Shown here one piece after another: positions 1 through 64,000 of a DNA stretch of 64,000 bases; within the stretch, counting starts at the first letter, position 1, and each line of letters starts with the position of its first letter. This DNA is from Asterionella formosa. Lineage: Eukaryota. The stretch spans positions 1 to 64,000 of the forward strand of contig NKIB01006075.1 of NCBI GenBank assembly GCA_002256025.1. Direction: 5' to 3'. The translations under genes and the position numbers were made by a program. Below the pieces are notes generated by a model. It was not told where the DNA came from and made no database searches. It saw only the letters and a list, made by a program, of their open reading frames with translations.

Positions 1-92
1 TAGTCTTTGATCAAAGGAATCACAGGAACCCTTGAATACATTGCCATGTTTGTTGTCTTCTAATTCGACTCTTTTTGAATTCAAAGTGAAGT

Positions 93-284
93 ATCTAACT
101 AGAAGTAGTAGTATTTGTTGAATATATGAGCTTATTAATTAATCCTTATGTATAACTCATTTCCTGAACTGACATCAAAGTATAGAATGGGTGTTAGTCG
201 AGTTCTCTCATTATTGAATTCCGATATATTTGACATAACCCCAACTCTATATATATCTGTATCGATGTGCAGGATTGCTCAGCA
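93..284. mobile_element. Interspersed repeat, probable LTR 3' part (copy A)
   Basis: Aligns by eye with 39290-39493. Both begin ATCTAACTAGAAGTAGTA-TATTTGTTGAATAT and end GAT(T/C)GCTCA(G/C)CA; the CA end is typical of an LTR. LTR identity is inference. Confidence 0.55.
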
Positions 285-767
285 TGTACCTGGACTACCT
301 GGTGCTCCGAACCTTGTGGTCACAATGCATCCTTGCATGATATCATTAAATGTGAATGAAAAGCGATGAAGGGACAATCTCTGTGCAATATTCGACGGAC
401 TCCAGATGGCAGGACAGACAGTGATTTTGTTAAATGAATTTTTCGAGAAGGTCGATGGCATCTGATGTCGGAACCACCAGAGTTCTGATTTTGTTATTAT
501 TTCATTAATTAATGTGCCAGCTATGGTTTCGGAAGGGTGTTGATATATAACCCCTATTCCTCCTTGTCAGGAGAGTGACCAACAAGTTTTCGGATTACGG
601 GTAAGAAAGGTTGCATACCTACCCGGTATTCTGGTTCCCCAAGAGTGACGAGTGACTCGAAATCGCCTGATGCTGCTCTTGTTTTCCTCTGCAATGGTAA
701 CCAAGTCCCTGGTCCCTGTAAGTATCTGTAACCTGTACCTGGTACCGGTAAACCAGGTTTTTCGGTA

Positions 768-862
768 CAACAAGTTGCGGTCATTTTGCTTAAACTAACA
801 TTTTAATTTGGGACAAAGATAGCTAAATCTTTAGTTTCAGCAAAATTGCCGCAACTTGCAGG
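768..862. mobile_element. 95-bp MITE, copy 1
   Basis: Terminal inverted repeats CAAGTTGCGGTCATTTTGCT ... AGCAAAATTGCCGCAACTTGCAGG, flanked by TA on both sides. Confidence 0.85.
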
Positions 863-1409
863 TACCAGATTCTCTCTCCTTCTTGCTTAGATACGAGAAG
901 AAGTCAAGGCCCACCACCACTACCACCGGCATCTAGTTTTTTGCTCATTTTATACTACGCAAGAAACCGTTGAATTCAGGTTTACGTGTAAACTGCCCTA
1001 AGTGACACTCACCGACAATTTATTTTTGTATGATTTGTGTTCGGGGGGGGGCATATCTTTTTCTCATGACTAGATGGTAGCCTATTTCTGAAAGGGTACA
1101 GGAATGTACTGAGGCAATGACGAATAACGATTAGGGAATACATGTGCAATGAAATGACTGTTGCTTTTGAGCATGTTTACGACCAAGTTCACTTGCGACT
1201 TGGAGCATCTATTCGCTATCCCGTAATAATAACACCGGTGTGAAGGACTACTAACACATCCACCGGTACTAAAAGTTGATCGACTGTCCGTTCTTGGATG
1301 AAACTCCTCGTACATAATGTTGGTTTCTGCCCTGTTGTGAGAAATTTGTCCGACGAATGGGAACTACATTTAAATTAAAAAAATTATTTTGGAAACAAAA
1401 ACTTCTCCA

Positions 1410-2258
1410 ATGGACAACGAGGAAAACATGCATCACGATAGTCTTTCATTGCAACGCCGCCTCCTTCGACTGCGCCAGCAGCAAATAGAAAATGAGAATG
1501 CTGCGGAACGAGTTTGGCGTTTGCAAGAAGCGACAAGGCGAAGCATGCAGCAGCAAGAACCGACTCCTAGCGCTGTTTTGCTCGCTCAACATCAAGCATT
1601 GTTGGCTCAGTCGAGAACGACAAGTGCTGTCGCTCTATTGACTCGACAGCAACTCCAAGCCAGCGAGACTCGATTTGAAGATATGGAATTGGCCCTGAGG
1701 TTGTCTGAAGCCCATTTGGCACGCCGAAATGCCGTTGGAACGAATTTGTTCTCCCAACCCCCACATCCATACCGGACTGACCCGTCCCAACTAGAGGGAG
1801 CAACATCCGTCTTTCTACCGCGCTTGAATTCTCTTCACCTTCTACATTCTACGGTAACAGGTAGATTTCAGTCTCCTACCCGTGTGAGCAGCAAGCGTAC
1901 TCGGCCTCACGAGGATTTGCTTGCAAGGACCAAGCAAAATATGGTGCGCAAAGATTTCTCGAGAATGTCAGAGCCGAAAGCCAAATCGAGCAAGACGAAA
2001 TGGAAGCTTAATGATTCGTTCCCTCTGCCGCCACTTTCTGAGGAAGGACGGAGACCAACGTGCTCAAAGCTTGAAAGTTATGCAGAGTTATGGAAGAAAC
2101 TGAAGGCAAACAAAGAGCTCTTTCTACGACATGTTCAGCGAGCGAGAATACCTATACTCAGGGATACGTCAATTATGAGCCAATACAGTCGAGGCCATAC
2201 TACCGCAGTGGAGGATAAGATGAAGGAATCCGCCAGCGAGCGCGAGAAGAGTAAATAA
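1410..2258 (+). CDS. Hypothetical protein (Q/R-rich N-terminus, C-terminal SFPLPPL...LESY..LW motif)
   Basis: Open frame of 283 codons from the first ATG (1410) to the stop; no recognisable domain. Confidence 0.7.
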   Translation: MDNEENMHHDSLSLQRRLLRLRQQQIENENAAERVWRLQEATRRSMQQQEPTPSAVLLAQHQALLAQSRTTSAVALLTRQQLQASETRFEDMELALRLSEAHLARRNAVGTNLFSQPPHPYRTDPSQLEGATSVFLPRLNSLHLLHSTVTGRFQSPTRVSSKRTRPHEDLLARTKQNMVRKDFSRMSEPKAKSSKTKWKLNDSFPLPPLSEEGRRPTCSKLESYAELWKKLKANKELFLRHVQRARIPILRDTSIMSQYSRGHTTAVEDKMKESASEREKSK

Positions 2259-2745
2259 TGTAGGTGTAACTCTTCATTATTACTCTTTCATTCTCACTTT
2301 ATAGATTTGGGTTTTGCTTTGTTATATGGTCAATCGCATTTCCTATCTGAAAGGGAAACCGGTCAATGCGAACTATGTGCCGGTTCGACATCATTCTGGC
2401 ATCCTTCCACATGCCTACGCCTATCATCTGATGCTATACGAAGAGACCCAACTGCAACTGAATACCTTAACTTTAAATAGGTTATCAAAGTTAAAACAAA
2501 ATAGGTATATCAAATAAAATTTGCGCCAATAAATCCCTACACTGCGGGATATCTGCAAAATAACCAACTTGACTGTTAACGTCATTCTTACTTATCCTTC
2601 AAAATCATTTCGAAAGGAGCCACATTGGGGTAAAACCTTTCGGCATGGGTGCTCTATAGCAACATTATTACAAAAAATTCACACATCTAAGACGATTCAT
2701 CATTGCCATCTCAGTTTCATTCTAGCATCAACAGTAAGTACTCAT

Positions 2746-3144
2746 TTACCGTACTCTCGCGAAGAAACTTTTCTTTTGCTTGTCTTGCATTTTCTCTTTC
2801 AACTGTTTCGCCAAGGAAGCATAGGTGGCAGCGCTTTCATTTAGCTTGTTAGCCTTTTCTCCGAGATCGTCGATCTTTTGACCTCGCTGTTGCAGCAGCT
2901 GTACTGGGGTATCCGATTTCTTCATCCTTGTTTCATTGGAATGGCTGCTGGGTTGCATGTGCCCAGGTGCAGCGTCTCTTGCGTCATCGCGGCCATCGTG
3001 CTCCCAGAAAGGGATGAAAAGAAAAGGATTCTCTAGGGCTGCTGACTCATCATCGTCCGCTAGTCGACACATTTCGTCTGTCAAGAATGACAAGGAACAG
3101 TCAAAGAGGGATGGCCATTCGTTGGAGTCGTTGTCCGGTGCCAT
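2746..3144 (-). CDS. Small soluble protein with C-terminal R-SNARE (synaptobrevin/tomosyn-like) coiled coil
   Basis: LLQQRGQKIDDLGEKANKLNESAATYASLAKQL matches the R-SNARE RG-x-K-(I/L)-xxL pattern; no transmembrane anchor. Confidence 0.75.
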   Translation of the reverse strand: MAPDNDSNEWPSLFDCSLSFLTDEMCRLADDDESAALENPFLFIPFWEHDGRDDARDAAPGHMQPSSHSNETRMKKSDTPVQLLQQRGQKIDDLGEKANKLNESAATYASLAKQLKEKMQDKQKKSFFARVR

Positions 3145-4616
3145 GTTTCGTTTCTTGTGTCTGCCAACTTTGGATGGGAGGGCGGCTACCGGTAATGCAA
3201 TACAATTATTTTAACAATTATATTAGATGAATGGATGTGCACTCACGAAAAGTCAGTCAACGTAATATACTCCATTGAGCCGTGATTTGCATCAACTAAC
3301 ACGACAGCAATACTCATCAGTCTTTACCATCAATTTAATGATTTAGGTTGCTGCACGACAGCTTTTACCGGGGGTCGTATCTGGAAGGAGTACCACATGA
3401 TTGTGAATTTTACCGGTTCCAGTACATAGGACACTCTGATTGGTGATGATTGCCTTCAACGGTGCGTAACGGAACAACCAGCAGATCACCAGCGATAACG
3501 TAAAAGTCATACCAGGCAAGTGCGCGCGTGCCAAAATGTCATAATACGCACTACTGTACAAGTAGCTAATGCATAAGCAGGGCTAAAATCCATCATGTCC
3601 TCGGGTATTCTTTATTCTATTTTTATAGCTACTATTCGGTAATTCCTTTGTACATAGTATTTATTTTTTTCCTCTGGCTTGCACTACGCAAACATTTATG
3701 TATTACTGTAGGCTAGCTACCGTGCCGTACATATAATGTCCATGATCAGAAAACAACTTGTTGCCTTGCCACACAGCCAGTATGAAAGAGCTAGTCTTCT
3801 TTTGGGTTTATCACCTACCAGACCAGGAGTATAGGTATATAAATCTACTGGTCCTTGCTTTTTCGATAAAGAAATAGATAAACAAGCAATGTCACCCAAA
3901 TGCAGTATCATACTCCTTAGGTACTAGTCTAGTCCATTGGGTTCCCAATTCAATCAAGTCCCATGACTTGCTTTGCTTGTTGAATAATAATCACATCCTC
4001 ATTCAACACATCAATGAGTGAATCATGTATGAAGTACTGAATCACAGGTGCTTATATGTGCATTGTCAACAAAACTTGCTATGCTATTTTGTTGTATGTC
4101 ACCTTGAGGAAATCATTGTTCAAATAATAAATGTACTACTTCAATACAACAATTGAAGTAACCTACCTGGTATAATGGAAGTAACTACAACAATTGCACA
4201 ACAACCATGGAGTGGTAGGGGCAGAGCAAAGCAAATCATTGCAGATTCAATAATATTTGTCCATTGCCACATTTAGTACTTTGTCCAACTGATCTGCTTT
4301 TCATGTTCGATGCTCTTGCACTTGTTCATGGCGACTGTAGCGTGCCCCCTGAGGGACTTTTTACAAACTATGTAGGTTGTAGTACTAGCAAGAGATCTGG
4401 TCACAAGAGTATACTGACTGCTCAGAACCTTGTCCATGAATCATGGCTGGGGTACAATCAATCACCAAAAAACTGCCCAAAACAAATCATTGTCACCCAG
4501 CAAGGCGGGAATATAACAAGAAAAGGAAATGAATAGCAAATTTTACTGAAATTTATTGTTTGTTATGATAGTAGTACTATAGATCCAGCCCAATCACAAA
4601 ATTATAAAAGCTGACT

Positions 4617-6222
4617 CTAATGGCCACCACTTCCTTTCAATGCCATGTTAGTTCCAATGATTCCCATGACTACACCCAAGGCAGCAATAAGCTTGGTCAA
4701 TGCTGTTTCCTTTCCACTCTTTTTGCCTTGTGATTTCAAAAACATGATACATGGGTAGACAAATACCAATGCTGTTCCAAAGGTAGCTCCACCAACGCTT
4801 GCCACCATCCCCAAATCAGTAAGCCTGGAAGCCATGAATGTTACAATTGCTAAAAGTGCATATGTAACATTATTGAGAACAGCATTCCCACGCTCTTTGA
4901 TTTTGAATAAATCCAAAATACCATCACGGGTTCCAACAAAGACAAGGGGGTAGCTAGTGAAAGAAAGGCAAGGTGAGAAATATGTGAAAAAAGGAGCAAG
5001 TGAACAGGGGTAGACATAACATCATCTGTATTTGTACCTGCATGTGATACTAATTGCAACAGCGATTCTGGAGAAAAACATGAGTAAATCACCATTGGAA
5101 TAGTTGTTCAAGATGAATCCATCTGAAGCTGCTCCAAAGGTCAAGAACCCTAATCCAGTAATGAGAGAGTAAAGAAAGACGGACGCTCCAAAGGACCAGC
5201 CAACCACTTGATAGAATCTTGGTAAGGTGTTGTTCTTCAACTCCAAATAGAACTTTGGTGCATTAAAGTGAGCAATGTATGCATTGCTGAGCATGCATGT
5301 CAAAATGAGAGCCTTGGGTGACATGACAGCCGAAGCCCCGGCAGATCCAAAGGATGGAGCCGCAAGCGCTGACGCCACAAAGTTTCCACCAGCTTGGTAG
5401 TTGCCTCCAAGGAATCTGATTCCCATAGCGAGCGTGGTATATAGCATACCGGCTATGCCTACCAAGGAGAATGGTGCAAGACTCGAGAGATTCTTCAACA
5501 TGCAAAGTGGGAACAGAACCGCACCAGTGACACCCAATAGGGCCTGAGTGCGCGAGACGACGACTCCCACTGTTCCCAACAAACTCATCAAGGTGTCTGC
5601 CAAGATCATGCTGTAGGACAAGTTTCCAGCGAAGCAATCGATGAAGCATGAAAATGCAATGACCGGTGAGAACTTGGATCCCACTGTAGCATCCCATGCA
5701 TCTGAATAGGACGAAGTGCCTGTCTGTGCACACAGGCGCCCAATTAACGCAAATGTATAGGCAGAGAGACCTCCCATGACGGCAATCAGGGCAGCAGCGG
5801 GAATCATAGCAGATGGAGCGTTTCCAAAGGCAGCCATGCCTGTTTTCCGATACACGTGGAGGAGGGGGTTGGAAAGGTTTGATGTTGTGTCAGTGCGAGT
5901 CTCCGATTGCGACATTAATGAGGAGCTAACCAGCAGCGAATATCCTTATAACAGTCAGAGCATCGAAATACGCACCTGCCGGTAAACTCAAAACCCCAGC
6001 ACCGACAATTGACTTGACAAGATTGAAGACTTCATTAGGAATTGTGGCAGTGCCTCCTCCTTCTCCGCCTCGAGGAACTTCGGCGACTGCGTCTGTTGTC
6101 ATTTTGAGTTTAACAAGCTTCAGCTCGGAGCCTCCGATCGGGCGAGGCACGGAGAGGGCATCTCCGGCAACCAGCAGAGTGCCTGTGGCAACTACGGCGA
6201 ACAAGACATTCCAGGACTTCAT
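4617..6222 (-). CDS. Amino acid transporter (Aa_trans / SLC38-like), 3 exons: 6222-5976, 5839-5038, 4953-4617
   Basis: Motifs FNLVKSIVGAGVLSLP, AYIAHFNAP and SYPLVF. GT-AG introns at 5975-5840 and 5037-4954 restore the frame. Multiple TM segments and an N-terminal signal-like stretch. Confidence 0.9.
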
Positions 6223-7399
6223 TCTATCGGACTGTGCGCGAGGATTCAAGTGAGTACCGGTACGGTAGATAGAGGAGGGCTGCAGTTGCTTATCAGAGAA
6301 GTGTTCTCGACAACAAAATAATATAACTGTCAGTAGGACATGCAATATTCTTGCTAATCGCAAGCGTTTAGAAGCAAATGCAAAGTTTCAGGCACACAGC
6401 ATCGTATCATGGGATGCAGCATCAGCATGCGCCAAATAGTATCCAATCAACGACACTCACTGGCTGACTTCTCCTCGCCATCAATGATACCGAATAGAAG
6501 TAACGGTAACAGGTTTGCCGGTACTACCACCAAGTACCGGGGGAACATAGTACCAGGTACCAGGTACCTGGTACTTGGTACTGGTACTTGGGATGCATCA
6601 GCCCAACTTTGACTGAGTCTGGTGATAAATGGGAAAACTTGATCATTGAAATTTCAAGCTGCTGTTGTTCTCATTAATTTACTTATAATTGTGATATCCA
6701 TTTATTTGCCTTGGTTTCAGGCCAGCGAGATAGCAACCAATTTTCCTCGACGGGTGGTTCTTACCTCTGCAGAAACATAAGGTTGAATCTGGGGCCAGCA
6801 AATACTCATTTTTGCTTTCCTACTTTTTTCATTGGAAGAATTGCCAATTACCAAGTCAATGACACTGGAACGCATTGACCATTGTTTCGCAGCTGTACAT
6901 GTACATAAATAGTAGTTTTTGACTTTTGCTGTTGAATGGATTGGGTACTACTCTTGTGTTCTTGACAAGCAAGTGAACTAGCTAGTCTACTAGTAGTAAT
7001 AGGAACAAGGACTCTTTCTCTTCAACGTCACTCTTCAACGACTTGAAAATTCAATACAAATGATATGATGTAGGCCAATGCTAAAAAAGAACCAGCAAGA
7101 TGGAAACATGAACAAATAGTCATTTTGTTCCTGTTTAGCCTGTTTTCCTTCTGGGTAAAACTTCTTCTTTGGATTTCACCAATATTTTAGTTGAGCCATT
7201 CTACAAAATCCTATAATATTTTATTTTGCTCCTTGCTTGTTTTGGAAAAATTGGCCACTGAGATTCCCCTCAAACACAATGAACCACAAAAAATCACAAG
7301 TAATGCTAAATCAATCAATTGATTGACAATGGTTGTGCTTTTGGTAGTGTCGGTGACCTCATAGACAGGGTAAATGATAGCAAAATATAATAATTCAAT

Positions 7400-8359
7400 A
7401 ATAATTACTATAATAAGTTTTGGGGCACTTTTCCCATAATCTGATGGATCTGTAGGCCATGTGCTTGACAATTTGCATGCAATGGTATTCCTATTTTTGA
7501 TCTCCAGACAATCCATCTGCAAATCGCAATTTGCCACTGATGCATTGCTACAGCTGTCACTCGAACTACTAGTTTGATGCTAGCTTCCTTTGTCCCTGCT
7601 GACCTGGTGATTGTAGCATTGCATGAAATTGTCGCCAATTGGCTCCTTGCCTGGTTGCCAATGTCCCCCGCCTTGAAGATTATTTCCTTGACTTCCAAGA
7701 CCACAGCCAGTATACTTGCAAATCATCCCATTCATCAGATCATCGTTAGCGCTGCTTCGGACCATGAGTACAAGAAGGAGCAAATGAAAGTGGACAACTG
7801 AGTGAGATTCTCGTGGACAAAGATTGAGAGATGCACGATTTCCCGTCTGTTTCTTGCTTGTCACTAACTGTTGGAAGGTTTCACTGCTGTTTCTATGATG
7901 GAAAAAGTGCAATTCTCTTGCTCCACTGCAAGCCGCCATATAAACCCTTCAATCAATTTTTGTGATGCATACTGGTGTAAGACACCATTAATGCAAACAA
8001 GATGACAACATGATGCTAACCAGAATGATGATCCATGTGAGGTGTAATGGTACAACTGTATTGATGGTGTATTGCACAGTGTACTAGCTTTACCATGTGT
8101 TGTTCTCAGAGGGAGAAGAAAATCTACAAAAGTTTCTACATAAGAACATCTGAGTGATGAATTTCTGAAATTATGAAATTGCCGCGCCTTGTTGTGATAT
8201 TCGACTTGTCCATCTCTTGGAGAATCTTGGCAGCATTCCATATGAGAAAGCATAAATTTGTTCAGTCTGGGATGCTGCCAAGATTTGCCAAGAGATGAAG
8301 AAGTTGAAAATTGAAACAACAGCAATCAACCCCATTTCGCATGTCTCGATTGGCATCAT
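7400..8359 (-). pseudogene. Possible decayed gene for a signal-anchored protein
   Basis: Overlapping minus-strand ORF fragments with an N-terminal hydrophobic stretch (LIAVVSIFNFFISWQILAA) and many stops; family not recognised. Confidence 0.25.
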
Positions 8360-9043
8360 GAAACAATATTAATGTAGCAATTAAAACACAGTACTACTAA
8401 TTATGATTTTTTTCTACAATGATTTTCAATTGCCAGTATCAGCTTTTCACTCCTCCTGGTTAGGGAACGGTACGTCGTACCAGGTACCGGCATGCGGTAC
8501 CGGTATCTCTTGGTTGTACTGAGTCCAGCGCTTCCTGGCTGCAGTTCGTCAGAAAAAGGGCGATGGTCGTTCTGCCATCGCTCATGCAGAATTTGCTTTT
8601 TGGCCCACCAGACATGTGTCGCGACGACCCGACAGAAAAGATGTACGAACGGTAACGGGACAGCCAGGTGAACTACCTGGTACCTGGTACCAGGTACCAG
8701 GTTCACCTGGGTACCCCTCCCGTGGTTACAGAATTCATCTACATTCTATGTAAATAATGATTGATAGTCACATGAGGATAACAATAATCGCCAAACGGTC
8801 GCATTGCTACATATATAGCATAGCAAAGATAGTAGTAGAATTTGATTTATTCTATTCGCCTTCTCTTGGCAGTCGATATTACTATTATTATATACGGAAT
8901 CCCTCAATGCAGTGGGGGAGTTTATTTTTTCAATGTTTATTCACCTTTTCAGCTGATCCATCTCTTCGCCATTTTACTCGTATATATCGCTGTGTAGTTT
9001 CACACATACACACAATACGAACCAGCAGCAGAAAAGCACAACA

Positions 9044-9688
9044 ATGGCGGCCATTATTTGCGAGTCCGTCGGGAAGCTATGTAGCGCCATGGGAGAAGTC
9101 TTGTGTTTGCCATGCAAGGCTTGTGGTTTTGGTAAAGACCTTCTATGTGATGTAATGTCAAGTCCTTTCTTTCCTTACATTGGAATGACAATTGCATTGA
9201 ATGCTGCTCCTGCCATTATGGGAATGAAAACTTTCGCTGATTTGGGAGGAGGAACTTGCTCTGAAGCTATTCAGTGGCTCATTGTAAATGGTTTTTTATG
9301 CTTGTTGCACATTGTTGCATCCTTTTACATTGTTCACAAGATTATGGCAGATCGCAAGAATCATGACCTGGATTCAGCGACGCAAGACTTGGCCAATGCC
9401 GATCATCTCGAGGCTCAGAACATGAGGGACGTTTCCGAACACAGTTCTTGGGCTCGTATCAAGCATGTACTTTGCTATGATTGTGGTGTGGCGCTATACA
9501 TTATCATGATTGTCGTTTGGATGTGCTGGATGGCGACTGGCGTTTCTCGCTATTTGAATGTGGATCAGGGGACGTGTAGTGACATTGCCTCGCGCCTCTT
9601 GACAAGTATGATTTGTGGGTATTTCTTCATGTCGCTTGGTGCATTTGCCTTTATGTGCAGTCTTTGCTGCCTTCAGCCCTGGAATTGA
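9044..9688 (+). CDS. Cys-rich membrane protein, about 4 TM helices, unknown function
   Basis: 214-aa ORF with ATG in an ACAACAATGG context, four hydrophobic segments and Cys-rich ends. Confidence 0.8.
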   Translation: MAAIICESVGKLCSAMGEVLCLPCKACGFGKDLLCDVMSSPFFPYIGMTIALNAAPAIMGMKTFADLGGGTCSEAIQWLIVNGFLCLLHIVASFYIVHKIMADRKNHDLDSATQDLANADHLEAQNMRDVSEHSSWARIKHVLCYDCGVALYIIMIVVWMCWMATGVSRYLNVDQGTCSDIASRLLTSMICGYFFMSLGAFAFMCSLCCLQPWN

Positions 9689-10431
9689 AAGTGGCATATG
9701 TATACTTCTTGATAATAGTAGACTATAGCTGATGTGTAGAGTGTCTTTTGTTGTTTTCTGACTGACATTGGATCAGTCCATATTACCAGTACTACATTAT
9801 ATGTACATATAAGCTACTACTACATGTAGAATATAATCTTGTTATTGTTTCTCATCAAGACATTGTTTGAGAAGGGGGAGTGATGTGCAACACTAATTGC
9901 TGTTGGATGTTGTCTGAGAAAGCATTCCCAAATTCAGCAGATTTGATATTAGTGGTGGAAACTTCATGTGTGATCATTGTGGAGAGTTGAGGGAGATCAT
10001 CATCATGGAGAGAGAGAGAGTTTAATGGCGGTTTTGATAGAGGCACATAGGGCAGAGAGGGATGAAAATTGAGAATACTGATCAAAGCGGGATTCCATCA
10101 CCGTTGTAAGAACAATTATGGGAAATAGGGTTGGGTAGGGCTTGCATGTCAGTGGGACTGTAGGGTGTGAAGTCGAGAAGGTGGGAGAGGGTCATATTGG
10201 AGTGAGAGAGAAGGTTGGCAAGGGTTTGGGTGCAGTGATGGTGATCTGGTTCCAACCATGTGGATTTGATAGAAGGGTGTAGAAAACTAAGTCGTATGCA
10301 ATGCCAGGGGCAACAGGAAAGACATTGGACAAAACTGATGGTGATGTCATTATGGAAGCAGGATGTCGAAAATTGGGGGCAAGTTACTATAGTCTACAAA
10401 GAAGGAGTCTCTGGACTGTGCAAATGCGGTT

Positions 10432-10600
10432 TGGGAATTATCGGCTTATTTGAGTTTCCTAGTTGAAGAACAATGGCATGCAGTGGCACAAGTCATTGGT
10501 TACCTATCCAATATGCAGGATAGAGTTCTCAAGTTGCATAAGCCAAAAGAGTTAAGAGTCATTGCCTAGCTATGTGGACAGTGACTGGGCTGCTAATAAG
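10432..10600 (+). mobile_element. Ty1/copia RT-RNase H junction remnant
   Basis: Translates to QWHAVAQVIGYL...YVDSDWAA, the Copia RNase H start motif. Confidence 0.65.
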
Positions 10601-10609
10601 GTTAACAGG

Positions 10610-11165
10610 TTACTGCTGAAGAGTAGGAAAGAGAGTTTCGATGAACAACTCAAGGTCACTAACATGGGAGTAATGGGTACAAAAGAGGAGGGCAGATGAA
10701 TCTTCGGGATCGGTTTTAATGCTGCATAGAAGATATTGCGTGCTGGGTAATGGTTCTGAATAGCTGAGAAGAGCTCCTCCTAGAGTTTTATGGTTATAAG
10801 GGATAAGATGTTTGATAGGGGAAGGCATGTGATGCTGACGGACTCTTCATTTCCCTGGAAGTCATGTTGTTCCTGTAGTTTTTGGGCATATGATTGAACA
10901 GAAAGACCAAGCAAGGAACTGGGGGGAGAGTAGTAACAAGATCAGCAAGGTGCACTGAAATGGGTATTTGGTAGGAAACTGTGACTGCTTGGTAGGTAAG
11001 AAATTTCTTGAAGGAGTTGGCAAACACTGGATTGATAGGTGGCAAGGTGCGAATAACAAAAGCATGCGCAGATATTGACAGGTAATGGCCCAGGCCTCCT
11101 ACTTGCTGCCAAAGACAGATAAAGGGAATTTCAATAGCTAATTCAGTGTTTGCAAGAGCAGTCAA
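10610..11165 (-). mobile_element. Degenerate coding fragment, possibly the N-terminal ORF of a retroelement
   Basis: Two frameshifted ORFs read as one protein-like sequence and abut the Copia remnant; family assignment is inference only. Confidence 0.3.
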
Positions 11166-11996
11166 TTTGGTTTCGATTGCAACACGGTTAATCTTTTTGG
11201 AAGATTTTAATAGCCAGCTGCAGTCAACAGTGATATCCCCCCATGAAACTGGTTGCGCCTGAAAGAATACAATTTTTGCATAAAAGTGTCCGAAAATGCA
11301 TAAATTGTCAGTCAGGAAAATTTGTGACTATTTGTACAATGCGAATTTCCAACTCACGTAAAAAAGCAGCTGTGTATTGTTGAATGCATGTATGTATGTC
11401 TATATAAAAGTGCAAAATGACCTATTCAAGATTCCGTATGAATATGAACTACAACATGAAGTATGTACACGAAAATCGTTCATTGTTGATTGCAACATTG
11501 TCATTCTTTGTGGACCTAAATACTATGCTTGCTATGCAAGCAATGCAGTCACAGAATACTGCAAATGCAATGTCACAGCACAGTGAGCTATATCAATCTC
11601 GAAAGAGATATCTTTATATCGGGAAGAGCCATGGAATCAGTTACTGCACTAGCTGTAATGCAATTGATGAAGAAGAACAAATTCATGATGAGTAGTACAA
11701 GCGCCTTCTCCGAAATCTTGAACAGCATTCTGCTAACCACACTTTCGATGATATACTTTCCCTCATTGCGCAAGCGAGTGAGTCGTTGTTTCATGCATTT
11801 ATTCATGTTTTCATTAACAGGAAATCCTTTCGCCCTTGCCTCAGCAATGTAACATGCTGGTTTCATGTTAAATTTATTCCAGGAAGTAACTAATACAGAC
11901 TGATAGTATTTGTGAAGACATTTTCTTATGCCTTCCTTGACAACATTAACTTGGTGGCCAAGACTTTGTATGCCACCAAATGTGCTAGGCCGGATA

Positions 11997-12065
11997 CCTG
12001 AAAGTTGTGGTAATTTTGCTGAGCTAAGGATTTAGCTGTTAAGCAAAATGACCGCATCTTGTTGT
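11997..12065. mobile_element. MITE copy 2 (internally deleted)
   Basis: TA|CCTGAAAGTTGTGGTAATTTTGCT ... AGCAAAATGACCGCATCTTG. Confidence 0.75.
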
Positions 12066-12713
12066 TGTACCTGTAAGTTGCGGTCATTTTCCTGACACAG
12101 ACAACATGATGCCGGACAGAGACATATTTTATCATATATAAAGAACATATTTTATTGATAGCACAATTCAGCGAAATAAATAGCGGCATTCTTCAAATTG
12201 CAAAAACGAGAACACACTATGACTTTCAGGAAACATAAGGAAATTTCAGGAAATGCATGGAATTTCCTGAAGTCTCCAAAATTAGTTTTTCCTGGCCAAA
12301 GTGAAAAACCGCACACCCTCCGTTCTGGATTTAATGCACCAGGTACCCTACCAGGATCAATTGAAATACCGGTAGTGGTGTAGCTAACTATTATATATAT
12401 TCTTAGTCTGCAGTCTGTATATCGTAAGGCTGGGAGCAATTTGGGGCCACGAGGCAGGTAGACCCCCGTACATAGGCCTACTATTTGCAAAAACCCTGAC
12501 ACTACTGTATAAAATATTATGCACCTAAAAACCCTGTTAAAATCACATTGACCATGTCACTATTATTCTGTTGTTTTACTCAACAATTCTACAACCTCCC
12601 GCACCGCTCGATTTATTAACATATACGCCATGAGAAGCGCCATCAGTAAACGCATCAAGCGGCGCAGGAGCACGTGATTTGGTTCATAGATGACCTAGTA
12701 GTTTGTACTGAGT

Positions 12714-13358
12714 ATGGCAAATATACTCCTATTTGACCAACCAATTCACGTGCAAAAGCTCTTGATCTTGACAGTGGGCTATACAGCTACCGCATTCCTG
12801 ATGACAAGAGTACAAGCAACTCCTGATAAGGACGATTGGACCATGCTAGTTTATGTCATGAAATATCTCAGAGGCACGCGCACACTGCCGCCGATTCTCA
12901 GTACCAACAGAAGCGGCATCTTAAAATGGTGGCTGGATGCATCATTTGCGGCCCATCCTAACATGCAAGGACATTCTGGTGGAGGACAATCTTTAGGAAG
13001 AGGATATCCCATTGTGAGTTCCACCAAGCAAAGGCTCAACACTCACAGTTCTACAGAAACTGAAATTGTGGGTGCTGATGACTTCATGCCGTCAATCTAT
13101 TGGACCTGGTACTTCATGGAAGCTCCAGGTTACCAAGTTCAGGACAATGTTTTGCTCCAAGCCAACAAAAGCGCTATTCTTCTGGAGAAGAATGGAAAGG
13201 GGGAGTCAAGCAGCAAGCGTACAAAGAATATCAATATTTGGTATATCTTCAGTAGCAACCAAGCCTGAAAAGGTGATTTGTCTTTAGTCTGGTGTCCCAC
13301 AGGGGATATGATTGGAGACTTAATGACCAAACCACTGCAAGGCCAAATGGTACTGTAA
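12714..13358 (+). mobile_element. Ty1/copia RT C-terminus and RNase H pseudogene
   Basis: Motifs KYLRGT, WWLDASFAAHPNM, SSTKQRLNTHSSTETE, SSKRTKNINI, then CPTGDMIGDLMTKPLQG after a frameshift. Confidence 0.92.
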
Positions 13359-13558
13359 GCTAGAAACAATGGAGCAATTGGTGCGAATTTTATTGTAGTA
13401 CCAGGTATAGGGGTCAAATGATTATAAACCGGTATAAATTTATCTCTCTATTACTGGTAGAATCAATGTTTGTATTGCCCATAGATGTTGAATGCCATGT
13501 CAGAGCTCAAACTTGCTTTAAAGAAATTACTTGCACACCATGTAAGTCTGTAATAGTA

Positions 13559-15070
13559 CTAGTCCTTAGTATTGCACAAAACATTCAAGAATATGTTGTT
13601 CAATTCCTCATAAACCCATGGATTGAAATGTAAAGCATCCCAAAAGACACTACTCCATTCTTGATAATACCACATTTTGCCATTTTCCTGCTTCGGTGGT
13701 GGAGGATGCATTTGAGGAAGACCATAGAATTCCTTGGTCAGATGTGATGCATCAAAGATTCCACACCCCGCCTTTATGGTTGCATCCCTTATTGATTTCA
13801 CCTCTTCATGTCGAAAACTTCGTTCTGCATGAGGGGAGGTTGTAGTAGTTTTGAAGAAACAACGTCCACTTTCACCACCCGCAAAGTGATGCAACAGTGG
13901 CATGATAATGTCGGCTTGGTCTTTATTTAACATGCCCCAAAGGCCTCGATTGTACATGACAATGTCCACATCTGGAAGAATATGTTGTAGCGAACTAGTA
14001 GGACTGCTTTCATTCAATGCCTGATACAATGGTGCACTCCAATCAAAGTCTTCGGCACGCTGACGGCCAATGAGATGCTCATTATCCTCCTCAGTCATTC
14101 GACATGTCCCTTTGTATGCACAATCAGTAAAATTCCATCCTTGAACAGGATTGGGATCTGATCCCCATCCAAGTTCAAAAATGAAACTCAAAATTACTTT
14201 TCCTCCTTCAGGAACACCAACATCATCCGATACATACAAAAAATTCTCAACATGTACAGACGAAGGGGCTGTGTTTGGGTCATTTTCCTTTCTGGCACAT
14301 GAACATTGCAATCTTCCATTACATGTTCCACCATCTATACCACCACCCAAATCACGATGGTATGTTTGGAAATTTTCCCAATCATTTTTCATACACACAT
14401 TGGGTTCAGCAGTTAGAGAACATGTAGCTTCCCCTTGTTCATTGATATGAGTACAATTTTTTTCTTTCCCAAATCTAGGTGGATATTTCCCATGTTCAAT
14501 GAAGTATGCCAAACTGATGAATTGATATCTAGTCAATGAATCTCCAATGAAGGAAACATGTCTCTTGGCCAAGCACTGACGTGCTTCTGACGCAGTATAT
14601 CGATGTAAATGACATGTAACGGGTTGATTTAATTGCCTTGAGCCATCGGCTCGAAGGGTCCACGAATTCGGTGTAGAATCTCTACTAGTCAGGAACGATC
14701 CGTCAGCTACTGGAGAATTAGGTGCATTCATTAAGGATCGACAGGTGGGAAGTGTCTGTATAGTTGTTGTTGGTGTAGTCCTGGCGCTAGTGCCAGCAAT
14801 TGCATCTTCCAATATTTTCACTTGTGCTCGCAGAGTGGAAATGTCAAGTAGACTTTGATTGAGCAAGTAGGATAAGGATGGATCTTGTTGCGCTTTAGTA
14901 GTAGCAAACACCATCACCTGCTGTCTGTTGGGGTCAAAAATTGATTGTAGTAATCGTGCGCCCGAGAACAATTGGAAGCCAATCAAACCTACAAACACTA
15001 CTGATATTGGAAGCGACAAGTGCAGCGACTTGTTAGTTCTTGTTTTCCCCTGCTGCTGAATTAACTCCAT
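13559..15070 (-). CDS. Type II membrane protein with SGNH / PC-esterase-like fold (putative polysaccharide O-acyltransferase or esterase)
   Basis: N-terminal signal anchor, FIGDSLTRYQF (GDS motif) and C-terminal WDALHF (DxxH motif); first ATG at 15070. Confidence 0.7.
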   Translation of the reverse strand: MELIQQQGKTRTNKSLHLSLPISVVFVGLIGFQLFSGARLLQSIFDPNRQQVMVFATTKAQQDPSLSYLLNQSLLDISTLRAQVKILEDAIAGTSARTTPTTTIQTLPTCRSLMNAPNSPVADGSFLTSRDSTPNSWTLRADGSRQLNQPVTCHLHRYTASEARQCLAKRHVSFIGDSLTRYQFISLAYFIEHGKYPPRFGKEKNCTHINEQGEATCSLTAEPNVCMKNDWENFQTYHRDLGGGIDGGTCNGRLQCSCARKENDPNTAPSSVHVENFLYVSDDVGVPEGGKVILSFIFELGWGSDPNPVQGWNFTDCAYKGTCRMTEEDNEHLIGRQRAEDFDWSAPLYQALNESSPTSSLQHILPDVDIVMYNRGLWGMLNKDQADIIMPLLHHFAGGESGRCFFKTTTTSPHAERSFRHEEVKSIRDATIKAGCGIFDASHLTKEFYGLPQMHPPPPKQENGKMWYYQEWSSVFWDALHFNPWVYEELNNIFLNVLCNTKD

Positions 15071-15688
15071 GCTGATGACGATGATAGGAGTGTTGAAACC
15101 ACAAGATAGAACTGTCTTCAATTGTGTCTATAAGACAACAATGCCCAGAAAACAGTCTCCGAGGGTGGTTTTATCAATGTAAACGATCATATCGTAAATT
15201 TGTTAGCGTACCTTTCTGACTTCAGTTGAATACATATAATACATATGTACCGGCAGTAAGAACTCGGAAGTTTAGTACACACCACCCACCCGGACGTACT
15301 GATAGTCTACCAGCAATTCCCGCTCAAGGTGTCGTTTTGCCACTCGGATATTTCTAAGTAATTTTAAGGCTCTAAGTAATTTTTATTTAGGGGCAATATG
15401 GTCGGGGCATATCGAATTTTTCCGCATTAAAAATTGCAGATTTTAGCATTACAGCCAGAATAACGGTAATAAATACATGGGAATGGCAAAACAAGGGTTA
15501 AACACATGAGAATGATTGAAACCTGCAATATCAATAAAAATTGAACATGATGTTTGGAGCAACCAAAGAATGACATGCAATGTAATAAGTAGCGTCAAAT
15601 TAGAAATAGAAAAAATTGTTTTGGGTAAGGAATAAAGTAAAAAATATGAGTTTTAGTGGAGACATCATGCATTGTAGCTTACACCACA

Positions 15689-15784
15689 CCAGCAAGTTAT
15701 GGTAATTTTGCTTAAACTAATAATTTGACTATCTTTATCCCATATTAAATTGTTTGTTTAAGCAAAATGACCGCATCTTGCAGG
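15689..15784. mobile_element. MITE copy 3 (flanked by CA...CA)
   Basis: CCAGCAAGTTATGGTAATTTTGCT ... AGCAAAATGACCGCATCTTGCAGG. Confidence 0.85.
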
Positions 15785-16798
15785 CAACATTGACTTTCCA
15801 TCACACAATTATAGAACAAAATAATAGAGAAAAGTGTAAAAACTGAACCCATTTGAGATCTGCATTGTAATAATGTAGATGATCTGGTTGGTGCAACCAT
15901 GCATATAGCTGTAGTAGTAGCCTGACACAAGTAGCAATCCTTCTGCCCACAGTTGTTCCTCCCACCAAACAACCCTGATCATTCCATTCCAATACATTCT
16001 TAGCAAGCATGATCGCCAGGCTGCTCTAGCACTATTGACTCCCTCTAGCTGAATATACATAGCTTGTGATACAAACTTGTGGTAGAAAGGTGCGTATCAA
16101 ACAAGCGTGTTAGTACAAGAAAAGCATTGCTTGGTGGCAATATTGACATTATGGTCAATGACTATACAAATCAACAAATAAGATCAACAACAATAGATCT
16201 TCTAAGAGTAGGCATTGATACATACATTGGCCCTTGTGTAGATAAATAAAATCGAAACAAAACAACAGTACAGAATGACAAACAATGATGGAAGCAATCA
16301 AATCGGAAATTCGATTTATAGGATCTACATTCCACATTCAGTGTTTCACTGTTGTACACTCACCAATTCGCTCTAAATAGCATAGCAAGCAGCAGATGAT
16401 GGGATCAAAAGAAAATCGAAAGGTCCTTGTTGCAAGCCCAAATTGAGCAATGGTAGCTACTGGTAGGCAGGATAGAGTGAGAATTATAATTGTGAGGACG
16501 AAATCGGGCATGCATAAAATCAATGAATACAGTATATGAAAACGACCGATATGCATAATTTAACATTCTGGTCTCGTCTAGATAATACCGAGTCTACAGC
16601 ATAAGTATTGTCACGTGTTCAAAGTAACCCAGCCTCGAACACATTTACCGGTAGTAGCGGTATTGGTTTTGACCTAAAATGTGCATGATGTGCCGTATGA
16701 CCATACCAGTACGACGCTTTCCTTATCATCTTTTGGCAAACAAAGATAGAATAACAACAAGCCAGCAACGAATCAAACCCAAAGTCCACACCGCCAGC

Positions 16799-17986
16799 AT
16801 GATGCTCCTTCGCAGTCATGCCTTATTCCTCTCGCTTCTCCTTCTCGTTCACACACTTCATGCATCAGTGCCAGCAACAACGTCTGCAATCCCAACGACT
16901 CGGCATGGATGGATTGGAACTACATCGTCACCAACATCGCACGATGTCATTTCTGCAATCAACACAACAGCATCGACCTCGTCGTCATTGTCAAACGCAG
17001 AGAACAACAAAAGCAGCAGCAGCAGTTCTATTCCGATCTGGAAGCAAACACTGCCACCTCCACTCAATACTCGCAAAACATTGCATCGCATCATGATTCC
17101 TTTGTCGCCGTCGACTCATGCAACTGTCTACTTACTGGGCACATCTCATGTGTCCAATGATTCGTCCGCCGATGTCCGTCTCTTGTTACACGAAATATCT
17201 CCTGATGTGGTATTTTTGGAACTTTGCGATCAACGAATCCCCCTCCTAACAAACACGCCTATTACTAGTACTACTTGTGAACTACCAAATAATGACAACG
17301 CAAACAACACAAGCACACTCTCCTTTTGGCAAAAGGTCCAACAAATACAATCCACATCGGGCATGTCTAGAGGATCGGCTATAGGGACATTGCTGCTAAC
17401 TCAGGTTCAAGATGACTATGCTGAATCCTTGGGAGTGGAATTAGGAGGAGAGTTCAAGGTGGCATGGAATTATTGCGTCGACAAAAAACCTATTGTAATT
17501 CTTGGTGATCGACCATTGCAAATTACATTGATGCGAGCGTGGGAATCACTGCGATGGTTTGGGAAACTCAAGGTCCTGTTTGGGTTGATTTGGAGTTCAT
17601 TACAAAAGCCGAATCCAGAAGAATTACGACAATGGATGCAAAAAATATTGCAAGACGGCGACACAGATGTCTTGACAGAAAGTATGGCGGAACTTGCCAA
17701 GTCGTTTCCGTCGTTGGAACGAGTGATTTTGAAAGAACGAGATGCCTACTTGGCTTGTAAATTGTATCAAACATGCCGATATTTGGATCGTTCGCGTGAT
17801 CAGACCATTGTGGCAATCGTTGGAGCTGGACATACACCAGGGATATGTGATTGGTTAACCAATGGAAATGGACAACCTCCAGAAGTCATTTTGAGAGATC
17901 GCGTGCAAACAAAAAAATGGAAAAATCATGATGTGGAAACATTGGTCCAGGAAGTGACGCAATTACCAGTGGATGCTTTCCTATGA
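16799..17986 (+). CDS. TraB/PrgY family protein with N-terminal signal peptide
   Basis: Motifs VYLLGTSHVS, PDVVFLELC, GGEF, LGDRP.ITL.R, ERDAYL and VAIVGAGH. Likely start MMLLRSH; the ORF track start at 16679 is a GTG-adjacent upstream alternative. Confidence 0.9.
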   Translation: MMLLRSHALFLSLLLLVHTLHASVPATTSAIPTTRHGWIGTTSSPTSHDVISAINTTASTSSSLSNAENNKSSSSSSIPIWKQTLPPPLNTRKTLHRIMIPLSPSTHATVYLLGTSHVSNDSSADVRLLLHEISPDVVFLELCDQRIPLLTNTPITSTTCELPNNDNANNTSTLSFWQKVQQIQSTSGMSRGSAIGTLLLTQVQDDYAESLGVELGGEFKVAWNYCVDKKPIVILGDRPLQITLMRAWESLRWFGKLKVLFGLIWSSLQKPNPEELRQWMQKILQDGDTDVLTESMAELAKSFPSLERVILKERDAYLACKLYQTCRYLDRSRDQTIVAIVGAGHTPGICDWLTNGNGQPPEVILRDRVQTKKWKNHDVETLVQEVTQLPVDAFL

Positions 17987-18299
17987 TTTTTATTGTGTTG
18001 CTGGAAGCAAACATTTGCAATATGCTGGCCTTTTGCACAGTGTCGGCCTCATATTATCATTGCAAGCACGGATAATGCAGCATTTATTCATGAAACTTGT
18101 TTTTCAAACAAGACTTTGCTTCACCCATTGGTATAGAGTCCCATAGTAAGTTGATATCATGTTTGCTAATTAATGGTCAAGTTCATTAACAAAAGAATCA
18201 CCCTTGATTATAAAAGGAACATAATGATCCACGAGGTGTAGAAGTCTTTTCCATTAAAAATCAATTTCATTTGTTTTGTTTAGCATACAGTTACCTGGT

Positions 18300-20104
18300 A
18301 CTATCAGTATTGTAATAAGCTAACAGCAATGTTCAAAGGTTCACTTACATCAATCACACCATCCTGTTTTTCTTTGAGCCGTTTTTCCATTTATATCTTT
18401 TCCTACAATACTGGTACTCTTACCTAGACTTTACAACAAACTGCAATGGTGATCCGTTTCACCAGCAAGCTTTAACATATAGTTTGATCATGCTCTGATG
18501 GTTAACTTTCCAAAATTGATTTATTCTTGCCGCTGTTGCCCAAATTTTGCACTGCGCTTCTGTTGGTTGCGTATCTTCTTCCTCTGAATGGTGAATTGCA
18601 CTTTTCCTTCCCTTGCTAGTAAGATAGTACCCCCGCAGCTTTAAAATTAGGCCCAGTTGATTTTGTTGTTCTATTGCCTTTAAAATCCTTCCTTTCGTTG
18701 ATTCTGAAGATCCGTGGTCGAAATTGATTTAAAAAATTCTCAGTGCTTTGAGATATTATGTGGTTTATGCAGATGAAACGCATTTTCCCACCTGAACTTG
18801 CTGCACTCTGGAGTACATTGCTGATAGTCTTGTCTCTGACTTGTACTACCTATGCTGTGGACTCTGACACTCGATAATATGTTCATTTGTTTCCTCATGT
18901 AAACTCCACAATAAAAATCTGATTCTCAATAGGGCAGCTGCACTGCTGTCAGTCCACATCTGTACCTCTGACGTCATGTCTATCTCAAAATGATTTATAA
19001 ATGCCTACAAAATTTGAGAACCGATGCTAGTCCACATATTTCGCCTAGAGTTGAGCTGTTTTGAGAAGAACCGCCATCAAGCAACCAGTCCCGCATAGGC
19101 CGCTTTTTGAGTAGGAATGGAGTGTTGAGAGCTCTGAGTATGCAGCGTCCATGCAAAGGAGCATCTAGAGTCCGATTCCATGAAACAATCTGCAGCCACT
19201 TTAATTTTTAGTCCTAGCTGTAAATGATGTCTTAGCCTCATTTCTGATGCTGGGCTCAGCTAGAGTCCGATTCCATGGAACAATCTGCAGCCACTTTAAT
19301 TTTTAATCCTAGCTGTAAATGACGTCTTAGCCTCATTTCTGATGCTGGGCTCATGACATTATGCTGAACCAATCTTTGTTCTTGTTGTGAAAGTGATTGA
19401 AGTGTTTGACTCCATGGTGGCTGTATGTATGCCTGGTCGGTGCATTTGCTTCCATGGATTAAAATCAAGTGTGCAATAGGCAACACTGCCATTGTCATTT
19501 ATATCACATAATAAATTATCCTTCAGTTAGTCGAACCCCATGTTGCCCTGCTCTGTTTGATCAAATTTCATAGTCTGCAGTCCTTGCAACCTATTTGGAA
19601 ACACCTTCCAAAATTTTGCGTTCTCATCCAAAACCCAAAAATTTTTCCTTCCAACTGGATGTATGTTGGCCAGTCTTGGGTTGCTTGTGTTGTCCATTTT
19701 CCCAGCGGTTTTCATAACATCAGCTTTCTCTCAGAGCCATTAGTAAGAAAAAATCTTTGCACTGCTAGCTTCCAATGCTGTTTTTGCTGGTCCGTAGGTG
19801 TAGGTTGAGTAGGACATTCCCATTTTTTTGTTCTGTGTGTAATTCTTTTGCATGCTAGAATTTCTGGCTGGAGTCTTTTCCCATCTGCTGTTGCAATATC
19901 TGCAACTGATGAGACTTGAAGATACATTCTACAGGTGTTGAGATGAAATAGTCTGTGTTTGTTCAAACCTCTTTCTGCAAAAATTTGCATGATCATTGAG
20001 TCTCGATGACATTGACGACCTGGACTGCAGGCATTGCTGCTTTCAAGCTGAAAGCTATTAGTCCCCAAAAGACTTGTCATGTTAGTGAGCCATGCATCCA
20101 TCAA
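18300..20104 (-). mobile_element. Degenerate non-LTR retrotransposon 3' region (post-RT domain, RNase H-like, zinc-knuckle remnant)
   Basis: LNTCRMYLQV..VADIATADG, W..P.QP.P...Q...W, AADCS...SFAW, VWTDS and EETNEHIIEC; many stops. Left boundary approximate. Confidence 0.7.
19165..19353. repeat. Tandem duplication, 2 x about 94 bp
   Basis: CTAGAGTCCGATTCCATG...GATGCTGGGCTCA at 19165-19258 and 19260-19353, with few mismatches. Confidence 0.9.
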
Positions 20105-20122
20105 GTAAGGTACCAGTAGGTA

Positions 20123-20860
20123 CCACTTAAAAACTGTAAGCCACCGTTATTATACTCCATCTTCCGACTAAAAAATATTCAAGTAATATAACAATCGAAA
20201 CCTGATGCAAGTACGAAGTGTATGTTACACGATGCACTCTTTTGTACGAATAAGTAATCACTTTCGATTCAGTGTATAAAGCCATGAAGATCTAATTTTT
20301 TTAAAGTCATTAAGATTGTTGCATAGCGGTGGCTTACAGTGCATATTTTTCTATACATACATGAGTATATTTTCCCCCCAAACCGTGATTATTTTTACTC
20401 AGTTTATACTACAGAAACTATTTTCGTATTACTTTACCTTTTTTGCGCGATGCAGTATGCTTTTTGCGCTTGCATTATCTGCGAATTCTTCTGATGCATA
20501 ATGTATTCGAAAGCACAATGACGTCGTACATACATTTAATAATGCTAAATTAATTCTATGGCAAGAATTTCTCCAAATACATGTGCACGTGTAGAAAGAC
20601 GATGCCAGCTCAATAGAGTAAACATGAAATTTTCCATTTTTCGCAATTTCGCGTCGACAGCAACCTTTGGGCCGTAATAAGTAGTTAACAACTTACACAA
20701 TGCAACAATACAAGTACGTACGCTATATAAATCTGAACAACTCCTTCGTGACAATAATTAACGTATCTTCCAAACTAAGTTCAAACCGTGCGTTTACTCC
20801 GTTTAGAGGTGGCTTACAGTTCAAAAGTCGTCATAGCGGTGGCTTACAGTTTTTAAGTGG
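20123..20860. mobile_element. 738-bp non-autonomous TIR transposon (Tc1/mariner-type TA target)
   Basis: 28-bp TIR CCACTTAAAAACTGTAAGCCACCG(T/C)TAT with one mismatch and TA on both flanks; internal copies of GGTGGCTTACAGT near 20328 and 20808. Confidence 0.9.
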
Positions 20861-21432
20861 TACCAGGTATTGTGCAACATTTCCACACTCCTACCATGTA
20901 CCTGGTACCTTGTACCTGGGGAATCAGGACAGGGTTTCATCTGCGTTGTTACCCCAGAATCAGAGATTTTTACCTCGGCCGGGTGCTGTATCCTATACCG
21001 GTAGACGGTCTTCTAGTATTGGTATCCCTCTCAAAATGACGACAAATCTGCACAATATATGATTTTCTGATGACCCCTCAAATCGTTAAGTGCTTTGTCG
21101 TATTTAATTTTTATATGGAAAGGATGGCCTTCCCAGAAGAGGTCATTATGAGGCTTTGGTCCCCAAATTCATAAGTATCACGAGAGTTCGTGTTGGACCC
21201 CCACAAATGAACAGAAAAACATGCCACATACAATTTTACCATTGTCATGGAATCAGGAGGTGATTGACGAGTGTCTGACAATCGAGAAATTATCATGTGT
21301 CCCTGCTTTACATCGAAGTTATAACCGTCCTGTACCGGACCTCCCGGAATACCTAAATTCCACATCCTACGGCAAGCTGAACTACGAACAGGAAAACCAC
21401 GTCATTTTGCTTGGCCCAATTCATCTCAAGTA

Positions 21433-21527
21433 CCTACAAGTTGAGGTAATTGTGCTGAAACTAAAAGTTTAGCTGTTTTAATACGATATTGAATTGCATT
21501 TTTAAGCAAAATGACCGCTGTTTGCGT
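21433..21527. mobile_element. MITE copy 4 (diverged)
   Basis: TA|CCTACAAGTTGAGGTAATTGTGCT ... AGCAAAATGACCGCTGTTTGCGT|TA, 95 bp. Confidence 0.75.
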
Positions 21528-21939
21528 TACTCGAGTACCGTACAAAGAACCGGTAATGCCTTCTCATGATGACTGCATTTATCTCTTAGAGAGATGGGGA
21601 ACGTGCGACATTGGCAACTGCTGTCTATGTTGGTCGTGTCTCATGCTCGCTTTACGTTTGCATTGTCTCCCGTAACGACCATGTGTGTGAAAGATACTAA
21701 TTTCCTGTCATTTCACAGCACATTGTCAACCTTCTGCAGTACCGGTATACCGGTACATTAAAACACCCGTGCAATATTCCGCAATGACAAAGACGAAACA
21801 AGATCTCTCATAAATTTCAACCCTGGACGAAGAAGTAATACGATATATGACAATCATGTGCCTTGAGAACACAAGCCAAGACTGCAAGAAATTCTTTCAT
21901 CTCTCTATCTCAAGAAACGCTCCTATTCCATTTTCCACT

Positions 21940-22482
21940 ATGGCTAGCACCCCGTTGAAGAAACGATCACTGGTCACCGTCAACACAAGGAACGACAAAG
22001 CAGCTGCGTCCACGAGGAACAAGCGCAATCATGTCGTTGATGTGACTCCAAAAGGCATTCTCAAAAAACCAAAGTACACTCGTCACTCACGTCATTCTAT
22101 CGACAATGCGAACCAACGTGTTGTGAAACGAAATATTCGTTTCTCGACGACTAACGATGACAAGTCGAAGAAGCAACTGGATTTCATGAACCGACTTTAT
22201 CAAGCTTCGGAACGGACAAGGCAGAGTCGGCAGGCACTGAAACTAATCATGGTTTCACAGCCGACTCACTGCAAGTCGTGTTTGGCTCCTGCTGATGCGC
22301 GAACTTCACATCGCATGACATTGACTCAAGTGCTGATGGATGCTGCATTCCAGAATTATTGCATTGTAGACAACGAACAAGTGCAACAATCATTGAAATG
22401 TATCAGCAAAAAGCAAGCGTTGTCGCGTAATTCTGGTAACAACCTTGACCTTTTGCAAATTGCCAGTACCATGTTGACGTAA
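21940..22482 (+). CDS. Hypothetical basic protein
   Basis: ORF with KGILKK and RNIRFS (RVxF-like) motifs; start at 21940 or 21847 is uncertain. Confidence 0.55.
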   Translation: MASTPLKKRSLVTVNTRNDKAAASTRNKRNHVVDVTPKGILKKPKYTRHSRHSIDNANQRVVKRNIRFSTTNDDKSKKQLDFMNRLYQASERTRQSRQALKLIMVSQPTHCKSCLAPADARTSHRMTLTQVLMDAAFQNYCIVDNEQVQQSLKCISKKQALSRNSGNNLDLLQIASTMLT

Positions 22483-22724
22483 AGAGCGCATGGCGTGTAG
22501 CTGAAACTTGAGTCCTGTGTTATTAATGGGGTCTGAAATGAGAACCTATGACTCTGCTGGCTCTGAAGGAGGCGACAAAATATATATACATACATTTTAT
22601 TAGTTACAAACCTAGATATACGCATCATTTCTTTGAAAAGTCAAACTACTCCAACTTTTAAGAAACAAACAAGGGCATTCCTTGCAGTGAAAGAATGTCA
22701 AAAATCAATTGTTAAAAGTAAACT

Positions 22725-24326
22725 TTAGTCTGTGATTGACAACGGCACTTCATCTATCTCCTGGGCCCTCCACCACTTGTTCGCTCTGGCTGTCCCGATC
22801 AACGCCGTTATACATCGGCCTGCAAAGAGCGTGACAATGCCTCGACTCCATATGGCTTCAACAGTCGTGGCTTGGTGAATTTGCCAAACTGCCAAAACGG
22901 AGGACACGAGTGTCCCTCCAGCGAGCCACGTGTATTGATTCGAGCCGACGGAAAGAGACTCCACTACCAATGTCCATGATATTAAAATTTGCTGCCATGC
23001 CAAGTGAGGCATGAGATTCACAAGATGCAGTCTAATGTGTGGATCCTTGGTAAAGATACTTGGCACGACCGTACCCATGATGGTAATTAGTAGGGTACTT
23101 GCGAGTCCTTGAATTGTAGCCACTTTCATCATATACCGTGTCAGAGAGCGTACCTTTGATTGCACCTTTAAATGTCTTCCCATTAGCACTTGTGCAGCTA
23201 CTGCTACTCCGTCCAACCACATTGCAAAGATAAGCCAAAACGAAAGTCCCACTTGATGGGCAGCGACATGAGGTATCCCCAGTCTTGTTGCTCGCGCTGT
23301 GGCATATGCCCATCCCAGTAGCAGCGATCCCTGCTTCGCCATCATGGCCAAGTTGGCGCCAAGAATTGTTAGAATGACTTTTCTTCGATTGACGTGGGCG
23401 TGGCGATTGTCCTCCTTGGTGGGAAGCATCTTCTTGATCCACAAATGATATGCAAATATCAAGGCTGCTCCTAGTTGTGAGATTGCTGTCGCTGCTGCTG
23501 CTCCCTTGACTCCCCAACCAAAGCCAAACATAAGAAGAGGATCGAGCACTAGATTAATCCCAGACGCAACCATGGACGCAATTAATGAAATCCGTGTGTT
23601 TCCGTATCCCCGAAAGGCTCCTTCCGCCACCACCAAGAACAAGACTGCTGGTGCTGCCCACAATCTGGTTGTTAAATAATCAAAAGCTGGCTTATATAGA
23701 TCAGACGACGACGGAATTCCCATTTTCTCCAATGCCCACGTGCCGCCAGCTTTCAGTGAAACCAACACCACCAAGCCAGTGACCAAACCAAAGAGCAAGG
23801 ATAGTTGTGTAACCTGCTTGGCGTCTTCAGGTGATTCTGCACTAGCTATCAAGGACGAAGTGGCAGTGGTGGTCGCGCGAAATGCATTAAAGGCAAGATG
23901 GAAGATGGAAGTGCAAGCTCCTAATGCAGCAAGTTCCGTGGACCCGATGCGACTGACAAAGCCAGTGTCCATTAGTGATAGCAATGGATCTGCCATCATG
24001 GCAATCCATGCGGGAATACAAATAGCCATTGTCGGAGCCAACCAGTTATCCTTGCTGCTTTGCGGTTCATCTGAAGATGAGTCGAGTGTGGCTGTGAAGA
24101 GAGCCACATCATTACGATGGATCCGAAACCTACACGGACGATTGAGTATTGTGAGCTGAGCCTTTTGACGGCGTTTGGTTGGTTGTTGCAACGGCCTGTA
24201 GGACCGCTCCCATTGATGTGCTATTCTAGGGATATTTTGAACTGATGAGGTGGGAGCAAAGCTGTTGGTCCATTTGCTACAGAGCGCTAGCAGTAGCAAC
24301 AGGAGCGCTGATGGTCGATTCATCAT
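22725..24326 (-). CDS. MATE-family efflux transporter (DinF/DTX-like), probably plastid-targeted
   Basis: Motifs ADPLLSLMDTGFV, EGAFRGYG, NLVLDPLL..FGWGV.GAA.AT and AAHQV; signal peptide followed by SFAP. Confidence 0.92.
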   Translation of the reverse strand: MMNRPSALLLLLLALCSKWTNSFAPTSSVQNIPRIAHQWERSYRPLQQPTKRRQKAQLTILNRPCRFRIHRNDVALFTATLDSSSDEPQSSKDNWLAPTMAICIPAWIAMMADPLLSLMDTGFVSRIGSTELAALGACTSIFHLAFNAFRATTTATSSLIASAESPEDAKQVTQLSLLFGLVTGLVVLVSLKAGGTWALEKMGIPSSSDLYKPAFDYLTTRLWAAPAVLFLVVAEGAFRGYGNTRISLIASMVASGINLVLDPLLMFGFGWGVKGAAAATAISQLGAALIFAYHLWIKKMLPTKEDNRHAHVNRRKVILTILGANLAMMAKQGSLLLGWAYATARATRLGIPHVAAHQVGLSFWLIFAMWLDGVAVAAQVLMGRHLKVQSKVRSLTRYMMKVATIQGLASTLLITIMGTVVPSIFTKDPHIRLHLVNLMPHLAWQQILISWTLVVESLSVGSNQYTWLAGGTLVSSVLAVWQIHQATTVEAIWSRGIVTLFAGRCITALIGTARANKWWRAQEIDEVPLSITD

Positions 24327-25067
24327 GGTCGGATTTGTTGTTTAATGTTAAAGATATTACCACTTACTGTCCCTGGTACCGGTATTTTTGTTATCCAATG
24401 CTACATACACCACTGGTAAATACTTTTGCCAGGAGGTATGATAGCAAATAGTACATGTATGCACACTCCGCATTATTATTGTTTGTATGTACGTATGTAC
24501 AGTACAAGGTAGCTGGTAGATGTTCCTACAGTACCAGTACCTGGTACCGGTACCTTAGTCTATCTGGTACCTGGTACCATTGTACAGTGTTCTAGGGAAT
24601 CATCTACTACCGCCTGTAAGAAAAATCTCTTTCCTGTCAATGGTGATACCAGGAAGCAATGCAGCAGCTTGGGTAATGACCGATATAAAAATAAAAACAG
24701 GTAGGCAGGCAGGCCTCCTCCATATGGACATCCGACCGCGTTGTACTGTATGTTTGTTTGCAGTATAATTAGCCAGTGTACTTCTACCTGTTCTATACCC
24801 CTATAGCACTTTGTACCTGGTACCTGGTACCTGGTACTGTACCAATCACGAACACTTGCCTGGGGCCTCCGCTTCGTAATTGTTCGTTCCTTGCGTTGCT
24901 TTATATGATATCGTTTTTGGCTCCGCCCTGACACAAGAGGAGGAGTGTCCGCGTGCAAACATAAATATTCTATACTTTGGTTGCTGTACTGTCTCTCTCT
25001 CACTCTCGTTTGGAAAACAAGTAGAGAATACCCACACTGAAACACTTTTTATAGCAAAGAAGAAAGG

Positions 25068-25403
25068 ATGCCACCACATATTTGGGTTCCCAAAACTCCC
25101 CAGGAACTAACCAAGCACTTGACCAAAGCCACGCGGCACAAGGAGGCTCTCTCCCTTTATCGAGAAATATTAAGAACGGCCAAAGTATTTCACTGGGTCG
25201 AGGAATCATCGGGAGAACCATGGAATGAAAAACTCAAAAAGGAAGCACGGAAGGAATTTGAAGCGTCTAGAGAAGAGAAGGATCCATTGATATTAGCACG
25301 CATGATGGTGACGGGAAGGGATTGCGTTCATCAAATACAGATCAAGTTCAATGCAGCGGACAAGGCAGCAAGGGAACGGATTGAACGAGATAGCAGGAAG
25401 TAA
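25068..25403 (+). CDS. LYR-motif protein (Complex1_LYR family, mitochondrial)
   Basis: ALSLYREILR...ARKEFE...E.DP pattern, 111 aa. Confidence 0.88.
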   Translation: MPPHIWVPKTPQELTKHLTKATRHKEALSLYREILRTAKVFHWVEESSGEPWNEKLKKEARKEFEASREEKDPLILARMMVTGRDCVHQIQIKFNAADKAARERIERDSRK

Positions 25404-26194
25404 TGTGGAGGAAATGTACATTAAATGGATAGAGTCACATGGGGTGATTAACTCACAACGTTTGGATATTTTCTTTCCAATCAATCACGGTCTACCATAA
25501 AGCTATCATTTTCTCTTGGAAAGGATATATTTGAAGCCGCATGACCATCATGTCATAATGTCTTCGGCCCTGGTTGTTTCGTACATGGAATCAGAAATGT
25601 GAGGACCGAACTTACTTGCATGACTCCTGCACCATTTGCACTTGATACTGTATAACTGGAGTTGACACATCGCTATTTTACGGTAGTATCTGATGACTAC
25701 TATAGAGGGGGACTTTGGGGCCATATTCGAGTGCACACAGGTACATACCGGTTGTTTGTCTCCTCCTCTGTAGCTGGCGAGCCTAGTGTGCAACGTTGCA
25801 TTTTAGATCCCACAATCACAAGAAAGTTTTTGTCATTTGTTTTCACAGGATATTTACGTCCCGAGCGTTTCCACTGATCGAATTCCAGGAGAGTTGAAAA
25901 CACCCGATACCGCCCAGCAACGAATTAATTCCTGCTTTATCCTATACGTTGATGTGCGTCGCTAGAGGATGGTGATTGCTGGGTGTCGTAATTGCTGTAC
26001 TACATAGTTATAGCTACAGAACCTCTGTGTTTGGACTGGAGATGAAAGCCCATCCATTTGTACAGTGTGTTACTAGGTAGGTAGGTAGGCACTTCAATGG
26101 GTTTGCCTTTGGTTGTTTTTGTGCGCAATGACTAGTGTTGAGAAAAGTTTTCGACGTTCATGAAATATATAGTTAGATTACCATATATTTTATT

Positions 26195-26953
26195 TTATGC
26201 CGAAAACGACTCTTCCGTTTTGTCAACTTTTCCACAATTGACAAGGACATAATTCTCAAGTGGTTTGGAACGTTTAGTGTAAATGCCTTTGGCTTCCAGG
26301 TCCAATAATGCCTTCAGAGATTCATCACTCATTTTCCCAAAGGGAACAAATTTTCCTTCCAAATGTGGGCTGTCATGTGTAATTAGCATAAATCTGGAAT
26401 CCACCTTGTCCACACCTGGTGAAACCATTGTAATAGTCCCTGGAGTGTGTGACATGACAAGTGGCTCACTATCCACACAGCCCCACTTGTTGGCCACGTC
26501 GGGATGACAAGCCCCAAATTTTCCTGTGTTTAGAACATAATCTCCCAAACACCAGCCAACATCCTTTTGGATGCGATAGACCAGCGAGTTTTGGTATGAT
26601 TTGCTGTCACAGCACAGCAATTCAAAGTTCTTGGTGGTCTTTGGCAGTGCGTATTCTGCCAGGGTCAAGTCAATCCTTGTCAAATGATCCTTTTCGTCCT
26701 TTATCTCTAGAAACATTTGAATGGCCCCGAGATCCAAGGCTTGTTGATTAAGCGCCTCCAACGCCACAACGTCTCTCGCGTGATACCGGCCCTGCAAATG
26801 ACGACCACCCAATCCTGCACGGTATTTGAGATACCAACCGCGGCCCTTGGCTCCTCTACTTCCTGTGGCGAAGTGTCGTGATGATGAAGTACCGGCAGCA
26901 ACAAAAATCGAGCTACTACGAGCAAAAACGGCGGTAATCAACGAAGCCGTCAT
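26195..26953 (-). CDS. Divergent cyclophilin-like protein with mitochondrial-type presequence
   Basis: PKTTKNFELLC, YQNSLVYRI, HTPGTITM, SRFMLI and HLEGKFVPFG trace the cyclophilin fold. Confidence 0.85.
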   Translation of the reverse strand: MTASLITAVFARSSSIFVAAGTSSSRHFATGSRGAKGRGWYLKYRAGLGGRHLQGRYHARDVVALEALNQQALDLGAIQMFLEIKDEKDHLTRIDLTLAEYALPKTTKNFELLCCDSKSYQNSLVYRIQKDVGWCLGDYVLNTGKFGACHPDVANKWGCVDSEPLVMSHTPGTITMVSPGVDKVDSRFMLITHDSPHLEGKFVPFGKMSDESLKALLDLEAKGIYTKRSKPLENYVLVNCGKVDKTEESFSA

Positions 26954-27761
26954 GGTGTAGAATATTTCACTATAGGTACATCAGTATTCCCTGTATGTGC
27001 GACCCCACATTTATATTTATAATAAATAAATCTATATTTAGCTGTAGATACGACACGTACGTTGGTCTACATGTTGACTAATTGTTAAATAATTACTTTT
27101 GTAAATAGCGTAAATATTTGCTGCGAGCTTCCAGTCATACCTGAATATCTGTATAAACATGCATTATAAAATTACCTCGTCCATACTGGTAATATTATTT
27201 CAATACCAGGTAGCAGGTACCTGGTATACCCTGGTACCATGTCCGTGTGGAGTACGTACTTTGGGTACCAGGTTACTTGGTTATCATAATACATATGTAT
27301 GTACATGTACATGTACGCCGGCAAAATTCTGAATCTATTGTTATCGGTACTGGTACCTGGTACCAGGTGGTACCTGTTACCAGTACCGTATGTATGGCTA
27401 CTGTGCGTGTAAATCATTGCTTACCGGTACATGCTTCTACCTGGCACCCCCTTGTAAAAGCATGTATGCAATAATTCAAACGCGCAGTAGCCTGGGACCA
27501 GGTCCTGGTATCGCACCAGGTAATGTACCGGTATTGATAGACGTACCTGTGGTTTTGTGTGAATACGAGTACCACTACCTGGTACATATGGGGCACACCA
27601 CGCACATTACAGATTCAGGTCCCGGTAGCCGGTACCTGGTACATATGATGAAAGAATGCATCATTCTTGCGGATTTTGGAGTTTTGTCATTGTAATTTTG
27701 CGCAAGATCAGTTACCGGTAGGATTATTTCCTCATCGTCCTTGCATCGATCTCAGCACATC

Positions 27762-28712
27762 ATGTCTCCTGCAATATTAAAAGAACACCGCATCTCAGTG
27801 GCCTTGTGCCTTTGCATTCTCATTGCTTTGGTTGGGTGCTACAATAGCAAATTGCTCATGCCCGAATGTTCATTTGTATCCACTTCTGTTGGCAAGCCCC
27901 TTGCCGCTCTCGACAACTCCTACTCTGTTGCTGCGAAAGAAAGTTTTGGATTCTTTACCGATATTCCTGATTCCACATGGGCCCTCAAAAAGAACATTTC
28001 CAGAGCAACCAATCTTGGCTTGTCGGCGGCGTCTTTCAAGTTTGACGAGACGCTACCCAAAGAGGACCGTGACAAGACTGTCGGTTATTACACCAATACA
28101 TGGAATCCTGATTTTGCCTGTCCCATGGACGTTGCGTTGGGGCCTGTGGGGGATGGTCATAAGTGGGTATGTGATGCACACCGATTGGCAGCTATCAAGG
28201 ATTGTTTGGTTTATAGTGTGGGCAGCAATGGTGTGTTTTGATTCGAAAAGTCGATAAACGATCTTGCTCCTAATTGCGAGATTCACATTTTCGATCCTGA
28301 TGATTACTCCCAGAAAATGAAAGCTGCCAAGATTCCCAACAGTTCATTTCATGTATGGGGGTTGAAAGGCTCCAATGCTAAAATAAATTTGACAGGCAAA
28401 CTTAAAGGACGGGCTTTGGACTTCAAGTCCTTGGAGGAAACAATGAAAGTACTTGGTCATGCGGGCCGAGCAATTCATGTCTTCAAGATTGATTGTGAAG
28501 GATGCGAATGGAGCACATATGAGGATTGGTTGAGCCAAGATGTTCGAAAAATTTTGGTTGAGACACATGGTTGGAATTCTCGATCACGGATATTCTTTAG
28601 TGATATCAGAAAGGCAGGTTTTGTAATGACACACAAGGAATCAAACATCTTGACTAAGGGTAATTGCATGGAATATGCCTTTTTGAAATTGGCAAAGACA
28701 TTTTTCAACTAG
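27762..28712 (+). pseudogene. Methyltransf_22 / METTL24-like methyltransferase interrupted by a single in-frame TGA (28239-28241)
   Basis: GDGHKWVCD, CLVYSVGSNG-VF*FE, CEIHIFDP, IHVFKIDCEGCEW and ILVETH all lie in one frame across the stop. Confidence 0.85.
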
Positions 28713-28764
28713 TTCGAGCTGATTGCACTGTCAAAAACATTGGAGCAACCCAATGCTGTTGTAT

Positions 28765-29240
28765 CACAAAATGGCCCATCACACCTTAAGAACACAAAAG
28801 GTAAATTAAATTTGCTTATCAAAAGCTACAAAAGCTAATATTATGTGCCCCAAATGTCATGGTATTTGAGCCAATGTTATCCTCCAAAAAATTGGAGTTT
28901 TATTATGATGAGGTATGTTTATGCGGAAAGGAGCAACATAATACCTATTCATTTGCAGTCATGGGAACAAGAATCAGGTGTCCATGTATTTCATTAATAA
29001 TGGACAGTTTTCTCAATGCTCACTTGCTTGTCATGAACCTTGAGAGACTCAGCTGACAAGTCAAGGTTGCTTGCTTTGGACATGATTGTTTTTAGGTTGG
29101 TAAAGAATCCCAAACTTTTGTTCACTGTCACAATGGAAGAGTTGTCGAGGGTGGCAAGGAAAGTAGGTTAAACTGGGACTGCAACCTCAAGTATATGAAA
29201 GATGCTGCCAATGGAGTTTTGTTTCATGATACTATGCAAA
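28765..29240 (-). pseudogene. Degraded inverted paralog of the adjacent methyltransferase
   Basis: Reverse complement of 29101-29160 aligns to about 27899-27958, 29041-29095 to about 27985-28040, and 28950-29005 to about 28078-28128. Outer boundaries approximate. Confidence 0.75.
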
Positions 29241-29359
29241 CACCTATATGTTTTGGATATTGAGAATTTTATGTTTTCGTAAACTAAAAAGCTGTAATGT
29301 AGATGAACCAAATTCATACTTCAGAGACTCTTGCATTATCTGGAAAGGATGCTTAATTA

Positions 29360-29520
29360 GTGGAATGGCTTAGTGGTTAGCGCACCTCATGAGGTGGCAG
29401 GTTTAATACCTGCATTCTCCACCTGTCATTCTTTTATGTAGTCCCTAGGGGTCCAGGGTGTGTGGCTGACAAGGAGACAGGTCCTGTTGTACCATACAGA
29501 CGAATAAAACCAGTACTAAC
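29360..29520 (+). mobile_element. tRNA-derived SINE-like element or tRNA pseudogene
   Basis: A box TGGCTTAGTGG (29366-29376), T-arm GCAGG-TTTAATA-CCTGC (B-box-like), partial acceptor pairing GAAT/ATTC ending CCA, shortened anticodon arm, and a body of about 100 nt ending near AATAAAA. Confidence 0.55.
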
Positions 29521-29646
29521 TGTGTCCATTCAAGTGGGCATGAGTACAAATTTTCGATAGCTTTAAAGTACTATAAGATTAATTGATAATTTTTTGCAAA
29601 GAATGCTTCATTAGCCAGCTATTTTTCATAACTATGCACAGTATTC

Positions 29647-31144
29647 TCATTTGTTTTGGTTCAGAAACTCAGTAATATGAGCTGCAACTTGGTCTTGTTC
29701 CAACAAGAAGCCATCATGGCCATCATCACTATGAATCACCTTGAAAGTTGAGCCAGTCATATGTTCTGCCAAAAATGCCTGCTCGGGAAGTGGATACAAC
29801 ACATCAGAATCTATGCCCATGACAAGAGCTGGAATGGTAATTCTGGAAAGAACATCCTCAATAGAACCATGTCTACCTCTGGAAATGTCATGCGAGTCCA
29901 TTTGTTCTGTCATTTTAACATAAGTTACAGGATCAAATCGAGTTAAAAACTTTTGACCCTGATATTCCAAATAGGACTTTGCCTTCCAGCAAGCCTTACT
30001 GCCATACACTACCTCGTTGTCACCTTCCTCAGTCGTGATGGCTCGGCCAAACTTGTTTTCGTAACCCTTCGCCGTCCTATAAGTAATCATTCCCATTTGT
30101 CGTGCCACTGCCAACCCCATGGTAGCCTGCATGTGGCGACCAATCTGCCACATGGGATCAGCGTAAATGCTCTGACGCTGTACTTCCGAAATGGCGATTT
30201 GCCATGCTGTGTGGGAGGCGCCACATGCGATGGGGATGACAGACTTGACAAAGGGTGTAACCGAAGTATCTGTGAAGCAGTACATTAAACAAAGTGTAGC
30301 AGCATGGGGGGGGGGGGGGGGGTTTTTTTTTAATTTAATTTTAATTTACCCAATTTTCATGAAACGATCAGATACAGTAGATGAATGAATATAAAAGCAG
30401 CACATTGTCGAACTTACCAGACTCGATGGTCACAAACTCAGCATCGGTGCTCCCTCCCAGAACAGCCGCTTCCATACTTTGCATTCCTCCAAATGATCCT
30501 CCAATCACTGACTTGACACTTTTAATATGTAAATGTTCTTGCAGCAACTTGAGTTGAAGCCTCACTGTATCTTTGACACTCACATCTGGAAAGTGGATTC
30601 CATATTTCCGTCCAGTGCTGGGATTGATGCTTGCTGGACTTGTACTGCCATAACACGATCCCAAAATATTGCAACACACCACAAAGTATTTGGTGGTATC
30701 AAAGGCACGTCCATCTCCCAATAATCCTCCCCACCATGAATGCAAAGACGCATTCCCAGTAAGGGCATGGCAGATAAGTAGAACATTGGTCTTGTCGGCA
30801 TTCAGCGCCCCGTAGGTTTGGTATCGTAGTTCCGCTTGCGCCAGCACCTCTCCGTTTTCCAACAGATAATCCTCGACTACATAACTTTCCCCGCTATCGT
30901 CCATCGTTCCATATTCGTCCTTCATTTCTTTGGAATGCTTGGTGGTATTACTGTAGGAGCAGGAGCTTTGCCGATGATTGGAAGAAATCATACTGGAATC
31001 TGGAAATGATGACCCATGCAAACTACTTGTTACATTGGAAGTGGAGCGGGGCCAGGACATTCCAGCACGAGCCAAGAACGAGTAATGACGTCTCTTGGTT
31101 GTGGACTGCGCCATTCTCTGAATCACCAGCGTCGATAACTTCAT
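29647..31144 (-). CDS. MET2: Homoserine O-acetyltransferase (MetX/Met2 family), 2 exons: 31144-30418, 30269-29647
   Basis: Motifs ICHALTGNA, NILGSCYGSTSP, IGGSFGGM, GIDSDVLYP and GHDGFLLE; GT-AG intron 30417-30270 restores the frame. Confidence 0.92.
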
Positions 31145-33337
31145 TTTCTTTGGATGTTCTTTTTGGATTCTGCTTTTGTTCTTCTTTTGTGGCTTTTCCT
31201 GTGCTTCTTGTTGCAGTTCTTCTGCTTCGTAGTCGATTCAAGTCTCTACACAACACTGCTGTCCACAGTTAGGGATGCGATCATCACTCTCGAAAGAGGT
31301 ACAACTTTGAACTTCGATTCGCTTAAAAATGAAAGAAGCTGAAGAACACCGACGCCTTTCATTGCAGCCAATTCTTACGTTAGTCTAGACGACTACCTGT
31401 ACCTGGTAGCGGTAATACCTGGGATTTGCATGCCAGTAGACGGCATGCATTATACATAGTGCGTGGGAGTACCAGGGTACCAGGTAAAAAACTTAAGAGC
31501 ATCGGTATGCCGGTATATATTTTGCTGCCTACATAATGCCGGTAGTCTACTTCTGCACATTTGTTTATAGCTAAGAAAATATATTTCATTTACCGGTACA
31601 GAACAAGTCTATTTATAATAGCTCTATCCAGCGAACAAACCGGCATAAGAGCAGGCAAACGAGGTCGAGAACTCTGCCTGCATAATGATCCATCAGGAAA
31701 ACGTACGGACAACAAACATCGGATGATTTCACCGATGTGGAACAGACGGACAGAATGTATGTACCAGGGTTTACAGGCACGCAACCAGGGGATGGTACCC
31801 TGGTACCTGGTACCAGGTACCAGTACCAGGGTACCAGGTAGCGGTATGCCTCCAAGCAAGTTGCAAAAATTTTGCTATTTGCACATGTGTTCGTATATTG
31901 TCGTGCCAACAATAATGATTCCAATTCCAAATTGATTCGTGTTTATCATTTTTTGAATTATGTTTGATAAGAACCAACCCAGCTGGCTTTTCATAGGAAG
32001 TGAAAGTACCCACTTTCTTGGCCTTAACAAAAACTCTCCTGTGCGTTATTTCTCACCTATCATTGTTATTCTTTTCATTTCAGGAGTGCTTCAGAAACAC
32101 CATCACTCTCTCAGTGCTCCTTGCAATGTGATTGAAGGATCAGTGAATTGTTGAGTGATTGGAAAGGAAAAAGTCAGCTACAGTCGTTTCATGCAAAATG
32201 ATGCAAATATAGTCCAAATTGGTGAAGGTTTTTTGGTTGTATTGTTCATGCATGCTATTTCTCAACCATGCTCTTGCTTCTGTCATTGAAGTGCTTCACA
32301 GTCAAAATCTTTATCAGCACTCCAATTTGGTTTGACTGGTAAAGTATTAGTGTGCTGCAATAATAGCAATGCTGGGGCCCAAGACCCAACAGATGATTCA
32401 AACATCACTTTCAGAAATTCCATATTTCTGTAGGACTCTAAAGTGTATTCATTGTTGAAATAGCAAAATAAATTTGAATAGTTGTAAAGAATACGGTAAA
32501 ATTGAAACTCACTTATAACTCATTTTCTAAGACCATGGAGTTGCATGTGAATTTCATAGCACAGCCTGCTGACAAGTCTGTTTGCTTCCCTACTACTTTT
32601 GTTTGCATGGTGGAGTCTTCATCCATCTTTCATAAAAAAGGTGAATGTCTTAGCCACAGCATTTGGGGGAACTCCAACTGTCTAGGAAGGCGGCACACTG
32701 CTTGTGAGGGGGGGGACCCACTTTTCCTTGCACACCAGGCAAGACCATGTTTATTTTGGCCAGTGGATGCAAACCATTAGAAGTTTCAAACTTTGATTTC
32801 TCAATGGCTCCCAAGTTGGGAAATATCTGTTGGTTCTGGGAATGAACAAAAAAAGGAGGGCAAATTACCACAACTTGCTGGTACTACCCAGTACCAGTAA
32901 AAAGCAGACCTGCTACTCTGATGATATGTACCAAGTAAATCAAGCTGTTTCATTGAATTCAACTCTCAGAAGACCCAAACCAAGGCTTGCTTTCAATATG
33001 ATTGGTTCACCTCTCATTCCATTCCCATGAGAAAATATTAGGAATTGTGTTATCATCCTGGGTTCCTTTAGGAATATCCATCCCTTGATGTGTAATATTT
33101 TGGAGTTTGCAGAGTTGTCTGAAATTAGCATATTTACTATATTAAATCATTTTACAACCGTTGTCCAAGTGTCAAAATCCCATCTGCCATGGAAAATGAT
33201 GCATGTGTCTGCAAAGATTGAATTGGAAACCTATGGTTGCAACATAGTGTGAATAATTCAAAGTGTGCCATTATCCAAAGCAGTTGATTCGGCATGATGA
33301 GTTGATAGATATGATGTCAGCATTCCCCTCTGCATTC

Positions 33338-34406
33338 CTATGCTGGACACGGAATATCTGGAGGACCCAAATCATGCGACTTTATAGAACGAGAATCCAA
33401 ACTTCGATCCTCAGGAATATCTGGAGGACCCAAATCATGCGACTTTATAGAACGAGAATCCAAACTTCGATCCTCAGGAATATCTGGAGGACCCAAATCA
33501 TGCGACTTTATTGAACGAGAATCCAAACTTCGATCCTCAGGAATATCTGGAGGGACCAAATCATGCGACTTTATAGAACGAGAATCCAAACTTCGATCTT
33601 CTGTGGAAGATGCCGAACAACTGCGACTCGATGGTCTGCTATCCAAGTCTAGGAGCTTATGTGATGAACGTGACTTGAGAGCATAGATCCTTGATGACGA
33701 CGATGATGATAGCAGGATTTCCAAGGTTTCTTTCTTTCTTCGAGTCTTGTCTATATCTTCTTGTTGAGGAATATAATCCTTCGATCGGGAACAACAGCAT
33801 ATCTTCTTCACCCCATCCCTACAGTTTTCCATGAACAGCTCGAACCGGGCATATTGTAATGTCGTTACGGTTCTCGTTCGTTGATTCTTGATTCGAATGG
33901 AGTTTCGTATTGCCTCCACAATTTGTGATCTGGGGACATCCCATTCGCCAATGAGCAATTCTTCTCTATCCTTTCGTGAAAGTACTCTTGATTTTTGGGG
34001 GCGTGATGCTTTCAGTTTTTCATACTGTTCCAAGGACGTGGTTGATTCGGAGTGATAAGACCAGCCGAGCCTTGATTTTGCATAGCACGAGTTGTGACAC
34101 ATGAGTGATTAACAAAACAGGAGTCAGTTTGTGAAATGCAAGACACCTATTCCATTGTATCACAAACGAATGCCGTAACTTCGAACTTTTTCATTTGACT
34201 TACCCAATGGGCGGACCTGCAGTGACACTTGGATTGTCACCAACAGCACGTTCGTAATCTCGAACAACAACACTTTTAAAGGATACACTGGGATCAGCGT
34301 CATCCTCCTCACAAGTAATGACGCGAAGCTTCTTCTTGATAATCCCATGTTTGTGAAGTGATGCGTCGAGTGATGAGACTCGCATGATGCTCTTGGTGGA
34401 TGTCAT
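33338..34406 (-). CDS. Diatom-type hypothetical protein (VSF..V.VRDY....GDNPS...GPPI.LGW family), exons 34406-34204 and 34070-33338
   Basis: GT-AG intron 34203-34071 joins GPPIG to LGWSY in frame. Confidence 0.8.
33351..33600 (-). repeat. Coding minisatellite, 4 x 63 bp (EDRSLDSRSIKSHDLGPPDIP)
   Basis: Near-identical units start at 33351, 33414, 33477 and 33540. Confidence 0.95.
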
Positions 34407-35293
34407 AATGAATAAAAACAGTGGATGGGCGAGGATTGAGTTCTGGAAGATAATGAGTTGGTGCAAATCAACAAAGTACCGGCAGAAGCAGCAGAGCTTG
34501 AGAGATGCAGCATTTAATTTATACGAAAGAATGGAGGGGGAAAAGGGAATGCGAATTCCTTATGTCGCAGTCATTTGTTGGGACTCATCGAGTGTACCTG
34601 GTACCTACCAGGTACAGTATCATATGCAAATATACATATATACCGGTAATACCATGCCTGAGTGTACCGGTAACATAACCTTTATACCGGTTTACATATA
34701 CTATTTATTTATTTATTTTTAATGAAAATACACGTACCGGAATACCTTTGGACAAATTGGTACGGTGCCAGTAGTTGCTGGTACCAGGTACCTAGTGAGC
34801 CACTTGGTACTGGTACCATCCCAGGAATGCATGCAGTTTTCGTCATTTTTCAGAAACAGATTATGTCACCATTCAGACAGGCACTAACTGAAAAGGTCAT
34901 GATCAGTTCATTTTTCACGGACAAATTACCAGAATTCTATTAGCTTCACCGGACAATCGTCCGGTATTTGAGAGAATAATCCAACTGTTGATCACGCACC
35001 AAGCCGATCACGATGAAGCTAGTGATTTCCGGTTTAAGTTGTAGTGAAACAAGATTACGTTCGGCACGGGGTTCTTCTGGACGTCTAAAATTATGGTCCC
35101 CAGGTACCAGGTACTGTACTTTAAGATTGTACCGGTACTTGCTCTACAAAAGGCTAATTTTTAATGGAATCCTGATTTTGCCAACATGTGCCTTTTCTGT
35201 GAGTACAAGTCTGATATATATACGTGGTTGCAACTTGCAACTCCTCAACATAATTTAGATTTGCATCAGTATCACTCCAACGCAAAACGAATA

Positions 35294-35388
35294 CCTGCAA
35301 GTTGCGGTCATTTTGCTTAAACCAAAAATTTAATCTTGAATAAAGGCAGCTAATTCTTTAAAAGAGCAACATTACCGCAACTTGCTGG
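35294..35388. mobile_element. MITE copy 5 (best preserved termini)
   Basis: TA|CCTGCAAGTTGCGGTCATTTTGCT ... AGCAACATTACCGCAACTTGCTGG|TA. Confidence 0.9.
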
Positions 35389-35490
35389 TATACAGTACTC
35401 CTGTAAGTAAAAGTACCGGTATCTATTATACCAGTACATAAAGGTGCCTGCATTTGAACACCAATTTAGGCAAAAATAAAAATATTACTA

Positions 35491-36480
35491 AGGGCCGTTC
35501 TTATCAAATTTCATCATTTATCACTAAATTTGAAAATGTTTCAGCAATGGTAACTCGATTCGAACTGAATTTCATTCATTCCAAACTTGACACTATATCG
35601 CTAATTTGTATCACAGTGAATCATGGTGTAACATGGATTGTTGGCAGCAACAGGCCAGCAACTAACATCTAAATATATATGAGCAGTCGTGATATGGATA
35701 TGCGTAGTCTAAATAAAAAAATTAGAATTCAATAAAATAAAAACATCATGTGACGGAGCCTGTGTATACATGTTACTGGTTCTGTGAGGCTTGTCAACAT
35801 GTTGTCATCAATGCATTGACCATGTTTATCATCAGCCATTTCTCCATCAAAATGGCAAACAAGTCGCTGTGCCTTGGATATCTAATATATCATTAGTATA
35901 TGAACGATTTAATAGAAAGAGAAATATATAGACATATCTTTAGAATTGAGTAAGAAGTTACGAATCTATGATGTAAAAGAATATTTGTCAATTTATAGGA
36001 AGGCAAATAGAACTATAGATTTGTTCTGGCAATGACTAAAGCTATGACCACCAAGACAATTAGTATAGCAATAATATCATACGACAAAAGGGGTTGCAAA
36101 AGTGGTGTGAGGGTAGAATTTTAATTATAGACACCATTAGATCAATCGATTGTACCAGTGGTGTTTTCATGTTGCTCTGTGAAGCTGATGTTGATTTTCC
36201 CATCAACAAAATAAATTATATAGCTAGTGCTGGCATATTTACGGTTATTTTATCAGTGACAACGGACGTGATACATAGTGATCAGCGGCTGTATCACTGA
36301 TACCGCATTTGTCAGGGGTCCAAAAACTGATACACCCATGATACACTGGTGATCAGCCCCAAAAAACCGAAAGTGATACAAAAAATATGATACAAATATG
36401 ATACAAACCGTCATTTTTGTATCATATTTCGGCGATGACACATCAATGACGACCAATGACAGAATGATAAGAATGGCCCT
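35491..36480. mobile_element. Non-autonomous TIR element of about 990 bp (PIF/Harbinger-like termini)
   Basis: TIR AGGGCC(G/A)TTCTTATCA at both ends, with TA (or TAA/TTA) flanks; the right end is also found inverted at 42412-42491. Confidence 0.75.
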
Positions 36481-37529
36481 TAGGGTTGCCGAAATTCCCT
36501 GGAACAAAGAACTTTAATGCGCTAATTTTTAATATGGATGATTCCGTTTGAACTCAAGACTGAATTAGTTGATGTTACAAATAATTCTTTTCAATATTCA
36601 ACTAGCTAACATCCTTACTTTAGTGAATAATTCTTTTGCAATGTGCATCTTCATTGACGAAAAAGGGGGATTGAATTTGGTGTCTACTTTCATGCATCAT
36701 GGATAATCAAAGTTTTGCAGTTGTGCACTTTGCATGAATAACATACAAAATAACAAGGTTACTTTCTCAGTTTTCTTCATGTCATGTGTGTTTCACATTC
36801 ACACATTGAATTCAAGATAGAATTTTTTGATGTTACAAGTAATTCCCTTTGATACTTCTTGGTCCAAACCAGTATGGGTAAGGTGGTCCATGGCATAGGC
36901 TGAGAATAGATTTGTATTTATACCAGTTTATATCATGTATACACAAACATTACCAATACATCAATACACTGCACAGCGGATATATATTAGATTACTATAT
37001 ACACATAAATGATTTATGATCAATGGCTAATATGTGCACACAGCAGCACATACCATCAGCTGATAATTGTGTGGAGTGCACGATATTACGCAGATATGAC
37101 ATTAGTATTATTTACAAAAGATACATAACAGTTACCGCTATACTGGCATTTTGCTGCGTCCTCCTCACCTTTTTTTACTCGCTCCTTCCTCCTACCTTGC
37201 ATTTCTATTGCTTTTGTCATCCCCTGCATTTCTTGAAATCCATGGACCACAGGACGGGTTCAAAGCAGAAGTAGACGAAGATTCTGTTCCATATTGTTCC
37301 ACCTAGAGCAAAACGCCAAAGTCCGTGCGCATTGACAACTATTAAACAAAATTGAACTGCCGGTAGTATTCTACGCAACAGCAACAGTAGCAGTAGCAGA
37401 ATCAGCGTCGCACCTCTGCACATTTGTTAGTCATTGCTTATACTAACAACTACAGAGGTTATCATTTACAAACACAAACAAAAACGCACACGTTGAATGT
37501 AATCATCGAATGCTGATAAAAAGCAAGCA

Positions 37530-38933
37530 ATGGAAAGCGCAAATGGTGACCAACATCATGTTGGTACTCCAAATGGTACTCATCCGAATGAATGCATCGC
37601 CACCATGAAAAATGGAACAAGCGAGCAGCAACAGCAATTGTCCATTAGCAACAATGATGCAATCACTCTTGAATCACCGGTAACTCCATTAGAAATTGAA
37701 TTGCTACTATCGGATGCACTCAAACAAAAGGAGGCGCTATCACCTGAAGCTGAGCAATGGTACAAGAGTATGACACCGGAAGAAATACAGGTTTTGGAAC
37801 AAGGATTATTTTCCATCGTATACAAAGGGTGCATGTTGGCAGCGAAACGCTCGTGTAGCACCATCGTGATGCAAAAGCGGGCAAACAAACAAAGAAAGAA
37901 GAAGAAACGAAAAGAATCGTCCAAAAATAAGCATGCTGGTCATCGAGAGAACGATCGATTCTACGGACGGGACTTCAACCACTATCGAGCCAGCGGATCC
38001 AATACGTTTGGGCACGACCAGTATTATGGAGCAGGAGGAGGCTTTCATGATGACTATGACCGCTATCGAGATGATAATCGCGCCTTGCGCCCCCACCATG
38101 GGAACGACAGAGACTACTATGATAGCAGACAACGACATCGATCTCCTCGGAGTAGAGAACGGTGGGAGGATCGATATGGTGAGGCCAATTCCAGGAGACG
38201 GAGCCGAAGTGACAGTCGAAGCAGGCATCAGAGACGCAGCTATAGATCACGCAGTCGGAGCCTGGAAAATTCAAGGAGATCCAGGAACTGGCGATCGAAC
38301 AGTTTGTCTCCACCAAGGCGAGTCAATGAGCAATTTGAAAGTCGTCAACGAAGATTCAATAGTCCATCTGCATCGTTTCATTCTCATTCACATGATTCGC
38401 ACTTCCAAGGGGAAGCGACCAAGGACGAAAATAAGGCGAAATACCGTCGAGACTCCACTCATGAAATTGATCATGGTGACTTTGGCAATAGATTGGGTGA
38501 AAAGGATGACCGTACTCCATTTGATTCCCGCCGTGATGATGAGTCTCCATCTCGACGAAGCCGTCGGGGTCGATCGGAGAAGGAAAGGAGAAGTTGGAGT
38601 GATCGCTACCGTTCCCATAGTCCCACTGGCCGCAGAAGTTCTAGCGCAAGTTTGAATCGGGACACTCGCAAACGACGCTATGCCGGTGCTGATAAAACGC
38701 TCGACGAAGGAGAGAACAAACGTGATGAACGCAAACGTATGGAAAGCCGATCTAGAACTGAAAATTCAAAGGATGATTCCAAAATTAAAAAAAACGAACA
38801 TCGGCACAGTCATCACCGTTCCTCGCGTCGTAGTCGGGAGAAGTATGGTCGAAGCGATTCTCCTGGAAAAGGGAATGGTGGAACCCAAGGTGACAAACAT
38901 AGGCGATCATCTACAAAGGAAGCGTCAACGTAG
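37530..38933 (+). CDS. Arg/Ser-rich low-complexity protein (putative nuclear or RNA-processing factor)
   Basis: 467-aa ORF with a helical N-terminus, a poly-K NLS-like stretch and extensive RS/RD repeats. Confidence 0.8.
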   Translation: MESANGDQHHVGTPNGTHPNECIATMKNGTSEQQQQLSISNNDAITLESPVTPLEIELLLSDALKQKEALSPEAEQWYKSMTPEEIQVLEQGLFSIVYKGCMLAAKRSCSTIVMQKRANKQRKKKKRKESSKNKHAGHRENDRFYGRDFNHYRASGSNTFGHDQYYGAGGGFHDDYDRYRDDNRALRPHHGNDRDYYDSRQRHRSPRSRERWEDRYGEANSRRRSRSDSRSRHQRRSYRSRSRSLENSRRSRNWRSNSLSPPRRVNEQFESRQRRFNSPSASFHSHSHDSHFQGEATKDENKAKYRRDSTHEIDHGDFGNRLGEKDDRTPFDSRRDDESPSRRSRRGRSEKERRSWSDRYRSHSPTGRRSSSASLNRDTRKRRYAGADKTLDEGENKRDERKRMESRSRTENSKDDSKIKKNEHRHSHHRSSRRSREKYGRSDSPGKGNGGTQGDKHRRSSTKEAST

Positions 38934-39289
38934 TGATGGTCACAACGTGAAGGAAGTTAACATGATCACCACCAATGCCACCATGGGATTTGGTTAACTC
39001 CTTCGACAAGCAAGGGATGTGATAAGAATTGATTTGTAACAATGCCACGCAGTATCTCTGCTGCACGCAAAGGGATAGAATATCATAGCTAGCTAGGCAA
39101 TCATTGTTAACATCTGCATTTTACCCTTCATGTATGCAACTTTCTAGCTTGCTAGATTCGTTCTGAATTGTTTTGGGTTTCCTGGAATCTGACAATGCAC
39201 TTGAGCATTGCGAATGCCTCTTCCAGCACTGATGTTGACAATGTATGTTATAAATAAATTATTGATTAAAGTGTAGTACCAGGTGAATT

Positions 39290-39493
39290 ATCTAACTAGA
39301 AGTAGTATTATTTGTTGAATATTAGAGGCTTTTTCAATCCTTGTGTGCAACTTGTTCTCCTAGGTTGACACTAAATTACCGGTATGCAAAAAGTGTTACC
39401 GGTAGTCAAGTTCTCTCCTGATAGAGTTCTAATGATCCAACCCGATAGGTGTATGTGTGTCACATTTGTGTAGTTGAGTGGGATCGCTCACCA
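39290..39493. mobile_element. Interspersed repeat, probable LTR 3' part (copy B), carrying two CCGGTA insertions
   Basis: Aligns with 93-284; TACCGGTA at 39377-39384 and 39397-39404 where copy A has TA. Confidence 0.6.
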
Positions 39494-40115
39494 GGTACCT
39501 GGTACCAAAGTATGTAAAAAAGCCAAACCAAGATACCGGTACTCAGGACATCATGCGGCATAGGGGATAGCTGAAATTAAGAAAATGTTCATGTAAGAGA
39601 ATCTCCACCGTATTGACCAAATACCAAGCCAATTGCATTTGGGAGTCGTCATGATGTGTTGTCTTGGTCGTAAAAGCAAAAAGATTTTAGCCACCGCATC
39701 GACCAAGACCAAATATGCTTTGGTCTTGATTGAGGATGACCCCCTTATCGACCAAATATCAGGTATTTGGTCGATTAGACTCCGACCGTAGCCAAACAAA
39801 GGAAGCGTTTCTATTGGTCTAGATTATGGCTTGCGCCGGCAACATAACGTCGACTGTTTAATTGATCCATCAAGGCTTACAATACACATTTACCTTACCC
39901 TCTTGATGTAGACAAATAATAAACTTAAGTACAAATACCTTTGAATAATACCGGCAGCTATCTATAAAACAATCTCATGCATAAAATATGATATCTTGCT
40001 GAATGTTGTCCTTCAAGTCTTTGACGGTCTCAATAAGATATCATCATCAATTGGCGTCCAAGCAGGATGCTACATGAGTAGGAGCAGCTGCCAATGAGGA
40101 TGATAAAGCAAAGTA

Positions 40116-40209
40116 CTGCAAGTTGCAGTCATTATGCTTAAATAGACAATTGAATCAAGGATAAAAAAAGCTAAATCTTTATCCTAGCAAAATTACCGCA
40201 ACTTGCTGG
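40116..40209. mobile_element. MITE copy 6
   Basis: TA|CTGCAAGTTGCAGTCATTATGCT ... AGCAAAATTACCGCAACTTGCTGG|TA. Confidence 0.85.
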
Positions 40210-40831
40210 TACCCGGTAACAGTTACCTGGTAGATTTGTAGGGATATGATCGAAGTCACAAGAAGGGGGGGGCCTTTTAATCTGCTACTACCGGTAGCCA
40301 ACGGTATTCTTTACGTGAAAAGAAACGGATTACCAGAAGTCATCGAAACGGCTATTGTTTGCCTAGAGTATAATACCAGTACCTACCTGGTACCGTACTT
40401 ACCCCGTCTCGCGACATTTTTGCGACAAAATCAACTAGTTGTGTCGTTGTGGATGATATTCTGGAACTTGGTCTGACATCGGGATTTGTTCGATTAGGCA
40501 CTTTGTTGTTCGTTTCCTTCACGAACACTACTTGGATTGCCGGTTGAAACAGTGAAACTCACAGGCATATGATAAACAAAAAAGGAGCCGCAATCTGAGG
40601 GATAATGACCCTTGGAACCTGATGAACTGTAACAACTAGGAGTAACTGGTTTTGATGGAACATCCGTACTAATGTGGCGTGTACATTCGATATAGACGTA
40701 GGCTTGTTCGCCCTTGTTAGACTTGCAAACTCAATCCAATAATAAATTGCTCAAATCACACACAAAATTGGGAAGCAGAAGGCAATCAGAACAACATCAA
40801 AAACAGAAAGCGAGCAACTTGTGACACTGAA

Positions 40832-41467
40832 ATGAAGCTACTAATCAATTGTCTACTCCCGATCATGTTCACTACTGTCTGTGGAAAGGCTTCTCTTAAG
40901 AGGGGTACTGCAACAGAAGATGTCAACGAAGTATCACGTTCCCTTAACTTCATGAATGCCAAATCTAATGATGTGGGATATGTGCCCTATGTCATTGTCC
41001 TAGTTGTGCCTCGATACTTGCTGAAGAGGGGACTCTTTATTTGTCCAGGAAATTCGACAGCGTTAGACTATGTGGCTACGTCGATTGCGATTCACGCTGT
41101 GGAATTGCTCAACGGTTATGGGGTCGTGGACTCTCGTCTGGAGGATTGGACTGGAGATGCCATTGCCGAAGTTCTTGGAAACCCCGAAGAATTTGGAGAC
41201 TCAAATAGACGGTACCTGGCCACCTGGACATTCAGTTACATTTGCAGAGTCGCCAGGTGCCCAAAGTTGACCTGTGGTAGCGGTTGCAATCCCGATAACT
41301 CGGACAAGAGGCAGCGTCGCTTGCAGAGTACTGCAAAGAGCGCAATTGCGATGCGGCAGGGGAAATTCGAAAGCGGTGTCGAAGCTGCTGTGCTGGCTGA
41401 TCTGCAGGCCAATTGTGGAACTGTTAAGTGGTTTTCCTTTCGATATGTTGGCAATGACTTGTCGTAG
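40832..41467 (+). CDS. Secreted hypothetical protein
   Basis: Signal peptide; RRYL and RRL processing-like motifs flank a C..C...C...C.PD segment. Confidence 0.75.
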   Translation: MKLLINCLLPIMFTTVCGKASLKRGTATEDVNEVSRSLNFMNAKSNDVGYVPYVIVLVVPRYLLKRGLFICPGNSTALDYVATSIAIHAVELLNGYGVVDSRLEDWTGDAIAEVLGNPEEFGDSNRRYLATWTFSYICRVARCPKLTCGSGCNPDNSDKRQRRLQSTAKSAIAMRQGKFESGVEAAVLADLQANCGTVKWFSFRYVGNDLS

Positions 41468-42768
41468 ATACCCTGATTCCTGCTGCATCCGAGAATATAC
41501 GCATGATATCTATACACTCCTGTGACCAGTTTTGCAACCAAGGACCTGCCTAGGTTTTTATTATATTTAAATATTTATTAGAGAAGGAACGATGGTTCAC
41601 TTTTATTACATTGTACCAGTTCATTGGCTTGGCTTGAATAGGTAGTATCGGTATTTGTCATCTTTGGCAACATTAATTCGCATTCTCATTATGGCTGATT
41701 GTGAAATGACTTGTCGAGTTATGCCATCGCTGTGATGCAAGATTGAGACAAATTGGGTATGTCATGAATCTTTGTCGACAGTCACAAGCGAACATAGTAA
41801 GATCGACATGTGTCATGAAACTATGTATTTCAAAAAAGGCCTTCTTTTAGGGTGGGTACAGGAACTGTAATTAATAGCCTTCGGTCTTCATAAATGGCCT
41901 GAGGAATACCACGTGAGAAACATGCATATTTGTATCTAAAATTGGTAAGCAGACCAACGACACTTCCTAGTTTTAATGACATATGGTACCAGGTAGTTTC
42001 TACCGGTATTCTGCATATCTTTAGTATGATAACTATGTCTGTCTAATTAACCTACCGGTAAATGAGCTGAGCAAGTAACCGGGACCAAGGCTTACGTAGT
42101 TCGGAGTTGGATTACCGGCCGGTAGGCAACATCACCGCTGTCATATTTTCATGTACGATTAATTGTATGTACCGGCATACTGTTACAGGGCATACTGTTA
42201 CAGGTACTCTAACTACATACCGGTTAGTATTCTGTGCTATGTATTCACGATTTGTCCCCCGATAGATGATACTGGCATACCAGGGTAACAAGCTGGGGTA
42301 CTTGACCCTGGTACCAGGTACTCGGAGTAACACCATCAGTGTAAGATCTGGTACCGGTACCTGGTACCAGGTTTACCTGATGGTTCGTCATTTCAGAAGA
42401 TATTCATCACATTAGGGTCATTCTTATTTTTCTGTCATTGGTCGTCATTGGTGTATCATCTCCGCAACATGATACATAAATGGCGGATTGGTTTTTTTGT
42501 TAGTTTTCCAATTATATCAAATAAGAAGAAACTGAAGAAATGAGACAAGTCATCATCAATATCATTGAATTCTCGTCATGTACTAAACAAAACAGCTGAT
42601 GCAACAATGACAGTTGCTGTGGCATTGAAGTGCAATCACTGAACTTACAAAAATATCTTGCTCAGCAAGGAAGTTGAACAAGAGTTAGACTTTGTATTTG
42701 AGGAAGTCAAGAGCAAGAAGTATACTGATTCTTTTAGTATAAGAAGAAAGAAGGCAAGGTTTGCATTA

Positions 42769-44015
42769 CAGTGAAACCTCCCTACTATAGGATACACTCC
42801 CTATAGGATCATACACCCTCTATATAAGATACACTTTTCTCAATGAAGCGCCCCCAATTTGGATATCCTTGCAAAGGCCCCTCTATATAAGATACACCCT
42901 CCATTAGATACACTTGGATACACTTTTGCTGAAAAATTGGTTATTCCGACCTCTGTAATAAGATTAAAAAAAGCACCGGACAGTCTGCACTCAGTTTGAG
43001 CTAGTAATTTTTCCTTGTTTTGCATGTTTTGATCATCTCAAATCATTGCTGTGGACTGACAATCTTCAGTACTACTGGGAGTATCATTTTACATGTTTAC
43101 GCATACAAAAATACATGCTTATGCAAGCACAGTAATAGAAGCGTCAGTAGCATACCTACCACATCATCTTCTTGCTTAGCGATGATCTGGAGGTACATGG
43201 TACATAGTATCACCACTTGTGACATTAGTACTTGTTCATGAACCTTTTATAATAATTTTTAGTTATACTTTACTGAAAGTAAGCTTGACCGTTACTTGTC
43301 CATTTGCTTCAATTCTTTCACTTATTACAATCTCCAAGACTCAGACATCATCGCCATTGGGAACTGAAGGAGTTGTGAAGAGCATGTCGTAAATGAACAT
43401 AAAGCGTAAAAGTGTTTCCATTGATACAAAGTTAGCGGCAATAAAGCTTCTTGGTGAAGGGAATAGTGTTAGGGAAGTTGCTTTAAACTTGGCATAAGCA
43501 TTGGAACTGTTCAAAAAGCAAAGAAAAAGCAGGAGGACTTACTGATGGAAGGAAAATCGATGCGATCAATGAAAATGGCTCGCCTTAACAGTGGTACAGA
43601 AATCAAAACAGTATTTTGGAGATGGTTTTGCACTGCTTGCGCAACTGGATATCCAATTAGTGGACCCATCCTACAAAGCAAGGCTTTGTCGATTGCCAAA
43701 GCATTTAAGCAAGATCATAATCTTAAGGCATCTAATGGCTGTCTTGAAAAATGGAAGATGAGACACAATGTCAAATCCTATGCTATTTGTGGAGAGTCTG
43801 GGAATGTAGACATTGATAAGGCTGAAGAATGGAAAGCTTTCTGGCTAGTTTGTGTGATGGATATACTCCAGCCAACATTTTCAACATGGATGAGACTGGA
43901 TACTTTTATCGTGCTCTTCCAAATTCAGCTCTCAATCAAGCATCAAAATCATGCAAAGGAGGAAAATAAGCGAAGGATCGAGTTACAGTTGCCTTGACAT
44001 GCAGTGCAGCTGGGT
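42769..44015 (+). mobile_element. Truncated pogo/Tigger transposon (5' TIR plus transposase pseudogene, about 43393-44015)
   Basis: TA|CAGTGAAACCTC terminus with GATACAC subterminal repeats; CENP-B-type HTH (KRKSVSIDTKL, PISGPILQSKA, KASNGCLEKWKMRH) and NIFNMDETG...KDRVTV across frameshifts. Confidence 0.92.
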
Positions 44016-44129
44016 ATCAAGTCAAGCTTGAAAATGAGAGTCCTCCACAACACTCCCCTCTTGCACACACTATGCCAAAAACCCGCTCAATAATATTTCG
44101 TTTCCACCCAGAAAAAATTAATTGAATTA

Positions 44130-45309
44130 ATCTTTTTATGTCATGGTGAAACCAATCTTTGATATGACGCATATGCTTCATCTCCTGGTGCTAACCAAAA
44201 TTGTCTACCTCTTTCATCAGCTGTTGACTGTTCGAACAACCAATAATGTGACAGTTTATTTAACAAGTGAAATGCAGTTGAACCATGTGTACTTCCAGGG
44301 GACTCCATAGAAATCCAAAGGAAGCGGTTATCACCACCAGCAATGGCCTGTACTAAGTCAATAGATACAAATCCTTTTCTGTTTCTATATAATAATGGTG
44401 ATGCACATTCGTATTTTCTGGGTTGCCGAATTTTAATGGCATAACCATCAAAAGCCCCAACACAACCATGATGGAATTCACGACTTTTTGTTCCTGCCCG
44501 CCGACTTGATCCAGTTTACGAAAATCACATTGCAGCTTGTTGGCGAGGCTCTTCTCTGGAATGTACTTCACCAACAATTGATGTAATTACAGCCGCTATG
44601 AACTTCCCAAGAGTCCTGTATACAGAATAAATGCCGCATTAAAACTCCAACATGCATCAATGTATGTTGAACCTCCCAAAATGCGACACGACAAACAATT
44701 GATTTCATCAATGAAAAGTGCCCACCTGTTGCTTTGTCTTCTGGAAAACTCACTCTTTTTGTCCAATTTTGCAGCATGCCCTGGACCAATGAGGTTTCTC
44801 AATGAATCATAATAAGCATATCCAGACATTCGAAACGTTGTAAGGAAAGTGACAGCATTAAGCGTATGGAACTTCAGCATGATGACTTGGTCGCGAAATG
44901 AGGAATAAAGTTGACCTCTTCTGTGGCGATAATCTCTGATCTTTTCTTTACTTTCTTCTGCTTCTTCGTCTCTTTCATTGTCAGCTGTTTTTGTGGCAAG
45001 GGTGGCGTATCCGAAAAACGCAAGGAGGAATCTTGGCTGAAGTTGTCCATTGACAATGACGCTTGACATGATGTGAATGTTTTTTACATTTTATATCAAA
45101 GAAAAAGTTTCGACTGTTGGGAGCAACAACCCAATGTCCAATTACAATGCATGAAATCACCGCAAAACCTGTACTGACGCATTCACAGATTATGAACAAA
45201 TTCATGAAAAAAGCGCCCTAAGGGACGAACCAACAGACAAATATAATAATCTTATCATGTCATCACATAATTTATCAGAAACTTTATCGGAAATTTTTTA
45301 AATCAGCCC
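44130..45309 (-). mobile_element. PIF/Harbinger transposase pseudogene (ORF from 45069) with probable terminus at 45309
   Basis: FRMS, VQAIAGGDNRFLWISMESPGSTH and GDEAY match DDE_Tnp_4 motifs; minus-strand TTA|GGGCTGA at 45312-45303. Confidence 0.8.
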
Positions 45310-46265
45310 TAAGGAAATGAACCTGAGATTGTAAAACCTGTTGAAAACATGATGTGTTCATTAACTTAAATTAGCTCACTTGCTCAGCATCGTTAATATA
45401 GATCTGACACAGGCCACATGATTGATCCTGTGAAAACTTTATAACACTTATTTATCTGTGAATTCATGCCCATACACAAATTCCAATGATGCATCCAGCC
45501 AAATGTGAGGGGAAATTTATCGTCATAATGCACAAAAATCATAGCATGATTTGATTGGCTTGCGGGAATTCCGGCAAGACGAACTTTGGAGAAACCGCAC
45601 TACACAAGATTATATATGTGAGTAGAAAACAACGTCACTCTAGAAATTAGTACCGTATGTGACTTGTGCTAAATCTAGTCGTGGCTTTGTACATTTGAGG
45701 AGACAGGAGCATGGGATTTACAGTATTTTCAACCAGAGGGAGTAGTATCTAGTATCAGGTATTTACTCCCGGCATACAGGTTCATCACACACATACCTAA
45801 AAATAGAATTTACGTATGATACATATACATAGTACATACATCTATATTCCGGCATGTTTACCGTATAATGATCATGATGATGATGGCTATACTACCGGTA
45901 GTAACCATGTACTAATTCTGGGAGCTCGTGCAGAAGGTGAAGGGTTCGCTTTTCATTTGCATTTTTATTTTTATTATTGTTACCTTTGTGTACCGGTATG
46001 CGATGCTATGTATACATCCATATTTTATATTATTTTCGTACGAAATGTTCTTTACATGATTACTGTACAGTCTACCGTAGTAGGTCTACATAAGAAGAAA
46101 CTCAAATCAATGTTGTCATGTGTCAAAATAAATAAATGATTGCTTATTATTATATTGATTGCTTCACTGCCATCTGCGGATGTTATCAACCGCTGCTACT
46201 GGCATAATTCTGTTTGATATTGATCCTCACAAGGCGCGCACCCAATGCCTCTTTCTAGGGAAACC

Positions 46266-47998
46266 ATGAGTCTCATTTACGTCTATTATGGTGAGTAGTC
46301 ACAAAGAATGGGGAATCGTCTGGAGACGATTCTCGGGCTTTCCAATGTATAGAAAGGGATTATTGAACCAGTATTTCTCTTGCCTGGTTGTACTAGATCA
46401 CAGAGTGTTCCAAGCGGGCTCGAAAATGTCTGGATCCATCTGCATGGAAGTCAAGGAAGACCTCTCTGCTACCGGCTTGGTGGCTGTTCTGGAAGGACGC
46501 GAGAAAACGGCCATTCCGTATGAGGCACCCGGCAAAAATGGTTTCATCGATCGCCACTGGGCAAAGTCGCGCAGGCCGTTAGTGGAGCTGAGCATACCCT
46601 TGAATACATCTCAAGTGATTAAAGATGGCAAAGTCAAGCCAGGAAAGTATGAGCTTCCTTTTGAGATTGAATTGCCAGATTCATTACCGTCGACTATTGT
46701 TGAAGCGAATTCACCTGGAACGGAGTTTTGTAGTATCGAATATGGAATTGAAGCAGAGTTGCAGGGGTGCGAGAATCCAGCAGATTATATTTGTCGCTAT
46801 CGGGTTGTTGTATTGGGAAAACCCCTTCCCAAGGACCCAGTCCCTTACATGAACACGTTGTCGTCGGACGTGGCAAATACTTCCCTACGTCGGTTGTACT
46901 TGGCCAAAGAATTTGGAAAAGTCGGGCAGCTCATTGTCGGAGTTTTGATGCCGGACACTCTTTTAGATCGAGGGGAAGATTGTATGATCGCCTTGTCCTG
47001 TCGGAATAGGACTGATTTTGACATCACTCATATTCGTGCTGAAATCCGCGAAACATTTCGGTGGTCTGCCCAAGATCTGGTCGAGCAACGAACAATTGTA
47101 ATTTCTTCCTTTGAATTGGGTCTCTTTGCAGATGTTAACAAATCAAAATATAAAGCAACTGTCGAACATGATTTGGATGAGATACAAACGGAATTAAGAG
47201 AAGCCAAGCATAGCTTTACAGTCAAGATCCCAAAGGTGAGTATGGAATTTGTGTATATTTTGGATCCTACTACCTTGGTACCTCGGATTTTCTAAATGAT
47301 ATCTATTTCTAAATCATTTTTAGAATGCGCATGACACGTTCTCTGGCACCTTGATTAAGGTTTCTCACGAAATCATTGTCGACTTTGAAACCTCTCACGA
47401 CCAATCCAACCCTCGCCTTGCGATTCCAATTCAAGTTGGTCCACCTTCCCTTGCCCAAGGCTCTGAGCGTCATTTGCAGACCAACGTATCCATCAAACCC
47501 AACCACTGGGAGTCGACTTCTCAGTCAGATCGAATCACTGTCAGTCGAGGGTCTGCCATTTTGGGTGGCACCGTAGTGCATGACCATGGAAAGACAAGAA
47601 TACTGCGTCGAGGGTCAAACGTACCCTCCTTTGAGAATTTGTTAGGAGAAATGAAGGAGCATATCAGTGACTATGACTTGATCGATTCTCATTTACAAGA
47701 TCCAGAATGGCTGCCCATATTTGAAGAACTTACACCTCAAAAATTCAGCACTGTGATCAAAACCGTCAATTTGGAATTCGACCAATGCAAAGTGGCTGCT
47801 TTGATTGCACCAGTGATTTATAATTTTACCGTTGAATACTTAGTTGCAGCCATGAGAGGGGCATCGGACTGGAATCGACTGGGAATGGTGGATCGATTGA
47901 TATTTTATTGTACTGACCTTGATACTCATGCTCAAGTCCTGGAGTGTGAATTGACTAGATTTGAGCAAGCTCATTGCGCCAAATACTTTCGGATGTAA
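46266..47998 (+). CDS. Arrestin-fold protein, 3 exons: 46266-46290, 46397-47235, 47324-47998
   Basis: GKYELPFEIELPDSLPST...CSIEY.I.AEL is the arrestin-N pattern; two GT-AG introns give a continuous frame. An alternative in-frame ATG lies at 46245. Confidence 0.85.
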
Positions 47999-48327
47999 AA
48001 TAATGTGTAAGGTAGGAGACTGTAACGGACTCATATCGAAATTTGGAGTAGAATCAATGCTGAGTGTTCTATTGCGTGCCGGGGGTCTCGGTTATGGTAT
48101 GACACGGTGCCGACTTACCGGTACGCCCACGAAAATATTTTATTGTCAGTTGAAATGACGGTTTAGAACTTCGCCCAACTGAACAGGAAAAGACTTGGTT
48201 GAGCTCCAAAATGAAACGACAGTAAAAAGGATCAAATTATTGAGTTCCTTGAAAAATTCTCAGAGACACAGACCAAAAGACAATAATTGGAGTTCACCAA
48301 AATGGGTACATTATACATAGGCACTTT

Positions 48328-49647
48328 CTATAATTCATAATAATTCCGATCGAGCCCATACTTCTGATTTTGTGTTTTGTTTCCGTCGCTTTTCTTTGCT
48401 GCCTCCGTCGGCGGTACCAATATATTGTTAATAACCTTATCCCATTCACTCTGAGCCATTGCTTCATACCTTTTTGCTTCTTGGTGCTCATCCCGATTAT
48501 AATATACATTACTCAATAAAGAGTAATATGAGGCAACATGGACACTGGCCCCCAAAACAACATTTGCTTCGATGAGTTCGTCGATCGTCTCTGACAATTC
48601 ATCCACAAGAGCGTTCAGCTGAAGATCGTTGTATACCCATAAGGCCCCAGTGAATACTTCGAATCCAGTTTCTCTTGTCAAAACGAATTCTTCGTAGGGG
48701 TTGGCCAGTATCTCACAGCGAGCTCCGTCAAAGAGCTGCAATGCCCGTTCATACTCCCCGATTCGGAACATGGTTGCTGCAGCAAACGTGAGACGTTCCA
48801 ACTCAGAAGAGTTGTTCCACATGAATCCAGTCCATACGAAAATGAATACTGGAATGGCACATGCACATACTACGATCCCCCTCTTGCCGAGATGTTGTCT
48901 AGGCGTTGACCAAAAAACACGAATGGAATACCAAAGAACAAGTCCAATAGAGGCGTAAAGGGCAATATCAGGTACTTCCGGGAACCGATGTTTTTTATCC
49001 TTTCTGGGACAATCTATGGTGGCTGTAACATCGGCGTCATAAGATCGTGTCGAGAAATGATATCGCCGTGCAGCTGCCATCAGGGCCAGTATGTAACCCT
49101 CCTGGTCCTTGAGGGCATCTACAAGATACTCCATGTCCTTGGTTCGCTCCGAGTTATCGTACAAGTAAAGAGTTGTTAATATATTCGAATGACCAGATAC
49201 GAGGAGCCTTCTAGCTTTCTTCAAGCAATCCAAACCCTTTTGGTATTCCCCTTTTGTTTTATACAATGTCACCATTTCGTTCAGGACCAACAGTTCCAAT
49301 GAGTCCTCGTAGCTATCCGAATCTTCTTCCTTTAATCTAGGAATAAGTTGGTTTTCGTATATCTGTAGAGCTTCATCGTATTCGTTCATTTTCGTGTGCA
49401 ACATTCCGATTCTTGCCAGTAACAAGGTATACGCTTTCTCCTCCTCCAATGAGGTTGACGACTGATGTTGCTGTGCCATTGATTGGCATTGTTCCATGGC
49501 CAAATCCCAACGACCTATGCACTCGAATAAAAACACGGAAAGGAAACGCCCGTCTTCAGTTTTCGCAGCCAAATATCCAAGAAAACCTCCGACAAGGAGG
49601 ATCGCAACAGCGAATCTCCACTTCTTTTGCTTTAGTATGGTAATCAT
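48328..49647 (-). CDS. TPR-repeat membrane protein
   Basis: TPR-like units (IGMLHTKMNEYDEAL..YE, LYKTKGEYQKGL, LSNVYYNRDEHQEA) plus three hydrophobic segments; first ATG at 49647. Confidence 0.75.
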   Translation of the reverse strand: MITILKQKKWRFAVAILLVGGFLGYLAAKTEDGRFLSVFLFECIGRWDLAMEQCQSMAQQHQSSTSLEEEKAYTLLLARIGMLHTKMNEYDEALQIYENQLIPRLKEEDSDSYEDSLELLVLNEMVTLYKTKGEYQKGLDCLKKARRLLVSGHSNILTTLYLYDNSERTKDMEYLVDALKDQEGYILALMAAARRYHFSTRSYDADVTATIDCPRKDKKHRFPEVPDIALYASIGLVLWYSIRVFWSTPRQHLGKRGIVVCACAIPVFIFVWTGFMWNNSSELERLTFAAATMFRIGEYERALQLFDGARCEILANPYEEFVLTRETGFEVFTGALWVYNDLQLNALVDELSETIDELIEANVVLGASVHVASYYSLLSNVYYNRDEHQEAKRYEAMAQSEWDKVINNILVPPTEAAKKSDGNKTQNQKYGLDRNYYEL

Positions 49648-50116
49648 TTCACTTGTTGTTGTGTGGTTGTACACAACAATTGGGCTTCCAATATAAATGT
49701 TAGAATGGGATTCTTGTTCTCGAGCTTGCGGTGGATAGCTGCTGTGGTCCAAGTGCGTTTATTGAAACGACGAGGAATGTTACACTACATTGATTAATAA
49801 CGACAACACCATCAACATCTCAGCGGCCGAAAAAATTTGCAGTGGTAAAAATGAAAGGTTTATTTTTTAATTTTTTGCTAATGTGTGAAGTGTGAGCTAT
49901 ACACAACCATCATACCAGAAAAGTACTAGATTTTGAGCCATTTAAGTACCCTTTTTGCCTTCCGAATTGGTATTTCGAGGGTTTTCCCGTTTTTACCATG
50001 ACTGAATCAAAATTTGTGTCTGCAAGCTCCAAATTGGTACTCTTGCGTGAATGACAAGTCGTAAATTAAACTGAAAGGAGTTCGTCTTGTGGAAAAATAA
50101 TACATACTACACACAG

Positions 50117-52170
50117 ATGGCTGCTTCTCAATCCCGAGTGTCACAGAAGGGTGCTGTTCCAAAGAAAGCTGTGAAGACTAGGGCAAAGGCTCCTCCAAGA
50201 ACTGTTGCTACAAATGCTGTTGCACTCAAGCCTTCTGTCAAGGCTACTCCCAAGCAAGATGCTACCAAAGCCGTCCCATCCAAGGCAGGTGCTTACAATG
50301 ATGCAAAGTCGACAGCCAGGAGCCGAGATGTTGCATCAATGCCTGTAACTAATCCTTACGAAGAATCTGAATCATAGTACTGCAAACCAGCCGCAATTCC
50401 GAGCAAAAAAAGAATCGAAACCAGACTCTAAACCAGCTGCCATAAACAGGAAAAAGGTATCCAAACCGGATTCCAAATCAGCCGCCACTTCCAGCAAAAT
50501 GGTCTCCAAACCGGAGCCCAAACAAGTTGCTGTGCCATTTATCAAGAAACGGTCGAAAGCATCCTGGCCCCCTTCTAGTTCTACTTCCAAGAAATCACGA
50601 ATTTCTTCCAAGGACAATGATGTGATTAGTCCAAAAGATGATGATAGTACTAGTGAGGCAAAGGCAAGTGTATCAAAGAGTGACCTCCTCCATTGTGTCA
50701 ATCTTGAACTACCTTCTGCTGTCAATTTCGACAAAAGTAGCCAGAATGTGATCAAGCTGGAACTCATCCTGTCCCACCATGGGATAAGGTCGAAGCAATT
50801 TGACCTAGCAGGAACTCTTGGTTCACGTCGAGCAATCACCACTCAAGGTTCAGCTCTCAAGGCAGTTTCAAGGGTGTCACTAGTAACAACACAGCAAATA
50901 TTTCAAGCTTGCTCTATCATGCAGATGCAGCCTACCACCAATTTCGTCAGGAGTGCTTGCAGTATGCGGAACAAGTGTTGTCCCCATCGTCAATTGAAGA
51001 TTTGACGAAAAAGAATAGCAAGACTCCTCTCACTGGGAACAAGGGTGTGGACGAGAGTGCAAGTGGAGGCACATTTTTCAAGACCCTACTTTTGGCGTTT
51101 CCAACAGGGATGACTCCAAGAGAAATATTGATGTACCGGTCCTACCTTCTCCGCCTTTGCCCAAAATTAACATTGAGGGGCATAAAAACATCGAGCAAGA
51201 AACCTTGATCTCCAAGAAAAAGAACATTGTAAAGGCCAATGAGGCTGTGGTCCCAACTCCACCAGCTTTGCTAAACAATGTTCCTAGTCCAGTCAAAAAT
51301 CCTGTTCACTTGAGATTTGACTCGACCGCCAAGAATTATGATTCAAATACTCATGATTCAGCTCTTGAATCAGCAGTTCAATCTGAGAAAGTTGCGCGCA
51401 AGGAAAACAGTGGCAATGCCATTGTGTTTCCTGTTCATCAGCCACCTCCAGTATTAGAGCCTGCCCTCAAACCTGTGCCCTTAGTAACAAAGCACACCAT
51501 CAAGGCTAATCAACAAGGCAAAGACGAAGAAGATAGTTCAATTGTCTCAGAGGATGGTCCTTCTTTGGAATTTCTCAAGTCTGTTCAGAAATCAAATGTG
51601 AAGGTGCCTGCGGTTGACAACAGGGATAATGAGGTCACAAAGGGTTGACTTCTTACACTCCAGCAGTATCATGTCAATCCTGGTCCCAAACCTGGGCGTC
51701 CAACAAAGCGCACCAACAACAACAAGCTGAATACACAAAGCCAAGAAGAAGATAGTTCCATTGTCTCCACGGATGTTCCTTCTTTGGAATTTCTCAAGTT
51801 TGTTGAGAAATCTGTCAAACGAATCCAACCTACTGTCCCATCTGTTTTTACAACGAATGAGGTTATTGTTGCTCAAAAAGAAAAAGGTAATACGATGACC
51901 AAAAAAGCAGGCCTTCAGAAATATTCTATTCTCTAAGAGAATGTTTCCAGCATCCCAGGAAAAATTCTCATCCATGTCCTTGCCAATCATGGCGAGAATC
52001 TTTTATATTCTCAATACACAACCCCATCCTCCTCTGAAACCTCGTCGTCTTATGCTGTATCCTCAACAAGTTGTGAAACCTCTACTAGTACCAGTGGTGA
52101 AAAATCGGATTCCAAGTTAGATGAGGAGGACCAGTCCAAAGTGATTGATTCTGACTATGAATCTGCATTG
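50117..52170 (+). pseudogene. Disrupted K/S/P-rich ORF convergent with the Plavaka transposase (probable second ORF of the element)
   Basis: Successive ORF pieces joined across stops and frameshifts; SKPDSK repeats; internal duplication about 51520-51593 / 51736-51812; stop lies about 200 bp from the transposase stop. Confidence 0.5.
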
Positions 52171-52378
52171 TGAGTAAATGAGTGAATGTTTAGCATCTCC
52201 AATTACCTTACTAGTCAATCAAGGAGATTAATGATTTCTATAAAATTTGATATTTGTATGTTACTTCCCCTGTTTGTTGGCTTTGTATTAATATTAATCG
52301 TTTCCACATCTTTATCTACCGGTTTGTTCTAAACATTTCTTTCATCAGCTCCTTTATGCCATCGTCTCATCAAGCAAA

Positions 52379-54928
52379 TCAAAAATGGAATAGGGATGCC
52401 CAGGCAGATTGCGGCTTGATTTGAATCACCTTACCTGGAGTGGCTCCTAAATTAGTAGGAACAACAACAGCAGGAGAATTAATGCAATCCACGGGAACAA
52501 ACAAAAGTCCTTTGTTTCCATGTCGATTCAATGTGAGATCAGCCCCTGACAGCAACCTTGAGTAGTTGTGCAAAGGCTCTGAGACATATTTACAGGAGTG
52601 AATAATTGCAAAGACATCGGGGCTTTGATTTCTCAGCCAATGATGATGGCAATCTTGAATCAGTGAAATTGATCGAAGACGGACCCAATCCCAATTCAAT
52701 AAAACCATAGATCTGGCCAAGTACAATTGACTCAACTTCTGTTTCTCCATCTAACCAAGCAAACTCTGCCCAATCATACCAGGAATGAAATCCACGGTAG
52801 CTTGGATGGGCATGAAATATTACGTTGTCACTACGAGTGTGGTCGCACATCACTTCAATTTTCATCAACAAAATGAAAGGAAGGAGTTGGGCGCCTAGAA
52901 CTCGCACCAAATCTCGGTCAACCCTATTTTCGCAAATGCTACTTGATGATGATGAAACCCTGGCAATCTCAAATTCACCATGTCCATCTTCTCCAGTCAG
53001 CCAGAAGAGAATATCGAGTACCTCCTGTTTTGGATTTCACAATTCCAATGTCAGCTGGGACAGCTTCCAACCCGTATTGTAAATCTCCAATCATATCTTC
53101 GCCAAGAAACTGACTACAAGCGGTTCCGACCACCATGTTCTCCTCCTCCATTCTCGCCCCACTTTGAATATCCATCACTTCTTTGCCTTCTTTCTGGGAA
53201 GTCCTGGCTGGTAATTTACACAAGAATTTAAGATTCTTTTCCATTGGGCCTCCATTAAAAACCTGTGGACTTCCGAAACAATAAATGTTTCTTACAGGAT
53301 GCATCTGTTGATGAAACTTCGCAAGCTTCCATCCCTGCGAGGTTGTTCTTCTCGGGCATTCTTTTACCAGCTTGGTAAAATAGTTGACAACGCTTTGATG
53401 TTCCTGTGGTAAATTTCCCACATCATAGCTCTCTTTACTAGCTAAACCAGGGATTGTAGCAGAGCATCCCTTCGACTAGACCTTGAAAGTTTCGAATTTG
53501 TTGATTGGTCATACCACTTTGCTTCTTCTCGGCAGATTTTGATTCCAGCATCACATGCCATGACAACACAGGCAATAAGCATCACTCCGATTCTTTCGTT
53601 AACATTTATTTGGTTTTGCAACCATGGATGCCGAAATTGAAGGAACAATGAGGAAGGAGATCTCGGTGACTCTGGTGAAGGAAGAGTTTAGATATTTGTT
53701 GAACAACTGGTCAAACATTTTTCGATTGGAATTACCCTTCACTATTTTGGGGCGCCCGATAATACAAGAATATAGCTCCATGAGGTGATCCATTATTCCT
53801 TCTTGAAGAATGGAATGGAGTTTTTCAGGAGGAACATGCCCATGAACACCAAGAGGATCGCCATCCAAAACATAGCTGATACCAAAATGGATAGATGAAT
53901 CTTTGGCTCACATTATCCAATAAATCGTTTATGCCCTGGATCAATAGTTCCTTGTAATCAATCTGACCTACAGGACTGCATTCATGAGATGGATTGTCCG
54001 TTTGATCAAATGGACAATCACATTCATGAGACATTCTGGTAGTCTTCAGATATGTTTTTTTCTTTCGCCCGCATTGTCCATCTAAACCTTCAGCGCCACC
54101 GAGAAATGGACCAACCGGATCTTTCACATTAAGTGTAAATTGATTGCCCCCGAAAATGAAAATGAGTTTGAATCCACCAGCTTGTTGGACATTCTTGAAC
54201 CCCTCAAGAATCACAGCAAGGACAGCGTGATAGTCGGATTCCTTTTGATCAGGGGTTAGGGACTGGATTTCAGATAGATTTGATGAGGTCAGCTTGGGAT
54301 AAATCCAATTGGCCGCCATGCGTTGACCTTATTTCTTACATTCTTGGTGGAAAATATGCCAAGTGATATTAGGACAGGCTCCATTGTGTACTTTCCTTTT
54401 TCGACCGTGTGTGTCTTGTCAATAAAGAACATGAGTGGAACAAGGAAGTCATTTGGCTGATTACATGAGTATTCATGGGCATTAATCCACCAGCTGCCAG
54501 TGTGAAATTCGGATCTGACACTGGTGGGTTGTGGTGCTTTACATGGATTGTCGAAATCAAATGACACGTTCTGTGCTGGTGACATTAGTGTCTCATTTGT
54601 CAAGAGATTCTTAACCTGATCCATGAAATCAAAACACACAACATCAATCAGTTTTCCATCATTCAATACGGCCTGTTTCATCGCCAAAGTGCAGCAATTG
54701 AACATGAAAAATTTTGGCTCTTTTCTTTAATGACGACGAAAAGTCATCAGCAGGTGATGGTCGAGATTGATGAAATCCATCATATTCTTCCTGACCGTCG
54801 TCTGGACCAGTTGCTGGTTTACAAAACAACTCAGCAGCTGATTCGCATTCGGGGCTATGTGCGTAATGACGGTAAAGGAAAACAAATGGACCCTTACCAC
54901 ATATCAAACAGCAATCGTTGTCATTCAT
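52379..54928 (-). mobile_element. Plavaka-type (CACTA-related) transposase pseudogene
   Basis: N-terminal CxxC..H..H/C finger, SEFHTGSWW, VPLMFFIDKT, EPV.ISLG, WRPIGFIP, PPEKLH, KFHQQMH...FGSP..F.GGP.E and FHAHPSY...WYDWA; multiple frameshifts. Confidence 0.8.
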
Positions 54929-57900
54929 GGTAATAAAAAACGATTCAAAAGTGATTATGTAGCTACAGGTATTTGTTTTATAGAATGAGAAAACAATATA
55001 GATATTTGATCCATCATTTGTAAAAACACAAAACAGATTATCTCATTCAATTCGATATAACACCGCTATACAGCCGTTGCTACTTTCCCTAATGCCAGCC
55101 ACTTGCTAGAGTTATCACTGTTGACCATTTGAAGTATCTAGGAAATAGCTACCTCTCATTTTCGACTGACTACAACGATATTCGATGAACACTAATAATG
55201 TACAGGTATGTGACTAATTTTCCTAGTATAGAACTACAGGTACTGGTAAATAAAACATATCTACCAAAGTTTCTGATCCTTTTCTTTTTTAACCGAATTT
55301 TATTTGATAATATTATCATTGTAGACAAAGTGTAGCCTTTCCGAAAAGAAAATAGTAGCTTTGGTTGCAGCTCTTATTTTCTACTGACTACAATGATATG
55401 ACTATTTCTATGTAACAAAATTCGCACATTCGATGGGAGATCTGCTACAGCTAGATATTTTCCTTGTTAGAGTCATTATTGTAGCGGTAGTTTTGCTTGT
55501 AGATGCTCTGAAAAGTTGGGAAAAATAGTTGAGTTAATTTAGACATCCTATTCAGTGCCATATAGCATTACTAATCAATTGCAAATCACAACATTGAAAA
55601 TCCTGACGATTCACCATGTTTGTCAGATTTTCGTGAGGTCTGCATTGCTCGCCAAAAAGTATACTGACAAAGCATAGACTGCTCTCCAGCTTTTTGTTAA
55701 GTAGAATGTACACATGGCTAGTACAAAGCGAAGGTATAGGAGGAAAACCGTCCGCGCCAGGTATATTTCAATGGAAAGCTGGAAAGTAGCTGCTGACTAG
55801 AACGCAGTAAAGGGACAAAATATCACTTTCGTGTTAAAATGCATTATGCATTGTGGTTGTTGTTATTGTTGTTGTTGACGTTGTCGCTGTTGCTTCTGCT
55901 GTTACCCCTTTGGATCTTATTGTTGGAAACAAGGAGCTGGCTGGTGGTGCATTGTGGTTACTATGGCTGTATACCCTTCTCTTGCATGTTCTTTGCCCTC
56001 AGTTTGAACTGAACATGCATTGTTTGTTTTGAAATGGAAAAAGGTCTTATGTGAGTTTAACCAGCCCTGATCTTACTCTGTGAATCATGTTCTTCACTTG
56101 CAGAAAAGCAACGAGGATTCTGTTGCGGGCCAGTTCTGGAAGAAACAGACAGGCAATTGTTTTGTTATTCCTCGTCAGTAATACAGAAAGGATGCATCTG
56201 AAAATTCGAGAAATATATGGTAAGCAGTTAATATGTTTGGAAAAAGGAGACAGGTCCTGTCTTACATTGTTGCTGTTCTTCCTCTTGTTGCTCTACACCA
56301 TCATGTTCGGAACTTTGTTTGATTGTTGTTGTAGTTCCGCTACCTCCATTTCGTTCTTCCTCTTGCTTGTTCCGTTTGGAATTGGAACAGTGGTCAGTCA
56401 TGAACTTACTCTGCGAACCTTGTTCTTTGCTGTCCTCCAGATAATCAAACTGTTTTTGGCAGGGCAGCCAGGGTTGAACCTTGGGAAGAATGAAATGTGT
56501 CGTGCTCTGTGTCAGGCAGGCTATCAATCATTTGTTTTTCGCATTGTCGACATGATTCCTCTGGTGAAAAGGGGACGAATATATACATGGTAAGCACGTG
56601 AAATGTTTTCTTGCCTTCTGCTGATAGTTTGCTGTTGCTTGCTGTGGATCTCCTCTCCTATTATTATTCGTCTTTGTTCAGAATTGTTAGCGCATGCATT
56701 GTTTATTTGTAATGAATTAGAAGAAGGGATTGATTGTAAGCTTGTTACTTGTTGATCACGAACTTACCCTGCAAACACTGTTCTTTGTCTACAGACAATC
56801 AATCTGTTGAGCGAGATATTTGTTGGGAAGTCAATCAGGCGGCATGGTAAGCACAACGAAAACGATGCCTTTGTAACAATTGTTCATGAAATCACTCTGT
56901 GATTGTTGTTCACTGATCGCAGACAATCAATTGATGAGGGCTGGGCTGGCCATTAGGGAACATGGTAAGGAGCACAACAGAGCCGAAATCATGACTTCGC
57001 AACTTTTGTTTTCTCATCAAGTCACTCTGCAAATGTTTCCCTCTTTCTACAACAGACAATCAATCTGAGCAATGAGAATGAGCAGCCGGCTCATTTGCTA
57101 TGAATTGATCTACCGGTGGTAGTAAAAAGAACTCCTGCAAGTAGCAGTATGGCTGAGTAGCCAAGCAATATTGCGATTAGTTACAGCATCCAGCTGCAAG
57201 AATGAACATCCATTGCTTATCTTATTGGTTTGAGAATCACTTTCTATAGAAAGTATCAATATAAACTATATAGCGAAACGATTTAATTTGCGATTGTAGA
57301 ATATAATTTAAACATTGATTGCTTACACATAATTATTTTCTTGACTAGCAGATATATTTGTTTAACCTTGAGGCATTAATGTGATCAAAGTAAAGATAAA
57401 ATGGGTGTGAACAAACAGAATTAATGGTAGTCAGAGTGAAGAATATTTGTGAATGGAAATGTTGCGAATTGTAGAGAAAAGTAGTAGCGTATTATAGAGA
57501 TTATTACTGAACACATTTTTCTTCGTGTCAACAGAAAATATTGTCAGTTGGCCCCAAAAATTATGGGTTTCTAAAATAATTATGGAAGTTGTCGAAACTA
57601 TTTTAGTTCACTCCGTTCATATATATATTGTATGATGCATCATATTTTTATGTTATGTCATACCCTTAAATAATGTACGTAGCTAGCTAAATTCGTCATA
57701 TTGGGCCACCCAAATAATCAATTTTGGTGATCATATTTGACTAGCGTTTTTTTCTGGCGGCTGTACCAGTAATTGGCGTTGTAGATGTAGATTCTTTGAC
57801 TCTACTATTGGTAATTCCAAAAAAGGGAGCTTATAGAATTAACTTTTAGGAAACCAAAAAAACAAAATTAAGCCATATATGAGTGAATCGACTCATGTTC

Positions 57901-59141
57901 ACAACAATAGTCAAAGATTGATTCATATAGCTACTGGGTATGAGTAAAGATTGATTCATGCTCATGGGGACTAGACTGAAAAGATCATGACTGGGCTGAT
58001 TTTGGAGATGAAAACAAGTTTCAAATGACATATCTGTTTATACTCTGCTCTTATGCTGACATAGTATATATTTACTGATTTAGTATCAAGAAATGATTAA
58101 CCCTACTAATGTAGATGTATAATTAGCTTGTATCAGAAAACAATTTGGAATACCAACTTGACTCCCAAATCGGTATTAATAACTAAGATTTCTTTTCCCT
58201 TGCCTACCTCCCTCATCCCACAGATTTTTTAACAAACTAAACTGAGATCAAGTGGGCAAAATGGCTTATGAGTACAAGTAGTAGGCAGGAAAAACATGAA
58301 GTTGGGACATGATATCCATGTACTACAACGGCTTCCAACCCCTTGAAATGCAGCATTCAGCATCAAAACTCATGCTGAACATGACATGTAAGAATGCTTA
58401 CCTTGAACTTTTCCCCTGTATTTCTTGCTCTATTCACTGTACAAGATATAGCTGAGCTCTCCTATCAACAACAAAAAGTGATGATCCATTTTCTTGATTC
58501 CATGATCGGATTGTAGGTTCAGCAACCATTTTGATAAATAGAATCTATTGCAAATAAGTGGTCTAGTATGTTTGTAAAAGAACAGGGTAATTGAAAAAAG
58601 TAATGGTCCACAGAATTCACTTTCTCGTTGCTTCCATAAAATATTGTGGCATATTACTTGGTCAACTACTTGTTTCAGTTTTCCCTCTCCTCATCTGATT
58701 TTCTTTATAAATTGATTTTCGGAATTTCTAACTTATAATCATGATCCTAAATTCAAAAATCAGGACTAAACGAAATTTGCCATCAATTCATCAAATATTT
58801 TGCTCTTGGAGTGTTTCTTGCTGCTCCCTGTATGCGACAGTATATGGTGGTATTTGCTTGCAAAAAGGATTTGAAGATACGCCGCCCTCTTAATTTGTTG
58901 TTGCCAGCCTCCCTATATTCTGTTGATTTAAGAAGGGTTCAAATTTAGCTTGACCCTTGGATTTGTCCTGTCTAGTGAGTGAACCTAATAGTAAGCCATC
59001 CAGCATTCAGAATACCACTGTTCCCGGCTACTTTGAAAATATTGATTGAAAACTGGGCAGCATGTATTCCTCCTTCCTCAAATTTATTTTCCACTTATTC
59101 GTACACATTTCTGCAAACGTTTGCTGTGTGTGGACACCAAA

Positions 59142-60651
59142 TCAGCCAAATAACTGTAATCCTTGTTGAATATTCTGCTGCATTGAGATTTGCCATCGAA
59201 AGGCGTTTCCTTTCTTTGCTTACTCATGTCATTGTAGCAAATAAAAAGGTCTCATTATAGTAATTGTGTTCTGCATTCCTCCCACAATATCATTGTTGAA
59301 GCATCCAAATGTAATTTGAAGAAACTAAGCAAGCTAGTACTATCACAGCGATCCTACTAGCTAGCACTGGTAAGCATCCTATCTCACCATGGAGGATGAT
59401 GTATATTTACAGCTGCACCATCAACTGAGTCCGTTTCAGAGACACTGCCACTACAACGTATACAACACGCTATAAGTAGATGAAAGAACCAAGGAATTGA
59501 CAAGAAACTCATCGAGATAGACCAAAATGACTTACATCGCTCCACCCAACAGCATCATTAAATTGAGTAAGGCTTTTGACGATGTCCACGCAGTCACCCA
59601 AATCCAATCCAGACAGACCGTTTCCGACGCACCGTAACAAGCTACACAGTATACAACACACTACATACAGATGAAAGAACCACAGCAACTGACAATAAAC
59701 TCATGGAGATAGTCCAAAATGACTGACATCCTCCACCCAACAGCATCATTAAATTGAGTAAGGCCAGTGATACTATGCATAAAGTGGGGGTTGTAGATAT
59801 TGGTGTTCAATACCTTGTATACTGAGAGCGATGCTTGACTCTAATGAACAAGAAAATCCAAACTTTTTCTTCTTAGTGGAATGCACAATACTCTGTTTGC
59901 TTTCCTTAGTATGCAAATTGTACAGGTGTGTTAATACAATACATATAGTATACCGGTGTGTAGTATTACTAATTGTTCTACATATGTTGATATAGATCTT
60001 GGTAATCAATGCTGTTCAAATTCTCACAGCATTTCAATATGCACGCAGTAGTAATAAATCTTGACATCCTCCCTGTTCCAGTTCCAAAAATTCAATGTCC
60101 CATTGCAAATATCAAATGCATGGGATTCATGTACCTTCTGTGTTACATTCTTTGAAAGCAGGTCACTAGGGTTTCGCATGTCTGTACATAAACCAAAACA
60201 AAATATCCATCTTCAGTGTTCTCACGTATAAAATGATATCTGACATCAATATGCTTTGCCCTTGATCCAACTTGTTGTTTTTTGCTCAGGAAAATCGCTC
60301 CAGTGTTGTCCTCAGCAATTATTGCTGGCAGTTCCACATAGCTAGTAGACCTCATCCAATAGATTTGTAACAAATGTAGTATCCTTGACACCGTCATCCT
60401 CCATGGTGAGAGAGGATGCTTACCAGTGCTAGCTAGTAGGATCGCTGTGATAGTACTAGCTTGCTTAGTTTCTTCAAATTACATTTGGATGCTTCAACAA
60501 TGATATTGTGGGAGGAATGCAGAACACAATTACTATAATGAGACCTTTTTATTTGCTACAATGACATGAGTAAGCAAAGAAAGGAAACGCCTTTCGATGG
60601 CAGATCTCAATGCAGCAGAATATTCAACAAGGATTACAGTTATTTGGCTGA
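59142..60651. repeat. 258-bp inverted repeat (59142-59399 / 60394-60651)
   Basis: The two arms are reverse complements with only two mismatches seen. Confidence 0.95.
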
Positions 60652-60833
60652 GTCGTTTCCGACGCACCGTAACAAGCTACACAGTATACAACACACTGCA
60701 TACAGATGAAAGAACCACCACAGCAACTGACAATAAACTCATGGAGATAGTCCAAAATGACTGACATCCTCCACCCAACAGCATCATTAAATTGAGTAAG
60801 GCCAGTGATACTATGCATAAAGTGGGGGTTGTA
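59425..60833 (+). repeat. Direct repeats: 59619-59795 and 60654-60833 (near identical), plus a diverged copy at about 59425-59573
   Basis: Shared CGTTTCCGACGCACC...CCACCCAACAGCATCATTAAATTGAGTAAGGC. Confidence 0.92.
59792..60393 (-). mobile_element. Ty1/copia 3' end: RNase H remnant, polypurine tract and LTR of about 275 bp (60066-59792)
   Basis: EDNTGAIFLSK...GSRAKHIDVRYHFIRE, then GGGAGGA followed by TGTCAAGAT...ATCTACA. Confidence 0.85.
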
Positions 60834-62499
60834 CATTTCCTGTAAATCCCTTGTTCTTACGCAGCTAGTACTACGCCTATCTAAACTACCCATCAAAAAA
60901 TAATATGACTATGCATTTGTATTTTGGTATTCTAGAATAGAAAAACCCTTCTGTTTTTCTAATTAGCTAGAGAGATAGCTTTCTAATCAATCATACTTTA
61001 TTCCATTAAACAACATTGCCACTATTGGCATGAAGCGCTTCGTTAAATGGCGCCATTCTCTTGGATTCCTTTTAAAAACTCTTTAGCTGATTAATCGACC
61101 ATCGACACTGTAAACTATTACAGAATATAACCATGGCTTAACTTCACAAAATGCTGAGCAAACTTGAGTATAATGTTGATCTGCAGCCAAGGGAAGGAGA
61201 GATCGATACTAGCCAGGTACATGCAGCAGTCTGCCAATGATGACGCATCACAGTACACGAAGAACAATGCAGCCATGACAAAACTAGCACATCGCTTTCG
61301 ATTGTCTCTCTTGACAGCGCCAAAATAATCCAACTTTGGCCTTGTATGCAAGAACCAACAATGAATCATCCTCATAGCCTGCTATTGCTCCTCCGCCTAC
61401 TCCTGTAGCATCCTGCCATGTTACTCAAGAGCTCCGTCATTTCTTGCGCAAAAGTGATTCCCCAAAGGCTTTTAGAACTGTTCGTTATGTCATGAGTAAA
61501 ATGCTTATGCGGAATCACTTTTCACCAGATGTTTAAAAAATTATAGCAATATCAGTTATGGCCGCCATCAGTGACCCAGCCATACATGGTGCTTGGTTGC
61601 CGGTTGGTCAATTCAGGGAATGTTTTCATGAAAAGTACTGTTATGGCGATGATATACAATTCAATACTAAGAGATTGATAAGTTAGTTAAAGAAGCTGTT
61701 TCCAAACAAATTTTTGGATCCAAATGAGCTCGATTTTTCTAGAGGCAAGAAGGTGATCATGGTCTTCCGACATGAGTATCAAACGAGGAGCAAAAGTAGA
61801 CAAAGATTATATCTATGGTACAGGAAATTCAGTAATAGCGGATACTAAGCTCCTCCTTAATTATGTAAATTCATCTGTATGCGAGGAGAAATGTATTCCA
61901 TTGAAGAAGCGGCTGAGAAGGAGTGGAAGTTGGGGTTATGATGATCAAAATTTTCGTTATCGTCACAGAGATGTGACATCACCTAGTAGTACTTCACATC
62001 GAACATTAGATAAAGAAATTGCTATACTTAATACTTTTAATTCCACCAGTACATGCAATAAGACTAGTGTACAAGAAGAACGGAAATCACCAAACTGGAG
62101 AAGAACAACTAGAGATGGAGGTTACGGAAAGAAGCAGCAACTACTACTATATGAGTATTGCTACAGAAGGAGGGAATAAAGGGATCTGAATGTTCGACAG
62201 AAGTGGATACTGATTCATTGTACCAATTCGAAGACTTGGGACTGAGAATAAACATCCAGTGAGACAAGAACTCATCATTCGAGCTTGTCCCCCTGAAATC
62301 ACCAATACCTATAGCAATAGCAACAGCAACATCCATCAACAAGCAAAGACATATTTGGACTCCACTGAATCCAAGATAATGTGCCCATTTGAATTCACCC
62401 TGCCTTCAATCAACAACCAAATCTAAATCCTTAGTATGCAAATTAATGTCGCCAGCTCTGGATAGTAGCTACCCCCACCAATTGATTCTGAATCTCAAG

Positions 62500-63330
62500 C
62501 ACCAACTAAAAAGCCAAGAAGACGACATCAGCCCTCCATCCCCACAAGTGTACAATCCACAACAGAAGTGCCAATACATTGCTCACTTACTCTAAAACCA
62601 TGAAAACAAGACCTGGGAATGATGTTGCACCATCACCTTCAAGCGATTAACAAACCAAAAACTCACACTGACCACACATGCATACATTGTCTCCAATTGA
62701 AACTGCAATTTTCGAAAACACGGCTGCAATGCATATCCAGTCAAATGAGAATAAATTCCAAAGATTAGAAGCATGGATTTATGAAAGAATCTAGATTGGA
62801 GGACTACAAATTGCATGGAAATCAGGAAGAGCGAATTTGGATTCATTCCAAAGAAAAGTTTCCTTTGAAGTGGTTCAGCATGGGAAACTATCTTGATTTT
62901 GAGGAAAAGGAGACACTATTGCAGTCAATGGGAAGGAAGAGAAATGGGAGTACTTGTTGACATCGAAATGATACTGTTAACTTGCATGAGAGGGAATCGA
63001 TCATTCTTGGGGTTGCGCGAAAATTTTCTACCATTGGGTTGCTCTGATGAGGAAGAAAAGGAATGAGAACCTCAGGACTGCTGTGGTGCAAGAGAGGATC
63101 ATGGTGTCAAGAGACAAAAGTGTTAACGGCAAAAAGAATTTTGAAGGCAAGCAAGACAATACATACGTGCATACTTCAAGATTTGGAAAGATCTTGTTGA
63201 CAAGCAAATGACAACATGACAGGATGGATGCCAAAGTTGACACAACAACCCATGAAGCGAACCCCATCAGCATTGAGAAGCTTTCAAAGCCAATGATTCA
63301 AAACTCACCACTGTGTCCTTGATTTTGATA
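62500..63330 (+). mobile_element. Degenerate IS630/Tc1-like transposase C-terminal region
   Basis: DFEEKETLLQSMG and SK*YC*LA*EGIDHSWGCAK resemble the PK.HCEL..EGIE..WG.AK third-acidic-residue motif; boundaries approximate. Confidence 0.6.
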
Positions 63331-64000
63331 AAACCTTCTGCAAGGTAACCTGTGTTTATGATCTAATGTAGTAGCGAACAACAAAACAAGAAAGCAAACA
63401 AGAAACAAGCAGCAAAATCAATAAACATGACCAACAATACCAGATCAATGTTACATTTCTTTTGCAGGGAAATGAGAGGTGTGCAATATGTATACCTTGT
63501 TAAAGTGAGCTCATCTACGTAGTTATGACTTGGATTCAAACGAGTCAAATGATTTGAATAAGTAAACTTTGATGTACCAAGCTCTCGTCAACCACACATT
63601 TTACGTTGTTACTCCGTCTATAATGAGCCGGACGATATAAGCTATTTCGGAAGAGCGATAGTTTGAAAATGAATGATAATGGTTAAAAACCTATGATCAT
63701 AAAGTGTGAGATAGACATGGGTCTATCTATGATTGCATGCTTCTCGAAATGCAAACAGCATTTGGAGAATAGTTTGTTTGTTTGTTCAAACAGAACAACC
63801 TAAACTAGCTTGATTAGTAAACTCACAATAAGAATATAGAAACGGAAAGAGAAATGAACGTCGCTTTCTATAGTCTTCTTTGTCTAACAATATAGATCTA
63901 TCTAAAAGGTAATACTTTAACATACCTAGCTAGTAGATCAAAAGAATTTGCATCAATTTTTGTGTGTGTCACAATTTTTTACTCTTAATTATTAAATGCA

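Follow-up and report, generated by a model that had tools for sequence, protein, structure and literature searches.

The window, by which we mean the whole stretch of 64,000 nucleotides that was analysed, is nuclear DNA of a pennate diatom. It has a G+C content of 41–42%, many ORFs and short spacers. The best named matches to a MatE transporter ORF come from pennate diatoms (Cylindrotheca, Nitzschia, a Bacillariaceae MAG, Seminavis and Mayamaea; 50–57% identity), and positions 24400-34399 are present in 20 public runs from 16 studies, labelled mostly as freshwater metagenome. The feature under study occupies the spacer between two genes recognized by Pfam match:

22725-24326, minus strand: MatE transporter ORF, 532 aa
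26198-26980, minus strand: cyclophilin-type ORF, flanking the focal cluster
27172..27650, no strand: focal cluster, in the spacer from the cyclophilin-type ORF (minus) to the Methyltransf_22 ORF (plus); 12 core units, starting at the TAs at 27184, 27204, 27218, 27227, 27348, 27354, 27378, 27384, 27422, 27526, 27576 and 27633
27696-28709, plus strand: Methyltransf_22 ORF, flanking the focal cluster

The Methyltransf_22 gene is split by an in-frame TGA (28239-28241) into ORFs 27696-28238 and 28242-28709, which share one frame and correspond to Pfam profile positions 2-98 and 107-252. Position 28239 is G (GGA, no stop) in runs X2, X6 and X7, and X1 agrees with the window; the TGA is either a nonsense mutation that distinguishes strains or an error in the assembly. 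Elsewhere the window carries a run of 17 G (30306-30322) between two alpha/beta-hydrolase ORFs, where Logan contigs appear cut (around 30295-30353), a 279-nt inverted repeat (59121-59399 / 60394-60672; 96% complementary, arms 994 nt apart), a 95-bp tandem duplication (19165-19353; 2 copies, 96% matches) and a 63-bp repeat of 3.9 copies (33351-33598; 97% matches) inside ORF 33341-34108 (minus strand).

The focal stretch was recovered in contigs of three other runs from three other studies, over 25651-27359 in X2 and 27330-28646 in X7 (0 gaps in each) and over 27152-27872 in X6 (22 gap letters). Coverage of 27172-27650 by these contigs shows that the arrays there were not created by the assembly. 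Across array regions further downstream the other-strain contigs show 16 (X2, 40185-42459) and 21 (X7, 40934-42459) gap letters. An earlier note on this DNA, which described TA-delimited arrays of short units and read them as stacked transposon excision footprints, had staked the reality of the arrays on independent data; they are found in X2, X6 and X7 alike. The other clusters in the window, none with an assigned strand, are:

6551..6588: array of CCAGG, CCAGG, CCTGG, CTTGG, CTGG
8468..8716: two small spacer arrays, with a perfect palindrome at 8674-8701 (CCTGG twice, then CCAGG twice)
24527..24845: arrays of CAG, CCAG, CCTGG, CCGG (from 24527) and CCTGG three times, CTG (from 24814), upstream of the MatE gene
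31394..31845: cluster with the longest chain (CCCTGG, CCTGG, CCAGG, CCAG, CCAGGG, CCAGG from 31796), adjoining a 1021-bp relative of the family-1 MITE described below
34595..35140: loose cluster of units
40205..40395: units, flush with a family-1 MITE end, and more further downstream
42290..42380: cluster of units

Palindromes that span a whole array occur at 8674-8701, 6551-6588 and 27345-27388.

To count units, the sequence was split at every TA and segments of 2–6 nt that start with C and end with G were retained (C...G units). Between consecutive TAs we observed 180 such units versus simulated means of 40.2–106.8 under Markov models of order 1–5 (100 simulations each). Chains of at least two units number 27 versus 0.35–3.7 under the same models, chains of at least three number 6 versus 0–0.17, and the longest chain has six units, where the simulations never exceeded three. 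Among 6-mers the strongest enrichment is that of GGTACC and TACCGG, each present 52 times where base composition predicts 10.1; of the longer motifs, TACC[AT]GGTA has 38 copies and TACCGGTA has 29. The unit spectrum is narrow and consists mainly of CCGG (29), CCTGG (23) and CCAGG (15), followed by CCAG (10), CTG (10), CTGG (8), CAG (7) and CCG (7); CCWWGG, the full product of two overhangs, is found once.

The 126 core units (∼ 2 per kb) are distributed over 100 chains, of which 84 have one unit and 11 have two; the rest are two chains of 3 units, two of 4 and one of 6. Just 14 of the core units lie in ORFs of at least 150 aa, though such ORFs make up 37% of the window; the units are grouped in loose intergenic clusters. 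The earlier note had listed eleven sites, and the motifs are present at every one of them; it had also proposed a count against a Markov background, and at the scale of the window the excess is borne out. Its picture of dense arrays holds in that the units are enriched and the chains exceed simulation, but most units are single and the clusters are loose. The stretch 27172-27650, which had been called the densest, belongs to a cluster that has two counterparts of similar size: the three lie at 27184-27713 (13 core units), 34595-35429 (13) and 24377-24835 (12).

Three families with terminal inverted repeats (TIRs) share the arrangement TA-CC...GG-TA at their ends. These and the other mobile elements on which the interpretation draws are:

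35292..35390, plus strand: best-preserved copy of family 1, TA CCTG CAAGTTGCGGTCATTTTGC ... CAACTTG CTGG TA, also written TA CCTG CAAGTTGCGGT...ACCGCAACTTG CTGG TA
771-858, 12001-12061, 12074- (left end only), 15693-15780, 21437-21524, 31857-32877 (1021 bp) and 40119-40205: other family-1 cores
20121..20862, no strand: non-autonomous TIR element of family 2, TA, CCACTTAAAAACTGTAAGCCACC ... GGTGGCTTACAGTTTTTAAGTGG, TA
39277..39497, plus strand: family-3 repeat, TA CCAGG TGAATTATC ... GATCGCTCA CCAGG TA, also written TA CCAGG TGAA...CTCA CCAGG TA
43473..44125, plus strand: frame-shifted remnant of a pogo-like (Tc1/mariner superfamily) transposase (HTH_Tnp_Tc5, E 1e-9)
44141-44515, minus strand: weak DDE_Tnp_4 fragment (E 0.0086), with no link to the family-1 MITE
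35491-36480: Harbinger-type non-autonomous element of ∼ 990 bp, ends GGGCCGTTCTTATCA (GGGCC), flanks TAA/TTA

Family 1 is an 88-bp MITE with TIRs of ∼ 25 bp and eight occurrences in the window, where its 19-nt core has 15 matches versus 0.03 expected. In run X1 the bins that contain family-1 elements have a summed contig depth ∼ 30–300 times that of single-copy bins, which shows that the copies are many, though summed depth is not a copy number. In genome contigs the core gave two matches, both in bacterial MAGs and at chance level by a rough estimate, and in viral contigs none; these matches were set aside. None of 18 ORFs of longer family-1 relatives had a Pfam match pointing to a transposase at E up to 1. 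Family 2, at 20123-20860, has perfect 32-nt arms ending in CCA...TGG and sits inside an array. It is the only element with an unambiguous TA duplication and is present as a single copy, against the 126 core units of the window; three subterminal copies of GGTGGCTTACAGT near its ends (20327-20345, 20808-20826 and 20833-20851) form a pattern typical of transposase-binding repeats. Family 3, at 39279-39495, has a paralogue at ∼ 82-293, and the bin that holds the listed copy (39074-39740) has a summed contig depth far above that of its neighbours. A search for TA-flanked inverted repeats returned mostly pairs of one array with another.

The neighbouring frames of the pogo-like remnant contain ...NMDETG... 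and KDRVTV..., which may be DDE_1-like motifs. As a candidate TA-targeting transposase the window yielded just this frame-shifted remnant; no intact one was found. The Harbinger-type family, which also provides the inverted repeats 36404-36480 / 42414-42490 (the latter being a third related arm), was rejected as a source of the units, to which its GGGCC ends and TAA/TTA flanks are unrelated. A further ORF fragment, 54292-54726 (minus strand), matches the Plavaka transposase family (PF18759, E 5.8e-11). The units match the ends of resident elements flanked by TA; CC(W)GG corresponds to the end bases of all three TIR families, as the earlier note had anticipated when it proposed a comparison of the unit spectrum with TIR termini.

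Most of the evidence on polymorphism comes from public metagenome contigs, which may be more or less closely related to the organism of the window. A search with the family-1 MITE core yielded 16 short contigs (13 non-redundant loci); reverse-complement units are neighbours in 2 of 47 pairs there versus 7.9 expected, i.e. fewer. All-against-all comparison produced 75 indel rows, many of them redundant. These rows and the indels from the spacer, MITE and family-3 alignments described below were collapsed by hand to 29 distinct indels of at least 4 nt between near-identical or paralogous sequences. In ten of these, one or more C...G units plus TA were gained exactly at a TA; eight of the ten additions are unlike the neighbouring unit, whereas two copy or nearly copy it. 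The remaining 19 comprise two units at TA that are not of the C...G type (CA and TGA), one indel within an array without a TA anchor (TGGTACT), two plain tandem duplications and 14 unrelated changes. One allelic pair (L006/L014) differs by a single 11-nt indel (TTCGTACGACG) that could not be assigned to a class.

Three of the contigs (L005, L009 and L016) are variants of one locus, 93–97% identical by BLAST with gaps counted, that we assign to an rDNA spacer because positions 1-69 of L009 match the 5' end of eukaryotic SSU rRNA; they may stem from different rDNA copies or from different strains. This spacer, which precedes the 18S rRNA gene in a related organism, contains the family-1 MITE as well as long arrays of TA-C...G units, and units and MITE family are therefore shared beyond the locus of the window. 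Both were met in records labelled marine and in others. Within the spacer, GATGA TA CTCTC in one variant corresponds to GATGA TA CCGG TA CTCTC in another, with no unit nearby, and GGG TA GAC to GGG TA CCAGG TA GAC. CCGG plus TA was gained at two different adjacent TAs, CATA[CCGGTA]TTTATTTG (CATA[CCGGTA]TTTA) versus CATATTTA[CCGGTA]TTTG. Inside the spacer MITE, GCT TA AAC is matched by GCT TA CCAGG TA CCGG TA AAC, and a second block lies at GC-TA-AATC, where L016 has CCGG-TA, CCAG-TA and TGA-TA, and L009 has CA-TA with CCGG-TA, and TGA-TA. Both blocks are absent from nine of nine other copies of that MITE, and the inserts are for this reason derived. The 13-nt insert in the L009 MITE (CCAGG-TA-CCGG-TA) recurs in the L016 allele as the same string, ∼ 110 bp further upstream, and may in this instance be a short templated copy.

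The window offers the same kind of difference. Its family-3 paralogues are distinguished by two 6-nt insertions, each CCGG plus TA at a TA: AAAG TA TAG versus AAAT TA CCGG TA TGC, and GTGT TA GTC versus GTGT TA CCGG TA GTC. The resulting TACCGGTA strings are located at 39377-39384 and 39397-39404 in the listed copy, and the paralogue at ∼ 82-293 lacks both. Several of the unit-plus-TA insertions thus compared lie at TAs without any unit nearby. Units come and go between spacer variants of ∼ 93–97% identity and between repeat copies, and in these sequences the individual sites are not conserved. Judged by these alignments, units are added at TA sites; the prediction of the earlier note that indels would be insertions of a unit plus TA exactly at TA agrees with ten of the 29 distinct indels.

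Our main reading, to which we give a probability of roughly 55%, takes the TA-C...G-TA units to be scars left by cut-and-paste DNA transposons with CC...GG ends whose integration target is TA. When Tc1/mariner elements excise (Tc1, mariner, Minos), 3' overhangs of 2–4 nt from the element's termini stay behind. Short 3' overhangs from the TIRs of excising DNA transposons are described in PMC4423477. An element of this kind would duplicate the TA on insertion and, on excision, would leave a few of its terminal bases at both sides of the break; if end joining kept two or three of them per side, TA would become TA-CC(W)GG-TA. Ends of the form CC(W)...(W)GG would yield TA-CC-GG-TA and TA-CCWGG-TA, and more trimming would give shorter forms, so that CCGG, CCAG/CTGG, CAG/CTG and other variants are predicted. 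Each visit would add 6–7 bp and one TA, and because every scar adds a TA the number of local targets would rise. As insertions are tolerated between genes, scars would accumulate in the short intergenic spacers as clusters and occasional arrays, which slippage or unequal exchange may later alter.

We count in favour of this reading the excess of units, the TA-anchored indels, the polarity, the chance-level neighbours in the window (see below), the three TIR families and the pogo-like remnant. The near-absence of CCWWGG, the single copy of family 2, the identical neighbours in the metagenome loci, the W rule of family 1, the possible templated origin of the L009 insert and the failure to find an intact TA-targeting transposase are counted against it. 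None of the 16 metagenome loci provided an element-occupied and a scar allele of the same site; we infer that the additions are excision scars, which kind of element made them and how many end bases were kept. The earlier view of stacked excision scars stands in so far as units are gained at TA, their C...G form matches TIR ends and simple slippage does not explain them; no donor element could be tied to any of them. Hairpin or P-nucleotide scars of the hAT type were considered and rejected, since CCGG inserts do not complement the bases beside them.

Several other explanations bear on the same data. A degenerate 7-bp micro- or minisatellite, (GTACCWG)n, whose length changes by replication slippage and whose copies later degrade through point mutations, would account for the short period-7 arrays reported by Tandem Repeats Finder (e.g. 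24813-24837, 3.6 perfect copies) and for the two TA-anchored indels in ten that copy or nearly copy a neighbour. In the window, however, identical units are neighbours in 5 of 42 pairs, where the unit pool predicts 4.9 (P 0.55), arrays combine unit lengths from 3 to 6 nt (with 4, 5 and 6 nt in the same array), single units make up 84 of the 100 chains and gains occur at TAs without a unit nearby. Because neighbour identity is no higher than chance there, simple slippage does not account for the unit pattern of the window, and we consider a satellite origin very unlikely. The 13 non-redundant metagenome loci do show an excess of identical neighbours (17 of 47 pairs versus 8.7 expected, P 0.005), and some arrays are therefore subject to slippage or unequal exchange. 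The statement in the earlier note that the arrays are unlike a slippage microsatellite accordingly applies to the window, with its chance-level neighbours and mixed unit lengths, but not fully to the metagenome loci. It is also highly improbable, in our judgement, that TACCGGTA and TACCWGGTA are selected palindromic sites for a dimeric transcription factor, clustered in promoters. The motifs are indeed palindromic and the units intergenic, often between divergent ORFs (e.g. 24.3–25.0 kb and 27.0–27.7 kb), but gain takes the form of a 6–7 bp insertion at TA and not of point mutation, the spacing is variable (CCGG or CCWGG) with many truncated forms, a MITE and the rDNA spacer also contain units, and near-identical sequences differ in which units they carry. 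Scars might nevertheless be used as binding sites at a later stage. Little credence can likewise be given to the idea that breaks at TA are repaired by copying nearby array bases (templated insertion or ectopic conversion), so that arrays seed arrays without a transposon. The local clustering of units and the recurrence of the 13-nt L009 insert upstream in L016 would fit, but the process requires unexplained TA-specific breaks, a two-unit match is weak evidence where three unit types are common, and both family-3 inserts in the window are single CCGG units.

A further explanation concerns the maker of the motif. TACCWGGTA may be mainly a landing site, made by some other means, into whose CWG core family 1 and perhaps family 3 integrate, duplicating CWG as NuwaI elements do; this would be compatible with scars from a different TA-targeting family, and we hold it to be possible but on the whole doubtful. 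A TA lies 2–8 nt outside the conserved core at 25 of 34 family-1 ends, and directly beyond that TA a C...G unit is present in 10 of the 25, versus a background of 190 in 3953 (4.8%; P ∼ 1e-7). The W of the left CCWG and that of the right CWGG agree on the top strand in 9 of the 11 copies that are informative (P 0.033), and both orientations of W relative to the internal polarity of the MITE occur, as read by eye. Among the 12 full copies the 3-nt flanks form a perfect direct repeat in four, a repeat with one mismatch in five and with two mismatches in three, and a TA at the exact spacing is found on both sides in one copy, on one side in seven and on neither in four; decay of old copies could be the cause of the missing TAs. 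CWG target duplications are known for NuwaI (PMC4482050), and the weak DDE_Tnp_4 fragment may be counted on the same side. Against a landing site stand the small sample of 12 full copies, the fact that NuwaI elements are known mainly from animals (PMC4482050), the failure to link any transposase to the family-1 MITE, and the observation that conservation is higher at the bases adjoining the core (G left, C right) than at the outer positions of the putative duplication, though not significantly so. It also leaves the gain of CCGG plus TA and CCWGG plus TA at plain TAs unexplained. As CCGG contains no CWG, the TA-anchored additions, above all those of CCGG, would be left to another family such as family 2. 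The equality of W in 9 of 11 copies nonetheless suggests that family 1 inserts into the CWG core of TACCWGGTA and is not the maker of the motif, and within the excision-scar reading family 1 is more likely a seeker than a maker of it.

Joining the excision-scar reading to this preference gives a two-step, self-reinforcing cycle in which TA-targeting CC...GG transposons would write scars whose CCWGG core would then serve as the landing site of a second, CWG-duplicating class of MITEs. We advance this cycle tentatively and regard it as unlikely. If it were true, scars would nucleate transposon hot spots, and diatom promoters would contain a new class of simple-sequence DNA that could be read as a log of visits.

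Excision of Tc1/mariner (IS630-Tc1-mariner) elements leaves TA-bounded scars, of which TAC(A/T)GTA of Sleeping Beauty is canonical. The units resemble such footprints in having extra bases between duplicated TAs, bases that match element ends and form a small family of length variants. They differ in that the core is CC(W)GG and not C(A/T)G, in their density of ∼ 2 per kb and in the stacking of several; donor and excision, moreover, were not observed here. With Stowaway-like MITEs, the non-autonomous Tc1/mariner elements that duplicate TA, families 1–3 share a small size, a high copy number, the lack of coding sequence and TIRs flanked by TA. Unlike these, family 1 has TA at the exact spacing on both sides in a single copy of 12, its W rule points to duplication of CWG or of W, and no Tc1/mariner transposase with matching ends was found in the window. 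The NuwaI group of the PHIS (PIF/Harbinger-ISL2EU-Spy) superfamily, which is reported mainly from animals and makes 5'-CWG-3' target duplications (PMC4482050), is resembled by family 1 in its flanks (...C CWG, element, CWG G..., with W equal in 9 of 11). Family 1 departs from NuwaI in that no more than 4 of its 12 copies have a perfect duplication and that Pfam revealed no linked NuwaI-type transposase or Myb ORF. Short tandem period-7 runs are shared with ordinary microsatellites, from which the units differ in being mixed in length and orientation, mostly single and gained at plain TAs. A search of the openly accessible literature returned no description of stacked scars or of such arrays in diatoms. 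Scars at TA are textbook knowledge for Tc1/mariner; the present units depart from them in their CC(W)GG form, in how densely they occur and are stacked, and in their association with MITEs for which the scar may be a target.

The MITE families and their possible motif preference would be useful as strain-typing markers in a widespread freshwater diatom. If the units are scars, they would constitute a dense and countable record of transposon traffic, in which core units outnumber the MITE copies still present by about ten to one, and past transposition rates and hot spots could be estimated from sequence alone. Cut-and-paste elements would then be able to build a distinct kind of repetitive DNA, palindromic and rich in CCGG and CCWGG, in the promoters of a compact genome, and such DNA would offer a substrate on which regulation could change and new insertions could occur.
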